Assembly (NCBI RefSeq): GCF_003019035.1
Contig: NZ_CP027447.1
Strand: one strand, 5' to 3'
Length of the DNA: 64,000 nt
From: Escherichia coli
Lineage (GTDB): Bacteria; Pseudomonadota; Gammaproteobacteria; Enterobacterales; Enterobacteriaceae
Shown: piece by piece, positions 1 through 64,000 of the stretch
Position numbering within the stretch: the stretch's first letter is position 1
Layout of the letters: the number at the start of each line of letters is the position of its first letter
Translations under genes and position numbers: made by a program
Notes under the pieces: generated by a model
The model's input: the letters and a program-made list of their open reading frames with translations, nothing else
What the model was told of the DNA's origin: nothing
The model's database searches: none

Positions 1-2072
1 AGCTAAAACGCACCGAACAGGTGAATCAGCAACTGATGGAGCGCATCACGCTGGCTAACGAAGCGGGCGGGATTGGCATCTGGGAGTGGGAGCTAAAGCC
101 GAATATTTTTAGCTGGGATAAGCGGATGTTCGAGCTGTATGAAATTCCTCCGCATATCAAACCGAACTGGCAGGTGTGGTACGAGTGCGTGCTGCCGGAA
201 GATCGCCAGCACGCCGAAAAAGTGATTCGCGATTCATTGCAATCACGCTCGCCCTTTAAGCTGGAATTTCGCATTGCCGTGAAAGATGGCATCCGCCATA
301 TCCGCGCCCTCGCCAACCGGGTACTGAATAAAGAAGGCGAAGTCGAACGTCTGCTCGGCATTAATATGGATATGACCGAGGTTAAACAGCTTAACGAGGC
401 ATTGTTTCAGGAAAAAGAGCGCCTGCACATTACGCTTGATTCCATCGGTGAAGCCGTGGTCTGTATTGATATGGCGATGAAAATTACCTTTATGAATCCG
501 GTGGCGGAGAAGATGAGCGGCTGGACGCAGGAAGAAGCGTTAGGTGTTCCGCTCCTGACGGTGTTGCATATTACTTTTGGCGACAACGGACCATTAATGG
601 AGAACATTTACAGTGCCGACACCTCACGTTCCGCGATTGAACAAGATGTGGTGTTGCACTGCCGAAGCGGCGGCAGCTACGACGTGCATTACAGTATTAC
701 GCCGTTAAGTACTCTGGACGGCAGCAATATTGGTTCGGTTCTGGTGATTCAGGACGTCACCGAATCGCGCAAAATGCTGCGCCAGCTGAGCTACAGCGCC
801 TCCCATGATGCACTGACGCATCTCGCCAATCGCGCCAGTTTTGAGAAGCAACTACGCATCCTGCTGCAAACGGTAAACAGTACACATCAGCGACATGCAC
901 TGGTGTTTATCGATCTTGATCGCTTTAAAGCGGTGAATGACAGCGCCGGGCACGCCGCTGGCGACGCTTTACTGCGCGAACTGGCGTCATTGATGCTGAG
1001 TATGCTGCGCTCCAGCGACGTGCTGGCGCGACTCGGTGGCGATGAATTTGGTCTGCTGCTGCCAGATTGTAATGTCGAAAGTGCGCGTTTTATCGCTACA
1101 CGCATTATCAGCGCCGTGAATGACTATCACTTTATCTGGGAAGGACGAGTACATCGGGTAGGTGCCAGTGCCGGGATTACCTTGATTGATGACAACAATC
1201 ATCAGGCGGCTGAAGTGATGTCGCAGGCCGATATCGCCTGTTATGCCTCCAAAAATGGTGGACGGGGCCGGGTGACGGTTTACGAACCGCAGCAAGCTGC
1301 CACAAATAGCGAACGGGCGGTGATGTCGCTTGATGAACAGTGGCGGATGATTAAAGAGAATCAGTTGATGATGATCGCCCACGGTGTCGCTTCGCCGCGG
1401 ATCCCGCAAGCGCGTAATTTGTGGCTGATTTCACTTAAGCTCTGGAGTTGCGAAGGCGAGATTATTGATGAACAAACATTTCGTCGTAGCTTCAGCGATC
1501 CGGCACTTAGCCATGCTCTTGACCGACGGGTATTCCACGATTTTTTCCAGCAGACCGCAAAAGCGATTGCCAGTAAAGGCTTAAGCATCGCCCTCCCCCT
1601 TTCCGTTGCCGGTTTGAGTAGCACCACGCTGGTGAATGAACTAATTGAGCAGCTGGAAAATAGCCCTCTACCACCACGGTTATTACATCTGATTATTCCG
1701 GCAGACGCGATTTTCGATCACGCAGAAAGCGTGCAAAAACTGCGGCTGGCGGGATGTCGGATCGTATTCAGTCAGGTGGGCCGCGATCTGCAAATCTTCA
1801 ACTCGCTGAAAGCAAATATGGCAGATTACCTGCTACTTGATGGTGAGTTATGCGCCAACGTGCAGGGAAATTTGATGGATGAGATGCTGATTACGATCAT
1901 TCAGGGGCACGCTCAGCGGCTCGGGATGAAGACCATCGCCGGGCCAGTAGTTTTACCCCTGGTGATGGATACGCTTTCTGGCATCGGCGTCGATCTGATT
2001 TATGGCGATGTGATTGCCGATGCCCAACCGCTGGATTTGCTGGTGAATAGCAGTTATTTCGCGATTAACTGA
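1..2072 (+). CDS. dgcE: Diguanylate cyclase DgcE (YegE), 3' portion; gene starts upstream of window
   Basis: Reading frame is open from nt 1 with no in-frame stop before 21. Translation contains a GGDEF motif (RLGGDEFGLLL) and a C-terminal EAL-like region. Stop at 2070-2072. Confidence 0.85.
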   Translation, partial: LKRTEQVNQQLMERITLANEAGGIGIWEWELKPNIFSWDKRMFELYEIPPHIKPNWQVWYECVLPEDRQHAEKVIRDSLQSRSPFKLEFRIAVKDGIRHIRALANRVLNKEGEVERLLGINMDMTEVKQLNEALFQEKERLHITLDSIGEAVVCIDMAMKITFMNPVAEKMSGWTQEEALGVPLLTVLHITFGDNGPLMENIYSADTSRSAIEQDVVLHCRSGGSYDVHYSITPLSTLDGSNIGSVLVIQDVTESRKMLRQLSYSASHDALTHLANRASFEKQLRILLQTVNSTHQRHALVFIDLDRFKAVNDSAGHAAGDALLRELASLMLSMLRSSDVLARLGGDEFGLLLPDCNVESARFIATRIISAVNDYHFIWEGRVHRVGASAGITLIDDNNHQAAEVMSQADIACYASKNGGRGRVTVYEPQQAATNSERAVMSLDEQWRMIKENQLMMIAHGVASPRIPQARNLWLISLKLWSCEGEIIDEQTFRRSFSDPALSHALDRRVFHDFFQQTAKAIASKGLSIALPLSVAGLSSTTLVNELIEQLENSPLPPRLLHLIIPADAIFDHAESVQKLRLAGCRIVFSQVGRDLQIFNSLKANMADYLLLDGELCANVQGNLMDEMLITIIQGHAQRLGMKTIAGPVVLPLVMDTLSGIGVDLIYGDVIADAQPLDLLVNSSYFAIN

Positions 2073-2088
2073 GGCGTGCTTCCCCATC

Positions 2089-2109
2089 GCCTGATGCGAC
2101 GTATCAGGC
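2089..2109. terminator. REP-like inverted repeat between convergent dgcE and alkA (GCCTGAT-N7-ATCAGGC)
   Basis: 7-bp perfect inverted repeat seen directly in the 31-bp spacer between two convergent stop codons; it overlaps the alkA stop. Confidence 0.4.
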
Positions 2110-2967
2110 CTCCAATTCGTCCGTTCCGTCTGGTTGCCAGCCTTCCGTATACCAGATATGCAACAGCGCATAAGAACACCAGGGCTTCCAGCGTTCGGCA
2201 TAACGGCGGATTTGTGCCGGTGTCATTCCCGGAAATCGCTGTTTAATCAGATAATCATCCGGCAGGAAAACATCTTTCGCCTGCCAGCCACGTAAGGCGA
2301 AATAATTCGCCGTCCAGCGCCCGATACCCGGAAAAGTTTGCAGCGTTTTCATCGCTTGTTCTACGTCGCCCGGTATTGTCATTGGTAAGGTGCCCTCCAG
2401 CGCCGCATTTGCCAGATGAATCAGTGCCTCTGCCCGTTTCAACGGCATACCTAACGCTTTTAATGCCTGCGGGTCGGCTGCAGCCAGCCGCTGAGGCGTG
2501 GGGAAGCAGACATAATCCGGAAAATCATCCAGCCGTTCGCCATAAAGCTGTGCCACTCTGGCGGTCAATTTTGCCGCCATCGCCACGCTCACCAGTTGGC
2601 CTAAAATCGCCCGCACGCCCTGCTCAAAAGCATCAACACTGCCGGGTAAACGCAATCCGGGCCGCGCCGCGCCTAACTTGCCCAACGCACCGTTAACAAT
2701 CTGCGGGTTACATTGCAGATCAAACAGGCGGCTCATTTTCGCCAGACACTCTGCGGCAACAGGTTCTAAACCTGCACTTAAATTTATGTGCAGAGTATGG
2801 CGGGCTATATCCGGAATAGCAGTCACCACGCCGCGATATTCGCCCATCGCCAGACTACGGGCATAATAATCGTCAGCGACCGTTTCCACACCGTTCACCG
2901 CACGGGCGGCGAGAAATCCCAACATCCACGACCAGTCATACGGCGGCTGCCAGTTCAGGGTATACAT
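2104..2967 (-). CDS. alkA: 3-methyladenine DNA glycosylase II
   Basis: 287-aa ORF beginning MYTLNWQPPYDWSWMLGFLAARAV, which matches the AlkA N-terminus as I remember it; HhH glycosylase family. Confidence 0.92.
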   Translation of the reverse strand: MYTLNWQPPYDWSWMLGFLAARAVNGVETVADDYYARSLAMGEYRGVVTAIPDIARHTLHINLSAGLEPVAAECLAKMSRLFDLQCNPQIVNGALGKLGAARPGLRLPGSVDAFEQGVRAILGQLVSVAMAAKLTARVAQLYGERLDDFPDYVCFPTPQRLAAADPQALKALGMPLKRAEALIHLANAALEGTLPMTIPGDVEQAMKTLQTFPGIGRWTANYFALRGWQAKDVFLPDDYLIKQRFPGMTPAQIRRYAERWKPWCSYALLHIWYTEGWQPDGTDELEA

Positions 2968-3016
2968 CGCATCTCCTTGTTAATCCGCTTTCAGCATAAA
3001 CGTTATTCAGACGCTA

Positions 3017-3028
3017 CGCTTTGCTTTC
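3017..3028 (-). promoter_or_regulatory. Putative Ada box in alkA promoter (GAAAGCAAAGCG on the minus strand)
   Basis: Minus-strand sequence GAAAGCAAAGCG lies about 50 nt upstream of the alkA start; it resembles the Ada-binding AAAGCAAAGCGC element from memory. Confidence 0.4.
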
Positions 3029-3100
3029 ATATTCCGGTTGTCGCGACGGCAACATTTCGCTAAAGTCACGCCCCTTCTTCACCGGCATGGGGATTATTTC

Positions 3101-4453
3101 GTGTTTATTGGTTTTGATTACGGTACAGCAAACTGTTCAGTGGCGGTCATGCGTGACGGTAAACCGCATTTGCTAAAAATGGAAAACGACAGCACGCTGC
3201 TGCCTTCAATGCTTTGCGCGCCAACGCGTGAAGCGGTAAGCGAATGGCTGTACCGCCATCATGATGTTCCGGCAGACGACAATGAAACGCAGGCGCTGTT
3301 ACGTCGGGCGATTCGTTATAACCGCGAAGAAGATATCGATGTCACGGCGAAAAGCGTGCAGTTCGGTCTTTCTTCACTGGCACAATACATTGATGATCCG
3401 GAAGAAGTGTGGTTTGTGAAATCACCAAAATCGTTCCTCGGTGCCAGCGGCTTAAAACCGCAGCAGGTAGCGCTGTTTGAGGATCTGGTCTGCGCAATGA
3501 TGCTGCACATTCGCCAACAGGCGCAGGCGCAGCTGCCGGATGCGATTACTCAGGCGGTGATTGGTCGTCCGATCAACTTCCAGGGGCTGGGTGGCGATGA
3601 AGCAAACACCCAGGCGCAAGGGATTCTGGAACGCGCGGCAAAGCGTGCCGGGTTTAAGGACGTGGTATTCCAGTACGAGCCGGTCGCGGCTGGGCTGGAT
3701 TACGAAGCCACCTTGCAGGAAGAAAAACGGGTGCTGGTGGTGGATATCGGCGGTGGTACGACTGACTGCTCATTGCTGCTGATGGGGCCGCAGTGGCGTT
3801 CGCGTCTCGATCGTGAAGCCAGCCTGCTGGGTCATAGTGGTTGCCGTATTGGTGGTAACGATCTGGATATCGCGCTGGCGTTTAAAAACCTGATGCCGTT
3901 ACTGGGCATGGGGGGCGAAACCGAAAAAGGCATCGCCCTGCCGATTCTGCCGTGGTGGAATGCGGTTGCCATCAACGACGTACCTGCGCAAAGTGATTTC
4001 TACAGTAGTGCCAACGGTCGTCTGCTTAACGATCTGGTACGCGATGCCCGCGAACCGGAAAAAGTGGCCCTGTTACAGAAAGTCTGGCGTCAGCGTTTAA
4101 GCTATCGCCTGGTACGTAGCGCAGAAGAGAGCAAAATTGCGCTTTCAAGCGTAGCAGAAACCCGCGCCTCACTGCCGTTTATCAGCGATGAACTGGCTAC
4201 GCTGATTAGCCAGCAAGGGCTGGAAAGCGCCCTCAACCAGCCACTGGCGCGGATTCTGGAACAGGTGCAACTGGCGCTGGATAACGCCCAGGAAAAACCG
4301 GATGTCATCTATCTGACTGGTGGTAGCGCCCGATCGCCGCTGATTAAAAAAGCGCTGGCAGAACAGTTGCCGGGCATTCCGATTGCAGGCGGCGATGACT
4401 TTGGCTCCGTCACCGCCGGGCTGGCACGCTGGGCGGAAGTGGTGTTTCGTTAA
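3101..4453 (+). CDS. yegD: Hsp70/actin-like ATPase family protein YegD
   Basis: GTG start at 3101 gives MFIGFDYGTANCSVAV, a DnaK-like N-terminal phosphate-1 motif (IGFDYGT), and a 450-aa product. The ORF track has an in-frame upstream extension. Confidence 0.88.
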   Translation: MFIGFDYGTANCSVAVMRDGKPHLLKMENDSTLLPSMLCAPTREAVSEWLYRHHDVPADDNETQALLRRAIRYNREEDIDVTAKSVQFGLSSLAQYIDDPEEVWFVKSPKSFLGASGLKPQQVALFEDLVCAMMLHIRQQAQAQLPDAITQAVIGRPINFQGLGGDEANTQAQGILERAAKRAGFKDVVFQYEPVAAGLDYEATLQEEKRVLVVDIGGGTTDCSLLLMGPQWRSRLDREASLLGHSGCRIGGNDLDIALAFKNLMPLLGMGGETEKGIALPILPWWNAVAINDVPAQSDFYSSANGRLLNDLVRDAREPEKVALLQKVWRQRLSYRLVRSAEESKIALSSVAETRASLPFISDELATLISQQGLESALNQPLARILEQVQLALDNAQEKPDVIYLTGGSARSPLIKKALAEQLPGIPIAGGDDFGSVTAGLARWAEVVFR

Positions 4454-4465
4454 TTGAAAAATGGC

Positions 4466-6412
4466 TCAGCAGCGGCTTAAATCAGCCTGCGCCTGAGCCA
4501 GTTTTTCTGCCGCCTGACGTAGCGGCTCCATCAACGGCATGGTCCGTGCTGGAGCATGAAGGCGGAATCGCTGCAACTCTGTCGCACCGACAGTCAACGC
4601 CGATTCCAGCCGATGTCGTTTGGCGGCCATTTTAGTCAGTACCGCTTGTCTGTCTGCTGGCGTTACCGCTTCATTCGGCCTGAACACAAAACGGCGTTCG
4701 CAACTCGCTTTCCAGTCGATAACCGCCTGTGTCAGATGATCACCAAACCCTTTCACTTGCTTAACGCCACGACGGGTAACATCTGCGGCGGTTTCAATAC
4801 CAAAAGACCGTAACGCCGCTTTACGCGCTGGGCCTACGCCGGGAATAGAGGCAGCATCGATAAAAAATCCCTCCAGAAACTTCTGCTTCTGCCGTTCCCT
4901 TGCGTTGTCCTGAAGTGCTGCCAGAGCGCGTTTCTCCTCTTCCGGTAACCCAAGAATTTCGTCCTTCATTTTTTCGAGCATCGTCCGTTTGGCTATAAAA
5001 CCTTCCTGCCCGCCCAACTGTTGGATCTGGCTGACTAAATGGTCATAGTCCATTTTCGCGCGATTAAACGCCTCACGGCGTTGCTGGATTTCTGCTTTGT
5101 ACGCTTTGCTTGTCAGGCTGCCAATAATCCAGATAGCCGACAGCACAGGAACCAAAATAATATAACGTGGTTCTGTCTGAAGGCCGCAAAGCAACAGCGA
5201 TAACGCTGACAGTGCGATCTCAATCAGAATGATGTATTCACGCCGTAACAGGCCTAAAGGAAGCGGCCTGCCAGTCGGTTGGAAATGATCGGGTAATGGC
5301 AGTTGCAATGCTGGCGGTGCTACTGACGCCATCACCATCGCCCAGACTTTCGCCAGCACAAAATCACCGCTGGTGGTAATGACCTCTTCGCCGAGATCAA
5401 TAAAATAGATAACGCCTTGATTATCCAGAGCACACCACGGGCAGTCAGCCAAATGACCGGGATAAACATGCATTGCCGAAACGGTACATTTCTTTAACTG
5501 TTGGCGTAGTAAATCAAGTGCCGCTACCCACGCTTTTGCCGTCGGACGCCCGGTTGCCACGCCACTTTCCGTGAATGCCTGCTGAAACATGGCTTCAACA
5601 TCGCCCGGTAACATCGACAGCGGAATAGATCGTGGCGGCGGTTTTAAACCACGTCGCTGATTATCTGACGCGTAGGCATAACGGAAATGGGCAATATCCG
5701 TCTCCAGTGCATTACCCGCATCAGAGACAAGCGGTACACCGGAATAAGGATGCCGCCCACCAAACAAGACGTGAAAAATCAGCAACGCAAGGCCAAAATT
5801 ATCGTGATTCGCGGTGCGTTCAAAGCCAACAAATGACGACAAGGTTTGCAGCTCTGGCGACGTAAAATGCGACACGCCCACTTCGCATAAATGCAGCGTT
5901 CCATTGGCGTTAATCTGAAAGGAGTCGCTATCAATCAACACCACTTTGCTGTCACGGCCTACCATAAAGCTGTTCTGGTTTACGTCACCCACGACGTGCC
6001 CGTGCTCGTGAACCGTAGCAAAAGATGAAGCAATATTGCGCGCAACATAGAGGAGAAAATCCCACGCACAATGAGGGTAACTCTGACGACGATGTGCCGG
6101 GCTATAGATCATATGAATCGGTTCTTTACCTGAAACCTTCGGCATCATAAAACCGATAACCTTTCCGCCTCGTCCACCGTGAAGCGTTGCCTGCGGCCAG
6201 GCGACATAATTCAACAACTGCGCGTCAGCTGTCGCAGCCATAAAGGCAAGTTTGTCCTGTTTTAAGGCGGGTGGCGGCGTGTGATAAATCTTGGCGACGC
6301 TATCGGCAAACTCCTCGATATCATAAACCGCACCTTCACCGCCTTTGCCCAGTTCACGGCCGAGAGTGGTCAATTCACCTGTCGATGTAAATACTTTTAT
6401 ATTTGTCTTCAT
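4466..6412 (-). CDS. yegI: Atypical Ser/Thr protein kinase-like protein YegI
   Basis: 648-aa ORF. N-terminus has a kinase-like Gly-rich loop (GKGGEGAVYDI), a catalytic-loop-like HGHVVGDVNQNSF and LIDSDS. The middle is hydrophobic and predicted membrane-spanning; the C-terminal domain follows. Confidence 0.85.
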   Translation of the reverse strand: MKTNIKVFTSTGELTTLGRELGKGGEGAVYDIEEFADSVAKIYHTPPPALKQDKLAFMAATADAQLLNYVAWPQATLHGGRGGKVIGFMMPKVSGKEPIHMIYSPAHRRQSYPHCAWDFLLYVARNIASSFATVHEHGHVVGDVNQNSFMVGRDSKVVLIDSDSFQINANGTLHLCEVGVSHFTSPELQTLSSFVGFERTANHDNFGLALLIFHVLFGGRHPYSGVPLVSDAGNALETDIAHFRYAYASDNQRRGLKPPPRSIPLSMLPGDVEAMFQQAFTESGVATGRPTAKAWVAALDLLRQQLKKCTVSAMHVYPGHLADCPWCALDNQGVIYFIDLGEEVITTSGDFVLAKVWAMVMASVAPPALQLPLPDHFQPTGRPLPLGLLRREYIILIEIALSALSLLLCGLQTEPRYIILVPVLSAIWIIGSLTSKAYKAEIQQRREAFNRAKMDYDHLVSQIQQLGGQEGFIAKRTMLEKMKDEILGLPEEEKRALAALQDNARERQKQKFLEGFFIDAASIPGVGPARKAALRSFGIETAADVTRRGVKQVKGFGDHLTQAVIDWKASCERRFVFRPNEAVTPADRQAVLTKMAAKRHRLESALTVGATELQRFRLHAPARTMPLMEPLRQAAEKLAQAQADLSRC

Positions 6413-6612
6413 AATGTTTCAAGGGCAGTCATATTATATTTCAATGAATAATAACACTTCCCATTATAATTATTTCTATATTGGAAGAGTCCAACTCAAG
6501 AATAAAAATGATAATGCAATTTCATCAGGATACAATTCAATTCCAACCTGATAATGATTCACTTCCACAGGTTTTTTGCTAACTTTTACTACACAGGGAT
6601 TCTGGAGAAAAA

Positions 6613-7074
6613 ATGAAAAAGATATTACTTATGTTGAGTCTGCTATTTTTTACTACCGCAAGCTATTGTGAGATTTCGGATACGTTAGTGACAGGAGGTT
6701 ATGATAAAAAGGCGATGTCTGACGCGATTAAACATGCGCGGAAAGAAACCGATCAATTCATCGAAGTTATGAATAAAAAAGATGCTGATACTTTCGCGGT
6801 CAAAGCCCCGATAACCGATCGCGGAGAAACCGAGCATTTCTGGCTCACGGATGTCACTTATTCTAACGGCATGTTTATTGGTATAATAAGCAATGACCCT
6901 GGTATTGTTACAAACGTAGAATATGGCCAGGAGTGGAAAATCAAGAAAGAAGATATTTCAGACTGGATGTATACGCGCGGGGATAAAATTTACGGTGGTT
7001 ATACCATTGATCCTTTATTGGTCACCTATCCAAAAGAAGAAGCCGACGAGCTAAGAGCAAAATTAGTTCGCTAG
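6613..7074 (+). CDS. yegJ: Secreted protein of unknown function YegJ
   Basis: 153-aa ORF with an N-terminal signal peptide (MKKILLMLSLLFFTTASYC). The gene and flanking spacers are visibly AT-rich; an AGGAG-like RBS lies upstream. Confidence 0.8.
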   Translation: MKKILLMLSLLFFTTASYCEISDTLVTGGYDKKAMSDAIKHARKETDQFIEVMNKKDADTFAVKAPITDRGETEHFWLTDVTYSNGMFIGIISNDPGIVTNVEYGQEWKIKKEDISDWMYTRGDKIYGGYTIDPLLVTYPKEEADELRAKLVR

Positions 7075-7101
7075 CCAGCCATTATATTGATTGCTTAAAC
7101 T

Positions 7102-7129
7102 GGCGGTTGAACCGTTGTATTCAACCGCC
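7102..7129. terminator. Bidirectional hairpin terminator between convergent yegJ and pphC
   Basis: Perfect 10-bp inverted repeat GGCGGTTGAA / TTCAACCGCC with an 8-nt loop, seen directly. Confidence 0.6.
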
Positions 7130-7138
7130 ATGCGATGT

Positions 7139-7900
7139 TCATTCTGTCCACATAGCCAGTGCTAACGTTTTATCATCATCGGTACGCTCGTTTACCGCTG
7201 GGCTGGACAAAAACTGCTTTAACAATTCAGGTAATAAATCGAGTTGTTCCTGCGTTGCTGACGCCAGTCCATTGAAAAACGGGGTAAAGAAAGGCACATG
7301 CGGAGAATTATCCAGCATATTTAACGCCAGTCTCTGAATACCATCCGTAAATGCTGCAACTCTATGCGCACGCTCAGTGCTGGTGAAAGTTTCCAGTCTG
7401 AAAACGGCATCTTCATCGGTAATGAAATGCGTCATGTTGGCATATTCACCCACCATCGGCGTGAGAGGCAATTGCAGACCGTGACCCAAATCTACCACCA
7501 CGCCGCCATCGCCAATCTGCATAATCAAGGTGCCGTCAGGCGATGAAATCAGTCCCAGAAATGTGCAGGCAAAATCGCGAACCGCTAATTCTTTGGCTTC
7601 CGCCTCGGCAAAAAGTCGCTGACGAACGGTCAGCACAATATCCGTTGCGAGGACATCATTAAGCCCCAATTCCCCGCCCTGCACTTTTTGCATCATATAA
7701 GCCATCGCTTCATTGACGGCAAGCGTCGCACCTTCGCCACCCTGCGAAACGCTGCCTGCGCCATCAGCGACAAATACCGTCAATAATGGCTGCTGGTCTT
7801 CTAGCCAGGCAACCTGCATCTGGCAGGCATCCTGGCAAGGCAAGTCCGCGCTGATGTGCGACGTTCCAACGGTTGATGCATAGACCAGACGCCAGCTCAC
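7139..7900 (-). CDS. pphC: PP2C-family Ser/Thr protein phosphatase PphC (YegK)
   Basis: 253-aa ORF. Start overlaps the yegL stop by 4 nt, indicating translational coupling. PP2C-like Asp/Gly-rich motifs ([16 protein letters not shown]). Confidence 0.85.
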
Positions 7901-8556
7901 ACTGACGTCCAGCCTTTTGGCGCTTCCAGCACAACTTCCGTTCCCGGCGTGGAGCGGGAAACCGAACGCAGCGAACTGGATAACCAGCTAAATAGTTCGC
8001 GGAATTGTAATCCTTGAAGAGGCAAAGGCTGACGAACGCTGATTTGGGCCAGCGTCTTCATATCCGCCCCCTGAACACCGATGGAAAAGAAGGCAAACTT
8101 CTTATCTTCTTCCCCCTGAAACACCTTGTTGGCAGCAGCCTGCCACTCATCGGTTGGTGCGCCATCGGTAATCAGGAAAATCCACGGACGATAATAGGAA
8201 ATACCATTGGCGCGATACTCACGTTTGCGCTCCTCAACCATATTCAGGGCTTTGGTAATGGCGGCGCCCATTGGTGTATCCCCATGGGCAAACAGGATGG
8301 GCGGGAAAAAATTAGCGGCGCTGGTAAAGGGTTGTTCCACATGCACTGGGCCGAACGTCACAATACCGAGTTCCACTCTTTTTAAGGCCAGCGGGTCGGC
8401 AAGCAGCTCATCGCGAAAGGTAACCAATCCGGCGTTAAGTTCATTAATGGGTCTACCGTTCATAGAACCAGAAACATCCAGCAGCAAAATGCAGGGGCAA
8501 CGTGGTTCCGGGTTACTGGCAAAATCGCTGGTGGCAAACGTGATTTGTTCGCTCAT
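7897..8556 (-). CDS. yegL: von Willebrand factor A domain protein YegL
   Basis: 219-aa ORF with a MIDAS DxSxS motif ([11 protein letters not shown]) and a downstream ITDGAPTD motif typical of vWA domains. Confidence 0.85.
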
Positions 8557-8737
8557 AAGAAATCCTTTCTTAGAGAATTATTGAGGTCCGGTATCATACC
8601 GATTGCAATAATGAAATAAGAGCAAACGAAGAAACTTTCAGAATTAGGCCCGGCGGCGCAGAAAATTTTGCTATTCGCCTCGCAAGAACGGAGAGCCGTC
8701 GATTGACACTAAGGGCGGAGTGACATAATTTCAGGAG

Positions 8738-8886
8738 TGAGGGTTAGGGAGAGGTTTCCCCCTCCCCCTGGTGTTCTTAGTAAGCCTGGAAGCTAATCAC
8801 TAAGAGTATCACCAGTATGATGACGTGCTTCATCATAACCCTTTCCTTATTAAAAGCCCTCTTCTCCGGGAGAGGGTTTCCCGTTT
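8738..8886 (+). ncRNA. sibA: Sib antitoxin sRNA, unit 1 (SibA-like); ends approximate
   Basis: Sigma70-like promoter TTGACA(8703-8708)-N17-TAATTT(8726-8731); the transcript is fully antisense to ibs unit 1; hairpin at about 8856-8877 followed by TTTCCCGTTT. Confidence 0.65.
8777..8836 (-). CDS. ibsA: Ibs type I toxin, 19 aa (MMKHVIILVILLVISFQAY)
   Basis: Hand translation of the minus strand; it is a hydrophobic peptide that matches my memory of IbsA. Confidence 0.8.
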   Translation of the reverse strand: MMKHVIILVILLVISFQAY

Positions 8887-9072
8887 CAGCGTCCCGCTGA
8901 AATCGTCGGCTTACCTCCTTTCGCCCTGAATGCAGTCTATCGCTAACGCGTGAACAAAATAGTTTCCTCTGTGATTATTCCGTAACGACTCGCAAAGAAT
9001 ATTTGCTGGCAGGATCGCAGACTACAAAGCCTGCGGATTGACAATCTTATCGTGAAGGCATAATTTCAGGAG

Positions 9073-9216
9073 TGAGGGTAGAGCGGGGTTTCCCCCGCCC
9101 TGGTAGTCTTAGTAAGCGGGGAAGCTTATGACTAAGAGCACCACGATGATGAGTATCTTCATCATGACCCTTTCCTTATTTATGGCCCCTTCCTCGGGAG
9201 GGGCTTTCCCGTTTCA
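9073..9216 (+). ncRNA. sibB: Sib antitoxin sRNA, unit 2 (SibB-like); ends approximate
   Basis: Promoter TTGACA-N17-TAATTT(9061-9066), antisense to ibs unit 2, GC hairpin at about 9184-9204 plus T-rich tail. Confidence 0.65.
9109..9165 (-). CDS. ibsB: Ibs type I toxin, 18 aa (MMKILIIVVLLVISFPAY)
   Basis: Hand translation of the minus strand; IbsB-like. Confidence 0.75.
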   Translation of the reverse strand: MMKILIIVVLLVISFPAY

Positions 9217-9400
9217 GCGTCCCGCTGAAATCGTCGGCTTACCTCCTTCTGTCCTGTATGCAGTCTATCGCTGACTTGCGGATAAAATAGTTTCCAATGT
9301 GATTATTGCGTAACGTCTCGCAAAGAATATTTGCTGGCAGGATCGCAGACTGCAAAGCCTGCAGATTGACAATATTATCGTGAAGGCATACTTTCAGGAG

Positions 9401-9543
9401 TGAGGGTAGAGCGGGGTTTCCCCCGCCCTGGTAGTCTTAGTAAGCCGGGAAGCTTATGACTAAGAGCACCACGATGATGATCCACTTCATCATGACCCTT
9501 TCCTTATTTAAGGCCCCTTCCTCGGGAGGGGCTTTCCCGTTTC
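9401..9543 (+). ncRNA. Sib antitoxin sRNA, unit 3 (additional copy); ends approximate
   Basis: Promoter TTGACA-N17-TACTTT(9389-9394), antisense to ibs unit 3, GC hairpin at about 9512-9532 plus T-rich tail. Confidence 0.6.
9437..9493 (-). CDS. Ibs type I toxin, 18 aa (MMKWIIIVVLLVISFPAY), third copy
   Basis: Hand translation of the minus strand; IbsB-like variant with W at position 4. Confidence 0.7.
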   Translation of the reverse strand: MMKWIIIVVLLVISFPAY

Positions 9544-9700
9544 AGCGTCCCGCTGAAATCGTCGGCCTACCTCCTTTTGCCCTGAATGCAGTCTATCGCT
9601 AACGCGTAGATAAAATAGTTTCCTGTGTTATTACTGGATGCGTGCTCGCAAATGTGCCCGCCATTCAGACGATTCCCGATAGTGTTTCATAATTCCTCCA

Positions 9701-9718
9701 TTTTTCTCCCTGATTGGC
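9701..9718 (+). promoter_or_regulatory. BaeR box in mdtA promoter (TTTTTCTCCCTGATTGGC)
   Basis: Matches the remembered BaeR consensus TTTTTCTCCATDATTGGC at 17 of 18 positions; lies about 55 nt upstream of the mdtA ATG. Confidence 0.6.
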
Positions 9719-9771
9719 TGGCTACACTAGTATCATTCCGCGAAACGTTTCAGGAAGAGAAACTCTTAACG

Positions 9772-11019
9772 ATGAAAGGCAGTTATAAATCCCGTTGGGT
9801 AATCGTAATCGTGGTGGTTATCGCCGCCATCGCCGCATTCTGGTTCTGGCAAGGCCGCAATGACTCCCGGAGTGCAGCCCCAGGGGCGACGAAACAAGCG
9901 CAGCAATCGCCAGCGGGTGGTCGCCGTGGTATGCGTTCCGGCCCATTAGCCCCGGTTCAGGCGGCGACCGCCGTAGAACAGGCTGTTCCGCGTTACCTCA
10001 CCGGGCTTGGCACCATTACCGCCGCTAATACTGTTACGGTGCGCAGCCGCGTGGACGGTCAACTGATGGCGTTGCATTTCCAGGAAGGCCAGCAGGTCAA
10101 AGCTGGCGATTTATTGGCAGAAATTGACCCCAGCCAGTTCAAAGTTGCATTAGCACAAGCCCAGGGCCAACTGGCAAAAGATAAAGCCACGCTTGCCAAC
10201 GCCCGCCGTGACCTGGCGCGTTATCAACAACTGGCAAAAACCAATCTCGTATCTCGTCAGGAACTGGATGCCCAACAAGCGCTGGTCAGTGAAACCGAAG
10301 GCACCATTAAGGCTGATGAAGCAAGCGTCGCCAGCGCACAGCTGCAACTCGACTGGAGCCGCATCACCGCACCAGTCGATGGTCGCGTTGGTCTCAAGCA
10401 GGTTGATGTTGGTAACCAAATCTCCAGTGGTGATACCACCGGGATTGTGGTGATCACCCAGACGCATCCTATCGATTTGCTCTTTACCCTGCCGGAAAGC
10501 GATATCGCTACCGTTGTGCAGGCGCAAAAAGCCGGAAAACCGCTGGTTGTTGAAGCCTGGGATCGCACCAACTCGAAGAAATTAAGTGAAGGCACGCTGT
10601 TAAGTCTCGATAACCAAATCGATGCCACTACCGGTACGATTAAAGTGAAAGCACGCTTTAATAATCAGGATGATGCACTGTTTCCCAATCAGTTTGTTAA
10701 CGCGCGTATGTTAGTCGACACCGAACAAAACGCCGTGGTGATCCCCACCGCCGCCCTGCAAATGGGCAATGAAGGCCATTTTGTCTGGGTGCTGAATAGC
10801 GAAAACAAGGTCAGCAAACATCTGGTGACGCCGGGCATTCAGGACAGTCAGAAAGTGGTGATCCGCGCAGGTATTTCTGCAGGCGACCGCGTAGTGACGG
10901 ATGGCATTGATCGTCTGACCGAAGGGGCGAAAGTGGAAGTGGTTGAAGCTCAAAGCGCCACCACTTCGGAAGAGAAAGCCACCAGCCGCGAATACGCGAA
11001 AAAAGGAGCGCGCTCCTGA
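9772..11019 (+). CDS. mdtA: RND efflux membrane fusion protein MdtA
   Basis: ATG at 9772 gives [23 protein letters not shown] (N-terminal TM anchor), 415 aa. The ORF-track start at 9625 is an in-frame upstream extension. Stop overlaps the mdtB start. Confidence 0.9.
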
Positions 11020-14000
11020 TGCAGGTGTTACCCCCGAGCAGCACAGGCGGCCCGTCGCGCCTGTTTATTATGCGTCCGGTGGCCACCACGCTGCTGATGG
11101 TGGCGATCTTACTCGCCGGGATTATCGGTTATCGCGCCCTGCCCGTTTCGGCGCTGCCGGAAGTGGACTATCCAACCATTCAGGTGGTCACCCTCTACCC
11201 AGGTGCGAGCCCGGATGTCATGACCTCTGCCGTTACCGCGCCGCTTGAACGCCAGTTTGGGCAGATGTCTGGCCTGAAACAGATGTCGTCGCAAAGTTCC
11301 GGCGGTGCGTCAGTTATCACTTTGCAGTTCCAGCTAACATTACCGCTCGATGTCGCCGAGCAGGAAGTGCAGGCCGCGATTAACGCTGCGACCAACTTGT
11401 TGCCGAGCGATCTGCCTAACCCGCCGGTTTACAGCAAAGTGAACCCGGCAGATCCGCCGATCATGACGCTCGCTGTCACCTCAACCGCCATGCCGATGAC
11501 GCAAGTGGAAGATATGGTGGAAACCCGCGTCGCGCAAAAAATCTCGCAGATTTCCGGCGTCGGCCTGGTGACGCTTTCCGGCGGCCAGCGTCCGGCTGTT
11601 CGCGTCAAACTTAACGCCCAGGCGATTGCCGCCCTCGGCCTGACCAGCGAAACCGTGCGCACCGCTATTACCGGCGCTAACGTTAACTCGGCAAAAGGTA
11701 GCCTCGACGGCCCTTCCCGTGCGGTTACGCTTTCCGCTAACGATCAGATGCAATCCGCCGAAGAGTATCGCCAGCTAATCATCGCCTACCAGAACGGCGC
11801 GCCGATTCGTCTGGGCGATGTCGCAACTGTAGAGCAAGGTGCAGAAAACAGTTGGCTCGGCGCATGGGCGAACAAAGAACAGGCCATTGTGATGAATGTT
11901 CAGCGCCAGCCCGGTGCTAACATTATCTCCACCGCCGACAGCATCCGGCAGATGCTGCCACAGCTCACCGAGAGTCTGCCGAAATCGGTGAAGGTGACGG
12001 TGCTTTCTGACCGCACCACCAACATCCGCGCATCGGTCGACGATACCCAGTTTGAATTAATGATGGCTATCGCGCTGGTAGTCATGATTATCTACCTGTT
12101 TTTGCGCAATATTCCGGCGACCATTATTCCTGGCGTCGCAGTGCCGCTGTCGTTAATCGGCACCTTCGCAGTCATGGTGTTTCTCGATTTTTCGATCAAT
12201 AACCTGACGCTGATGGCGTTAACTATCGCCACCGGATTCGTGGTCGATGACGCCATCGTGGTGATCGAGAACATTTCGCGCTATATCGAAAAAGGCGAAA
12301 AACCGCTGGCGGCGGCGCTCAAAGGCGCGGGTGAAATCGGCTTTACCATTATCTCGCTGACCTTCTCACTGATTGCAGTGTTGATCCCACTGTTATTTAT
12401 GGGCGATATCGTCGGGCGACTGTTCCGCGAATTTGCCATTACTCTGGCAGTCGCGATTTTGATCTCAGCCGTGGTGTCGCTGACCCTGACGCCGATGATG
12501 TGCGCACGGATGCTCAGCCAGGAGTCACTGCGTAAACAGAACAGCTTCTCCCGTGCCTCGGAGAAAATGTTCGACAGGATAATCGCCGCCTATGGTCGTG
12601 GACTGGCGAAAGTGCTGAATCATCCGTGGCTGACTTTAAGCGTGGCACTCAGCACTCTGCTGCTTAGTGTTCTCTTGTGGGTGTTCATTCCGAAAGGTTT
12701 CTTCCCAGTACAGGACAACGGCATTATTCAGGGCACTTTGCAGGCACCGCAATCCAGCTCCTTTGCCAATATGGCCCAGCGGCAACGCCAGGTCGCGGAT
12801 GTGATTTTGCAGGATCCGGCAGTGCAAAGCCTGACCTCGTTTGTTGGCGTTGATGGCACTAACCCGTCGCTGAACAGTGCGCGTTTGCAGATCAACCTCA
12901 AACCGTTGGATGAACGTGATGATCGGGTGCAAAAAGTCATCGCCCGTCTGCAAACGGCGGTAGATAAAGTGCCGGGCGTCGATCTCTTCCTGCAACCAAC
13001 GCAGGACCTGACTATTGATACTCAGGTCAGCCGCACCCAGTACCAGTTTACCTTGCAGGCCACGTCACTGGATGCGCTCAGTACCTGGGTGCCACAGTTG
13101 ATGGAAAAACTCCAGCAGCTGCCACAGCTTTCTGATGTCTCCAGCGACTGGCAGGACAAAGGGCTGGTGGCGTATGTCAATGTTGATCGCGACAGCGCCA
13201 GCCGTCTGGGGATCAGCATGGCGGACGTCGATAACGCCCTTTACAACGCGTTTGGTCAGCGACTGATTTCCACTATTTATACTCAGGCCAACCAGTATCG
13301 CGTGGTGCTGGAGCACAACACCGAAAATACTCCTGGGCTTGCGGCGCTGGATACTATTCGCCTGACCAGCAGCGACGGCGGCGTGGTGCCGCTAAGCTCA
13401 ATTGCCAAAATTGAGCAGCGTTTTGCGCCGCTTTCCATCAACCATCTGGATCAGTTCCCGGTAACGACCATCTCCTTTAACGTGCCGGATAACTATTCGC
13501 TGGGCGATGCGGTGCAAGCGATTATGGACACCGAAAAGACGCTGAATCTGCCGGTGGATATCACCACGCAGTTCCAGGGCAGCACCCTCGCCTTCCAGTC
13601 GGCGCTGGGCAGCACGGTCTGGCTGATTGTCGCGGCGGTGGTGGCGATGTATATCGTGCTCGGCATTCTGTACGAGAGCTTTATTCACCCGATCACCATT
13701 CTCTCGACGCTACCCACCGCAGGGGTCGGCGCGCTGCTGGCGTTAATGATTGCCGGTAGCGAACTGGATGTGATTGCCATTATCGGCATTATTTTGCTGA
13801 TCGGTATCGTGAAGAAGAACGCCATCATGATGATCGACTTCGCGCTGGCTGCCGAGCGCGAGCAAGGCATGTCGCCGCGCGATGCAATCTACCAGGCTTG
13901 TCTGTTGCGTTTTCGTCCGATCCTGATGACCACCCTGGCGGCTCTGCTCGGCGCGCTACCGCTGATGTTGAGTACCGGGGTCGGCGCGGAACTGCGTCGT

Positions 14001-14141
14001 CCGTTAGGTATCGGCATGGTCGGCGGTCTGATTGTCAGCCAGGTGCTGACGCTGTTTACCACGCCGGTGATTTATCTGCTATTCGACCGCCTGGCATTGT
14101 GGACCAAAAAACGCTTTGCTCGTCATGAAGAGGAGGCGTAA
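11019..14141 (+). CDS. mdtB: RND multidrug efflux transporter MdtB
   Basis: 1040-aa ORF with AcrB-like 12-TM architecture; part of a contiguous operon. Confidence 0.93.
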
Positions 14142-17100
14142 GTGAAGTTTTTTGCCCTCTTCATTTACCGCCCGGTGGCGACGATTTTACTGTCGGTCGC
14201 CATTACCCTGTGCGGCATACTGGGTTTCCGTATGCTGCCAGTCGCCCCGCTGCCACAGGTCGATTTTCCGGTGATCATGGTCAGCGCCTCGCTGCCCGGT
14301 GCGTCACCAGAAACAATGGCGTCTTCCGTTGCCACGCCGCTGGAGCGCTCACTTGGGCGCATTGCCGGAGTCAGCGAAATGACCTCCAGCAGTTCGCTCG
14401 GCAGCACGCGCATTATTTTGCAGTTTGATTTTGACCGGGATATCAACGGCGCAGCGCGCGATGTGCAGGCGGCGATCAACGCCGCGCAAAGTCTGCTACC
14501 CAGCGGGATGCCCAGCCGTCCGACCTATCGCAAAGCGAACCCGTCGGATGCGCCAATTATGATCCTGACGCTAACCTCCGATACTTATTCGCAAGGTGAA
14601 CTGTACGATTTCGCCTCAACACAGCTGGCTCCGACGATTTCGCAAATCGACGGTGTCGGTGATGTCGATGTTGGCGGCAGCTCGCTGCCCGCCGTACGCG
14701 TCGGGCTGAATCCGCAGGCGCTGTTTAATCAGGGCGTCTCGCTGGACGACGTACGCACTGCCATCAGCAATGCCAACGTGCGTAAACCGCAGGGCGCGCT
14801 GGAAGATGGCACTCACCGCTGGCAGATCCAGACCAACGATGAACTGAAAACAGCCGCTGAATATCAGCCGTTGATTATTCATTACAACAACGGCGGCGCG
14901 GTTCGTCTGGGCGATGTGGCGACGGTGACCGACTCAGTACAGGATGTGCGCAACGCCGGGATGACCAACGCCAAACCGGCTATTTTGCTGATGATCCGCA
15001 AGCTGCCGGAAGCCAATATTATCCAGACGGTTGACAGCATCCGCGCCCGTCTGCCGGAATTACAATCCACCATCCCGGCAGCAATTGATCTGCAAATTGC
15101 CCAGGATCGCTCCCCTACTATCCGCGCGTCGCTGGAAGAGGTTGAGCAGACGCTGATTATCTCGGTGGCGCTGGTGATTCTGGTGGTGTTTTTATTCCTG
15201 CGCTCGGGTCGCGCCACTATTATTCCCGCCGTTGCGGTGCCGGTTTCGCTGATTGGTACGTTTGCGGCGATGTACCTGTGCGGATTCAGTCTCAATAACC
15301 TTTCGTTAATGGCACTCACCATCGCTACTGGTTTCGTGGTGGATGACGCCATCGTGGTGCTGGAAAACATTGCCCGTCACCTGGAAGCGGGGATGAAACC
15401 ACTACAGGCCGCACTGCAAGGTACTCGCGAAGTCGGTTTTACGGTGCTGTCGATGAGTCTGTCACTGGTGGCGGTGTTCCTGCCGCTGCTGTTGATGGGC
15501 GGATTGCCGGGTCGCCTGTTACGCGAGTTTGCCGTGACGCTTTCTGTCGCCATTGGTATTTCGTTGCTGGTTTCCCTGACGTTAACGCCGATGATGTGCG
15601 GCTGGATGCTGAAAGCCAGCAAGCCGCGCGAGCAAAAGCGACTGCGTGGTTTTGGTCGCATGTTGGTAGCCCTGCAACAAGGCTATGGCAAGTCGCTGAA
15701 ATGGGTGCTCAATCATACCCGTCTGGTGGGCGTGGTGCTGCTTGGCACCATTGCGCTGAATATCTGGCTGTATATCTCGATCCCGAAAACCTTCTTCCCG
15801 GAGCAGGACACCGGCGTGTTGATGGGCGGGATACAGGCGGATCAGAGTATTTCGTTTCAGGCGATGCGCAGTAAGTTGCAGGATTTTATGAAAATTATCC
15901 GTGACGATCCGGCGGTGGATAATGTCACCGGCTTTACCGGCGGTTCGCGGGTGAACAGTGGGATGATGTTTATCACCCTCAAGCCACGCGACGAACGCAG
16001 CGAAACGGCGCAGCAAATTATCGACCGTCTGCGCGTAAAACTGGCGAAAGAACCGGGGGCGAATCTGTTCCTGATGGCGGTACAGGATATTCGCGTTGGC
16101 GGACGTCAGGCTAACGCCAGCTACCAGTACACATTATTGTCCGACGATCTGGCGGCACTGCGCGAATGGGAGCCGAAAATCCGCAAAAAACTGGCGACGT
16201 TGCCGGAACTGGCGGACGTGAACTCCGATCAGCAGGATAACGGCGCGGAAATGAATCTGGTTTACGACCGCGACACCATGGCACGGCTGGGAATCGACGT
16301 GCAGGCCGCCAACAGCCTGTTAAATAACGCCTTCGGTCAGCGGCAAATCTCGACCATTTACCAGCCGATGAACCAGTATAAAGTGGTGATGGAAGTGGAT
16401 CCGCGCTATACCCAGGACATCAGTGCGCTGGAAAAAATGTTCGTTATCAATAACGAAGGAAAAGCGATCCCGCTGTCGTATTTCGCTAAATGGCAACCGG
16501 CGAATGCCCCACTATCGGTGAATCATCAGGGATTATCGGCGGCCTCGACCATCTCGTTCAACCTGCCGACCGGGAAATCGCTCTCGGACGCCAGTGCGGC
16601 GATCGATCGCGCAATGACCCAGCTTGGTGTGCCTTCGACGGTGCGCGGTAGTTTTGCCGGCACGGCGCAGGTGTTCCAGGAGACGATGAACTCGCAGGTG
16701 ATCCTGATTATCGCCGCCATCGCCACGGTGTATATCGTGCTGGGTATCCTTTACGAGAGTTACGTACATCCGCTGACGATTCTCTCCACCCTGCCCTCGG
16801 CGGGCGTTGGAGCGCTGTTGGCGCTGGAGCTGTTCAATGCCCCGTTCAGCCTAATCGCCCTGATAGGGATCATGCTATTAATCGGCATCGTGAAGAAAAA
16901 CGCCATTATGATGGTCGATTTTGCGCTCGAAGCCCAACGGCACGGTAACCTGACGCCGCAGGAAGCTATTTTCCAGGCCTGTCTGCTGCGTTTTCGCCCG
17001 ATTATGATGACTACCCTGGCGGCGCTGTTTGGCGCGCTGCCGCTGGTGTTGTCGGGCGGTGACGGCTCGGAGCTGCGGCAACCCCTGGGGATCACCATTG

Positions 17101-17219
17101 TCGGCGGTCTGGTAATGAGCCAGCTTCTGACGCTGTATACCACGCCGGTGGTGTATCTCTTTTTCGACCGTCTGCGGCTGCGTTTTTCGCGTAAACCTAA
17201 ACAAACGGTAACCGAGTAA
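14142..17219 (+). CDS. mdtC: RND multidrug efflux transporter MdtC
   Basis: 1025-aa ORF with GTG start directly after the mdtB stop; paralogous to MdtB. Confidence 0.93.
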
Positions 17220-18635
17220 ATGACAGATCTTCCCGACAGCACCCGCTGGCAATTGTGGATTGTGGCTTTCGGCTTCTTTATGCAGTCGCTGGACACCACC
17301 ATCGTAAACACTGCCCTTCCCTCAATGGCGCAAAGCCTCGGGGAAAGTCCGTTGCATATGCACATGGTCATTGTCTCTTATGTGCTGACCGTGGCGGTGA
17401 TGCTGCCCGCCAGCGGCTGGCTGGCGGACAAAGTCGGCGTGCGCAATATTTTCTTTACCGCCATCGTGCTGTTTACTCTCGGTTCACTGTTTTGCGCGCT
17501 TTCCGGCACGCTGAACGAACTGTTGCTGGCACGCGCGTTACAGGGCGTTGGCGGTGCGATGATGGTGCCGGTCGGCAGGTTGACGGTGATGAAAATCGTA
17601 CCGCGCGAGCAATATATGGCGGCGATGACCTTTGTCACGTTACCCGGTCAGGTCGGGCCGCTGCTCGGTCCGGCGCTCGGCGGCCTGCTGGTGGAGTACG
17701 CCTCCTGGCACTGGATCTTTTTGATCAACATTCCGGTGGGGATTATCGGTGCGATCGCCACACTGATGTTAATGCCGAACTACACCATGCAGACGCGGCG
17801 CTTTGATCTCTCCGGCTTTTTATTGCTGGCGGTTGGCATGGCGGTATTAACGCTGGCACTGGATGGCAGTAAAGGTACAGGACTGTCGCCGCTAATCATC
17901 ACTGTGCTGGTGGCTGTGGGCGTGCTAGCCATTGCGCTTTATCTGCTGCATGCCAGAAACAATCATCGCGCCCTGTTCAGCCTGAAACTGTTTCGCACCC
18001 GCACCTTTTCGCTGGGCCTGGCGGGGAGCTTTGCCGGACGTATCGGCAGTGGCATGTTGCCCTTTATGACGCCGGTTTTCCTGCAAATTGGCCTCGGTTT
18101 CTCGCCGTTTCATGCCGGGTTGATGATGATCCCGATGGTGCTCGGCAGCATGGGGATGAAGCGAATTGTGGTACAGGTAGTGAATCGCTTTGGTTACCGT
18201 CGGGTACTGGTGTCGACCACGCTGGGCCTGTCGCTGGTCACCCTGCTGTTTATGACTACCGCTCTGCTGGGCTGGTACTACGTTTTGCCGTTCGTCCTGT
18301 TTTTACAAGGGATGGTCAACTCGACGCGTTTCTCCTCAATGAACACCCTGACGCTGAAAGATCTACCAGACAATCTGGCGAGCAGCGGCAACAGCCTGCT
18401 GTCGATGATTATGCAATTGTCGATGAGTATCGGCGTCACTATCGCCGGGCTGTTGCTGGGACTTTTTGGTTCACAGCATGTCAGCGTCGACAGCGGCACC
18501 ACACAAACCGTCTTTATGTACACCTGGCTTAGCATGGCGTTTATCATCGCCCTTCCGGCGTTCATCTTTGCCAGAGTGCCGAACGATACGCATCAAAATG
18601 TAGCTATTTCGCGGCGAAAAAGGAGCGCGCAATGA
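17220..18635 (+). CDS. mdtD: MFS transporter MdtD
   Basis: 471-aa polytopic membrane ORF starting immediately after the mdtC stop. Confidence 0.92.
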
Positions 18636-20035
18636 AGTTCTGGCGACCCGGTATTACCGGCAAACTGTTTCTGGCGATTTTCGCCACCTGCATTGTCTTA
18701 TTGATCACGATGCACTGGGCGGTACGTATCAGTTTTGAGCGCGGCTTTATCGATTACATCAAGCATGGTAATGAACAACGGCTGCAAATGCTCGGCGATG
18801 CGCTTGGTGAGCAGTACGCCCAGCACGGGAACTGGCGCTTCCTGCGTAATAACGATCGCTTTGTATTTCAGATCCTACGTTCGCTGGAGCATGATAACAA
18901 CGAAGATAAGCCCGGCCCCGGTATGCCGCCACACGGTTGGCGCACGCAATTCTGGGTGGTTGATCAAAACAACAAAGTGCTGGTTGGCCCGCGAGCACCG
19001 ATTCCACCCGACGGCACACGGCGGCCCATTATGGTCAATGGGGCGGAAGTGGGTGCGGTGATCGCCTCCCCTGTTGAACGACTGACCCGTAATACTGATA
19101 TCAATTTTGACAGACAACAGAGGCAAACCAGTTGGCTGATTGTCGCTTTATCTACCTTGTTAGCGGCGCTGGCGACATTCCCACTGGCGCGCGGTTTGCT
19201 GGCTCCGGTCAAACGACTGGTGGACGGTACACACAAACTGGCAGCGGGCGATTTCACTACTCGCGTGACGCCCACCAGTGAAGATGAATTGGGCAAACTG
19301 GCGCAAGACTTCAACCAGCTTGCCAGCACGCTGGAGAAAAACCAGCAAATGCGGCGCGATTTTATGGCCGATATTTCTCACGAACTGCGTACGCCATTAG
19401 CGGTGCTGCGCGGTGAACTGGAAGCCATTCAGGATGGCGTGCGCAAATTCACGCCGGAGACGGTGGCGTCTTTACAGGCGGAGGTCGGTACACTGACCAA
19501 ACTGGTTGACGATCTCCATCAGTTGTCGATGTCTGATGAAGGCGCTCTCGCCTATCAAAAAGCACCGGTAGATTTGATCCCACTGCTGGAAGTAGCGGGC
19601 GGCGCATTTCGCGAACGATTTGCCAGCCGTGGCCTGAAACTGCAATTTTCCCTGCCAGACAGTATTACCGTATTTGGCGATCGCGATCGTTTAATGCAGT
19701 TGTTCAATAACTTACTGGAAAACAGCCTGCGCTACACTGACAGCGGCGGCAGCCTGAAAATCTCTGCCGAGCAGCACGACAAAACGGTGCGCCTGACCTT
19801 TGCCGACAGTGCGCCGGGTGTCAGTGACGATCAGCTACAAAAATTGTTTGAACGTTTTTATCGCACCGAAGGTTCCCGCAACCGCGCCAGCGGTGGTTCC
19901 GGGCTGGGGCTGGCGATTTGCCTGAACATTGTTGAAGCACATAACGGCCGCATTATTGCCGCCCATTCGCCTTTTGGCGGGCTTAGCATTACAGTAGAGT
20001 TACCGCTGGAACGGGATTTACAGAGAGAAGTATGA
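18632..20035 (+). CDS. baeS: Envelope-stress sensor histidine kinase BaeS
   Basis: 467 aa with two N-terminal TM segments, an H-box ([12 protein letters not shown]) and an ATPase region with GGSGLGLAI; 4-nt overlap with mdtD. Confidence 0.93.
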
Positions 20036-20754
20036 CCGAGTTACCAATCGACGAAAACACACCGCGTATTTTGATCGTGGAAGATGAACCGAAGCTGGGG
20101 CAGTTGCTCATTGATTATCTGCGTGCTGCTAGCTATGCGCCAACGTTGATTAGCCACGGCGATCAGGTACTGCCATATGTGCGCCAGACACCACCGGATC
20201 TGATCCTGTTGGATCTGATGCTCCCTGGCACCGATGGCCTGACGCTGTGCCGGGAAATTCGTCGTTTTTCTGACATTCCGATCGTGATGGTGACGGCAAA
20301 AATCGAAGAGATCGACCGCCTGCTGGGGTTGGAGATTGGCGCAGATGACTATATCTGCAAGCCGTACAGCCCACGGGAAGTGGTAGCGCGCGTCAAAACC
20401 ATTTTGCGCCGTTGCAAACCGCAGCGTGAGTTGCAGCAACAGGATGCTGAAAGCCCGTTGATTATCGACGAAGGTCGTTTTCAGGCTTCATGGCGCGGTA
20501 AAATGCTTGACCTGACGCCTGCGGAATTTCGTCTGCTGAAAACGCTCTCTCATGAACCAGGAAAAGTGTTCTCCCGCGAGCAATTGCTCAATCATCTTTA
20601 TGACGACTACCGCGTAGTAACCGACCGCACCATCGACAGCCACATTAAAAACCTGCGCCGCAAGCTGGAATCTCTCGACGCCGAACAGTCATTTATCCGC
20701 GCCGTTTACGGCGTCGGTTACCGCTGGGAAGCCGACGCCTGCCGCATCGTTTAA
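20032..20754 (+). CDS. baeR: OmpR-family response regulator BaeR
   Basis: 240 aa with a receiver domain (ILIVEDEP...LDLMLPG) and a winged-helix C-terminus; 4-nt overlap with baeS. Confidence 0.93.
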
Positions 20755-20760
20755 TATTTT

Positions 20761-20800
20761 TACCTGCCGGAGAAGGCATTCACGCCGCATCCGGCAACAT
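20761..20800 (-). repeat. REP element
   Basis: Reverse complement reads ATGTTGCCGGATGCGGCGTGAATGCCTTCTCCGGCAGGTA, a classic REP palindrome. Confidence 0.7.
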
Positions 20801-20933
20801 TATCCCATGCATTGTCGGCTATCTGACATTATCTCTCCGCCCTGGCAAGCACCTGAAAATCGCTCATACTTTAATCGGCAAACAGTCCTTTTAGATGCTG
20901 TTTTCGATACGCAATTTCAATCAAGGAGTCATT

Positions 20934-21266
20934 ATGGCTGGTTGGTTTGAACTCAGTAAGAGCAGTGATAATCAGTTCCGGTTTGTGCTAAAAGCGGGCA
21001 ATGGTGAGACTATCCTCACCAGCGAGCTGTATACCTCAAAAGCCTCTGCGGAAAAGGGCATCGCGTCGGTACGTAGCAACAGCCCGCAAGAAGAACGCTA
21101 TGAGAAAAAAACGGCAAGCAACGGCAAATTCTATTTCAATCTGAAAGCCGCCAATCATCAAATTATCGGCTCCAGCCAGATGTACGCCACCGCGCAATCT
21201 CGTGAAACCGGAATTGCCTCCGTTAAAGCCAATGGCACAAGCCAGACGGTAAAAGACAATACGTAA
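20934..21266 (+). CDS. yegP: YegP, tandem DUF1508-type protein
   Basis: ATG at 20934 is preceded by AAGGAG at 20924-20929; 110-aa product MAGWFELSK... with an internally duplicated motif (FRFVLKAGNGE / FYFNLKAANHQ). Confidence 0.88.
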   Translation: MAGWFELSKSSDNQFRFVLKAGNGETILTSELYTSKASAEKGIASVRSNSPQEERYEKKTASNGKFYFNLKAANHQIIGSSQMYATAQSRETGIASVKANGTSQTVKDNT

Positions 21267-21519
21267 TTACGATGCCGGGCGTGGGTTGTTGGCGTCCGGC
21301 TTTATATCAAAACAACTCTTAGTTATTGATAATTAAGATTAACCTCCGCCATTAAAATAGTGGGCACTGACGAGCACTCGTTGTGCTTTCTTTGTTTACC
21401 ATCCCATACTTATCTTCCTGAACATGTTCATATGCCAAAATATCTTCTAATACTTTCGTGACGCTATCCGGTTTATGAAATACACTGATGTAAGATTTTT
21501 ACTTACAGGCGGGTGTAAA

Positions 21520-21771
21520 ATGGCCAGAACGATGACGGTTGATCTCGGCGATGAGTTGCGTGAATTTATCGAGTCCTTAATTGAATCCGGCGACTATCGC
21601 ACCCAAAGCGAAGTGATCCGTGAGTCGCTGCGCTTACTTCGAGAAAAGCAAGCAGAGTCTCGCCTGCAAGCGTTACGTGACATGCTCGCTGAAGGGTTGA
21701 GTAGTGGTGAAGCTCAGCCGTGGGAAAAGGACGCGTTTTTACGGAAGGTGAAAGCAGGGATAAGGAAATAA
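21520..21771 (+). CDS. ParD-family (RHH) type II antitoxin
   Basis: 83 aa from the ATG at 21520 (MARTMTVDLGDELREFIESLIESGDYRTQSEVIRESLRLL), a typical ParD N-terminus. An alternative start exists at 21475. Stop lies 1 nt before the partner gene start. Confidence 0.75.
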   Translation: MARTMTVDLGDELREFIESLIESGDYRTQSEVIRESLRLLREKQAESRLQALRDMLAEGLSSGEAQPWEKDAFLRKVKAGIRK

Positions 21772-21772
21772 T

Positions 21773-22069
21773 GTGCGTACTATAAAACTCATGCCAAAAG
21801 CCAATGAGGATTTAGAAGGCATCTGGTATTACAGCTATCACCATTTCGGCGAACCACAAGCCGACAGATATGTGGAACATCTTTCAGACGTTCTCCAGAT
21901 TCTGAGTAACAATAATATAGGTACGCCCAGACCTGAATTAGGCGAAGGTATTTTTGTTCTTCCTTTTGAACGCCACGTAATTTATTTCCTGCAATCACCA
22001 GAGGAAATTATCGTCATTCGTATCCTTAACCAAAACCAGTACGCCTCCAGACATTTACACTGGAGCTAA
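21773..22069 (+). CDS. ParE/RelE-fold type II toxin
   Basis: 98 aa from the GTG at 21773 (alternative ATG at 21791). The N-terminus (KANEDLEGIWYYSYHHFGEPQADRY) and C-terminus (HVIYFLQSPEEIIVIRILNQNQ) follow the ParE pattern. Confidence 0.75.
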   Translation: MRTIKLMPKANEDLEGIWYYSYHHFGEPQADRYVEHLSDVLQILSNNNIGTPRPELGEGIFVLPFERHVIYFLQSPEEIIVIRILNQNQYASRHLHWS

Positions 22070-22171
22070 ACCCGCCGATTGCGCTACAATGCCCGCCCTT
22101 AAAGTGGGGGCACTCCCCTAACCGCTTCATCAGGTGAAGCGGATCTGACCTGTCATCAGAACGAGAGAATT

Positions 22172-23533
22172 ATGTTTAAACCGGAACTCCTTTCCCCGGC
22201 GGGAACGCTGAAAAATATGCGTTACGCTTTCGCTTATGGCGCAGATGCTGTTTATGCGGGCCAGCCGCGTTACTCCCTGCGTGTGCGCAACAACGAATTC
22301 AACCACGAAAATCTCCAGCTCGGCATCAATGAAGCCCACGCGCTGGGGAAAAAGTTTTATGTCGTGGTCAACATTGCACCGCACAACGCCAAGCTGAAAA
22401 CCTTTATCCGTGACCTGAAACCGGTGGTGGAGATGGGGCCGGATGCGCTGATTATGTCCGATCCAGGGCTGATTATGCTGGTGCGCGAGCACTTCCCTGA
22501 AATGCCGATCCACCTCTCGGTGCAGGCTAACGCCGTGAACTGGGCGACGGTGAAATTCTGGCAGCAAATGGGACTGACCCGCGTGATCCTCTCTCGCGAG
22601 CTGTCGCTGGAAGAGATTGAAGAGATCCGTAATCAGGTGCCGGGTATGGAGATCGAGATCTTCGTTCACGGTGCGCTGTGCATGGCCTACTCCGGTCGCT
22701 GCCTGCTCTCTGGCTATATCAACAAGCGCGACCCGAACCAGGGCACCTGCACCAACGCCTGCCGCTGGGAGTACAACGTCCAGGAAGGGAAAGAAGATGA
22801 CGTTGGCAACATCGTGCACAAGTACGAGCCGATTCCGGTGCAAAATGTTGAGCCGACGCTGGGCATCGGCGCGCCAACCGACAAAGTGTTTATGATCGAA
22901 GAAGCTCAGCGTCCGGGCGAGTATATGACTGCGTTTGAAGATGAGCACGGCACTTACATCATGAACTCGAAAGATCTGCGCGCTATCGCCCACGTTGAAC
23001 GCCTGACCAAAATGGGCGTGCATTCGCTGAAAATCGAAGGTCGTACAAAATCTTTCTACTATTGCGCACGCACCGCGCAGGTTTACCGTAAAGCTATCGA
23101 TGACGCAGCTGCGGGAAAACCATTCGATACCAGCCTGCTGGAAACTCTGGAAGGTCTGGCGCATCGTGGCTATACCGAAGGTTTCCTGCGTCGTCATACT
23201 CACGACGATTATCAGAACTACGAATACGGTTATTCAGTTTCTGACCGCCAGCAGTTTGTTGGTGAGTTTACCGGTGAGCGCAAGGGCGACCTCGCGGCGG
23301 TAGCGGTGAAAAATAAATTCTCCGTTGGCGACAGCCTTGAGCTGATGACGCCGCAAGGGAACATTAACTTTACCCTTGAGCATATGGAAAACGCCAAAGG
23401 TGAAGCTATGCCGGTCGCACCAGGCGATGGTTATACTGTGTGGATCCCGGTGCCGCAGGATCTTGAGCTAAATTACGCGCTGCTGATGCGTAATTTCTCC
23501 GGGGAAACCACGCGTAACCCCCACGGTAAGTGA
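22172..23533 (+). CDS. yegQ: U32-family peptidase-like protein YegQ (TrhP)
   Basis: 453-aa ORF starting MFKPELLSPAGTLKNMRYAFAYGADAVYAG; U32 family by remembered homology. Confidence 0.9.
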   Translation: MFKPELLSPAGTLKNMRYAFAYGADAVYAGQPRYSLRVRNNEFNHENLQLGINEAHALGKKFYVVVNIAPHNAKLKTFIRDLKPVVEMGPDALIMSDPGLIMLVREHFPEMPIHLSVQANAVNWATVKFWQQMGLTRVILSRELSLEEIEEIRNQVPGMEIEIFVHGALCMAYSGRCLLSGYINKRDPNQGTCTNACRWEYNVQEGKEDDVGNIVHKYEPIPVQNVEPTLGIGAPTDKVFMIEEAQRPGEYMTAFEDEHGTYIMNSKDLRAIAHVERLTKMGVHSLKIEGRTKSFYYCARTAQVYRKAIDDAAAGKPFDTSLLETLEGLAHRGYTEGFLRRHTHDDYQNYEYGYSVSDRQQFVGEFTGERKGDLAAVAVKNKFSVGDSLELMTPQGNINFTLEHMENAKGEAMPVAPGDGYTVWIPVPQDLELNYALLMRNFSGETTRNPHGK

Positions 23534-23617
23534 TTCATTTCGATTATTTTTCCCGGATGGAAAATTCTTAGAAACCGATCACATACAGCTGCATTTATTA
23601 AGGTTATCATCCGTTTC

Positions 23618-23704
23618 GCTGAAAAACATAACCCATAAAATGCTAGCTGTACCAGGAACCACCTCCTTAGCCTGTGTAATCTCCCTTACACGGGCTTATT
23701 TTTT
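23618..23704 (+). ncRNA. cyaR: CyaR (RyeE) Hfq-dependent sRNA
   Basis: Sequence GCTGAAAAACATAACCCATAAAATGCTAGCTGTACCAGGAACCACCTCCTTAGCCTGTGTAATCTCCCTTACACGGGCTTATTTTTT matches CyaR as I remember it, including the terminator hairpin and U-tail. Confidence 0.85.
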
Positions 23705-23861
23705 ATACATAAGCCGTATCCTGGTAACCGTCTTCCATTGACCACATCGATAGAATCTCCCCTCATAGCACGATGCCTTTCACTTATTGGCATCGTGCTC
23801 GCACAGGTTCCGGTTACGCACAGCCAGAACGCGCATGTTTGACGCTTACCAAAAAATATTC

Positions 23862-24179
23862 TCACTCTCCACATTTGAATGTCAGACGAGCGACGCCATG
23901 TAATCCTGCACCTTCTGTCTTCAGGTCAACTATCTGCATTTTTTTTCCCTGAGTAACACAGAAATGAACTGCATCATTTTTTACTATATTTTCTGCACCA
24001 GATATTCTACCCCTGGCTAAAGAAGCTTCGGCTTCGGTGTAGTATTGGTTATCGAGTTTACGCTGGATATTACTTTTATAGGCAAGACCGAATTTACCGA
24101 TACTTGTCTCATCATTATGCACAGCACAACCAGACATAAGAAAAACACTAATTAATGATATAGCAGCTATCTTTTTCAT
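23862..24179 (-). CDS. yegR: Putative lipoprotein YegR
   Basis: 105 aa from the internal ATG (MKKIAAISLISVFLMSGCAV), with a signal peptide and lipobox-like MSGC. The ORF track extends to 24239. Confidence 0.8.
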   Translation of the reverse strand: MKKIAAISLISVFLMSGCAVHNDETSIGKFGLAYKSNIQRKLDNQYYTEAEASLARGRISGAENIVKNDAVHFCVTQGKKMQIVDLKTEGAGLHGVARLTFKCGE

Positions 24180-24593
24180 CTTACCTTCCCCCATTAAATA
24201 CCAACGACACGCTCTGGTGTTTAAATATAATAATGGCATGATTATTATATTTGAATAGGATTATAATAAATGTTCTGTACAACATTTCCTACATAAGTAG
24301 GAATTACATACACGGATGCCCTTCCGGGTAACCCCATGGGGGGGTTAATATATTTTTAATAGTATATTGAAGATGCCACTGTTTAGTTGAATATTAGGTA
24401 TATGCTCTTTTTTGAAATTTATCGGTGGCTGCCGTTAGTATTCGCTGTCCCCATTGCAAGCTCCTGGTGGTAACCACTGAATCTTCCATACTTGAACTGA
24501 CTTTTTATCCTCCGACTTTCATCCTGTTCTGACTCTACCTTTTCTTTTCTGCTCTACACTATCTACAGACCAATCATAAAGGCACATACGATC

Positions 24594-25493
24594 ATGGCAG
24601 AATTTCCCGCCAGCTTACTGATTCTTAATGGCAAAAGTACTGACAATCTACCCCTGCGCGAAGCAATTATGCTGTTGCGTGAGGAAGGAATGACGATCCA
24701 TGTGCGGGTCACCTGGGAGAAAGGCGATGCCGCACGATATGTAGAGGAGGCCCGGAAGTTGGGCGTCGCAACGGTGATTGCCGGTGGTGGCGATGGCACC
24801 ATTAATGAAGTTTCTACGGCGTTGATTCAGTGTGAGGGGGATGACATACCCGCGCTGGGAATTTTGCCATTAGGAACCGCCAATGATTTTGCCACCAGTG
24901 TAGGGATTCCTGAGGCACTGGATAAGGCGCTGAAACTGGCAATTGCCGGTAACGCCATTGCGATAGATATAGCGCAGGTCAACAAACAAACCTGTTTTAT
25001 TAATATGGCGACAGGCGGATTTGGGACGCGTATTACCACAGAAACGCCGGAAAAATTAAAAGCCGCGCTGGGTGGCGTCTCTTACATCATTCATGGCTTA
25101 ATGCGCATGGATACTCTGCAACCGGACCGTTGTGAAATCCGCGGTGAAAACTTTCACTGGCAAGGTGACGCCCTGGTCATTGGTATTGGTAACGGGCGTC
25201 AGGCTGGTGGCGGTCAGCAATTGTGCCCGAACGCGTTAATTAACGATGGCTTGCTGCAACTGCGCATTTTTACCGGCGATGAAATTCTTCCGGCTCTCGT
25301 ATCAACCTTAAAATCTGACGAAGATAACCCGAATATTATCGAAGGCGCTTCGTCGTGGTTTGATATACAAGCCCCACACGAAATCACTTTTAATCTTGAT
25401 GGCGAACCGTTGAGTGGGCAAAACTTCCATATTGAAATACTTCCGGCGGCGTTGCGTTGTCGATTACCACCAGATTGTCCATTATTGCGTTAA
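24594..25493 (+). CDS. yegS: Lipid kinase YegS (DAG-kinase catalytic-domain family)
   Basis: 299-aa ORF with the GGDGT motif ([12 protein letters not shown]). Confidence 0.9.
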
Positions 25494-25530
25494 TCAAACT
25501 ATTCTCTGTTGAACCAGGGAGAATCCGTAA

Positions 25531-25566
25531 TGCCGGATGCGGTGTAAACACCTTATCCGGCATACA
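25531..25566 (+). repeat. REP element
   Basis: TGCCGGATGCGGTGTAAACACCTTATCCGGCATAC, between convergent yegS and gatR. Confidence 0.75.
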
Positions 25567-25574
25567 GAACAATA

Positions 25575-26354
25575 CTACACCGTAATTAATTTTACCCGTG
25601 TCTTCTGCAATGCCAGTTTATCCACCTCAGACACAGCATCATCGGTAATAATAATGTCAATTTTTTCGATTGGCAGTACCTGATTAAAACCGCGACGATT
25701 AAATTTCGATGAATCGAGAACGGCAATCACTTTATTTGCGGCTGTGACCATCGCCCCGCTAATCGAATAGCCTTCATTAAAGGTCGTAATACCATTAACC
25801 GCATCAATACCATCAGCACCGACAAACATTAAATCGGCATTAATATCCTGCAATGAACGCTCAGCAATGGAGCCATGCATCGAGCGCGTTTTATGGCGGA
25901 CCGTGCCACCGCAGACGACCAGAGTAATGTCTTTATTTTCGGAAAGGGCAAATGCTGCCGGGAGACTGTTGGTAATCACCGTGATATTTTTGGCGGTCAT
26001 TAATCCTTCGGCGATAAGCATTGTCGTACTTCCGCTGTCGAGAATAACGGTCATCCCTTCGTGGATCATTTTGACTGCCGCCTGCGCTATTCTGTTTTTT
26101 GGCGCGCTGGCGAGCTGAAATCGCTCTTTAAACCCGACTTCCTGGGTCTCGGTTTCACTATTACCGGACATTATTTTCGCCGCACCGCCATGAAAGCGCG
26201 TAACCACGCCTTTTTGTTCGAGAAAGCGCAAATCGGCACGGATTGTCGCTTCCGAGGCAGCAAATACTCCCGCCAGATCCTGAACAAGCACGGTTCCCTG
26301 TTCATTCACTAATTGGATGATCTTATTCCTTCGCTCGAATGAATTCATCGTCAT
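25575..26354 (-). CDS. gatR: DeoR-family repressor of the galactitol operon GatR (uninterrupted)
   Basis: 259-aa continuous ORF with an N-terminal HTH (IIQLVNEQGTVLVQDLAGVFAASEATIRADLRFLE) and a DeoR C-terminal sugar-phosphate-binding domain. Confidence 0.85.
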   Translation of the reverse strand: MTMNSFERRNKIIQLVNEQGTVLVQDLAGVFAASEATIRADLRFLEQKGVVTRFHGGAAKIMSGNSETETQEVGFKERFQLASAPKNRIAQAAVKMIHEGMTVILDSGSTTMLIAEGLMTAKNITVITNSLPAAFALSENKDITLVVCGGTVRHKTRSMHGSIAERSLQDINADLMFVGADGIDAVNGITTFNEGYSISGAMVTAANKVIAVLDSSKFNRRGFNQVLPIEKIDIIITDDAVSEVDKLALQKTRVKLITV

Positions 26355-26453
26355 TTACCCATATTCAATTGTGGCTAGTGTAAACGAAGGGGGACCATTG
26401 GTGAATGATCTGTTTTGCACAATACCGGGCCAGCATCACGCTGGCCCGCGGTT

Positions 26454-27494
26454 TCAGGGAATGAGCAACACTTTGCCCGGCATAGCATTACGAGCGATGT
26501 CACGCACCGCCTGGGCGAAGCTTTCAAAGCTTCCACGGTGAGCGATTAATGGCTCCAGGCTTAACTTACGTTCTGTCAGCAACCGGCTCGCCGTTTCCCA
26601 CTCCTGCCCCGGCCAAGGGCTGGAGTAGTTCATCCAACTGCCAATCACCGTCAGCTCTTTACGCAATATTTTGCCAAACGTTGCCGATGTTAAATGCAGA
26701 TCCTGATGCAACGTGCCCACCAGCGCCAGTTGGGCATGAGGACCGGCAATCTCTACCGCCAGTTCGACGGTTTGCGGGACGCCAGCCGTCTCGAGGATAA
26801 GCTGATTAAAGCGCAGCTCGCGTAAAACGCCCTGTATTTGCGGCGCGCTCATTTCACGGCTGTTAAATGTTTGCATCGCACCGAAAGATTTTGCCAGTGC
26901 CAGTTTTTCTGAGCTAATGTCGATAGCCGTCACACTCTTTGCTCCCAGCGCGACAGCGCACTGAATTGCCAGCAGGCCAATGGTTCCGGCACCAATAATA
27001 ATAACGTTTTTATTCTCACATCCTTGCGCTAAATGGAACGCATGCAGGCCAACGGTAATCGGTTCAATAAAAGCGCCATCCTCAATAGGCATATCCGCAG
27101 GTAGTGCAAAGACATTGTTTCGCTTAACGACAATATATTCGGCAAATCCACCATCACGCCGTGAGCCAATAAAATCATATTTTGCGCACTGGGAATAAAA
27201 CCCTTTCAGACACTCTGGACAAGTAAAACAGGGTAATAACGGCACACAGGCAACCGCATCGCCGGGATGTAAATCATCAATACCGGATCCCACCGCATCA
27301 ATATAGCCGCTAAATTCATGGCCTAACGTTATTGGATAATAATGTGCACCATTTTTAAATATCCTGGGTAAATCGGAACCACATAAGCCCGAGCTGGCAA
27401 TTTTTACCCGCACCTCATCCTGATGTTTAATTTCAGGAATGACGCTTTCTGCTACGCGCACGATACCATCAGTATCATTCACCACTGATTTCAT
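26454..27494 (-). CDS. gatD: Galactitol-1-phosphate 5-dehydrogenase
   Basis: 346-aa Zn-dependent medium-chain dehydrogenase with a GAGTIGL Rossmann motif. Confidence 0.9.
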   Translation of the reverse strand: MKSVVNDTDGIVRVAESVIPEIKHQDEVRVKIASSGLCGSDLPRIFKNGAHYYPITLGHEFSGYIDAVGSGIDDLHPGDAVACVPLLPCFTCPECLKGFYSQCAKYDFIGSRRDGGFAEYIVVKRNNVFALPADMPIEDGAFIEPITVGLHAFHLAQGCENKNVIIIGAGTIGLLAIQCAVALGAKSVTAIDISSEKLALAKSFGAMQTFNSREMSAPQIQGVLRELRFNQLILETAGVPQTVELAVEIAGPHAQLALVGTLHQDLHLTSATFGKILRKELTVIGSWMNYSSPWPGQEWETASRLLTERKLSLEPLIAHRGSFESFAQAVRDIARNAMPGKVLLIP

Positions 27495-27540
27495 AAAAAC
27501 TCCTGATTGTTAAGGGGATAACCTCCCCCTCAGGTAAAAA

Positions 27541-28896
27541 TTATTCTGCGAGAACGGCTTTCTCTTGTTTAATAAAACCACGCGCTCTACGCCAGGTCAT
27601 GAAAATACCGGTCAGATAAATTGCGCCGATAATAATGAAACCGGGAATATTTTGCGGGGAGAAAACCTGAATCAGTAACCAGGTAATGGGAGAACCGCCC
27701 TGATCCATTGAAGCCACCATACCCCCGGCTTTTAACGCGCCCGCATTAGCCGCCAGTTGGGTGTGCAAACCAATAGTTTGCGTCGCGATCCACAGGGTGA
27801 TGCTCATAATGATGACACCCGAGATTAAGGTGCGGAACAGATTTCCACGATGCACCGCGACCGCCATCGCCACAAAGAAGCCGATGGTGGCAAGGTCGCC
27901 AAACGGCAGCACCTGATTACCCGGCACACAAACAGCAATTAAAATGGTGAGCGGGATAAAAATCAGGCTTGCCGATACCACCGCCGTATGCCCCAGCAGT
28001 AATGCGGGATCCAGGCCAATCAGGAACTCCTGACCGCCGAACTTCGCCTGTAAACGACTACGGGCCTGCTTAGCGATGGGCGTTAAACCATCCATGATGG
28101 GTTTAATCACCCGTGGCATCAGCAGCATAACCGCCGCCGTTTTTACCGCCAGCTGCAATACACCTTTGACATCGTAACCCGCGAGGATGCCGATAATCAG
28201 CCCCATCACAAAACCCACGGTGACAGGCTCGCCAAACGGACCAAATTTGCGCTGAATATCGTCGGCACTAAATTTAATTCGGTTAACGCCTGGGATTTTC
28301 TCGATGATAGCATCCACCAGCACCGCAATTGGCCCCATATACGCCGACGTACCGTGCGGGATGGCAATGCCTTCCAGCTCAAAGAAATTTCGGGTATCGC
28401 GGGCAAACCAGTCGCCGAGCTTATAAACAAACGCCGCGTGAATTACCACACCCGCCATCCCTATCATCCATGAACCGGTTGCCAGATGCAGCAACGCGCC
28501 GGTGAAGGTCATATGCCAGATATTCCAGATATCAACATTTACCACCCGCGTCATACGGGTCAGTAACATCGCCACGTTAACCAGAATCGCAATCGGAATC
28601 GCCACCAGCGCAATTTGCGACGCCCAGGTCATGGGTGAAGAGCCCGGCCAGCCGACATCGACCACATGCAGATTCAGGTCGAAATTTTCCGCCATCGCTT
28701 TCGCCGCCGGACCAATGGAATCCAGCATTAAGCCAATCACAAGGCCAATGCCAACAAAGCCAATCCCGATATGCAGACCCGCTTTAAAGCAATCGCCTGC
28801 CTTCATGCCTAATATTTTAGAAAAAATAATGATGACAATCGGCAGCATCACCGTAGGGCCGAGGTCGAGAATATAACGCATGACTTCTGAAAACAT
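27541..28896 (-). CDS. gatC: PTS galactitol-specific EIIC
   Basis: 451-aa polytopic membrane protein in gat operon context. Confidence 0.9.
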   Translation of the reverse strand: MFSEVMRYILDLGPTVMLPIVIIIFSKILGMKAGDCFKAGLHIGIGFVGIGLVIGLMLDSIGPAAKAMAENFDLNLHVVDVGWPGSSPMTWASQIALVAIPIAILVNVAMLLTRMTRVVNVDIWNIWHMTFTGALLHLATGSWMIGMAGVVIHAAFVYKLGDWFARDTRNFFELEGIAIPHGTSAYMGPIAVLVDAIIEKIPGVNRIKFSADDIQRKFGPFGEPVTVGFVMGLIIGILAGYDVKGVLQLAVKTAAVMLLMPRVIKPIMDGLTPIAKQARSRLQAKFGGQEFLIGLDPALLLGHTAVVSASLIFIPLTILIAVCVPGNQVLPFGDLATIGFFVAMAVAVHRGNLFRTLISGVIIMSITLWIATQTIGLHTQLAANAGALKAGGMVASMDQGGSPITWLLIQVFSPQNIPGFIIIGAIYLTGIFMTWRRARGFIKQEKAVLAE

Positions 28897-28899
28897 AGG

Positions 28900-29184
28900 T
28901 CACCCCTGTAAGATAGTCAGAATTTTATTTTGTAATGCTTCGATACCGACACCAGAAACAAAAGGCATGCCGTGAACTAACGGAATATCGCCAAAACTAC
29001 GATCCACCCTGGCCGTGGTGCATATCAAATGCACGCCATCCATATAGGTTTCTATTTCATTAACCCGACACTGGATTAATTCAACAGGAATATTATGACT
29101 CTGACACAACTCTTTAATTTCTTCCGCCGCCATCGTGGAGGTCGCAACCGCGCCTCCGCAAGCGACAATAATCTTGCGTTTCAT
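28900..29184 (-). CDS. gatB: PTS galactitol-specific EIIB
   Basis: 94-aa ORF with a Cys-containing N-terminus ([12 protein letters not shown]). Confidence 0.9.
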
Positions 29185-29214
29185 AAACAGTCCTTTTTAT
29201 TGTTACAGAGGGAT

Positions 29215-29667
29215 TTATTCGTCTGAATCTAAAACATACTTTGTGAAGTATTCCTTTAACTGAGTTTCAGGAAGAGTAATTAGTGTCTCGACGATATCGG
29301 GCTGTTGTAACTTGCCAAATAAACAGCGTAAAAGTTTCAATTGCTGCTGCGGATTTTCCACAATCAACGCAATAACCAACGATACCGCCACGTCGTTATC
29401 ATCATCCGCTTGCTGAAAATGAACTTTATTTGTTGGCCTTAACAGATAAATGGCTGACGACTTAGCATGAATCGCCTCACAATGCGGTATTGCAATGGCG
29501 TGCTGCTCAAGCATTATCCCGGTAGGGAATTCTGCTTCTCTGGCAATTAATGCCTGTGGCCAGGTATCATGAACCACACCTTTCGCGAGCATCTCATTAC
29601 CGATATGGGCTAAAACTTCGCTACGATCGACAAAAGAAATTCCGCTACGAACAAACAGGTTAGTCAT
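29215..29667 (-). CDS. gatA: PTS galactitol-specific EIIA
   Basis: 150-aa ORF in operon context. Confidence 0.9.
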   Translation of the reverse strand: MTNLFVRSGISFVDRSEVLAHIGNEMLAKGVVHDTWPQALIAREAEFPTGIMLEQHAIAIPHCEAIHAKSSAIYLLRPTNKVHFQQADDDNDVAVSLVIALIVENPQQQLKLLRCLFGKLQQPDIVETLITLPETQLKEYFTKYVLDSDE

Positions 29668-29676
29668 ATACCGTCC

Positions 29677-31876
<2,200 letters not shown>

Positions 31877-31936
31877 TCAAATGTCGAGATAACGATCACA
31901 AAAACGACAATGTGAAAATTAATCAGAATTACAGGC

Positions 31937-31966
31937 AAAAAAAACGGCCTCCCGTTAGGGAAGCCG
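31937..31966 (-). terminator. Rho-independent terminator downstream of fbaB
   Basis: Minus strand reads hairpin CGGCTTCCC-loop-GGGAGGCCG followed by a run of 8 T. Confidence 0.6.
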
Positions 31967-31987
31967 TAGCAAAGTGCGCGTGTTTTT

Positions 31988-32025
31988 ATGCCGGATGCAA
32001 CGTAAACGCCTTATCCGCCCTACGG
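31988..32025 (+). repeat. REP element
   Basis: ATGCCGGATGCAACGTAAACGCCTTATCCGCCCTACGG. Confidence 0.7.
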
Positions 32026-32050
32026 GGTAGTGCTGTTCGTATGAGGCGTA

Positions 32051-33103
32051 TCAGGCAATAGTAATTTTGCTATCGAGATAAACGTCCTGCACGGCGTTAA
32101 TCAGTTTCACGCCGTCAGCCATCGATTTCTTGAACGCCTTACGTCCAAGAATCAGCCCCATTCCGCCAGCGCGTTTGTTGATAACCGCAGTACGCACTGC
32201 ATCGCTGAGGTCAGTTTCACCGCCCGCAGCACCGCCGGAGTTTATCAACCCAGCCCGGCCCATATAGCAGTTAGCTAACTGATAACGCACCAGATCAATC
32301 GGGTTTTCGCTGGTCAATTTGCTGTAGACGCGATCGTCGGTATAACCGTAATTAATCGCTTTATAGCCGCCGTTATTTTCCGCCATTTTTTGTTTAACGA
32401 TATCTGCACCTATGGTCGCCGCCAGATGGTTTGCCTGACCGGTCAGGTCGGCGGAAACATGGTAATCAACGCCATCTTTCTTAAAGGCGGAGTTACGCAA
32501 ATAGGCCCACAGCACTGTCACCATGCCCAGCTCGTGCGCACGTTCAAAAGCCGCAGAAATTTCTTCAATCTGGCGACGTGACTCTTCCGAGCCAAAATAG
32601 ATAGTCGCCCCAACCGCCACCGCGCCCATATTGAACGCCTGCTCCACGCTGGCATACAGCGTTTGATCGTAGGTATTCGGGTAACTTAGCGTCTCGTTGT
32701 GATTAAGTTTGACGAGGAATGGAATGCGATGCGCGTAACGCCGCGATACCGATGCCAGCACGCCGTAAGTTGACGCCACGCAGTTACAGCCCGCTTCGAT
32801 CGCCAGTTCAACAATGTTTTTCGGGTCAAAGTAGAGCGGGTTAGCGGCAAATGAAGCTCCGGCAGAGTGCTCAACGCCCTGGTCAACCGGCAGAATAGAA
32901 AGATATCCTGTGCCAGCCAGACGCCCGGTGTTGTACAACGTCTGCATATTACGTAACACCGCTGGCGGGCGATTATTGTCAATCATCACGCGGTCTACGT
33001 AGTCATGTCCGGGGAGATAAAGCTGGTCAGAAGGAATAGTCATACAACGGTGCTGTAAAAGGTTGTCGGCGTCTTTGCCAAGCAACTGCGCAATATCTGT
33101 CAT
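32051..33103 (-). CDS. fbaB: Class I fructose-bisphosphate aldolase
   Basis: 350 aa from [18 protein letters not shown]. The ORF track extends 24 codons upstream. Confidence 0.9.
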
Positions 33104-33359
33104 TACTATGCTCCCGTAAATTCCGATTGGATATCGGCTATGGATTGTCCTGGCCCGCCTTTTGCGGGCAATCATAATCCTGGTCGTTACGGGCGAGTTT
33201 TTCCATCTTTTGGATGTTTTTTCAGCGTTTTCTGTTGGCTCGATTCATCAGAAAAAATGTTACAGCGGTCAAGCTTTCACCGCAAAGGTATTTAAAAGGT
33301 ATTATTAAGTGGTATTGTCATCGCGTACCTTACATTACCTGTCATGAAGGAATTAAAAG

Positions 33360-34637
33360 ATGAAAACAACAGCAAAGCTGTCGTTCATGATGTTTGTTGA
33401 ATGGTTTATCTGGGGCGCGTGGTTTGTGCCATTGTGGTTGTGGTTAAGTAAAAGCGGTTTTAGTGCCGGAGAAATTGGCTGGTCGTATGCCTGTACCGCC
33501 ATTGCGGCGATCCTGTCGCCGATTCTGGTTGGCTCCATCACTGACCGCTTTTTCTCGGCACAGAAAGTGCTGGCGGTATTGATGTTCGCTGGTGCGGTGC
33601 TGATGTATTTCGCTGCGCAACAGACCACTTTTGCCGGCTTCTTCCCGTTACTGCTGGCCTACTCGCTAACCTATATGCCGACCATTGCGCTGACTAACAG
33701 TATCGCTTTTGCCAACGTGCCGGATGTGGAGCGTGATTTCCCGCGCATTCGTGTGATGGGCACTATCGGCTGGATTGCCTCTGGTCTGGCATGTGGATTC
33801 TTGCCGCAAATGCTGGGTTATGCCGATATCTCACCGACGAACATCCCGCTGCTGATTACCGCCGGAAGTTCTGCTCTGCTTGGTGTGTTTGCGTTTTTCC
33901 TGCCCGACACGCCACCAAAAAGCACCGGCAAAATGGATATTAAAGTCATGCTCGGCCTGGATGCGCTGATCCTGCTGCGCGATAAGAACTTCCTCGTCTT
34001 TTTCTTCTGTTCATTCCTGTTTGCGATGCCACTGGCGTTCTATTACATCTTTGCCAACGGTTATCTGACCGAAGTTGGCATGAAAAACGCCACTGGCTGG
34101 ATGACGCTCGGCCAGTTCTCTGAAATCTTCTTTATGCTGGCATTACCGTTTTTTACCAAACGCTTTGGTATCAAAAAGGTATTATTACTTGGTCTGGTCA
34201 CCGCTGCGATCCGCTATGGCTTCTTTATTTACGGTAGTGCGGATGAATATTTCACCTACGCGTTACTGTTCCTCGGCATTTTGCTGCACGGCGTAAGTTA
34301 CGATTTTTACTACGTTACCGCTTACATCTATGTCGATAAAAAAGCCCCCGTGCATATGCGTACCGCTGCGCAGGGGCTGATCACGCTCTGCTGCCAGGGC
34401 TTCGGCAGTTTGCTCGGCTATCGTCTTGGCGGTGTGATGATGGAAAAGATGTTCGCTTATCAGGAACCGGTAAACGGACTGACTTTCAACTGGGCCGGGA
34501 TGTGGACTTTCGGCGCGGTGATGATTGCCATTATCGCCGTGCTGTTCATGATTTTTTTCCGCGAATCCGACAACGAAATTACGGCTATCAAGGTCGATGA
34601 TCGCGATATTGCGTTGACACAAGGGGAAGTTAAATGA
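33360..34637 (+). CDS. yegT: MFS nucleoside transporter family protein YegT
   Basis: 425-aa 12-TM ORF. Confidence 0.88.
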   Translation: MKTTAKLSFMMFVEWFIWGAWFVPLWLWLSKSGFSAGEIGWSYACTAIAAILSPILVGSITDRFFSAQKVLAVLMFAGAVLMYFAAQQTTFAGFFPLLLAYSLTYMPTIALTNSIAFANVPDVERDFPRIRVMGTIGWIASGLACGFLPQMLGYADISPTNIPLLITAGSSALLGVFAFFLPDTPPKSTGKMDIKVMLGLDALILLRDKNFLVFFFCSFLFAMPLAFYYIFANGYLTEVGMKNATGWMTLGQFSEIFFMLALPFFTKRFGIKKVLLLGLVTAAIRYGFFIYGSADEYFTYALLFLGILLHGVSYDFYYVTAYIYVDKKAPVHMRTAAQGLITLCCQGFGSLLGYRLGGVMMEKMFAYQEPVNGLTFNWAGMWTFGAVMIAIIAVLFMIFFRESDNEITAIKVDDRDIALTQGEVK

Positions 34638-35638
34638 AAACAGAACGTATTCTCGGTGCTCTTTATGGGCAGGCGTTAGGGGATGCGATGGGGATGCCCT
34701 CCGAGCTTTGGCCGCGCAGTCGCGTCAAAGCACACTTTGGCTGGATTGACCGTTTTCTGCCTGGGCCAAAGGAGAATAACGCAGCCTGTTATTTTAACCG
34801 CGCCGAATTCACCGACGATACCTCGATGGCGCTGTGTCTGGCGGATGCGTTACTGGAACGTGAAGGCAAGATCGATCCGGATCTGATTGGGCGTAATATT
34901 CTCGACTGGGCGCTGCGTTTCGACGCCTTTAACAAAAACGTACTAGGTCCGACCTCGAAGATTGCGCTTAACGCCATTCGCGACGGTAAACCCGTTGCTG
35001 AACTGGAAAATAACGGCGTGACCAACGGCGCAGCGATGCGCGTCTCGCCATTAGGTTGTTTGCTTCCGGCGCGCGATATTGACTCTTTTATTGATGATGT
35101 GGCGCTGGCCTCCAGCCCGACACATAAATCCGATCTGGCGGTTGCGGGGGCGGTAGTCATCGCATGGGCGATTTCTCGTGCCATTGACGGAGAAAGCTGG
35201 TCAGCGATTGTTGATTCACTGCCTTCAATTGCGCGACATGCTCAACAAAAACGCATCACTACCTTCAGCGCCTCACTGGCAGCACGTCTGGAGATTGCGC
35301 TGAAAATTGTGCGCAATGCCGATGGCACCGAATCCGCCAGCGAACAGCTTTACCAGGTCGTTGGCGCAGGTACCAGCACTATTGAGTCCGTTCCGTGCGC
35401 CATTGCGCTGGTTGAACTGGCACAAACCGACCCGAACCGTTGCGCCGTCCTGTGCGCTAACCTTGGCGGCGACACAGACACCATCGGTGCTATGGCGACG
35501 GCAATTTGTGGCGCGTTGCATGGCGTTAACGCTATCGATCCTGCGTTAAAGGCGGAACTGGATGCAGTAAATCAGCTTGATTTCAACCGCTATGCCACGG
35601 CGCTGGCGAAATATCGTCAACAACGGGAGGCGGTATGA
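34634..35638 (+). CDS. yegU: ADP-ribosylglycohydrolase family protein YegU
   Basis: 334-aa ORF with 4-nt overlap to yegT; N-terminus ILGALYGQALGDAMGMP is typical of the family. Confidence 0.88.
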   Translation: MKTERILGALYGQALGDAMGMPSELWPRSRVKAHFGWIDRFLPGPKENNAACYFNRAEFTDDTSMALCLADALLEREGKIDPDLIGRNILDWALRFDAFNKNVLGPTSKIALNAIRDGKPVAELENNGVTNGAAMRVSPLGCLLPARDIDSFIDDVALASSPTHKSDLAVAGAVVIAWAISRAIDGESWSAIVDSLPSIARHAQQKRITTFSASLAARLEIALKIVRNADGTESASEQLYQVVGAGTSTIESVPCAIALVELAQTDPNRCAVLCANLGGDTDTIGAMATAICGALHGVNAIDPALKAELDAVNQLDFNRYATALAKYRQQREAV

Positions 35639-36600
35639 GCGGCGCGCGATTACACACGCTGCTGCCTGAATTAACCACGCGTCAGTCGGTGATGGTCGTC
35701 GGCGCGGCGGTCATTGACGTGATCGCCGACGCTTATGCCCTCCCCTGGCGTGGGTGCGATATCGAACTGAAACAGCAGAGCGTTAACGTTGGCGGCTGCG
35801 CACTGAATATTGCCGTGGCGTTAAAGCGCCTCGGCATCGAAGCGGGTAATGCCTTGCCGCTCGGTCAGGGCGTGTGGGCGGAGATTATTCGCAACCGGAT
35901 GGCAAAAGAGGGCTTAATCAGCCTGATCGATAACGCCGAAGGCGATAACGGCTGGTGTCTGGCGCTGGTTGAGCCGGATGGTGAACGCACGTTTATGTCG
36001 TTCAGCGGTGTGGAAAATCAATGGAATCGCCAATGGTTGGCGCGATTAACCGTTGCACCTGGCAGCCTGCTCTATTTTTCCGGTTATCAACTGGCCTCGC
36101 CCTGCGGCGAATTGTTAGTGGAATGGCTGGAAAAGCTGCAAGACGTGACGCCGTTTATCGATTTTGGCCCACGTATTGGCGATATCCCGGATGCATTACT
36201 GGCGCGGATCATGGCCTGTCGACCTTTAGTATCACTCAATCGTCAGGAGGCTGAGATTGCCGCCGAACGTTTTGCTTTATCCGCAGAGATAACAACACTT
36301 GGCAAGCAATGGCAGGAGAAATTTGCCGCGCCGTTGATCATTCGTCTCGATAAAGAGGGCGCATGGTATTTCAGCAACGACGCTTCTGGCTGCATTCCGG
36401 CATTTCCAACGCAAGTTGTAGACACCATTGGGGCGGGCGACAGTCATGCCGGCGGCGTACTTGCCGGGCTGGCCTCTGGTCTGCCACTGGCGGATGCCGT
36501 ATTACTGGGCAATGCAGTGGCGTCGTGGGTTGTCGGGCATCGGGGCGGTGATTGTGCGCCAACGCGCGAGGAACTACTCCTCGCACACAAAAACGTATAG
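35635..36600 (+). CDS. yegV: PfkB-family sugar/nucleoside kinase YegV
   Basis: 321-aa ORF with 4-nt overlap to yegU; C-terminal DTIGAGDSHAGG motif. Confidence 0.88.
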   Translation: MSGARLHTLLPELTTRQSVMVVGAAVIDVIADAYALPWRGCDIELKQQSVNVGGCALNIAVALKRLGIEAGNALPLGQGVWAEIIRNRMAKEGLISLIDNAEGDNGWCLALVEPDGERTFMSFSGVENQWNRQWLARLTVAPGSLLYFSGYQLASPCGELLVEWLEKLQDVTPFIDFGPRIGDIPDALLARIMACRPLVSLNRQEAEIAAERFALSAEITTLGKQWQEKFAAPLIIRLDKEGAWYFSNDASGCIPAFPTQVVDTIGAGDSHAGGVLAGLASGLPLADAVLLGNAVASWVVGHRGGDCAPTREELLLAHKNV

Positions 36601-37320
36601 ATCGCTGCGACAGTGGCTGATGCTGTACTCAATAGGCCGTTGCTGTTGGTCAAGCGCCACTTGCTTGATCACCAGCACCGGTATTTTGCTATCTAACTGA
36701 ATATGTGACTGAAACTCGGCATCCGGCATCCGGGCGCTAACGCGGGAACGCGTACGTTGTGGGTAAATGTGCTGGCTGCGGAAGTAGTCATAAAGAGAAA
36801 TCCCGATGGCATCAACATCATGAATTAAATGTGCCGGAACCCACGATTCCTCAATCGATACCGCTTCTTCATCGACATAGCGAATACGCTTAAGCAAAAA
36901 GACATCACTTCCCGCTTCGACCGCCAGCTGCTGCGCAACTTCTTCGGGACATTTCACGACACGCTTGTTAACCCATAGCGTATCGGGCTTTTTCCCGCGC
37001 AATACCACCTGCTGAGAAAAACCTCGCGCTTCTTTCAACGAGTATTCGAAGATGTTGTTGATCTGCGTACCGTAACCACGCGAACGCGTCACCACGCCCT
37101 CTTCTTCCAGCGCCTGCATCGCCTTGCGCACCGTAATGCGCGAAACGCCGGTTAACTGACTTAAATCACGCTCACCGGGCAAAATATTGCCATGCTCCAG
37201 CACCCCGCTGCGCACGGCATTTTTTACCGTTTCGGCAAACTTAATATAAAGCGGCGTGTTATCCGCCGCTAAAATACGTTCGTTCAGTTGGGCAATCAGC
37301 TGGGTATGCGCTTGTTCCAT
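36574..37320 (-). CDS. yegW: GntR-family transcriptional regulator YegW
   Basis: 248-aa ORF with an N-terminal wHTH (LSQLTGVSRITVRKAMQALEEEGVV); its 3' end overlaps the yegV 3' end by 27 nt. Confidence 0.88.
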   Translation of the reverse strand: MEQAHTQLIAQLNERILAADNTPLYIKFAETVKNAVRSGVLEHGNILPGERDLSQLTGVSRITVRKAMQALEEEGVVTRSRGYGTQINNIFEYSLKEARGFSQQVVLRGKKPDTLWVNKRVVKCPEEVAQQLAVEAGSDVFLLKRIRYVDEEAVSIEESWVPAHLIHDVDAIGISLYDYFRSQHIYPQRTRSRVSARMPDAEFQSHIQLDSKIPVLVIKQVALDQQQRPIEYSISHCRSDLYVFVCEE

Positions 37321-37371
37321 TTGTCTTTTTCCTGCCGGGGAGTCTGGTGGGAGTATATCACTGCTTCTTAT

Positions 37372-38199
37372 TTAAGGCGTTTCTTTAATCCCATCAACGA
37401 ATCCCTGCAACTCCTCCTCTGTGCCATTAAACACATTAAAATCCACCGGACCATTAATGCCATCTACCTGCCCACGGTCGGAATGCTGCCAGAAGCGCCA
37501 GGCCATGCCGTCATTGTCCGGACGACGTTGATAGTAGTGAGCCACCCACCACGGATATTCATTGAAATAGCCCGCCAGATTCGTGTGATAAAAAACGGCT
37601 CCTGAGTAAATAATCGGCTTTTTCCCCGTACTTTTTTCGACCATTTTTAGCCACTGACTTACCCGCTTGCGTAATTCTTTTGCCGATAATTTTCCCCGTT
37701 CTTCTACGTCCAGCACGGCAGGGAAATCGCCTTGTGAGAAATCCACCGTTTGCAGAAATAATCTCGCCTGAACTGAAGCGGATACCGACGGGGAAAAATA
37801 ATGATACGCCCCGCGCAGCAGGCCATTTTCGCGGCTTAGTTGCCAGTTACGCGAAAAATAGGGGTCCACCAGCTTTTCGCCTTCCGTCGCCTTAATAAAA
37901 GCAAACTGTAAGCGGATACCGTTGTCGCGCATTTTTGCCACCCGCTGCCAGTCGATCCGCTCCTGCCAGCGCGAAACATCTATTCCGTGAATGGTGTAAC
38001 TGGCAGGAATGCGAATAGCAAAAGATTTGACTGGACGATAACCGTAGAAGTGGATGTAGTCTTTAATCTGAATTGCTGTCGAGTAGAAAAAATTCACCGT
38101 CTGACGCGGATAAATTGCAACGATGGAAATTAGCCCAAGAGCGCATAATAAAGCGGTGAATTTTTTTCGACTGGTGATTCTCAGCTGCATTGGTTTCAT
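37372..38199 (-). CDS. yegX: GH25 lysozyme-family protein YegX
   Basis: 275-aa ORF with an N-terminal hydrophobic segment; an alternative start 3 codons downstream (MQLRITS) is possible. Confidence 0.82.
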   Translation of the reverse strand: MKPMQLRITSRKKFTALLCALGLISIVAIYPRQTVNFFYSTAIQIKDYIHFYGYRPVKSFAIRIPASYTIHGIDVSRWQERIDWQRVAKMRDNGIRLQFAFIKATEGEKLVDPYFSRNWQLSRENGLLRGAYHYFSPSVSASVQARLFLQTVDFSQGDFPAVLDVEERGKLSAKELRKRVSQWLKMVEKSTGKKPIIYSGAVFYHTNLAGYFNEYPWWVAHYYQRRPDNDGMAWRFWQHSDRGQVDGINGPVDFNVFNGTEEELQGFVDGIKETP

Positions 38200-38254
38200 C
38201 CCTGAATGTCAGCGCCAAAGACTGACAATAACCAAAGCAGCTATAGTAAGGTGC

Positions 38255-39055
38255 TCACCACCACGCGTGGAAGTGGTGAACCGGACCAATACCGTGACCA
38301 ACTTCCAGCGTGTCGGCCTGGGCTAACGCCGATGAAAGCCAGCTTTTTGCCTCCTGTACGGTGTCAGCCCAGTTTGTATGGCGCGGGCGTAGTGCAGCCA
38401 ACGCCGCAGAGAGCGTACAACCAGTGCCGTGGGTGTTTTTGGTCATAATGCGCGGTGCAGTAAATCGTTGTTCCCCCTCACGAGTAAACAGCCAGTCCGG
38501 GCTTTGCTCATCATCCAGATGACCACCTTTCATTAGCACTGCGCCACAGCCCATCGCCAACAGCGATCGCCCTTGTTCCAGCATTTCCTGTTCGGTGCGC
38601 GCGTGTGGCGCGTCGAGCAAGGCGGCTGCTTCGGGCAAGTTTGGCGTTATTAATGAAACATGTGGCAATAATCGACTGCGTAGCGTGGCAACTGCCGAAG
38701 GTGAAAGCAGCGGGTCGCCGCTTTTTGCCAGCATAACGGTGTCGAGTACCACGTTTTGGATCTGATAACGTTGCAACCGTTCTGCCACCGCTTCAACAAT
38801 ATCGGTTTCCGCCAGCATACCGATTTTAGTGGTATCGATTCGCACATCGCTGAACACCGAATCGAGCTGGGCGGCGACAAAATCAGGCTCAATGCGATAC
38901 ACCAACTGTACGCCACGGGTATTTTGCGCCACCAGTGCAGTAATCACTGAGCAACCATAAGCGCCAAGTGCCGAGAAGGTTTTAAGATCGGCCTGAATCC
39001 CCGCACCACCACTCGGATCAGTACCGGCAATCGTCAGAGCGTTAATTCGTTTCAT
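38255..39055 (-). CDS. thiD: Hydroxymethylpyrimidine / phosphomethylpyrimidine kinase
   Basis: 266 aa starting [25 protein letters not shown]; overlaps thiM by 4 nt. Confidence 0.92.
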
Positions 39056-39840
39056 GCCTGCACCTCCTGCGTCAATTGCCAGAGCGCATCAAGGAAATGT
39101 GGAACAAAACTGCCTGGCCCCTCGCTTCTGGCGACTGCGCGTTCTCCAGCTTGTTTCATCCAGTGACAGGCAAATGCGATATTTTCCAGCGTATCGCCTG
39201 GTAGCGCACAACAGGCAGCGACAACCGCCGATAGTGCACAGCCAGTTCCTACCACTTTGGTCATTAACGGATCGCCACCGTGAATGCCAATGATACGATG
39301 TCCATCGGTAACATAATCCACCTCGCCAGTGACCACGACAATTGCGCCAGTTTCCCGTGCCAGTGTTTGTGCAGCAGGTATCGCGTTAGCTGCGGCATCA
39401 GTGGTATCCACTCCCCGTCCACCATTAGCAACGCCAGCTAATGCCATGATTTCCGAAGCATTACCACGTATGGCGGTTGGCTTATGGGACAGAAGTTCCA
39501 CACAAAAACGGCGGCGATAATCGAGCGCACCAACCGCAACCGGATCAAGCGTCCAGGGCATTTGTGATCGTGTTGCTTGCTCAACGGCAGCACTCATCGC
39601 TTGCGCTCGTGGCTGCGTCAGCGTGCCAACGTTAATCAACAAGGCACTGGCGATAGCCGCAAACTGACTGGCCTCTTCGGTTTCGATAACCATTGCTGGC
39701 GATGCACCGAGCGCCAGCAAGGTATTGGCAGTAAAGGTTTGCACCACATCGTTGGTCATACAGTGCACAAGAGGGGAATGTTGGTGAAAAAGGTGTAACG
39801 CGTGCGCAGATTGCGCTGAACTCAGCAGGTCGACTTGCAT
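39052..39840 (-). CDS. thiM: Hydroxyethylthiazole kinase
   Basis: 262-aa ORF immediately downstream of a thi-box leader. Confidence 0.92.
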
Positions 39841-39980
39841 AGTTTGCTCCTGCCATAACGTGAAGAAGCAATGACCTGGTGGTCCGTGACTTCCCTACGC
39901 TGGCATTATCCAGATCAGGTGATACGGGTATTTCTCAGCCTTTACGCAGAAGGGCACCCCGAGTCGTTTGGTTGCGATAA
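39841..39980 (-). ncRNA. TPP (thi-box) riboswitch in thiM leader
   Basis: Minus strand contains GGGGTGCCCTTCTGCGTAAAGGCTGAGAAATACCCGTATCACCTGATCTGGATAATGCCAGCGTAGGGAA, the conserved TPP aptamer with its CUGAGA motif. Confidence 0.9.
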
Positions 39981-40062
39981 TAAATCGCAGAGGAGGATGG
40001 TAATGTCCAGCGCACGCGTTGTAAACGGGGAAAAACGGCGGTATTACAATAACGTTGTGAAA

Positions 40063-40335
40063 TTATTTGATATAAGAATCCAGCACCTTCAGAACGACAT
40101 CCAGATCTTCTTCACGTTTTAGCTCATCCCCCTGGTGAACGATGTGTTCCGTCAGATGGCCTTTAATCACTTCCCGCATCAGACCGTTTACCGCGCCACG
40201 GATAGCAGCAATCTGTTGTAAAACTGCAGCGCATTCATGCGGTTCGTCGAGCATTTTCTTGAGCGCCACGACCTGGCCCTGAATCTTACTGGCACGCGCT
40301 TTCAGTTTCTGTTTATCACGGATGGTATGAGACAT
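40063..40335 (-). CDS. rcnR: Ni/Co-responsive repressor RcnR (CsoR/RcnR family)
   Basis: 90-aa ORF divergent from rcnA. Confidence 0.9.
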
Positions 40336-40383
40336 GGCAACACCTGGTTAACAAGAATATGAAAAATCATAGCACTATTAATC

Positions 40384-40418
40384 TACTGGGGGGTAGTATC
40401 AGGTACTGGGGGGGAGTA
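40384..40418. promoter_or_regulatory. RcnR operator: tandem TACT-G6/7-AGTA sites
   Basis: TACTGGGGGGTAGTA and TACTGGGGGGGAGTA seen directly in the rcnR-rcnA divergent spacer. Confidence 0.8.
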
Positions 40419-40455
40419 GAATCAGATTGCCGAATTAATACTAAGAATTATTATC

Positions 40456-41280
40456 ATGACCGAATTTACAACACTTCTTCAGCAAGGAAACGCCTGGTTC
40501 TTCATCCCCAGCGCCATCTTACTTGGTGCGCTTCATGGCCTGGAACCGGGGCACTCAAAAACGATGATGGCGGCGTTTATCATCGCCATCAAAGGCACCA
40601 TTAAACAGGCGGTGATGCTCGGACTGGCAGCAACCATTTCGCATACCGCAGTGGTCTGGTTAATTGCCTTTGGCGGGATGGTGATCAGCAAACGCTTTAC
40701 TGCTCAATCAGCAGAACCGTGGCTCCAGTTGATTTCCGCAGTGATCATTATTAGCACCGCGTTCTGGATGTTCTGGCGTACCTGGCGCGGCGAACGCAAC
40801 TGGCTGGAGAATATGCACGAGCATGATCATGAGCATCATCACCACGATCACGAAGATCACCACGACCATGGACATCATCACCATCACGAACATGGCGAGT
40901 ATCAGGATGCCCATGCACGAGCCCATGCCAATGACATTAAACGACGCTTTGATGGTAGAGAGGTCACCAACTGGCAAATTTTGCTATTTGGCTTAACCGG
41001 TGGCCTTATCCCCTGCCCGGCAGCAATTACCGTGCTGTTGATTTGCATTCAGTTGAAAGCCCTGACACTGGGCGCAACACTGGTCGTCAGTTTCAGCCTC
41101 GGCCTGGCGTTAACGCTTGTCACCGTAGGCGTTGGCGCAGCAATCAGCGTTCAGCAGGTCGCAAAACGCTGGAGCGGATTTAACACTCTCGCTAAACGCG
41201 CTCCCTATTTTTCCAGTCTGTTGATTGGCTTAGTTGGTGTGTATATGGGCGTACATGGCTTCATGGGCATAATGCGATAA
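40456..41280 (+). CDS. rcnA: Nickel/cobalt efflux protein RcnA
   Basis: 274-aa membrane protein with a His-rich loop (HEHDHEHHHHDHEDHHDHGHHHHHEH). Confidence 0.92.
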   Translation: MTEFTTLLQQGNAWFFIPSAILLGALHGLEPGHSKTMMAAFIIAIKGTIKQAVMLGLAATISHTAVVWLIAFGGMVISKRFTAQSAEPWLQLISAVIIISTAFWMFWRTWRGERNWLENMHEHDHEHHHHDHEDHHDHGHHHHHEHGEYQDAHARAHANDIKRRFDGREVTNWQILLFGLTGGLIPCPAAITVLLICIQLKALTLGATLVVSFSLGLALTLVTVGVGAAISVQQVAKRWSGFNTLAKRAPYFSSLLIGLVGVYMGVHGFMGIMR

Positions 41281-41490
41281 CTCAATCCTTTAGGCTTGCA
41301 TGTTATCTTCAGGATTCTTAAATCAGCTATTTCCGCTGACTCTCTGCTCGCTAAGGATGCTTTTAGGGCATCCTTTCATTTACACTTTTTACGAAATCAT
41401 GGGATCACTAACAAAATATCGCTTGTCAGTTATATTGTATGGCAGGAAAGATATGCGACTGATATTACAGATCCCCAAAGTGGAGAGTTT

Positions 41491-41829
41491 ATGACCATTA
41501 AAAATAAGATGTTGCTGGGTGCGCTTTTGCTGGTTACCAGTGCCGCCTGGGCCGCACCAGCCACCGCGGGTTCGACCAATACCTCGGGAATTTCTAAGTA
41601 TGAGTTAAGCAGTTTCATTGCTGACTTTAAGCATTTCAAACCAGGTGACACCGTACCAGAAATGTACCGTACCGATGAGTACAACATTAAGCAGTGGCAG
41701 TTACGTAACCTGCCCGCGCCTGATGCCGGGACGCACTGGACCTATATGGGTGGCGCGTACGTGTTGATCAGCGACACCGACGGTAAAATCATTAAAGCCT
41801 ACGACGGTGAGATTTTTTATCATCGCTAA
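41491..41829 (+). CDS. rcnB: Periplasmic Ni/Co homeostasis protein RcnB
   Basis: 112 aa from the ATG at 41491 with a signal peptide (MTIKNKMLLGALLLVTSAAWA). The ORF-track start at 41296 is an upstream extension. Confidence 0.88.
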   Translation: MTIKNKMLLGALLLVTSAAWAAPATAGSTNTSGISKYELSSFIADFKHFKPGDTVPEMYRTDEYNIKQWQLRNLPAPDAGTHWTYMGGAYVLISDTDGKIIKAYDGEIFYHR

Positions 41830-41857
41830 AAAAAGCCCCCTCGGAGAGAGGGGGAAA
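41828..41857. terminator. Hairpin terminator between convergent rcnB and yehA
   Basis: A-run, then CCCCCTC-GGAGA-GAGGGGG hairpin; the T-run on the minus strand makes it most effective for the yeh operon. Confidence 0.65.
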
Positions 41858-41910
41858 TGCAAACACCTTGTTATTTTTTATTATTAGCCACTTGCTCGTC
41901 TTGCTTATTA

Positions 41911-42945
41911 TTAGTCGTATTTCACATTGATTAATGCGGTTGCCTCCAGTGCGCCAGATTTAACTTTGTTTGTATCGTAAACGTAGTAACTGGCCGTTAT
42001 CGGAATTGAAACCGTTGTATCTGTAAGTTTTGACTTTGCCGCAATTTCTTTTAAATTTGTATATCCTTTACTGCTGTTAGTGATATTTAAAAGTGTGACT
42101 GGCGTACCATTACTTTCAAGAATAAATCCTACGCCATTATCTTCCGCACCTTTCAGGATCGTGTTGCTGTTGGTTAACAAGTCAGAACTTGATAAATACA
42201 CCTGCATTTTCCGTGATGTTTGATTTTGTTGACCTAATAAGTTTTTACAACGCAGAACAATATCCCCTTTGTTACTATTTATTGTTGCTTTGTTACCTGT
42301 AGCTGGTAATTGTGAAACGGGAATACTCTCTAAAGTAATTAATAAATCGTCCGGTTTGCAGGTTGTGGTTATCGGGTTGTATGACAATGTCAGATTAAAG
42401 GAATAGACACCTGCATTTTGTGCCAATGCATTTCTGTAGCTATTTACACATGCATCCCATGACTTACCACCTAATAAACACAGTAGAAATTGTACTGCGG
42501 CACTCCCGCGTGTCGATGATGAAGCACTGGATAATGTCGCAACTCCATTAATCATCACTGAACCACCGCCTCCCGCAGAAACATTCACTTTTGCATTACT
42601 GGCCGCAGGTGTCACCGTTACCGAATAACCACTGGTGAAACTGGTCTGATTATTTGACAACGTAATGTTGTTTTTATTGGTCCATTCAAAATGTAAATTT
42701 AATTTAATGGTATCGTTATAAAGTCCAACAATAATATCCGACGGGCTCATAGGGGTGATAGTATTTGTACTCACGCATGACGAATCATTAAAATTATGCT
42801 CATATGTCGCCATTTGTGTTTGAGTAAGTGAAAAATCCCCCTGAACAACCAAATTGTGCTGAACAGATAACTCACTATAACATGCCGCATAGCTCACAGG
42901 CATAACCATCATCATTACTATAAATAGCATTATGCGAATTTCCAT
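41911..42945 (-). CDS. yehA: Fimbrial adhesin-like subunit YehA
   Basis: 344-aa ORF with a signal peptide, low GC, last gene of a chaperone-usher operon. Confidence 0.85.
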   Translation of the reverse strand: MEIRIMLFIVMMMVMPVSYAACYSELSVQHNLVVQGDFSLTQTQMATYEHNFNDSSCVSTNTITPMSPSDIIVGLYNDTIKLNLHFEWTNKNNITLSNNQTSFTSGYSVTVTPAASNAKVNVSAGGGGSVMINGVATLSSASSSTRGSAAVQFLLCLLGGKSWDACVNSYRNALAQNAGVYSFNLTLSYNPITTTCKPDDLLITLESIPVSQLPATGNKATINSNKGDIVLRCKNLLGQQNQTSRKMQVYLSSSDLLTNSNTILKGAEDNGVGFILESNGTPVTLLNITNSSKGYTNLKEIAAKSKLTDTTVSIPITASYYVYDTNKVKSGALEATALINVKYD

Positions 42946-42960
42946 AGAACCACCTGACTA

Positions 42961-45456
42961 TTACTGGCAAATATAATTTCTACTTTCATCAATCTCTTTA
43001 CCGAAGGTGATTGTGCATGAAAGCCCTTGTTGCTTATCAATTGCCACATTAACCGATGGCGGTACTTCATTGGTGCGAATAAATAACTGGCTTCCCTGGC
43101 CGACAACACCAATATTATGACCATGGATATCATTGACTTCATAACCAAACGTTAATGGTTGCCCATCCGCTCTTAACGCTTTTATAAACCATGGCTTGCG
43201 CTGATCGGTATCAAAATTAACCAGTACAACCGCGCCGCGATAAGGGGCGGCAATTTTCCGGTTGCCACGTAATTCTGCTTCGCTATCGCTTTGTGACACA
43301 TCCAACATCAGGTAATTTTCCCGATAAGGTGTCATTCCGTCATATACCACCACTCCATTACGGTTTGTTGTGTGATATTTTTGCCCATTGACATAAGCAT
43401 CTTTAATTCCTGGCGCATTCATCACAGCAAACGTTTCAGAAAGACGGTTTGCCAGATTAACGCCACCCGACCAGGCGACAATGCCCCCTGAAACACTGGC
43501 TCCAGCCTGTCGATAAGCACTCGACTGACTATAACTGCCATTCACTGTCGCAACCGGCGCGTTCCAGGTTAAATTCGCCCCAGCTGTCGTTTCATTTCCC
43601 TGATACTGATAACTCAGGTTGACCCCATAGTTAAACTGATCCCGGCTTCCAACGGTTCCTGATAATCCCGTATTATTTGAGGCAACCCCCTGATCATCAA
43701 ACGTCGTTGAGTTAGACATATATATTTGCCGACGAGGCGTCGTAACGTCATCACCCCAATCAAAGGGAATCGATATAAAAATATTAAAACGTTTCTCTTC
43801 ATGATGATTCTCGTCATAAGCCTGGCTTGCCGCGAGGGTATAGCTTATCCGTCGTAGGTTGTTGGAATAACTCAACTGATAATCCTTACTACTGCCGCTA
43901 CGCCCCCAGTAATCTCGCCATAACGTACTTAATGACACAGAACCCCAGCCTTCTGGCAATGACTGGCTCATATTAGCAGAAAAGCTATTTTTACGGCCAA
44001 AATCGTTCTGGTAATAATCGGCAATGTCATAGATATCGTTTTCATCACGGCGATAATTATCTTTATTGTTTGCCCAAACGTGATCGTTAAATGTCCGGTA
44101 ATCACGCGACGAATAACGCCAGGCCGCCAGACCAAAACGCGTCGACGTTTGGCTCACAAATTTGTTGTAGGCAATTTGATAACTTTGCCCGTCAAACACA
44201 TCGCCGTTGTCTTGTTTACTATGCGACTTCGTGGCATCGACGGAAATGGCACCAATGCGTGTATTCCAGCCAGTCCCCAAAGTGAACGCGTAATAATTAT
44301 TCGCGACCATCGATCCGCCATACAGCGTCAATAAGTTATTAAAACCATACTGATAACCCGCCTGAACAAAATCACTTTGTTTGCTCGCCCCTTCAATATG
44401 GCTACGACCTGCCGCAAAATCATATTTCGACACGCCGGGTTGCAGCATATTCGGCACTGCTGCATAAGGCACCAGATAGGTGGTTACCGAACCGTCCGCC
44501 TCTTTCACGCTGACATCAAGATCTGCTCCACCACCGGCCAACTGCAAATCTGTAATCGCAAACGGGCCAGGAGGAACCTCTTTCTGATAAACCACAAAAC
44601 CGTTCTGTTCAATAGTTACCAGCGCGTTACTCTGAGCAATCCCCTGCACCCGTGGCGTAAAATTCTGTTTCGAGTTAGGCAACATCTGCATATCACGAAA
44701 CAACCGCACACCGCTGAAGCGAACAGAATCAAAAATATCGCTTGATGTGTACATATCACCCACGCGAAGCGTGCCGAGAAGTTGGGCAAATCCACGTTCC
44801 AGATACAGGGTATTGCTTTTCCACACCCCTGGATTGCTATTTGTTTTACTGAAACTGGCATCAGAATGCAGTTGCCACCCCAGTAAGTTTAACCCGCTGT
44901 TAAAACGTACATATGTACTCTTGCTATTACCCGACGCTTTATAGTCGCTGTAATACTGACTCACATAATAAGAGGTATAAAACGCATTAATACCCCGCTC
45001 CCAGTTTTCCGGTGGAACATAGCCACTTTCCAGTTCTTCCACCCACGCCTGCGGGACACTGAAATCGAGACGAAAAACTCCGATATCCCAGGTATAGCTC
45101 CCACCCTGAACAAGTTGCTCAAATGTTAAACATTGCTTACCGCTGGCAAAGTTATCGGTATTAATGCCTAACCGCTTGATAATTTCCCTTGATAAACATG
45201 TTTCTTGCGGGTTGTCTTTAACAATAATCTCATATTTCCCGCGCCATTGCTTATTGACATAAATATCGATGTCATACTGCCCCGGCAAGGGTTGATTATC
45301 ATCAAGACGAATATTTGCAACCTGCTGGTCTTTCATTCCACCTATCATAAAATGGGTATCAAAGGTTTCTTCAGCTGCATAAGCTTCAATGCCGAGCAAT
45401 AACGCTACGATTGCTGATGCAAGTGGGGTCATTCTCAACATAGGCAGCTCCTGCAA
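42961..45456 (-). CDS. yehB: Fimbrial outer-membrane usher YehB
   Basis: 831-aa ORF, usher-sized, Tyr/Gly/Asn-rich beta-barrel composition. The true start may be an internal Met 5 codons in. Confidence 0.88.
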   Translation of the reverse strand: MQELPMLRMTPLASAIVALLLGIEAYAAEETFDTHFMIGGMKDQQVANIRLDDNQPLPGQYDIDIYVNKQWRGKYEIIVKDNPQETCLSREIIKRLGINTDNFASGKQCLTFEQLVQGGSYTWDIGVFRLDFSVPQAWVEELESGYVPPENWERGINAFYTSYYVSQYYSDYKASGNSKSTYVRFNSGLNLLGWQLHSDASFSKTNSNPGVWKSNTLYLERGFAQLLGTLRVGDMYTSSDIFDSVRFSGVRLFRDMQMLPNSKQNFTPRVQGIAQSNALVTIEQNGFVVYQKEVPPGPFAITDLQLAGGGADLDVSVKEADGSVTTYLVPYAAVPNMLQPGVSKYDFAAGRSHIEGASKQSDFVQAGYQYGFNNLLTLYGGSMVANNYYAFTLGTGWNTRIGAISVDATKSHSKQDNGDVFDGQSYQIAYNKFVSQTSTRFGLAAWRYSSRDYRTFNDHVWANNKDNYRRDENDIYDIADYYQNDFGRKNSFSANMSQSLPEGWGSVSLSTLWRDYWGRSGSSKDYQLSYSNNLRRISYTLAASQAYDENHHEEKRFNIFISIPFDWGDDVTTPRRQIYMSNSTTFDDQGVASNNTGLSGTVGSRDQFNYGVNLSYQYQGNETTAGANLTWNAPVATVNGSYSQSSAYRQAGASVSGGIVAWSGGVNLANRLSETFAVMNAPGIKDAYVNGQKYHTTNRNGVVVYDGMTPYRENYLMLDVSQSDSEAELRGNRKIAAPYRGAVVLVNFDTDQRKPWFIKALRADGQPLTFGYEVNDIHGHNIGVVGQGSQLFIRTNEVPPSVNVAIDKQQGLSCTITFGKEIDESRNYICQ

Positions 45457-46131
45457 TTAAATTTTGTCACTAATATAGTTGCCATGGTCATCGATAATGG
45501 TCAGATGCCAGTTATTCGCATTATTACTTTTGACATTAATACTCTGACTTTCTAAGGGGGCAATCATAATAGTTTCATAATTGACTTTGACATTATTAGC
45601 TTTGACATCCGAAATCGTCACCCAATTTGCTGAGTCATTTTTTATCACCAATCCATTGCCACTGCGATTTACCCGTAACTTTTTAAATGTCGCTTTATTT
45701 ACCGGTGCAATACCCGCAGGCCGGTAAAACAATTTGATTCTGTTTTGCATTGCAAATTTCAGTGCATTCTTGCCCTCTTGCTCTGGACTATTTGGTGGAA
45801 TATCCAGAACATTCAGATAAAAAATGCTCTCTTTATTAGTGGGCAGTTTATTCGGCATAATTTTGATTTTTACTTGCTGCCCGGAATTTGCCCCTATTTT
45901 TGCCACTGGTGGCGTTAACATGAAAGGAACCTGAATTTTTTCTGGTGGTAACGACGTATCACCATCATCAATCCACGCCTGCAGCAGCGAAGAACGGTTT
46001 CCCTGATTCATCAACTGCACCATCACTTCTTTATTTTCTGCCGGGTAAATAATACGCGTCCCGTAGATAACAATACCGGCATGTGCAGGAAGGACCATAG
46101 AAGAAATGAGTAAAGCAAATAATCCTTTCAT
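45457..46131 (-). CDS. yehC: Fimbrial periplasmic chaperone YehC
   Basis: 224-aa ORF with a signal peptide, PapD-like size, in operon context. Confidence 0.85.
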   Translation of the reverse strand: MKGLFALLISSMVLPAHAGIVIYGTRIIYPAENKEVMVQLMNQGNRSSLLQAWIDDGDTSLPPEKIQVPFMLTPPVAKIGANSGQQVKIKIMPNKLPTNKESIFYLNVLDIPPNSPEQEGKNALKFAMQNRIKLFYRPAGIAPVNKATFKKLRVNRSGNGLVIKNDSANWVTISDVKANNVKVNYETIMIAPLESQSINVKSNNANNWHLTIIDDHGNYISDKI

Positions 46132-46211
46132 CTTAATGCCTCTTAAATTAAAAGGCCGCCATGGGGATAGCGGCCATGTTTATTACCTGGAGAAACTTGA
46201 AATTTTATTTA

Positions 46212-46754
46212 TTAATCCTGCGCCACACGCATAACCAGAGAAGATAACACATCACCTGATTGCACTGAATTATCTGTCAGCTTCAGGTATTTTGCTTTAA
46301 ACGGAATAGCATATTGACCTTCCGCTGTTTTATAACTCTCAATGTTAAAAGGTGCAGAAACATCCAGGACATCGCTGTTATCACCTAAATAGAGATAGTA
46401 CCCCACGGTATCGTTGCTACTGGCTATCGCCTTATCGTTTCCGGTTATTTTATCGTTGGTAATCAACGAGAGTTTTACACCAGCAACTTCTTTCGGACAG
46501 CTAATTTTTAACATGCTGCTGGTTACACCGACTGCATCATCATAGGTCGAGTATTTAGCTTTACCTTCAAAGACAGTGGTTGGTACAGTTGGCATATTAA
46601 TACTTACTGAATCGCCACCCGCTTCGAATTTACACGGAGATTCTGCAATATTCCCTTTAATGGTTAATGTTCCGGTATCAACGTCTGCGGCAAATACCCC
46701 AGCGCTCATAAAAAAAGAAGAAAAGACAGCGGCAGCAATAATTGAACGTTTCAT
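46212..46754 (-). CDS. yehD: Fimbrial major subunit YehD
   Basis: 180-aa ORF with a signal peptide (MKRSIIAAAVFSSFFMSAGVFA), first gene of the operon. Confidence 0.85.
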   Translation of the reverse strand: MKRSIIAAAVFSSFFMSAGVFAADVDTGTLTIKGNIAESPCKFEAGGDSVSINMPTVPTTVFEGKAKYSTYDDAVGVTSSMLKISCPKEVAGVKLSLITNDKITGNDKAIASSNDTVGYYLYLGDNSDVLDVSAPFNIESYKTAEGQYAIPFKAKYLKLTDNSVQSGDVLSSLVMRVAQD

Positions 46755-46976
46755 AATATGTTCCTTAATAAAATTTATTTTTTGGTTGTTAAGAGTCTGT
46801 ATCTCTTGGAAACAAATTTCTCACATCAAAAAAGTTGCTGCAATGTAAACATATTGTTTTATTGATTTAAAACAAATTAACTATTGCAATATAAATACAA
46901 CAAATACTTAAGCATATTAAATATTTATCACATCTATTAATTAATGCGGATTTTTGTAAATGGTATTATTGATATC

Positions 46977-47016
46977 AATAAAAAAGCTGAAATCATTCAC
47001 ACGAATGATTTCAGCT
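46977..47016 (-). terminator. Rho-independent terminator downstream of yehE
   Basis: Perfect 14-bp inverted repeat AGCTGAAATCATTC / GAATGATTTCAGCT followed on the minus strand by a T-run. Confidence 0.7.
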
Positions 47017-47049
47017 TTCTAAATCCGATTAAAAAACCAGGGTGGCAAA

Positions 47050-47331
47050 TTAATCGTAGCGATTTAACACGATTCGACGTTTGCTATCGCTACCTGCAAC
47101 AACCACTTCTGTCGTTACACCTTTGACTGGCGAAGAAACCTGATGACGGGTATCAACATCATACGTTAACTGACCACAATGCTGTTGAGGTTGACCATTA
47201 ACCATAGCCATACTGCATGTTGGGGGACTGATCCTGCCATTAATCGTTAATGTGGCAGTCTGTGAAGAGAACGCGGGAGAAGCCATTCCATAGGCAAGAA
47301 AAATAATTCCTGACAGCCAGTACTTATTCAT
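47050..47331 (-). CDS. yehE: Small secreted protein YehE
   Basis: 93-aa ORF with a signal peptide (MNKYWLSGIIFLAYGMASPAFS). Confidence 0.8.
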   Translation of the reverse strand: MNKYWLSGIIFLAYGMASPAFSSQTATLTINGRISPPTCSMAMVNGQPQQHCGQLTYDVDTRHQVSSPVKGVTTEVVVAGSDSKRRIVLNRYD

Positions 47332-47522
47332 TGAACGTTATCCCTGTAGTAAAGGTTATGCCTGGATAGAATGAGTGCATAACAAACTATAGCTGTACAT
47401 CCACTACACAGCCACGAAGGATGATAATGAAGCATTGCCTGTACGATCAATCGACTTTATAGAGTTTCGGACGAAGGTCCGCAGAATATTTGCAGCATTA
47501 AATAAGTGTTCATTAATGCGGC

Positions 47523-47565
47523 AAAAACAAATACACCGCATCAATGTAACATCTCTGCGGTGTAT
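47523..47565 (-). terminator. Rho-independent terminator downstream of apbC/mrp
   Basis: Perfect 10-bp inverted repeat ATACACCGCA / TGCGGTGTAT followed on the minus strand by TTGTTTTT. Confidence 0.65.
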
Positions 47566-47593
47566 GAAAAACAACCAAAAAGGTTAATACGCG

Positions 47594-48703
47594 TTAGACC
47601 GCGCGGAAGGAAATCTCGCCAGGAATGACTTCTCCCTGCCAATAAAGCTGGGCTGCAACGCGGTCAGCCAGCTGGCGGTAGATAGCGGTAAATTCGCTCT
47701 CCGGACGGCTGATAACCGTTGGCGTGCCTTTATCGAGATCTTCACGTAAGGAGATGTGTAACGGCATCTGCCCCAGCAACTGCGTGTGGTATTTCTCGGC
47801 CAGTTTCTCTGCACCACCGGTACCGAAAATCGGTTCATGGTGACCACAGTTACTGCAAATATGCACACTCATGTTCTCGACAATACCGAGCACCGGAACC
47901 TCGACTTTCTCGAACATCACAATGCCTTTTTTCGCATCGATCAACGCAATGTCCTGCGGGGTGGTGACCACTACCGCGCCAGTTACTGGAATGTTTTGTG
48001 CCAGTGTCAATTGAATGTCACCGGTGCCTGGCGGCATATCAAGCACCAGATAGTCGAGATCCGGCCACAAGGTTTCCTGCAACATTTGCATTAACGCCTT
48101 GCTCGCCATCGGACCACGCCACACCATCGCATTGTCGTCAGTGACCAGATAACCAATTGAATTGGTTGCAAGGCCATGAGACATAATCGGTGCCATGTGG
48201 GTACCGTCCGGCGAAGTTGGACGCTGATTTTCTGCGCCCAGCATGGTGGGGATTGATGGGCCGTAGATATCGGCGTCCAGAATGCCGACTTTCGCCCCTT
48301 CCGCCGCCAGTGCCAACGCCAGGTTTACCGCCGTGGAAGATTTACCCACGCCGCCTTTACCGGAACTGACCGCAATGATGTTCTTCACGCCATTAATACC
48401 CGGCTGATTCTTCACGCGTTTTAAGGTGGCGATATTGTGCGACAGTTTCCAGTCGATAGCTTTCGCCCCGGTGATACGCAGCAGTTCGGCGCTACATTGC
48501 TCTTTTAACTCTTCGAACGCGCTATGCCAGACGAATGGCATAACCAGTTCCACATGCAACGTGTCGTCCATCCAGGCGACATGGTGCAACGCTTTCAGCG
48601 TGGTGAGGTTATGCTTCAGGGTTGGGTGCTGAAAATTGGCCAGTGTCCCGGCGACCATTGCGCGCAAGGCTTCTGGTGATTTGGCCTGGGATTGTTCGTT
48701 CAT
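47594..48703 (-). CDS. apbC: Fe-S cluster carrier ATPase ApbC (Mrp)
   Basis: 369-aa ORF with a deviant Walker A (SGKGGVGKSS) and a CxxC pair; Mrp/NBP35 family. Confidence 0.92.
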   Translation of the reverse strand: MNEQSQAKSPEALRAMVAGTLANFQHPTLKHNLTTLKALHHVAWMDDTLHVELVMPFVWHSAFEELKEQCSAELLRITGAKAIDWKLSHNIATLKRVKNQPGINGVKNIIAVSSGKGGVGKSSTAVNLALALAAEGAKVGILDADIYGPSIPTMLGAENQRPTSPDGTHMAPIMSHGLATNSIGYLVTDDNAMVWRGPMASKALMQMLQETLWPDLDYLVLDMPPGTGDIQLTLAQNIPVTGAVVVTTPQDIALIDAKKGIVMFEKVEVPVLGIVENMSVHICSNCGHHEPIFGTGGAEKLAEKYHTQLLGQMPLHISLREDLDKGTPTVISRPESEFTAIYRQLADRVAAQLYWQGEVIPGEISFRAV

Positions 48704-48870
48704 CCCGACTCCTTATTTATAAAGATAACTTATCGCTATTAGTTTACCTGAAGTTAACAGCTAAGTACTTACCTAATAATGCATCATAAGATGCTTGCAC
48801 AGGACTTACGTAACCATGCCCCATTTGGTACTATCTAAGCCCTTTTCACTACAAAGAAGTAATGCCTACT

Positions 48871-50904
48871 ATGACTCAAGTCGCGAAGAAAATTCTGGTG
48901 ACGTGCGCACTGCCGTACGCTAACGGCTCAATCCACCTCGGCCATATGCTGGAGCACATCCAGGCTGATGTCTGGGTCCGTTACCAGCGAATGCGCGGCC
49001 ACGAGGTCAACTTCATCTGCGCCGACGATGCCCACGGTACACCGATCATGCTGAAAGCTCAGCAGCTCGGTATCACCCCGGAGCAGATGATTGGCGAAAT
49101 GAGTCAGGAGCATCAGACTGATTTCGCAGGCTTTAACATCAGCTATGACAACTATCACTCGACGCACAGCGAAGAGAACCGCCAGTTGTCAGAACTTATC
49201 TACTCTCGCCTGAAAGAAAACGGTTTTATTAAAAACCGCACTATTTCTCAGCTGTACGATCCGGAAAAAGGCATGTTCCTGCCGGACCGTTTTGTGAAAG
49301 GCACCTGCCCGAAATGTAAATCCCCGGATCAATACGGCGATAACTGCGAAGTCTGCGGCGCGACCTACAGCCCGACTGAATTGATCGAGCCGAAATCGGT
49401 GGTTTCTGGCGCTACGCCGGTAATGCGTGATTCTGAACACTTCTTCTTTGATCTGCCCTCTTTCAGCGAAATGTTGCAGGCATGGACCCGCAGCGGTGCG
49501 TTGCAGGAGCAGGTGGCAAATAAAATGCAGGAGTGGTTTGAATCCGGCCTGCAACAGTGGGATATCTCCCGCGACGCGCCGTACTTCGGTTTTGAAATTC
49601 CGAACGCGCCGGGTAAATATTTCTACGTCTGGCTGGATGCGCCGATTGGCTATATGGGTTCTTTCAAGAATCTGTGCGACAAGCGCGGCGACAGCGTAAG
49701 CTTCGATGAATACTGGAAGAAAGACTCCACCGCCGAGCTGTACCACTTCATCGGTAAAGATATTGTTTACTTCCACAGCCTGTTCTGGCCAGCAATGCTG
49801 GAAGGCAGCAACTTCCGCAAGCCGACCAACCTGTTTGTTCATGGCTATGTGACGGTGAACGGCGCGAAGATGTCTAAGTCTCGCGGTACCTTTATTAAGG
49901 CCAGCACCTGGCTGAATCATTTTGACGCCGACAGCCTGCGTTACTACTACACTGCGAAACTCTCTTCGCGCATTGATGATATCGATCTCAACCTGGAAGA
50001 TTTCGTTCAGCGCGTGAATGCCGATATCGTTAACAAAGTGGTTAACCTGGCCTCTCGTAATGCGGGCTTTATCAACAAGCGTTTTGACGGCGTGCTGGCA
50101 AGCGAACTGGCTGACCCGCAGTTGTACAAAACCTTCACGGATGCCGCTGAAGTGATTGGTGAAGCGTGGGAAAGCCGCGAATTTGGTAAAGCAGTGCGCG
50201 AAATCATGGCGCTGGCTGATCTGGCTAACCGCTATGTCGATGAACAGGCTCCGTGGGTGGTGGCAAAACAGGAAGGCCGCGATGCCGACCTGCAGGCAAT
50301 TTGCTCAATGGGCATAAACCTGTTCCGCGTGCTGATGACTTACCTGAAGCCGGTACTGCCGAAACTGACCGAGCGCGCAGAAGCATTCCTCAATACAGAA
50401 CTGACCTGGGATGGTATCCAGCAACCGCTGCTGGGCCACAAAGTGAATCCGTTCAAAGCGCTGTATAACCGCATCGATATGAAGCAGGTTGAAGCACTGG
50501 TGGAAGCGTCTAAAGAAGAAGTGAAAGCAGCTGCCGCGCCAGTTACTGGCCCACTGGCAGATGATCCGATTCAGGAAACCATCACCTTTGACGACTTCGC
50601 CAAAGTTGACCTGCGCGTGGCGCTGATCGAAAACGCAGAGTTTGTTGAAGGTTCTGACAAACTGCTGCGCCTGACGCTGGATCTCGGCGGTGAAAAACGC
50701 AATGTCTTCTCCGGCATTCGTTCTGCTTACCCGGATCCGCAGGCACTTATTGGTCGTCATACCATTATGGTGGCTAACCTGGCACCACGTAAAATGCGCT
50801 TCGGTATCTCCGAAGGCATGGTGATGGCTGCCGGTCCTGGCGGGAAAGATATCTTCCTGCTAAGCCCGGATGCTGGTGCTAAACCGGGTCATCAGGTGAA
50901 ATAA
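48871..50904 (+). CDS. metG: Methionyl-tRNA synthetase
   Basis: 677 aa from [25 protein letters not shown], with the HIGH-type motif, KMSKS and C-terminal tRNA-binding domain. The ORF track adds 3 codons upstream. Confidence 0.95.
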
Positions 50905-50913
50905 TCCCCCTTC

Positions 50914-50943
50914 AAGGCGCTGCATCGACAGCGCCTTTTCTTT
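50914..50943 (+). terminator. Rho-independent terminator of metG
   Basis: AAGGCGCTG-catcga-CAGCGCCTT hairpin followed by TTTCTTT. Confidence 0.8.
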
Positions 50944-51044
50944 ATAAATTCCTAAAGTTGTTTTCTTGCGATTTTGTCTCTCTCTAACCCGCATAAATAC
51001 TGGTAGCATCAGCATTCAACTGGATAAAATTACAGGGATGCAGA

Positions 51045-54000
51045 ATGAGACACTTTATCTATCAGGACGAAAAATCACATAAATTCTGGGCGGTGGAGCA
51101 GCAGGGAAACGAGTTGCATATCTGTTGGGGAAAAGTTGGCACCAAAGGGCAAAACCAAGTAAAAAGTTTTGCGGATGCTGCGGCAGCGGCAAAAGCGGAG
51201 CTTAAGCTGATCGCGGAGAAGGTGAAGAAGGGATATGTGGAGCAAGCGAAGGATAATTCTTTGCAACCTTCCCAAACGGTAACGGACTCTCTCAAGGTAG
51301 CGGACTTATCCACCATTATTCAGGAACAACCCTCTTTCGTAGCAGAAACCCGTGCGGCTGACAAAAATACAGATGCTGTTTTACCGTGGCTGGCAAAAGA
51401 TATTGCTGTCGTTTTTCCGCTTGAAGTCGTACCCACCACCTTAAGCCATCGCCGCTTTCCCGGAGATCCTGTTACACCTGTAGATAAATTAACCCAGTTA
51501 CGTCGCTTAGCCTGTGGCGTGTCGCAACGGGATAACAAAACAGCTACATTTGACTTCAGCGCCTGTACTTTAGAGTGGCAAAACTTCATCGCTCAGGCGA
51601 TCGATCTGATTAACAGCCCGAAAACGACAAAATTACCATCACCGGTAATGGCTGTACTCGCGGCACTTGAACTGCACTGCACGAGATATAAAGAGCGTGA
51701 GGATGTTATGGATCAGATTATTCAGGAAGGCGGTCTGGAATATGCTACTGATGTAATAATACATCTTCAACAAATATCTATTGAATGGGATTATGTCAAC
51801 AATAATATTGTTTTCCTGTCGTCTGGCATTTCACCTGATTACTTGCAGCAATATTCCAGCTTTGAATTACGCCTACGTAAACATTTATCACTGGCGGAAG
51901 AGTCTCTCTGGCAAAAATGTGCACAAAAACTTATTGCCGCAGTTCCACATATTCCAGAATGGCGGCAACCATTAATTGCTTTGTTATTACCCGAAAAACC
52001 AGAAATTGCACATGAAATTGCCCAGCGTCTACTGGGGCAAAAGAAATTACCCTCGCTTGAGTGGCTAAAAATAGTGGCGACTGATGAGCACATTCTTGCC
52101 TCATTAGAAAAATATCACGAGCCATATGCCATTTTTGATGATTACTATTGTGGTGCGATATGGTCAGCCACCGTATTACAGGAGCAAGGTGTTGCAGCCC
52201 TGCCCCGATTTGCACCCTATGTCGCAAGTGACTACTGCGCCGATGTGTTGAGTCATATCAATCATCCGTTCGCATTAACACTGCTTATACGTGTAGCCGG
52301 GCATACTAAACGCTGTCACGATCGAATGACGAAAGCCTGCGCTGCGTTCCCACACGCAGCACTGGCAGCACTGGCGGAACTTCTAGTGCAAAAAGAAGAG
52401 AATAGTTGGCGCATTATGCTAATGACGATGCTTATCTCGCAACCTACACTAGCAGAACAGGTCATTCCCTGGCTTTCGACACCCGCAGTTGCAGTGCTGA
52501 AATCATGCCAGCAACAACTGAAACAGCCCTCAAACCATGCCAGTGCCGATCTACTGCCGGCCATAGTAGTCTCCCCACCATGGCTTTCGAAAAAGAAAAA
52601 ATCGCCGATTCCGGTGCTTGATTTAGCACCGCTCAACCTCGAATCCATATGCACAATAACCGACACAGAAGCTAAAGAGTTTCAAACTCATTGGGACTGG
52701 GAACCGCATAAGCCAGGTGAAGGTGCTAAAGATTTCCTTTACTCGCTGGGGTATCGCCGCTGGGATTTTGACACATATAAATATATCGGCGCTTCTGACT
52801 CGGCAATTGACGCATGGGAACGTGAGGACTTCGCTACACTCATCCAAATGTTTAAAGCCCACCATGCACCGTATCAGGGGGAGTGGCATCTCAACTCACT
52901 TCCCTTTTTACCTATGCAAAAAGCGATTAAACTATGGGAATTTCTCAGCAAAGAGCCGCATACCGCGGTAAAACCTGTCATGCTTTATTTGCGACTGGCA
53001 GGTATGAGTGGTTTTCTACACTCGTTTTCACGCTACCCTCAAGAAGGTTTTGCGGTTGCTAATTATTTTGCCGCAACGGAACTGGCTCCTGCCGTCGCCC
53101 GCGCCTTTAACAAACTCAAAACTCTACGACAAGACGCCCGCACCTGGCTGCTGAAATATCCGGAACATGCCATTACCGGCCTGTTGCCTGCGGCACTCGG
53201 CAAAGCCGGTGAATCCCAGGATAACGCCCGTGCCGCTTTACGTATGTTGATTGAAAATGGTTATCCGTCATTACTGCAAGAAATCGCCCAGCGTTATAAC
53301 CAGCCGGAAGTAACCGATGCGGTGAACGCTCTACTTGCGCTCGATCCCTTAGATAATCACCCGACTAAAATCCCGACACTTCCGGCCTTTTATCAGCCAT
53401 CGCTCTGGACGCGCCCGGTATTAAAAGCAAACGCCCAATCACTGCCAGATAGCGCCCTCTTCCACCTCGGTGAAATGCTCCGCTTCCCTCAGGAAGATAC
53501 GCTGTATCCGGGGTTATTACAGGTGAAAGACGCCTGTACTGCCGACTCACTGGCTGAGTTTGCCTGGGATCTGTTTACCGCCTGGCAGACCGCTGGCGTG
53601 CCGTCGAAAGAGAGCTGGGCGTTCACTGCATTAGGTGTTCTTGGCAACGATGACACCGCCCGCAAACTGACGCCATTAATCCGCGCCTGGCCTGGCGAAT
53701 CTCAGCATAAACGTGCCACCGTTGGGTTGGATATTCTCGCTGCTATCGGCAGCGATATCGCCCTGATGCAGCTTAACGGCATCGCCCAGAAACTGAAATT
53801 CAAAGCCTTACAGGAGCGGGCGAAAGAAAAAATTGCCGACATTGCCGAAAGTCGCGAACTCACAGTGGCAGAACTTGAAGATCGGTTAGCACCGGATCTC
53901 GGTCTGGATGATAACGGTTCGCTGCTGCTGGATTTCGGGCCACGGCAGTTCACCGTCAGCTTTGATGAAACCTTAAAACCGTTTGTGCGTGATGCTTCCG

Positions 54001-54833
54001 GCAGCCGCCTGAAAGACTTGCCTAAACCGAACAAAAGCGATGATGAAACCCAAGCGAACGATGCAGTTAACCGCTACAAACTGTTGAAAAAAGATGCGCG
54101 TACCGTTGCCGCCCAGCAGGTAGCAAGGCTGGAATCCGCCATGTGCCTGCGCCGCCGCTGGTCGCCGGAAAACTTTCAGCTCTTCCTGGTTGAGCATCCG
54201 CTGGTTCGCCACTTAACCCGCCGTCTGATTTGGGGCGTTTATAGCACCGAAAACGAGCTACTGGCTTGCTTTCGCGTGGCGGAAGATAACAGCTACAGCA
54301 CCGCAGACGATGATCTTTTCACCCTGCCGGAAGGCGATATCTCTGTTGGCATTCCTCACGTTCTGGAAATATCACCCACGGATGCTGCCGCCTTTGGTCA
54401 ACTTTTTGCCGACTACGAACTGCTACCGCCGTTCCGCCAGCTCGACCGTAACAGTTACGCCCTGACAGAAGCCGAGCGCAACGCCAGCGAACTGACCCGC
54501 TGGGCAGGCAGAAAATGCCCGAGCGGTCGGGTAATGGGGCTGGCGAATAAAGGCTGGATAAAGGGCACCCCGCAGGATGGAGGCTGGATCGGCTGGATGA
54601 TCAAACCTCTCGGTCGCTGGTCGTTAATCATGGAAATCAATGAAGGATTTGCAGTTGGTATGTCGCCAGCCGAACTCAGTGCCGAGCAACTCTTAAGTAA
54701 GCTGTGGCTATGGGAAGGCAAAGCGGAAAGCTATGGCTGGGGGAGCAATTCAACACAGGAAGCGCAGTTCTCCGTACTCGATGCCATCACCGCCAGCGAG
54801 CTAATTAACGATATTGAAGCCCTTTTTGAATAA
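51045..54833 (+). CDS. yehH: Large WGR-like N-terminal domain protein YehH (MolR-like), intact
   Basis: 1262-aa uninterrupted ORF. N-terminus FIYQDEKSHKFWAVEQQGNELHICWGKVG looks like a WGR domain. It shares long collinear blocks with the downstream paralog. Confidence 0.85.
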   Translation: MRHFIYQDEKSHKFWAVEQQGNELHICWGKVGTKGQNQVKSFADAAAAAKAELKLIAEKVKKGYVEQAKDNSLQPSQTVTDSLKVADLSTIIQEQPSFVAETRAADKNTDAVLPWLAKDIAVVFPLEVVPTTLSHRRFPGDPVTPVDKLTQLRRLACGVSQRDNKTATFDFSACTLEWQNFIAQAIDLINSPKTTKLPSPVMAVLAALELHCTRYKEREDVMDQIIQEGGLEYATDVIIHLQQISIEWDYVNNNIVFLSSGISPDYLQQYSSFELRLRKHLSLAEESLWQKCAQKLIAAVPHIPEWRQPLIALLLPEKPEIAHEIAQRLLGQKKLPSLEWLKIVATDEHILASLEKYHEPYAIFDDYYCGAIWSATVLQEQGVAALPRFAPYVASDYCADVLSHINHPFALTLLIRVAGHTKRCHDRMTKACAAFPHAALAALAELLVQKEENSWRIMLMTMLISQPTLAEQVIPWLSTPAVAVLKSCQQQLKQPSNHASADLLPAIVVSPPWLSKKKKSPIPVLDLAPLNLESICTITDTEAKEFQTHWDWEPHKPGEGAKDFLYSLGYRRWDFDTYKYIGASDSAIDAWEREDFATLIQMFKAHHAPYQGEWHLNSLPFLPMQKAIKLWEFLSKEPHTAVKPVMLYLRLAGMSGFLHSFSRYPQEGFAVANYFAATELAPAVARAFNKLKTLRQDARTWLLKYPEHAITGLLPAALGKAGESQDNARAALRMLIENGYPSLLQEIAQRYNQPEVTDAVNALLALDPLDNHPTKIPTLPAFYQPSLWTRPVLKANAQSLPDSALFHLGEMLRFPQEDTLYPGLLQVKDACTADSLAEFAWDLFTAWQTAGVPSKESWAFTALGVLGNDDTARKLTPLIRAWPGESQHKRATVGLDILAAIGSDIALMQLNGIAQKLKFKALQERAKEKIADIAESRELTVAELEDRLAPDLGLDDNGSLLLDFGPRQFTVSFDETLKPFVRDASGSRLKDLPKPNKSDDETQANDAVNRYKLLKKDARTVAAQQVARLESAMCLRRRWSPENFQLFLVEHPLVRHLTRRLIWGVYSTENELLACFRVAEDNSYSTADDDLFTLPEGDISVGIPHVLEISPTDAAAFGQLFADYELLPPFRQLDRNSYALTEAERNASELTRWAGRKCPSGRVMGLANKGWIKGTPQDGGWIGWMIKPLGRWSLIMEINEGFAVGMSPAELSAEQLLSKLWLWEGKAESYGWGSNSTQEAQFSVLDAITASELINDIEALFE

Positions 54834-54842
54834 GGAAAGAGC

Positions 54843-57800
54843 ATGGACAAGGAATTACCGTGGCTGGCGGATAACGCGCAACTGGAACTGAAATATAAAA
54901 AGGGTAAAACACCACTCAGCCATCGCAATTGGCCGGGTGAACCGGTGCCTGTTATCACTGAAAGCATCATCCAGACACTGGGTGATGAATTGCTACACAT
55001 TGCTGAGAAGAAAAAAAACATTGTCTGGCGTTATGATAATTTTTCACTGGAGTGGCAGTCCGCCATCACGCAGGCCATCAACTTGATCGGCGAACACAAA
55101 CCCTCAATCCCGGCCCGGACAATGGCGGCGCTAGCCTGTATCGCGCAAAATGATAGCCAACAGTTACTCGACGAAATCGTCCAACAAGAGGGACTGGAAT
55201 ATGCGACTGAAGTGGTGATTGCACGCCAGTTTATTGTACGGTGTTATGAGAGTGATCCTCTGGTAGTAACATTGCAGTATCAGAAGGAGGACTATGGCTA
55301 TGGCTATGGCTATGGCTATGGCTATGGCTATGGTTATCGCTCAGAAACCTATAACGAATTCGATCTCCGACTGCGTAAGCATCTCTCTCTGGCAGAGGAA
55401 AGCTGCTGGCAGCGTTGCGCCGACAAACTCATTGCCGCACTGCCAGGACTACCCCAAGTTCGCCGTCCTTTTATTGCACTCATCCTCCCGGAAAAACCAG
55501 AAATCGCCAATGAGTTGGTAGGCCTTGAATGCCCGTGGACTCATTTTCATTCTAAGGAGTGGTTAAAAGTTGTTGCTACTGACCACAGGGCAGTGGGAAA
55601 ACTCGAACGCTACTGGAGCCAGGATATATTTAGCGATCGCGAAGCCAGCTACATGTCGCATGAAAACCACTTCGGCTACGCGGCCTGCGCCGCCCTTTTG
55701 CGCGAACAAGGAATTGCAGCCGTTCCACGCCTCGCGATGTATGCCCATAAAGAAGATTGCGGTAGCCTGCTGGTACAAATTAACCATCCGCAGGTCATCC
55801 GCACCCTGCTGTTAGTTGCTGATAAAAACAAACCCAGCCTGCAACGTGTGGCTAAATACAGTAAAAACTTCCCCCATGCGACGCTTGCCGCACTGGCAGA
55901 GCTTCTGGCGTTAAAAGAACCGCCTGCACGCCCTGGTTATCCAATCATCGAAGACAAAAAGCTGCCTGCACAGCAAAAAGCTCGAGATGAATACTGGCGT
56001 ACGCTGTTACAAACGCTGATGGCATCGCAGCCACAACTGGCAGAAGAGGTGATGCCGTGGTTAAGTACTCAAGCCCAGGCAGTGCTGAATAGTTATTTAT
56101 CGGCACCGCCCAAAACGGTTATTGATAGCACCGATAACATCCAAATGCCTGAAATCCTCGTTTCACCACCGTGGCGTAGTAAGAAAAAAATGACAGTTCC
56201 ACGTCTTGATTTGGCACCGTTCGAATTAACGCCGCAAGTTTACTGGCAACCAGGCGAACGAGAGAGGCTTGCCGCCACTGAGTCTGCCCGTTATTTCAGC
56301 ACGGAATCTCTTGCGGAACGCATGGAACAAAAAAGTGGACGAGTTGTATTACAGGAGCTGGGTTTTGGAGATGATGTATGGCTGTTTTTGAATTATATAC
56401 TCCCCGGAAAACTGGATGCTGCACGCAATTCACTCATTGTTCAGTGGCATTACTACCCAGGGCGGGTTGAAGAGATCATGAATGGCTGGAGCTCCCCGGA
56501 AGCTCAATTAGCAGAACAGGCGCTTCGCAACGGTCACGTAGAAGTGTTAATTAACATATGGGAAAATGACAGCTACTCACGCTATCGTCGGGAAAAGAGT
56601 ATCTGGAACCTGTATTTATTGGCGCAGTTGCCGCGTGAGATGGCTTTGACTTTCTGGCTACGTATCAATGAGAAAAAGCATCTGTCTGCGGGTGAGGACT
56701 ATTATCTCAGTATCTTCGGATTGGATGCTCTACCAGGTCTGCTGTTGGCTTTTTCACATCGTCCAAAAGAAACATTTCCATTAATTTTAAATTTCGGCGC
56801 AACAGAACTGGCCCTGCCCGTTGCCCGCGTCTGGCGACGTTTCGCGGCGCAGCGTGATCTGGCTCGCCAGTGGATTTTACATTGGCCGGAACATACAGCT
56901 ACTGCACTTATCCCTCTTGTCTTCACCAAATCCAGCGATAATAGCGAAGCTGCATTACTTGCCCTGCGTTTACTTTACGAACAGGGACATGGCGAGTTAC
57001 TGCAAACCGTGGCAAACCGCTGGCAGCGTACAGATGTGTGGCCTGCCCTGGAGCAATTACTTAAACAGAGTCCAATAGAGATTTACCCGACACGCATTCC
57101 AAAAGCCCCTGATTTCTGGCAGCCGGCAATGTGGTCCAGGCCGCGCCTTATCACGAATAATCAACCTGTTACCGATGACGCTCTGGAAATTATCGGCGAA
57201 ATGCTGTGCTTTACCCAGGGCGGACGTTTTTATAGCGGACTGGAACAACTGAAAACTTTCTGCCAGCCGCAAACGCTGGCAGCTTTTGCCTGGGATCTCT
57301 TCACCGCGTGGCAACAAGCTGGTGCTACCGCAAAAGACAACTGGGCATTTCTGGCGTTAAGTCTCTTTGGCGACGAAAGCACGGCACGGGATCTGACGAC
57401 ACAGATCCTTGCCTGGCCACAAGAGGGCAAATCTGCCCGTGCTGTCAGTGGTCTGAATATACTTACTCAGATGAATAATGATATGGCACTGATACAGCTG
57501 CATCATATATCGCAACGGGCGAAATCCCGCCCCTTACGTGATAACGCGGCGGAATTTCTTCAGGTGGTCGCAGAAAATCGTGGGCTAAGCCAGGAACAGT
57601 TAGCGGACAGATTAGTCCCAACACTGGGTCTTGATGATCCGCAGGCGTTGAGTTTTGATTTTGGTCCCCGGCAGTTTACCGTTCGCTTTGATGAAAACCT
57701 TAACCCGGTTATCTTTGATCAGCAAAACGTTCGCCAGAAAAGCGTTCCCCGGTTGCGCGCCGATGACGATCAACTGAAAGCGCCCGAGGCACTGGCCCGA

Positions 57801-58505
57801 CTAAAAGGGCTAAAAAAAGATGCCACTCAGGTGAGCAAAAACCTGCTCCCACGTCTTGAAACTGCCCTGCGCACCACCCGACGCTGGTCGCTGGCAGATT
57901 TTCATTCTCTGTTTGTTAATCATCCCTTTACCCGCCTGGTTACTCAGCGATTGATATGGGCGGTTTATCCGGCAAATGAACCGCGTCGTTTACTCAACGC
58001 CTTTCGTGTGGCCGCTGAGGGGGAGTTCTGCAATGAGCAAGATGAGCCAATTGACCTGCCTGCCGATGCTCTGATTGGCATTGCCCACCCGTTAGAAATG
58101 ACAGCAGAAATGCGCAGTGAATTTGCACAGCTTTTTGCCGATTACGAAATTATGCCGCCTTTTCGCCAGTTGACGCGGCGCACAGTGCTGCTCACGCCTG
58201 ACGAGTCAGCCAGTAATAGTTTGAATCGCTGGGAAGGTAAATCTGCTACCGTTGGGCAGCTTATGGGAATGCGATACAAAGGCTGGGAGTCAGGCTATGA
58301 GAACGCATTTGTCTATGACCTGGGCGAGTACCGGCTGGTCCTTAAGTTTTCATCCGGTTTTAACCACTACAATGTTGATAGCAAAGCGCTAATGAGCTTC
58401 CGTTCTCTTCATGTATACCGTGACAATAAATCTGTCACTTTTGCCGAACTTGATGTGTTTGATTTGAGTGAAGCGTTAAGCGCACCCGACGTCATTTTCC
58501 ATTAA
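54843..58505 (+). CDS. yehI: Large paralog of YehH lacking the WGR-like N-terminus (YehI)
   Basis: 1220-aa ORF. Shared blocks with YehH include LRLRKHLSLAEES, PEKPEIA, DLFTAWQ, LDFGPRQFTV and QLFADYE. Confidence 0.85.
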   Translation: MDKELPWLADNAQLELKYKKGKTPLSHRNWPGEPVPVITESIIQTLGDELLHIAEKKKNIVWRYDNFSLEWQSAITQAINLIGEHKPSIPARTMAALACIAQNDSQQLLDEIVQQEGLEYATEVVIARQFIVRCYESDPLVVTLQYQKEDYGYGYGYGYGYGYGYRSETYNEFDLRLRKHLSLAEESCWQRCADKLIAALPGLPQVRRPFIALILPEKPEIANELVGLECPWTHFHSKEWLKVVATDHRAVGKLERYWSQDIFSDREASYMSHENHFGYAACAALLREQGIAAVPRLAMYAHKEDCGSLLVQINHPQVIRTLLLVADKNKPSLQRVAKYSKNFPHATLAALAELLALKEPPARPGYPIIEDKKLPAQQKARDEYWRTLLQTLMASQPQLAEEVMPWLSTQAQAVLNSYLSAPPKTVIDSTDNIQMPEILVSPPWRSKKKMTVPRLDLAPFELTPQVYWQPGERERLAATESARYFSTESLAERMEQKSGRVVLQELGFGDDVWLFLNYILPGKLDAARNSLIVQWHYYPGRVEEIMNGWSSPEAQLAEQALRNGHVEVLINIWENDSYSRYRREKSIWNLYLLAQLPREMALTFWLRINEKKHLSAGEDYYLSIFGLDALPGLLLAFSHRPKETFPLILNFGATELALPVARVWRRFAAQRDLARQWILHWPEHTATALIPLVFTKSSDNSEAALLALRLLYEQGHGELLQTVANRWQRTDVWPALEQLLKQSPIEIYPTRIPKAPDFWQPAMWSRPRLITNNQPVTDDALEIIGEMLCFTQGGRFYSGLEQLKTFCQPQTLAAFAWDLFTAWQQAGATAKDNWAFLALSLFGDESTARDLTTQILAWPQEGKSARAVSGLNILTQMNNDMALIQLHHISQRAKSRPLRDNAAEFLQVVAENRGLSQEQLADRLVPTLGLDDPQALSFDFGPRQFTVRFDENLNPVIFDQQNVRQKSVPRLRADDDQLKAPEALARLKGLKKDATQVSKNLLPRLETALRTTRRWSLADFHSLFVNHPFTRLVTQRLIWAVYPANEPRRLLNAFRVAAEGEFCNEQDEPIDLPADALIGIAHPLEMTAEMRSEFAQLFADYEIMPPFRQLTRRTVLLTPDESASNSLNRWEGKSATVGQLMGMRYKGWESGYENAFVYDLGEYRLVLKFSSGFNHYNVDSKALMSFRSLHVYRDNKSVTFAELDVFDLSEALSAPDVIFH
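55293..55334 (+). repeat. Hexanucleotide microsatellite (TATGGC)6 plus TATGGT inside yehI, encoding a (Tyr-Gly)7 tract
   Basis: Seen directly; translated as DYGYGYGYGYGYGYRS. The paralog YehH has no repeat at the equivalent position. Confidence 0.9.
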
Positions 58506-58565
58506 AACACAGCGGGCAGTGATGCGACTGCCCGTTATTAACACGACCTGCCACCGGGGGAAGCG

Positions 58566-58886
58566 ATGATCGTGCAAAAAGAGCTGGTCACTATTTACGA
58601 TTATGAGGCCCCTGTACCTGAAGAGCCGTTTTCCTTCAGACTTGAGATCCATAAATGCTCTGAATTATTTACAGGTTCCATCTACCGGCTGGAGCGATTC
58701 CGGCTACATCCAACATTTCATCAACGTGATCGAGAGGATATCGACCCGCTAATAAATGATGCGTTGATTTATATAAGAGATGAGTTTATTGATGAGCGAA
58801 AATTACGGGGCGAATCACCAGAAACGGTAATAGCCATTTTTAATCGTGAACTACAGAATATATTCAACCAAGAAATAGAAAAATAG
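58566..58886 (+). CDS. yehK: Small protein of unknown function YehK
   Basis: 106-aa ORF; AGGGG-rich upstream region; followed by a hairpin terminator. Confidence 0.75.
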   Translation: MIVQKELVTIYDYEAPVPEEPFSFRLEIHKCSELFTGSIYRLERFRLHPTFHQRDREDIDPLINDALIYIRDEFIDERKLRGESPETVIAIFNRELQNIFNQEIEK

Positions 58887-58892
58887 CTTTAT

Positions 58893-58920
58893 TAAAGGGG
58901 GGAAACGGTATTCCCCCTTA
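58893..58920. terminator. Bidirectional hairpin terminator between yehK and the convergent small toxin-like ORF
   Basis: GGGGGAA-acggta-TTCCCCC hairpin at 58898-58917. Confidence 0.55.
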
Positions 58921-58940
58921 GATGCGTTTCAATTTGCCCG

Positions 58941-59030
58941 TTACTTCAACAAATCAATCAGCCGTAACAGAGCCACTAATAACTCCAGTACGGCAATGAG
59001 CACGGTTAACTTTTGTGTCAGCGTGTCCAT
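58941..59030 (-). CDS. Unannotated 29-aa hydrophobic peptide, TisB/DinQ-like type I toxin candidate (MDTLTQKLTVLIAVLELLVALLRLIDLLK)
   Basis: Hand translation of the minus strand. AAGGAG sits 5 nt before the ATG. The product is a single amphipathic helix resembling TisB and DinQ from memory. It is below the ORF-track size cut-off. Confidence 0.55.
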   Translation of the reverse strand: MDTLTQKLTVLIAVLELLVALLRLIDLLK

Positions 59031-59211
59031 CCGCTCTCCTTATTAAGGAGCGCAACACCAGCATCTTACCCTTACACTGCCTGTCGATACTGGTTTACGT
59101 ATGTTGGACCACGATGTTGCACTCCGGATCAGGGCACTACCTGCGGCACCACCCGTCCGGTAGCCAGGACTTGAAATGGGTTCGATCCGGCGCAACGTCC
59201 CAACAGTCAGG

Positions 59212-59239
59212 ATTATAAATCTCATTATCTTAATTGCAA
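59212..59239 (-). promoter_or_regulatory. Putative sigma70 promoter for the toxin-like mRNA (-35 TTGCAA, 16-nt spacer, -10 TATAAT on the minus strand)
   Basis: Near-consensus hexamers seen directly. The -35 TTGCAA is palindromic and is shared with the divergent plus-strand promoter. Confidence 0.5.
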
Positions 59240-59262
59240 CGGGGTCCACCGATGGTTATAAT
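59234..59262 (+). promoter_or_regulatory. Putative sigma70 promoter for the plus-strand sRNA (-35 TTGCAA, 17-nt spacer, -10 TATAAT)
   Basis: Consensus -10 and near-consensus -35 with optimal spacing, about 7 nt upstream of the predicted sRNA 5' end. Confidence 0.55.
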
Positions 59263-59268
59263 TCGTTC

Positions 59269-59352
59269 GTTGGAACACGATGTTGCACAGGCCGTGGTGT
59301 TAGGCCTGAAAGTAGTAAATAAAAGAACCTGCCTCACCAGCAGGTTTTTTTA
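59269..59352 (+). ncRNA. Putative ~80-nt trans-acting antitoxin-like sRNA
   Basis: Predicted 5' end GTTGGAACACGATGTTGCAC; internal stem-loop CAGGCC-N9-GGCCTG at 59288-59308; AU-rich linker; terminator ACCTGC-ctcacca-GCAGGT plus a run of 7 T (59327-59352). Confidence 0.5.
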
Positions 59353-59462
59353 TTTACTATGATCTGCTTTCCAGATATTTTCCGCTCAAACAACTAATGC
59401 GCCAAACATTTATTGCGCGTAAAATATCGTTTATTTCATTAATACATTTCAGGGATGAATAT

Positions 59463-60551
59463 ATGTCACCGCAGAATAATCATCTGCAGCGTCCGCCTGC
59501 CGCTGTGTTATACGCCGATGAACTGGCAAAATTAAAACAAAATGATCACGCACCTTGCCCGCCCGGTTGGCAGTTAAGTTTGCCTGCGGCCCGTGTTTTT
59601 ATCCTTGGCGACGAAGCACAAAATATTAGCCGTAAAGTCGTGATTAGCCCCTCCGCTGTCGAACGCATGTTAGTCACTCTCGCTACCGGGCGCGGTTTGA
59701 TGTTGGTGGGGGAACCTGGCACCGCAAAATCGCTCCTGTCTGAATTACTGGCAACCGCTATTAGCGGCGATGCCGGGTTAACCATCCAGGGCGGCGCATC
59801 TACTACTGAAGATCAAATCAAGTACGGCTGGAACTACGCCCTGCTTATCAACCATGGTCCGTCAACGGAAGCACTGGTCCCTGCCCCGCTTTACCAGGGA
59901 ATGCGCGACGGCAAAATCGTCCGTTTTGAAGAGATAACGCGTACACCGCTGGAAGTACAAGACTGTCTGTTAGGTATGCTTTCTGACAGGGTGATGACGG
60001 TGCCGGAGCTCACCGCTGAAGCCAGTCAGCTCTATGCGCGGGAAGGCTTTAATATTATTGCCACTGCCAATACCCGCGATCGCGGCGTCAATGAAATGAG
60101 TGCTGCGCTAAAGCGTCGTTTCGATTTTGAAACTGTCTTTCCGATTATGGATTTCGCTCAGGAGCTGGAGCTTGTCGCCAGTGCTTCGGCGCGTTTGCTG
60201 GCCCATAGCGGTATTCCGCATAAAGTGCCTGACGCGGTACTGGAGTTACTGGTCCGCACCTTCCGCGATCTGCGTGCCAACGGCGAAAAGAAAACGTCAA
60301 TGGATACACTAACAGCGATTATGTCCACCGCTGAAGCCGTGAACGTGGCCCACGCTGTGGGCGTCCGCGCCTGGTTTTTAGCGAATCGCGCAGGTGAGCC
60401 AGCCGATCTGGTGGACTGTATTGCCGGAACCATCGTCAAAGATAACGAAGAAGATCGCGCGCGTCTGCGCCGTTACTTCGAACAGCGAGTCGCCACACAT
60501 AATGAAGCTCACTGGCAGGCTTATTATCAAGCTCGCCACCGCCTGCCGTGA
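59463..60551 (+). CDS. yehL: MoxR-like AAA+ ATPase YehL
   Basis: 362 aa from the ATG at 59463. Walker A (LVGEPGTAKS), Walker B-like (IVRFEEITR) and a sensor region (TANTRDRGVNEMSAALKRRFDF). The ORF track adds 22 codons upstream. Confidence 0.85.
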   Translation: MSPQNNHLQRPPAAVLYADELAKLKQNDHAPCPPGWQLSLPAARVFILGDEAQNISRKVVISPSAVERMLVTLATGRGLMLVGEPGTAKSLLSELLATAISGDAGLTIQGGASTTEDQIKYGWNYALLINHGPSTEALVPAPLYQGMRDGKIVRFEEITRTPLEVQDCLLGMLSDRVMTVPELTAEASQLYAREGFNIIATANTRDRGVNEMSAALKRRFDFETVFPIMDFAQELELVASASARLLAHSGIPHKVPDAVLELLVRTFRDLRANGEKKTSMDTLTAIMSTAEAVNVAHAVGVRAWFLANRAGEPADLVDCIAGTIVKDNEEDRARLRRYFEQRVATHNEAHWQAYYQARHRLP

Positions 60552-60561
60552 GGAAAGATGC

Positions 60562-62841
60562 ATGAGCGAGCCGTTAATTGTCGGCATCCGGCATCATAGT
60601 CCGGCCTGCGCCCGGCTGGTGAAATCGTTAATCGAAAGCCAGCGGCCACGATACGTGTTGATTGAAGGCCCGGCTGATTTTAATGACCGGGTAGACGAAC
60701 TGTTGTTAGCCCACCAGCTTCCGGTAGCTATTTACAGTTATTGCCAGTATCAGGATGGTGCGGCCCCCGGGCGTGGTGCCTGGACGCCATTTGCTGAATT
60801 TTCGCCGGAGTGGCAGGCGCTACAAGCCGCACGTCGTATTCAGGCACAAACTTACTTCATCGATTTGCCTTGCTGGGCACAAAGTGAAGAAGAGGACGAT
60901 TCGCCTGATACGCAAGAGGAAAGCCAGACCTTGCTGCTGCGTGCCACCCGCATGGATAACAGCGACACCCTGTGGGATCACTTGTTCGAAGATGAAAGCC
61001 AGCAAACTGCATTACCCTCTGCACTGGCGCACTATTTTGCCCAACTGCGGGGCGACGCCTCCGGCGATGCACTCAATCGTCAGCGCGAAGCCTTTATGGC
61101 CCGCTGGATTGCATGGGCGATGCAGCAAAATAATGGCGACGTATTAGTCGTCTGCGGAGGCTGGCACGCTCCGGCACTGGCAAAAATGTGGCGCGAATGC
61201 CCGCAAGAAATTAACACGCCAGAATTGCTCTTACTGGATGATGCCGTTACAGGTTGCTATCTCACGCCATACAGTGAAAAGCGCCTTGATGTGCTGGCAG
61301 GATACCTTTCAGGAATGCCTGCCCCGGTCTGGCAAAACTGGTGCTGGCGGTGGGGCTTGCAGCAGGCAGGTGAACAACTGCTGAAAACGGTTCTTACCCG
61401 TTTGCGCCAGCACCACTTGCCTGCTTCAACAGCGGATATGGCTGCCGCTCATCTGCATGCGATGGCACTGGCACAGTTGCGCGGTCATACACTACCGTTA
61501 CGCACTGACTGGCTGGATGCCATAGCAGGATCGCTGATTAAAGAAGCCCTGAATGCGCCGTTGCCGTGGAGCTATCGCGGCGTTATTCATCCCGATACCG
61601 ATCCGATTCTGCTAACGTTGATAGACACATTAGCGGGTGACGGATTCGGTAAACTTGCCCCTTCTACGCCACAACCGCCTCTGCCAAAAGATGTCACCTG
61701 CGAACTGGAACGTACCGCAATCTCTCTTCCGGCGGAGCTTACCTTAAATCGCTTTACCTCCGATGGACTGGCGCAAAGTCAGGTGTTACATCGGCTGGTA
61801 ATACTGGAGATCCCAGGGGTTGTGCGCCAGCAGGGAAGTACACTGACACTTGCAGGCAACGGTGAAGAACGCTGGAAATTAACCCGCCCGCTTAGCCAAC
61901 ATGCGGCATTAATTGAGGCCGCCTGCTTTGGTGCCACACTCCAGGAAGCCGCACGCCATAAATTAGAAGCCGATATGCTGGACGCGGGTGGAATCGGCAG
62001 TATCACCACATGTCTTAGCCAGGCGGCGTTAGCGGGTCTGGCGTCCTTCAGTCAACAATTACTGGAGCAACTTACATTATTAATCGCCCAGGAAAATCAG
62101 TTTGCCGAAATGGGCCAGGCGCTGGAAGTGCTATACGCCTTATGGCGGCTGGATGAAATTAGCGGTATGCAAGGCGCGCAGATATTACAGACGACGTTAT
62201 GCGCAGCTATCGATCGCACACTCTGGCTGTGTGAATCCAACGGCAGACCGGATGAAAAGGAGTTTCACGCTCACCTGCATAGCTGGCAAGCGCTTTGCCA
62301 TATCCTGCGCGATCTACATAGCGGCGTTAATTTACCCGGCGTTTCGCTTTCTGCGGCGGTAGCCTTACTGGAGCGCCGCAGTCAGGCGATTCATGCCCCG
62401 GCGCTGGATCGCGGCGCGGCTCTTGGCGCACTAATGCGTCTGGAACATCCCAACGCCAGTGCCGAAGCGGCGCTGACGATGCTGGCGCAGTTATCCCCGG
62501 CACAATCCGGCGAGGCGCTGCACGGTTTGCTGGCATTAGCCCGTCATCAACTGGCCTGTCAGCCGGCATTTATCGCCGGTTTCAGTAGTCATTTAAATCA
62601 ACTGAGTGACGACGATTTTATTAACGCCCTGCCCGATTTACGCGCGGCGATGGCCTGGCTACCACCACGAGAACGCGGGACGCTGGCGCATCAGGTGCTT
62701 GAGCATTACCAGCTCGCACAGCTTCCCATTTCAGCGCTGCAAATGCCGTTGCATTGTCCACCGCAAGCCATTGCACATCATCAACAACTCGAACAGCAGG
62801 CACTGGCATCGCTGCAACACTGGGGAGTTTTCCATGTCTGA
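60562..62841 (+). CDS. yehM: Large protein of unknown function YehM
   Basis: 759 aa from the ATG at 60562 (MSEPLIVGIRHHSPACARLV), 10 nt after the yehL stop. Its stop overlaps the yehP start (ATGTCTGA). Confidence 0.8.
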   Translation: MSEPLIVGIRHHSPACARLVKSLIESQRPRYVLIEGPADFNDRVDELLLAHQLPVAIYSYCQYQDGAAPGRGAWTPFAEFSPEWQALQAARRIQAQTYFIDLPCWAQSEEEDDSPDTQEESQTLLLRATRMDNSDTLWDHLFEDESQQTALPSALAHYFAQLRGDASGDALNRQREAFMARWIAWAMQQNNGDVLVVCGGWHAPALAKMWRECPQEINTPELLLLDDAVTGCYLTPYSEKRLDVLAGYLSGMPAPVWQNWCWRWGLQQAGEQLLKTVLTRLRQHHLPASTADMAAAHLHAMALAQLRGHTLPLRTDWLDAIAGSLIKEALNAPLPWSYRGVIHPDTDPILLTLIDTLAGDGFGKLAPSTPQPPLPKDVTCELERTAISLPAELTLNRFTSDGLAQSQVLHRLVILEIPGVVRQQGSTLTLAGNGEERWKLTRPLSQHAALIEAACFGATLQEAARHKLEADMLDAGGIGSITTCLSQAALAGLASFSQQLLEQLTLLIAQENQFAEMGQALEVLYALWRLDEISGMQGAQILQTTLCAAIDRTLWLCESNGRPDEKEFHAHLHSWQALCHILRDLHSGVNLPGVSLSAAVALLERRSQAIHAPALDRGAALGALMRLEHPNASAEAALTMLAQLSPAQSGEALHGLLALARHQLACQPAFIAGFSSHLNQLSDDDFINALPDLRAAMAWLPPRERGTLAHQVLEHYQLAQLPISALQMPLHCPPQAIAHHQQLEQQALASLQHWGVFHV

Positions 62842-63970
62842 ACTGAACGATCTTCTGACCACCCGTGAGCTACAACGCTGGCGATTAATTCTTGGCGAAG
62901 CGGCAGAAACGACGCTTTGTGGGCTGGATGACAACGCCCGGCAGATAGACCACGCGCTGGAGTGGCTGTACGGGCGCGATCCTGAACGGCTCCAGCGTGG
63001 TGAACGCTCTGGTGGATTAGGTGGCTCAAATCTCACCACCCCTGAGTGGATCAACAGTATTCACACGCTGTTTCCGCAACAGGTGATTGAGCGACTGGAA
63101 AGCGATGCCGTACTGCGCTACGGCATTGAAGATGTGGTGACGAATCTCGACGTGCTGGAACGTATGCAGCCTTCTGAAAGCCTGCTACGCGCCGTTTTGC
63201 ACACCAAACATCTGATGAATCCCGAAGTACTGGCTGCCGCCCGCCAGATAGTGCGCCAGGTTGTTGAAGAAATTATGGCTCGACTGGCAAAGGAAGTTCG
63301 TCAGGCTTTTTCTGGTGTCCGCGATCGCCGTCGCCGCTCATTTATTCCACTGGCGCGAAACTTTGATTTCAAAAGTACTCTGCGCGCCAACCTGCAACAC
63401 TGGCACCCGCAACACGGCAAGTTGTATATCGAATCCCCCCGCTTTAACAGCCGCATTAAACGCCAAAGCGAACAATGGCAACTGGTCTTACTGGTTGATC
63501 AAAGCGGATCAATGGTGGACTCGGTGATCCACTCAGCGGTGATGGCGGCCTGTTTATGGCAGTTACCCGGTATTCGTACCCATCTGGTGGCGTTTGACAC
63601 CAGCGTGGTTGATCTCACGGCAGACGTTGCCGATCCGGTAGAGTTATTAATGAAAGTGCAATTAGGCGGCGGAACCAATATCGCCAGTGCCATGGAATAT
63701 GGTCGGCAACTTATTGAACAACCAGCGAAAAGCGTCATTATCCTCGTGAGTGATTTTTATGAAGGGGGTTCATCATCATTGCTGACGCATCAGGTGAAAA
63801 AGTGTGTCCAGAGCGGCATCAAAGTGCTGGGGCTGGCAGCGCTCGACAGCACCGCAACGCCTTGCTATGACCGCGATATGGCCCAGGCGCTGGTTAATGT
63901 TGGCGCACAAATAGCCGCAATGACACCGGGTGAACTGGCTACCTGGCTTGCGGAGAATTTGCAGTCATGA
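62834..63970 (+). CDS. yehP: von Willebrand factor A domain protein YehP
   Basis: 378 aa from the ATG at 62834. MIDAS DxSxS motif (LLVDQSGSMVDS) and a C-terminal vWA fold signature (IILVSDFYEGG). Confidence 0.85.
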   Translation: MSELNDLLTTRELQRWRLILGEAAETTLCGLDDNARQIDHALEWLYGRDPERLQRGERSGGLGGSNLTTPEWINSIHTLFPQQVIERLESDAVLRYGIEDVVTNLDVLERMQPSESLLRAVLHTKHLMNPEVLAAARQIVRQVVEEIMARLAKEVRQAFSGVRDRRRRSFIPLARNFDFKSTLRANLQHWHPQHGKLYIESPRFNSRIKRQSEQWQLVLLVDQSGSMVDSVIHSAVMAACLWQLPGIRTHLVAFDTSVVDLTADVADPVELLMKVQLGGGTNIASAMEYGRQLIEQPAKSVIILVSDFYEGGSSSLLTHQVKKCVQSGIKVLGLAALDSTATPCYDRDMAQALVNVGAQIAAMTPGELATWLAENLQS

Positions 63971-64000
63971 ATTCACTACGTCCGGAATTATTAGAACTGA
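63967..64000 (+). CDS. yehQ: YehQ, 5' end only; gene continues beyond window
   Basis: ATG at 63967 overlaps the yehP stop (ATGA); translation MNSLRPELLEL...; identity is inferred from gene order only. Confidence 0.55.
   Translation, partial: MNSLRPELLEL

Follow-up and report, generated by a model that had tools for sequence, protein, structure and literature searches.

The yehK-yehL spacer of an Escherichia coli strain matches a single-copy zor-orz type I toxin-antitoxin locus

Introduction

The zor-orz locus of Escherichia coli was originally annotated in EDL933 as z3289/z3290, and its bioinformatic prediction has been dated to 2010 (PMC11264685). [quoted passage not shown] The toxicity of zorO and its rescue by the cognate sRNA were shown for EDL933 zorO-orzO (PMC3919570), and nearly all zor-orz experiments have been done on zorO-orzO, not on the P type. 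The ZorO protein localizes to the inner membrane, which it depolarizes and damages, and it needs the ALLRL segment at positions 20-24 (PMC6669753). The published 5′ UTR of zorO is 174 nt long, with the RBS at +164..+169 and an EAP region at +73..+102, to the 3′ end of which OrzO binds; the RBS is sequestered in the full-length mRNA and likewise in its processed form (PMC5397157).

Several described loci resemble zor-orz. The tisB-istR-1 locus follows the same regulatory logic: it too has a 29-residue toxin, an inert or poorly translated primary mRNA, and 5′ processing that opens an upstream standby region, to which an sRNA acting without Hfq binds by its 5′ end, recruiting RNase III. This comparison was drawn in PMC5397157, where it was also reported that the full-length zorO mRNA, unlike tisAB +1, is still translatable. 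In shoB-ohsC, a divergent trans-acting sRNA has a 5′ end complementary, over 19 nt, to the toxin 5′ UTR (PMC3919570), while the peptide and the RNAs are unrelated to those of zor-orz; no NCBIfam model matched our ShoB query. The dinQ-agrAB locus, located in the K-12 arsR-gor spacer, also combines a divergent sRNA (~82 nt) with a small single-helix toxin. A 5′-processed active form of the mRNA is known for dinQ. This locus, which is plasmid-borne as well (e.g., on IncX1 plasmids), differs from zor-orz in its chromosomal site and in the bodies of its sRNAs, which are unrelated to Orz outside the terminator.

Here, we analyze one stretch of E. coli DNA of 64,000 nucleotides (contig NZ_CP027447.1), hereafter the window, to which all positions refer unless stated otherwise. 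The initial annotation had proposed, for the spacer between yehK and yehL, an unannotated TisB/DinQ-like type I toxin controlled by a divergent trans-acting sRNA.

Results

The spacer corresponds to a known toxin-antitoxin locus

The 576-bp spacer (58887-59462) lies between yehK (58566-58886) and yehL, which is where O157:H7 has its tandem zor-orz pair. Judging from its sequence, it almost certainly represents a single copy of the known E. coli zor-orz locus. We could show that every element is identical to its published counterpart, and could establish the pairing between the RNAs, its covariation, and the predicted folds of the leader. All four features that had been read from the sequence alone proved real, at the coordinates given for them.

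On the minus strand, the 29-codon ORF with its stop codon (58941..59030, read from 59030) was confirmed in the list of open reading frames. It encodes MDTLTQKLTVLIAVLELLVALLRLIDLLK, and AAGGAG at 59041-59036 stands 5 nt before its ATG. The peptide is identical at 29/29 residues to the ZorO sequence printed in PMC6669753 (Methods 4.3), and public protein collections list exactly this peptide under the name "Small toxic protein ZorO" (ZORO_ECO57). The Zor toxin class comprises peptides of 29 residues that are either ZorO or its variants ZorP (T3S) and ZorQ (A20S). The ALLRL segment is present at positions 20-24 of the window peptide.

The proposal that this toxin was unknown did not hold. The locus is covered by Rfam (RF02083, OrzO-P) and UniProt (ZORO_ECO57 and ZORP_ECO57) as well as by the papers cited above, and is absent only from RefSeq/PGAP. 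It looked unannotated because RefSeq annotates nothing in the spacer: in E. coli SCU-301, whose sequence is identical, the flanking yehK and yehL are annotated with no gene between them, and none of the E. coli records inspected has an annotation for either the toxin or the sRNA. When the 29-residue peptide was scanned against NCBIfam, it matched no family at all, NCBI having no ZorO model. The lack of such a model explains the missing RefSeq annotation, and it is no argument against the identity of the peptide as ZorO. Also considered was the simple reading of the spacer as a mere promoter region of yehL, which was rejected given its full match to zor-orz. The locus found here is an already known system in its common single-pair configuration; it is not new.

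The single pair appears to be a mosaic of two O157:H7 copies

The yehK-yehL spacer of O157:H7 is 1,240 bp long and contains two tandem pairs, whereas the window contains one. The window and O157:H7 agree in promoters, leader length (174/175 nt), SD hairpin, length of the sRNA and terminator. In O157:H7, zorO-orzO (T3 in the peptide, V1 = GAA) adjoins yehK, and zorP-orzP (S3, V1 = ACG) adjoins yehL. Over its whole length, the window unit is closer to O157 zorP-orzP (96.2%) than to zorO-orzO (87.4%). The sRNA (97.7% to orzP vs. 79.5% to orzO) and the leader (97.1% to the zorP type vs. 90.3% to the zorO type) follow the same order, while for the ORF it is reversed, with 98.9% nucleotide identity to zorO and 94.4% to zorP. 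The diagnostic sites are distributed accordingly: all six between 58905 and 59024 are of the zorO type, and nearly all from 59108 onwards are of the zorP-orzP type.

The window unit therefore appears, in the one three-way alignment on which its origin was judged, to be a recombinant that joins a zorO-like ORF and terminator to a zorP-orzP-like leader, promoters and sRNA. The simplest reading would be a homologous deletion between tandem copies, with a crossover in the identical stretch 59025-59107. The same combination of a single-copy P-type seed and a T3 peptide was found in one O25:H4 strain.

According to a published survey, 25% of E. coli carry one pair, 42% carry two, ~30% carry orz only and 3% carry neither gene (PMC11264685). 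Our own count covered 5426 complete E. coli genomes, in 5232 of which a match was found; 3392 genomes had the full spacer, ~1840 had the orz half and 194 had no match. These counts agree with the published figures for pair number. The orz-only spacer, as in E. coli AS19 (306 bp, L003 1484-1789) and in K-12-like strains, retains both promoters and an intact orz, while the ORF and the zor leader past ~30 nt are gone. It corresponds to the orphan antitoxin described as OrzPmg, for which no target is known in those strains.

Plasmid DNA was searched as well. At E≤1e-5, only true zor copies were retrieved, matches to dinQ leaders appearing only at E≤1. Several of the "plasmid" records with zor-orz are ~4.8-4.9 Mb in size (e.g., NZ_OL790696.1 and NZ_CP141089.1) and are probably chromosomes mislabelled in PLSDB. 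Another two records, each 180,962 bp in length, match zor over its full length at 96% and could be genuine copies on plasmids.

Promoters, leader and 3′ end of the zor transcript

Two divergent promoters were located by a promoter scan, each matching the consensus at 10 of 12 positions. As had been read from the letters, they have a common palindromic −35 element, TTGCAA at 59234-59239, and a TATAAT −10 element on both strands. The predicted zor promoter occupies 59212..59239 on the minus strand (−35 at 59239-59234, −10 at 59217-59212), and the predicted orz promoter occupies 59234..59262 on the plus strand (−35 at 59234-59239, −10 at 59257-59262). The TTGCAA and TATAAT hexamers are found at more than 99% of zor/orz loci for both genes (PMC11264685), and the window has the same hexamers.

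If zor transcription starts at 59204, the 8th nucleotide after the −10 element that ends at 59212, the 5′ UTR (59031..59204, minus strand) would be 174 nt long. With this start, AAGGAG at 59041-59036 occupies precisely +164..+169, the position published for the RBS. In the predicted folds, this SD is paired with an anti-SD, CUCCUU, at 59050-59045, forming a small hairpin (59036..59050, minus strand) in the full-length leader as well as in the processed one. [quoted passage not shown] A conserved GGAGTG/AG motif has been described in the EAP region (PMC11264685), and in the window GGAGUG is present at 59125-59120 on the minus strand.

The first 28 nt of the zor mRNA (59177..59204, minus strand) are predicted, from the fold and the literature, to pair with the EAP region: in the full-length leader fold, nt 1-22 pair with +73..+102. 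In the centroid of the delta-28 form, whose processing site was taken from the zorO literature (PMC5397157) and applied to the window by homology, the target region is largely open and the SD hairpin is kept. The leader folds modestly better than shuffled sequences, with z = −2.0 for the full-length form and −1.4 for delta-28. The predicted folds match published probing, and they are consistent with the published model without being an independent proof of it.

Downstream of the ORF, a putative zor 3′ hairpin or terminator (GGGGGAA...UUUCCCC, 7-bp stem) is located at 58898..58917 on the minus strand, in a region shared with the end of yehK. Its fold is no better than that of shuffles (z = −0.5), which is weak evidence for a terminator. 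A zor mRNA ending at this hairpin would be ~310 nt long, as is the published northern band. The published zorO transcripts are of ~310 and ~280 nt, and both sizes are accounted for if transcription starts at 59204, processing moves the 5′ end 28 nt downstream, and the RNA ends shortly past the hairpin at 58917-58898. The transcript sizes predicted beforehand from the sequence, ~310 nt for the mRNA and ~80 nt for the sRNA, thus agree with the published data.

Orz sRNA and its pairing with the leader

The antitoxin gene is assigned to 59269..59353 on the plus strand and to the OrzP type, with V1 = ACG at 59277-59279. The Rfam match to RF02083, with 98.9 bits (gathering score, 60), covered the full model (1-76) at 59276-59351 of the plus strand. 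In the predicted fold (−30 kcal/mol, z = −3.5), a single-stranded 5′ end that contains the seed (59269-59288) is followed by an internal hairpin (59288-59308) and a strong terminator stem (59326-59346) with its U-tract. The fold and the Rfam match both bear out the ~80-nt plus-strand transcript that had been expected to start at about 59269 and to carry a stem-loop upstream of a strong terminator. A second OrzO-P match on the minus strand (59321-59431, 27.9 bits) is the palindromic terminator read backwards, and matches to Thr and Trp leaders in the Rfam scan were far under their gathering scores.

The 5′ end at 59269 was set by the register of published mutants. The name "OrzO 8(1)9" places V1 at sRNA positions 9-11, and "OrzP V1 5(1)12" is reproduced exactly only when the sRNA begins with the G of GTTGG. 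A second occurrence of the 20-mer at 59269-59288, differing at one position, lies at 59103-59122, and these two sites are its only matches in the 64 kb at up to three mismatches, with 0.00 expected by chance. The 5′ end of the sRNA is complementary to the toxin leader, as had been recognized. In this register, which RNAduplex confirmed, the window pairing is 6(1)13, i.e., 19 pairs of 20 with a single A.G mismatch at seed position 7, and the same pairing is seen for zorP and OrzP of O157. In zorO-orzO, on which the published experiments were done, the seed is 18 nt long and one of its pairs is G.U. Since RNAduplex of the full-length sRNA and mRNA ignores intramolecular structure and over-extends the duplex, it was used for the seed register only, and our conclusions on pairing rest on explicit counts of seed and target pairs.

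The published minimum for pairing is 15 pairs if they are continuous, or 17 if they are interrupted by one mismatch (PMC3919570). The longest continuous run in the window is 13 pairs, short of 15, while the total of 19 exceeds the 17 of the discontinuous rule. Because only 13 pairs are continuous, repression in the P type rests on the discontinuous-pairing rule.

We compared the seed and its target over nine loci, which fall into four seed types, O, P, APEC-O1 type and GPEC type. The types are distinguished by positions 6 and 9-11, where sRNA and target both change, and 19 of 20 pairs are retained in every full locus compared. The seed and its leader target thus co-vary across E. coli loci, and this covariation is direct comparative support for the sRNA-leader interaction. 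The mechanistic reading given to the locus at the outset, a type I pair with a divergent trans-acting sRNA whose 5′ end acts on the toxin leader, was right.

These data also bear on whether the locus could be a decaying remnant, with a toxin no longer properly expressed or controlled, on its way to the orz-only state of K-12. In about one-third of E. coli, zor is lost and only orz remains, the window has one pair instead of two, and its seed is mismatched to the target at position 7. However, the ORF, start codon, SD, both promoters, leader length and terminator are all intact, as in functional copies. The 6(1)13 mismatch is found in every P-type locus examined, including that of O157:H7, and is therefore a conserved feature and not new damage. 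In addition, 99.8% of Orz sRNAs in full loci satisfy the pairing requirement (PMC11264685). We therefore regard decay as highly improbable and continue to treat the locus as an intact zor-orz pair.

Comparison with TisB and DinQ

A further alternative, and the one closest to the initial annotation, is that the spacer encodes a new, unannotated SOS-induced toxin of the TisB or DinQ family together with an IstR-1- or AgrB-like sRNA. The architecture is indeed the same, with a divergent sRNA, a 5′ seed and a long structured leader. ZorO aligns locally with DinQ at 10/19 residues (E = 0.001 in a single-comparison BLASTP), and alignment of the zor leader to dinQ leaders gave z = 26 for the plasmid leader and 6.8 for that of K-12, relative to 1000 dinucleotide shuffles.

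Against this, the peptide is exactly ZorO, which is already named and characterized. The NCBIfam equivalog models for TisB and DinQ gave ZorO no match even at E≤10, yet they recognize their own toxins: TisB scored 69.6 and 59.9 bits with the TisB models (NF011340 and TIGR04459), and DinQ scored 54 bits with the DinQ models (NF041472 and NF041473). The score with its own models served to validate the TisB query used here, and the K-12 DinQ query was confirmed from the genome. BLASTP of ZorO against TisB produced no alignment, so that the toxins of zor and tisB have no alignable similarity. A search of 58887-59462 for a LexA box (CTGT-N8-ACAG, up to one mismatch) retrieved none, whereas one is present upstream of K-12 dinQ (L011 1183-1198). 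Finally, the sRNA is Rfam OrzO-P and has almost nothing in common with AgrA/AgrB bar the terminator.

Membership in the TisB or DinQ family is thus refuted by the profile models, by BLASTP against TisB and by the missing LexA box, and there is hardly any chance that the locus is a new SOS toxin of this kind. Of the likeness that had been proposed, the part concerning TisB falls away, and the analogy to DinQ has some substance, in the 10/19 residues and the homology of the leaders.

The relationship between zor-orz, as identified here, and dinQ-agrAB is seen in the leader. A 113-nt segment that is 72-73% identical to nt 28-140 of the zor leader is present on ~93 plasmids (best database E 2e-5), and at the one plasmid locus inspected this leader-like segment lies 35 nt upstream of an annotated DinQ ORF. 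Plasmid matches were also seen in the 2024 survey (PMC11264685), where no relationship was proposed. In Salmonella IncX1 p12-6334.1 (L010 501-734) and in K-12 dinQ (L011 906-1263), the conserved blocks start at the zor delta-28 site. The zor and dinQ leaders share the blocks AAGUCCUGG, GGUGGUGC, GGAGUG and GACAGGCAGUG and the anti-SD/SD hairpin, and the AgrB target is at a position homologous to that of the Orz target. As aligned, nt 28-169 of the zor leader are clearly homologous to the dinQ leaders.

The shared leader blocks suggest common ancestry of zor-orz and dinQ-agrAB. We lean towards a history in which the two diverged from a single ancestral type I locus, which would account for the shared leader scaffold, the GGAGUG standby-like motif, the SD hairpin, the target position and the related toxin helix. 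The zor branch would have lost LexA control, and single-pair zor-orz would have arisen by homologous deletion between tandem zorO/zorP copies.

Discussion

Combining the features of the window with the zorO-orzO work, one can propose how the locus would operate. Two genes with one palindromic −35 element would be transcribed divergently, yielding a ~310-nt zor mRNA from the minus strand and an Orz sRNA of ~85 nt from the plus strand. The mRNA would consist of a 174-nt structured leader followed by the coding sequence of a 29-residue inner-membrane toxin. By analogy to zorO-orzO, the nascent full-length leader would hide both the SD and the EAP region upstream of it, and the primary mRNA would be poorly translated. 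Loss of the first 28 nt would then open the EAP region, where ribosomes are presumed to stand by, and translation would rise, again as in zorO-orzO. [quoted passage not shown] If the zorO-orzO results apply, this pairing, independently of Hfq, would block translation and trigger RNase III-dependent decay of the mRNA. The toxin, when overproduced, would depolarize and damage the inner membrane, as described in the literature.

In the window strain, the processing of the leader, the dependence on RNase III and the toxicity of the peptide are expected by homology. On the strength of sequence identity, the window allele is predicted to be toxic and to be rescued by its own Orz. Its regulatory half being P-type, expectations on processing and on the need for RNase III are extrapolated from experiments on zorO-orzO.

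As RefSeq/PGAP leaves both genes out, scans based on annotation will keep rediscovering zor-orz. The case has value as a control, in that a reading of the raw sequence rebuilt a type I locus including transcript sizes and seed pairing. Two minor points are new and mainly for specialists in type I toxin-antitoxin systems: the mosaic composition of single-pair loci, and the statistics in favor of homologous leaders in zor and dinQ.

Other features of the window

The whole-window Rfam scan also retrieved three tandem matches to SIB_RNA (RF00113) on the plus strand, at 8703-8851, 9038-9180 and 9366-9508, with scores of 141-150 bits, which mark an ibs/sib type I toxin-antitoxin cluster. K-12 has two copies (sibA and sibB) at this locus, so that the window strain appears to carry an extra repeat. 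The CyaR sRNA (23616-23701, plus strand, 100.7 bits) and a TPP riboswitch (39875-39971, minus strand, 72 bits), retrieved in the same scan, are ordinary and expected features of E. coli.

In the vicinity of the spacer, Gly-Tyr dipeptides follow one another in the translation of yehI (54843-58505, plus strand), as YGYGYGYGYGYGYGY. Several other strains have a yehI, yehK or yehM that is flagged as frameshifted or has internal stops, which suggests decay of the yeh cluster in some lineages.

Follow-up and report, generated by a model that had tools for sequence, protein, structure and literature searches.

A conserved AAA+/vWA gene set of Escherichia coli, yehL-yehM-yehP-yehQ, with DUF4132 partners and links to DNA-damage regulons

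Organization of the yeh locus

In the 64,000-nt stretch of Escherichia coli DNA analyzed here (the window), seven genes of the yeh locus are encoded on the plus strand. The first, yehH (also named molR; positions 51045 to 54833), encodes a protein of 1262 aa with an N-terminal WGR domain, a long middle region, and a C-terminal DUF4132 domain, and is preceded, 10 nt 5' of its start codon, by a LexA (SOS) box-like site on the plus strand, CTGGATAAAATTACAG (51020 to 51035). It is followed by yehI (54843 to 58505), coding for a YehH paralog of 1220 aa without WGR and containing an in-frame (YG)8 repeat at 55292 to 55341, and by yehK (58566 to 58886), whose 106-aa product has no recognizable domain. 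The label "molybdate metabolism regulator" attached to molR found no support in sequence or neighborhood. A spacer of 576 nt (58887 to 59462), which contains a type I toxin-antitoxin pair and a terminator-like hairpin, separates yehHIK from yehL (59463 to 60551; 362 aa), yehM (60562 to 62841; 759 aa), yehP (62834 to 63970; 378 aa), and the 5' end of yehQ (63967 to 64000). GC content was 54 to 56% within the locus, compared to ∼50% in its flanks.

Direct reading of the sequence revealed a gap of 10 nt between yehL and yehM, with GAGGA preceding the yehM ATG. The ATG of yehP sits within ATGTCTGA, giving an 8-nt overlap with the yehM stop, and yehP and yehQ overlap by ATGA, with yehQ starting at position 63967. 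The four genes yehL-yehM-yehP-yehQ constitute a single translationally coupled unit, and the gap and both overlaps were found as described in the original prediction, which had also located the 3' boundary of the unit beyond the window. The window end cuts yehQ after 34 nt, leaving the remaining 1967 nt outside, and the complete gene (2001 nt, 666 aa) was taken from the near-identical strain E. coli SCU-301 (L001:20505-22505). Across 80 species loci, median spacings projected from the alignment were 2 nt between yehL and yehM, -16 nt between yehM and yehP, and -7 nt between yehP and yehQ, indicating that the close packing does not reflect chance. The median spacing from DUF4132 gene to yehL, projected in the same manner in 80 species loci, was 38 nt.

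Predicted folds and conserved residues of the encoded proteins

YehL matched the Pfam family AAA_5 (E = 6.6e-34), and Walker A, Walker B, sensor 1, and the arginine finger of the AAA+ core were all present. Its Walker A (GEPGTAKS, residues 83 to 90), Walker B (VRFEEITR, residues 153 to 160), and TANTRDRG...LKRRF motifs were at least 90% conserved among 83 orthologs; Walker B contains E-E instead of D-E, which was invariant among orthologs. The closest solved relatives by sequence were the AAA domains of midasin (2.3e-09). Weak, subthreshold NCBIfam matches were obtained to GvpN (6e-08), MadB, and McrB (0.0015), together with a weak match to Pfam bpMoxR confined to 51 residues surrounding the P-loop (E = 0.0024). 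One subfamily of the MoxR ATPases, the "YehL subfamily," takes its name from YehL, and MoxR proteins in general have been described as chaperone-like maturation factors (PMC3893208). By its motifs, YehL is a MoxR-class AAA+ ATPase whose catalytic residues are intact.

YehP combines a helical N-terminal region with a vWA domain of the VWA_CoxE type (Pfam, 1.1e-71). The MIDAS residues are contributed by DQSGS (residues 222 to 226; D222, S224, S226), GGGT (278 to 281; T281), and D307, and both DQSGSM and GGGT were at least 90% conserved across 80 orthologs. A subthreshold NCBIfam match to cobaltochelatase was weak, and a PDB sequence search with YehP returned nothing useful. Natural YehM-YehP fusions were found in four distant clusters with 33 to 39% identity. 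Apparent fusions in E. coli (P0001, P0003, P0010, and P0013; 96 to 97% identity to the query) probably represent frameshift or assembly artifacts and were not counted. YehP is a vWA protein whose MIDAS site is intact and which is at times fused to YehM, and the MoxR-type motifs of YehL and the MIDAS motif of YehP noted in the original prediction were both borne out by profile matches and by their conservation among orthologs.

YehM, in which the original prediction had recognized no motif, consists of an N-terminal domain (approximately residues 1 to 250; nt 60562 to 61311), a middle domain, and a C-terminal HEAT-like alpha-solenoid. The HMM and structure searches that had been suggested for YehM and YehQ returned DUF5682 and a TIKI-like fold for YehM, and SWIM fingers and an OB-like module for YehQ. 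DUF5682 (4.8e-97) was the only Pfam family reported for YehM; comparison with Pfam TraB_PrgY_gumN, Cofac_haem_bdg, and Erythro_esteras gave no profile match, and neither the single sequence nor a profile of YehM found a match in a PDB sequence search. The N-terminal domain is predicted to be TIKI/TraB/ChaN/EreA-like, with an alpha/beta fold and a parallel beta-sheet core as in ChaN, HopBA1, PMT, Ere, and RRSP. Members of the TIKI superfamily (Tiki, TraB/PrgY, ChaN, erythromycin esterases, RRSP, and HopBA1) share no detectable sequence similarity with YehM, and the predicted kinship is visible at the fold level only.

Residues H11, H12, E35, E83, R175, E176, and H202 of YehM were invariant or at least 90% conserved and follow strands beta1 and beta2 and the 194-199 strand. 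The catalytic set of the TIKI superfamily comprises two His, two Glu, and a basic residue, and YehM keeps conserved His, Glu, and Arg. YehM most probably combines a hydrolase-like fold of the TIKI superfamily, with conserved His/Glu/Arg, and a HEAT-like scaffold. What sets it apart from the superfamily is the fusion of the domain to the middle domain and the solenoid, together with its coupling to an AAA+/vWA pair. Toxins with the TIKI fold include RRSP, PMT, and HopBA1, and some proteins with this fold are nonenzymatic: ChaN binds heme, and PMT is without the motif.

YehQ contains two SWIM zinc fingers with a CxCxnCxH zinc-binding signature, helical bundles, and a candidate tandem OB-fold module. 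The CxC..CxH motif was invariant. For approximately residues 330 to 560, two independent programs returned tandem OB matches that were statistically weak (best Foldseek E = 2.3e-3) and that, at the level of fold and with a weak score, resemble the DNA binders RPA70 (DBD-A/B-like), POT1, and HIN. A PDB sequence search with a YehQ profile returned nothing useful and no OB match at the sequence level. YehQ thus carries SWIM fingers and a candidate tandem OB module resembling that of RPA70. YehH matched Pfam WGR (3.7e-17, residues 6 to 69) and DUF4132 (1.8e-51, residues 986 to 1171), and YehI was 37% identical to it over about 1190 aa, from YehH residue 110 onward. When the C-terminal DUF4132 domain was searched for new architectures, close relatives and fragments alone were returned. 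It contains a conserved acidic PDLGLD motif, which could act as a MIDAS ligand. WGR and SWIM domains are known as protein binders as well as nucleic-acid binders.

Distribution, selection, and regulation

A scan of species genomes with an 18-sequence alignment gave 80 GTDB species loci. The order [1-4 x WGR/DUF4132]-AAA_5-DUF5682-VWA_CoxE-SWIM recurred, closely packed, in Proteobacteria, Myxococcota, and Actinomycetota, and identical gene order was found in Burkholderia, in metagenomic contigs, and in the 80 species loci. Among loci with enough flank, YehM was adjoined by YehL in 75/75 and accompanied by YehP in 68/69 (encoded two genes 3' of YehL), by YehQ in 66/69, and by DUF4132 in 65/68, with 0 to 4 DUF4132 copies per locus. 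Overall, the set extended to no fewer than 536 species genomes and, clustered at 50% identity, 2259 protein clusters. No flanking families were conserved beyond the genus level in the 80 loci, and the only constant partners of the AAA+/vWA pair were the DUF5682, SWIM, and DUF4132 proteins. These results show that yehH/yehI and yehL-yehM-yehP-yehQ form one conserved, tightly packed gene set across bacterial phyla; the proposal that yehH and yehI belong to the same functional island held, and the AAA+/vWA/YehM triad co-occurred far outside Escherichia, in several phyla. No yehK homolog was found in 80 non-Escherichia loci, and no NCBIfam or PADLOC match was obtained for yehK, whose membership in the module is uncertain.

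Within E. coli, the locus was present in 5336 of 5426 complete genomes (98%), at a single chromosomal site between metG and yehR, and at least 80% of yehLMPQ was kept in 5212 of the 5426. Whole-gene dN/dS among three divergent strains was 0.12 for yehH, 0.18 to 0.20 for yehI, and 0.03 to 0.10 for yehLMPQ, and nucleotide identity to other strains was about 93.5% for yehH/yehI and about 96% for yehLMPQ. By these ratios, every gene of the locus is under purifying selection. All genes were intact in the window strain. In a K-12-like strain yehH and yehQ are pseudogenes, in strain EcPF5 yehK is frameshifted, and in KFu022 a deletion spans yehH to yehP. A sublineage of ST131 carries a resistance transposon within the DUF4132 region (PMC9334617), and the paper on the genome-reduced strain DGF-298 mentions yehI, K, L, M, P, and Q.

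The box CTGGATAAAATTACAG deviates from CTGT-N8-ACAG by one mismatch and has an all-A/T spacer. It was identical in the K-12-like strain and EcPF5, i.e., conserved in 3/3 strains, and a published list of LexA-regulated genes includes molR (yehH) as having a known SOS box (PMC6590174, Table 1). At the E. coli locus a LexA box was present before yehH only; none was found in the spacer 5' of yehLMPQ (58887 to 59462). Both yehL and yehM are repressed by H-NS/StpA (PMC3686432). A search of 28 further proteobacterial loci likewise found no LexA box 5' of the cassette, which indicates that damage control is lineage specific and not universal.

The actinobacterial LexA motif GAAC-N4-GTTC gave few matches with inconsistent placement. 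The PafBC consensus, tGTCgg(N10)tA(N3)T (PMC8635444), had 25 coding-strand occurrences and a single one on the opposite strand in 1.38 Mb of high-GC loci, compared to a mean of 2.0 for both strands together in dinucleotide shuffles. The predicted promoter motif was found in 21/40 actinobacterial loci versus 0/31 other high-GC loci, and almost all matches were located at the 5' end of the DUF4132 gene, or of yehL where DUF4132 was absent. A proteomics paper on PafBC of M. smegmatis lists, of the MoxR proteins, the unrelated MoxR1/2 alone. In Deinococcus, DRA0166 (DUF4132) and DR2173 (WGR) have DdrO sites and show an IrrE-dependent rise after mitomycin C (PMC8533742). Hence, three independent DNA-damage regulons (LexA, PafBC, and DdrO) touch DUF4132/WGR genes of the module.

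Possible function and relation to known systems

No functional study of yehL, yehM, yehP, yehQ, or DUF5682 was found in the literature, in agreement with the original prediction, which had called the biochemical role uncharacterized. Protein folds and promoters together point to a damage-induced AAA+/vWA remodeler acting on protein-DNA complexes, a tentative reading to which we give somewhat less than an even chance. After damage, the WGR/DUF4132 proteins would be induced and serve as lesion-directed adaptors, and possibly as clients, while YehQ would bind single-stranded or broken DNA with its OB and SWIM modules. The YehL ring, coupled via the MIDAS domain of YehP to the YehM scaffold, would consume ATP in pulling on, or remodeling, a protein that is stuck to DNA, and the TIKI-like site of YehM might hydrolyze a peptide or ester bond in this target. 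Counting against this reading are the restriction of the E. coli LexA box to yehH, the spacer that sets yehLMPQ apart and the H-NS/StpA repression of these genes, the failure to find a LexA box at 28 other proteobacterial loci, the weak OB scores, the nonenzymatic members of the TIKI fold, and the protein-binding capacity of WGR and SWIM domains.

The original prediction had instead proposed a conflict or defense system, and of its overall interpretation the single AAA+/vWA module stood, while the defense role was not supported. In an anti-phage or anti-mobile-element system, WGR, SWIM, and OB modules would detect invading DNA, with the AAA+/vWA pair relaying the signal, TIKI-like YehM serving as the proteolytic effector, and the DUF4132 paralogs acting as diversified sensors. 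An architecture of NTPase, vWA, and putative protease suits such systems, as do the use of the TIKI fold by RRSP, PMT, and HopBA1 and the inclusion in AAA_5 of McrB, to which YehL gave its weak match. The variable DUF4132 copy number, the faster evolution of yehH/yehI (dN/dS 0.12 to 0.20 versus 0.03 to 0.10 for yehLMPQ), the H-NS silencing of yehL and yehM, the elevated GC content, the pseudogenes and deletions of some strains, and one Lamassu LmuA homolog ∼1.8 kb downstream in Edaphovirga would also be in keeping with defense, as would the control of defense systems by WYL-type regulators (PMC10693628). However, none of YehH, I, K, L, M, P, and Q matched the PADLOC-DB v2 models at E <= 0.01, and the locus occupies one site among housekeeping genes in 98% of complete E. 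coli genomes. Verified phage genomes were without the locus (one unverified "phage" contig contained a relative), and among 72,556 plasmid records a relative was present in just 38, many of them mislabeled chromosomes or megaplasmids. Of 20 sampled neighbors in other taxa, 18 had no match to a defense model and 2 did, no flanking family was conserved across genera, and whole-gene dN/dS was well under 1. Moreover, the specific promoter motif detected belongs to the PafBC DNA-damage regulon. We thus consider a defense role unlikely; the DNA-damage link (LexA box, PafBC motifs, WGR, and candidate tandem OB folds) is the better-supported alternative.

A chaperone or maturation module without a direct role at DNA appears similarly doubtful. 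Here, YehL and YehP would assemble or activate a client, or insert a metal or cofactor into it, with the DUF4132 giants as the client and ChaN-like YehM handling metal or heme. CoxE is the best Pfam match of YehP, the AAA_5 domain of YehL is like those of CoxD, NorQ, CbbQ, and GvpN, and a maturation role is the general description of MoxR proteins; client-like DUF4132 genes lie beside the cassette in 65/68 loci, and their acidic PDLGLD motif offers the possible MIDAS ligand. Against this, no cox, nor, cbb, or chelatase client genes were conserved beside the cassette in the 80 loci, and YehM retains a hydrolase-type His/Glu/Arg set, unlike a mere binder. Such a module would also leave unexplained the WGR, SWIM, and candidate tandem OB modules and the placement behind LexA-, PafBC-, and DdrO-controlled promoters. 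That the E. coli locus is a decaying, functionless remnant of an old horizontal acquisition is hardly credible: the pseudogenes in the K-12-like strain, the EcPF5 frameshift, the KFu022 deletion, the ST131 transposon, H-NS silencing, and the naming of yeh genes for DGF-298 would fit decay, but the genes of the window strain are all intact, dN/dS among the three strains is 0.03 to 0.20, most of yehLMPQ persists in 5212 of 5426 genomes, and the catalytic motifs are kept across several phyla.

In its most specific form, the reading as a damage-induced remodeler becomes a machine for clearing proteins from DNA, a version that we regard as quite improbable as a whole. The machine would be induced through LexA, PafBC, or DdrO depending on the phylum and directed to lesions by WGR/DUF4132 adaptors and a SWIM/OB single-stranded-DNA binder. 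Its MoxR ring, joined to a vWA-MIDAS coupler, would pull out the trapped or cross-linked protein for cleavage by the TIKI-fold hydrolase; conceivable targets would be a topoisomerase, a methyltransferase, or a formaldehyde adduct. Removal of a trapped or cross-linked protein in the manner of p97-SPRTN is the most speculative step. In eukaryotes, p97/Cdc48-SPRTN/Wss1 repairs DNA-protein cross-links with a ring-shaped AAA+ unfoldase, an adaptor, a DNA-guided hydrolase, and damage induction or recruitment. The Yeh proteins would be a nonhomologous counterpart, and the likeness is one of functional analogy only.

The near-universal E. coli set, up to seven genes including those for two giant proteins, has had no assigned function since the genome was sequenced and is a fixed module common to Actinomycetota, Myxococcota, and many Proteobacteria. 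Candidate folds for two "blank" proteins, together with three unrelated damage regulators converging on DUF4132/WGR genes, yield a testable hypothesis. That yehH and yehQ are pseudogenes in K-12 may account for the lack of findings from two decades of genetics in this common laboratory strain. If true, clearance would supply a missing element of bacterial DNA repair, in which proteins trapped on DNA are removed enzymatically, and would provide the first function for the YehL branch of MoxR ATPases.

Among known systems, Midasin/Rea1 is a eukaryotic ribosome-assembly AAA+ protein with a C-terminal MIDAS domain, whereas the Yeh ATPase, MIDAS domain, and solenoid are separate small proteins; this is a resemblance of parts, not orthology, and no ribosome link is evidenced for Yeh. 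Kaur et al. 2020 (eLife) reportedly described MoxR-vWA ternary conflict systems composed of bpMoxR, vWA, and a beta-propeller or VMAP, the kind of system that the original prediction had in view. These share with Yeh an NTPase, a vWA protein, and a third large protein per operon, but the Yeh locus has another partner set, without a beta-propeller or a recognizable effector-associated or death-like domain, is absent from PADLOC, and matches bpMoxR only weakly. The MoxR/vWA pairs RavA-ViaA, CoxD-CoxE, NorQ-NorD, CbbQ-CbbO, and BchI-BchD likewise have a MoxR/AAA_5 ATPase gene near a vWA-MIDAS gene. In contrast to these, the Yeh pair is without an adjacent metabolic client enzyme, is part of a fixed five-component set with DUF5682, SWIM/OB, and WGR-DUF4132 proteins, and is associated with DNA-damage promoters in two lineages.

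Conservation of the yeh cassette

In the window, yehL (59463-60551), yehM (60562-62841) and yehP (62834-63970) are followed on the same plus strand by the 5' part of yehQ, which begins at 63967 and runs past the end of the window. When read from the window sequence, the coordinates and junctions of the original prediction were matched exactly: a 10-nt spacer holding GAGGA precedes yehM, and the start codons of yehP and yehQ lie within ATGTCTGA and ATGA, respectively. Searching 5426 complete E. coli genomes gave the locus its gene names, and the remainder of yehQ (666 aa at full length) was taken from the near-identical genome of strain SCU-301, annotated in the order apbC, metG, yehH (DUF4132), yehI, yehK, yehL, yehM, yehP, yehQ, yehR, yehS, btsRS. 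YehQ length differs among Escherichia (e.g., 623-624, 666-667, 672 and 709 aa).

YehM belongs to Pfam family DUF5682 and is represented by 2259 clusters at 50% identity in a library of 1.84 billion proteins. Contigs with distant homologues keep the order AAA_5, DUF5682, VWA_CoxE and a ∼690-aa SWIM protein; they also carry a WGR+DUF4132 giant upstream of the cassette, or downstream of it in Burkholderia. A survey with one genome for each GTDB species returned at least 536 species, and the best 80 of these loci span Enterobacterales, Xanthomonadales, Burkholderiales, Myxococcota and many Actinomycetota. Among those of the 80 with sufficient flank, YehM was accompanied by YehL in 75/75 loci, YehP in 68/69, YehQ in 66/69 and at least one DUF4132 gene in 65/68 (1 to 4 copies in these 65). 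Beyond genus level, no further flanking family was conserved among the 80 loci, which supports the earlier assignment of yehH and yehI to the same island. Thus, yehH/yehI and yehL-yehM-yehP-yehQ form one system; yehK is specific to Escherichia, and its membership is uncertain. Since projected spacings were 2 nt (L to M), −16 nt (M to P) and −7 nt (P to Q), translational coupling is a conserved property; the last DUF4132 gene lies 38 nt from YehL. In four distant clusters YehM and YehP are encoded as a single polypeptide, which argues for the two working in contact.

The proposed identities of YehL as a MoxR-type AAA+ protein and of YehP as a vWA protein with a MIDAS motif were both borne out (Pfam AAA_5, 6.6e-34, and VWA_CoxE, 1.1e-71). 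The Walker A (GEPGTAKS), Walker B (VRFEEITR) and sensor/arginine (TANTRDRG...LKRRF) motifs of YehL and the MIDAS residues of YehP (DQSGS and GGGT) were at least 90% conserved in an alignment of ∼80 orthologues drawn from several phyla.

Predicted folds of YehM, YehQ and the DUF4132 proteins

Structural matches of YehM (values in parentheses) were a TraB-family protein (10.2), HopBA1 (9.5), two erythromycin-esterase-like proteins (9.0 and 8.2), the Pasteurella toxin C-domain (7.6), EreC (7.5) and RRSP (7.2). This list coincides with the members of the TIKI superfamily given in a structural study, whose catalytic signature comprises two His, two Glu and a conserved basic residue (PMC6254334). 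YehM shows little or no variation at H11/H12 (following strand 1), E35 (following strand 2), E83, R175/E176 and H202, the last of which sits in a GGxH turn that follows the 194-199 strand. The predicted YehM fold is of the hydrolase-like TIKI type, and these conserved residues are candidates for catalysis; Pfam and PDB sequence searches did not detect the relation.

The YehQ model (pLDDT 91.8) contains two SWIM fingers, the first with invariant C70, C72, C78 and H80 and the second at 166-176, as well as helical bundles and two beta-barrels. YehH combines an N-terminal WGR domain (3.7e-17) with a C-terminal DUF4132 domain (1.8e-51), and YehI is a 37% identical paralogue without WGR. Conservation is highest in the DUF4132 C-terminal region, with 50-58% identity between E. 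coli and Burkholderia, Mycobacterium or Myxococcales; this region includes a conserved acidic PDLGLD...LDFG.R.F motif.

Damage-type promoters and strain variation

In Deinococcus, DRA0166 (DUF4132) and DR2173 (WGR) have DdrO operator sites of the radiation-desiccation regulon, and their protein levels rise after mitomycin C only with IrrE present; the same study notes E. coli MolR as a LexA regulon member (PMC8533742). MolR is the product of yehH, whose former name, molR, appears in a published list of LexA-controlled genes that have a known SOS box (PMC6590174). A LexA-box-like site, CTGGATAAAATTACAG (51020-51035), lies 10 nt before the yehH ATG and is identical in two other E. coli strains. 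We sought other damage-response promoters by scanning the high-GC loci (1.38 Mb) with the actinobacterial PafBC consensus tGTCgg(N10)tA(N3)T (PMC8635444). It matched 25 times on the coding strand versus once on the opposite strand, compared with a mean of 2.0 and a maximum of 4 in dinucleotide shuffles (both strands summed), and occurred in 21/40 actinobacterial versus 0/31 other high-GC loci. For nearly every motif, the 5' end of a DUF4132 gene was at most a few dozen nucleotides away; in the single locus lacking such a gene, the motif preceded yehL. All seven Lentzea loci carry a near-identical 22-nt motif of this type, TGTCAGACCCCCTGAGTAACGT, at a DUF4132 5' end, and in three (L059, L061 and L062) two paralogues in a row both have it in front, so that each seems to be served by a damage-type promoter of its own. 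LexA, PafBC and DdrO, three unrelated regulators from three phyla, thus point in the same direction, DNA damage.

In E. coli, the LexA-like box is found ahead of yehH only, and a search of other proteobacterial cassettes found none. The 576-nt spacer preceding yehLMPQ contains a 29-aa hydrophobic open reading frame, MDTLTQKLTVLIAVLELLVALLRLIDLLK (58941-59030, minus strand), which we take to be ZorO/ZorP-like, and an OrzO-P antitoxin RNA (59276-59351, plus strand; Rfam, 98.9 bits) with a terminator-like hairpin at its end. The two form a type I toxin-antitoxin pair between yehK and yehL, which splits yehHIK from yehLMPQ transcriptionally. The RNA also occurs in EcPF5 and, in a shorter 306-nt spacer, in a K-12-like strain.

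Within yehI, an in-frame CTATGG repeat (8.3 units, 55292-55341) encodes (YG)8. It numbers 13 units in the otherwise identical SCU-301 record and 3 in the K-12-like strain and EcPF5, and YehH has no equivalent; it is a fast-changing microsatellite in a YehI loop. Across 48862-64000, divergence of the window strain from most E. coli climbs along the locus (identity ∼97-98% in metG, ∼96% in yehLMPQ and ∼93.5% in yehH-yehI), and only SCU-301 is at least 99% identical. In the K-12-like O16:H48 locus (L087, 8001-11796 and 20627-22627), a frameshift and an internal stop disrupt yehH, and yehQ is interrupted by a stop codon; yehK is frameshifted in EcPF5. The module is probably nonfunctional in the standard laboratory strain, and the broken yehH and yehQ make K-12 the wrong host for testing. 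In strain KFu022 (L089, 10752-12407), a deletion fuses the yehH 5' part to the yehP 3' part, with loss of yehI, yehK, yehL and yehM; an ST131 sublineage carries a blaCTX-M-15 transposon in the same metG/DUF4132/yeh region (PMC9334617).

Readings of the cassette and its relation to known systems

We tentatively favor a general role in the DNA-damage response. The cassette is a conserved operon with, by its motifs, an intact AAA+ motor and an intact MIDAS adaptor fusible to YehM, together with SWIM, OB-like and WGR modules and damage-type promoters. Damage-induced WGR/DUF4132 proteins and YehQ might target the complex to DNA that is broken or single-stranded, where YehL, linked through YehP to a YehM scaffold, would remodel or extract a DNA-bound protein for cleavage by YehM. 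This specific protein-on-DNA clearance scheme is itself distinctly improbable.

The original prediction of an NTP-dependent conflict or defense system was not supported, as none of its testable defining features was seen, and we consider it unlikely. PADLOC gave no match for any of the seven proteins against 5027 models, even at an E value of 0.01, and the locus occupies a single site in 5336/5426 complete E. coli genomes. With tblastn, YehM matched one of 50,697 phage records and 38/72,556 plasmid records, of which several are plainly chromosomes or megaplasmids. Only 2/20 nearest neighbors at 11 diverse loci matched defense models, one as an LmuA homologue and the other as a partial MzaA match. 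Some observations would fit a conflict role. The DUF4132 genes vary in copy number and evolve faster: in pairwise comparisons of three divergent E. coli strains, dN/dS was 0.12 for yehH and 0.18-0.20 for yehI, versus 0.03-0.05 (yehL), 0.05-0.07 (yehP), 0.07 (yehQ), 0.09-0.10 (yehM) and 0.01-0.02 for the comparison gene metG. Likewise, yehLMPQ has a GC content of 54-56% versus ∼50% nearby, H-NS/StpA represses yehL and yehM (PMC3686432), and the locus decays in some strains. A DNA-unrelated chaperone with DUF4132 proteins as clients is likewise unlikely, and a decaying remnant in E. coli is hardly credible.

In Edaphovirga cremea (L008, 17394-18722), the LmuA homologue (Lamassu; PADLOC 1.1e-18) follows the cassette at a distance of ∼1.8 kb; it was seen in this genome only. 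The single phage-record match, a 14-kb contig from human feces (L090; MT835988.1, "UNVERIFIED: Bacteriophage sp.", 44.7% GC), encodes homologues of YehL, YehM and YehP, ordered as elsewhere (253-4879). A profile search of this contig found no YehQ or DUF4132 gene; open reading frames of 250, 229, 440, 1207 and 424 aa come next. The contig is probably of bacterial and not viral origin, and its cassette may be a variant with different partners.

The MoxR subfamily named after YehL dates from 2006, according to a citation in PMC3893208, and the genes are already annotated, so as a pairing of MoxR with vWA the cassette is not a new kind. To judge from the searchable literature, what appears to be new is its definition as five components and its breadth, the fold assignments of DUF5682 and the YehQ body, and the convergence of DNA-damage regulons on it.
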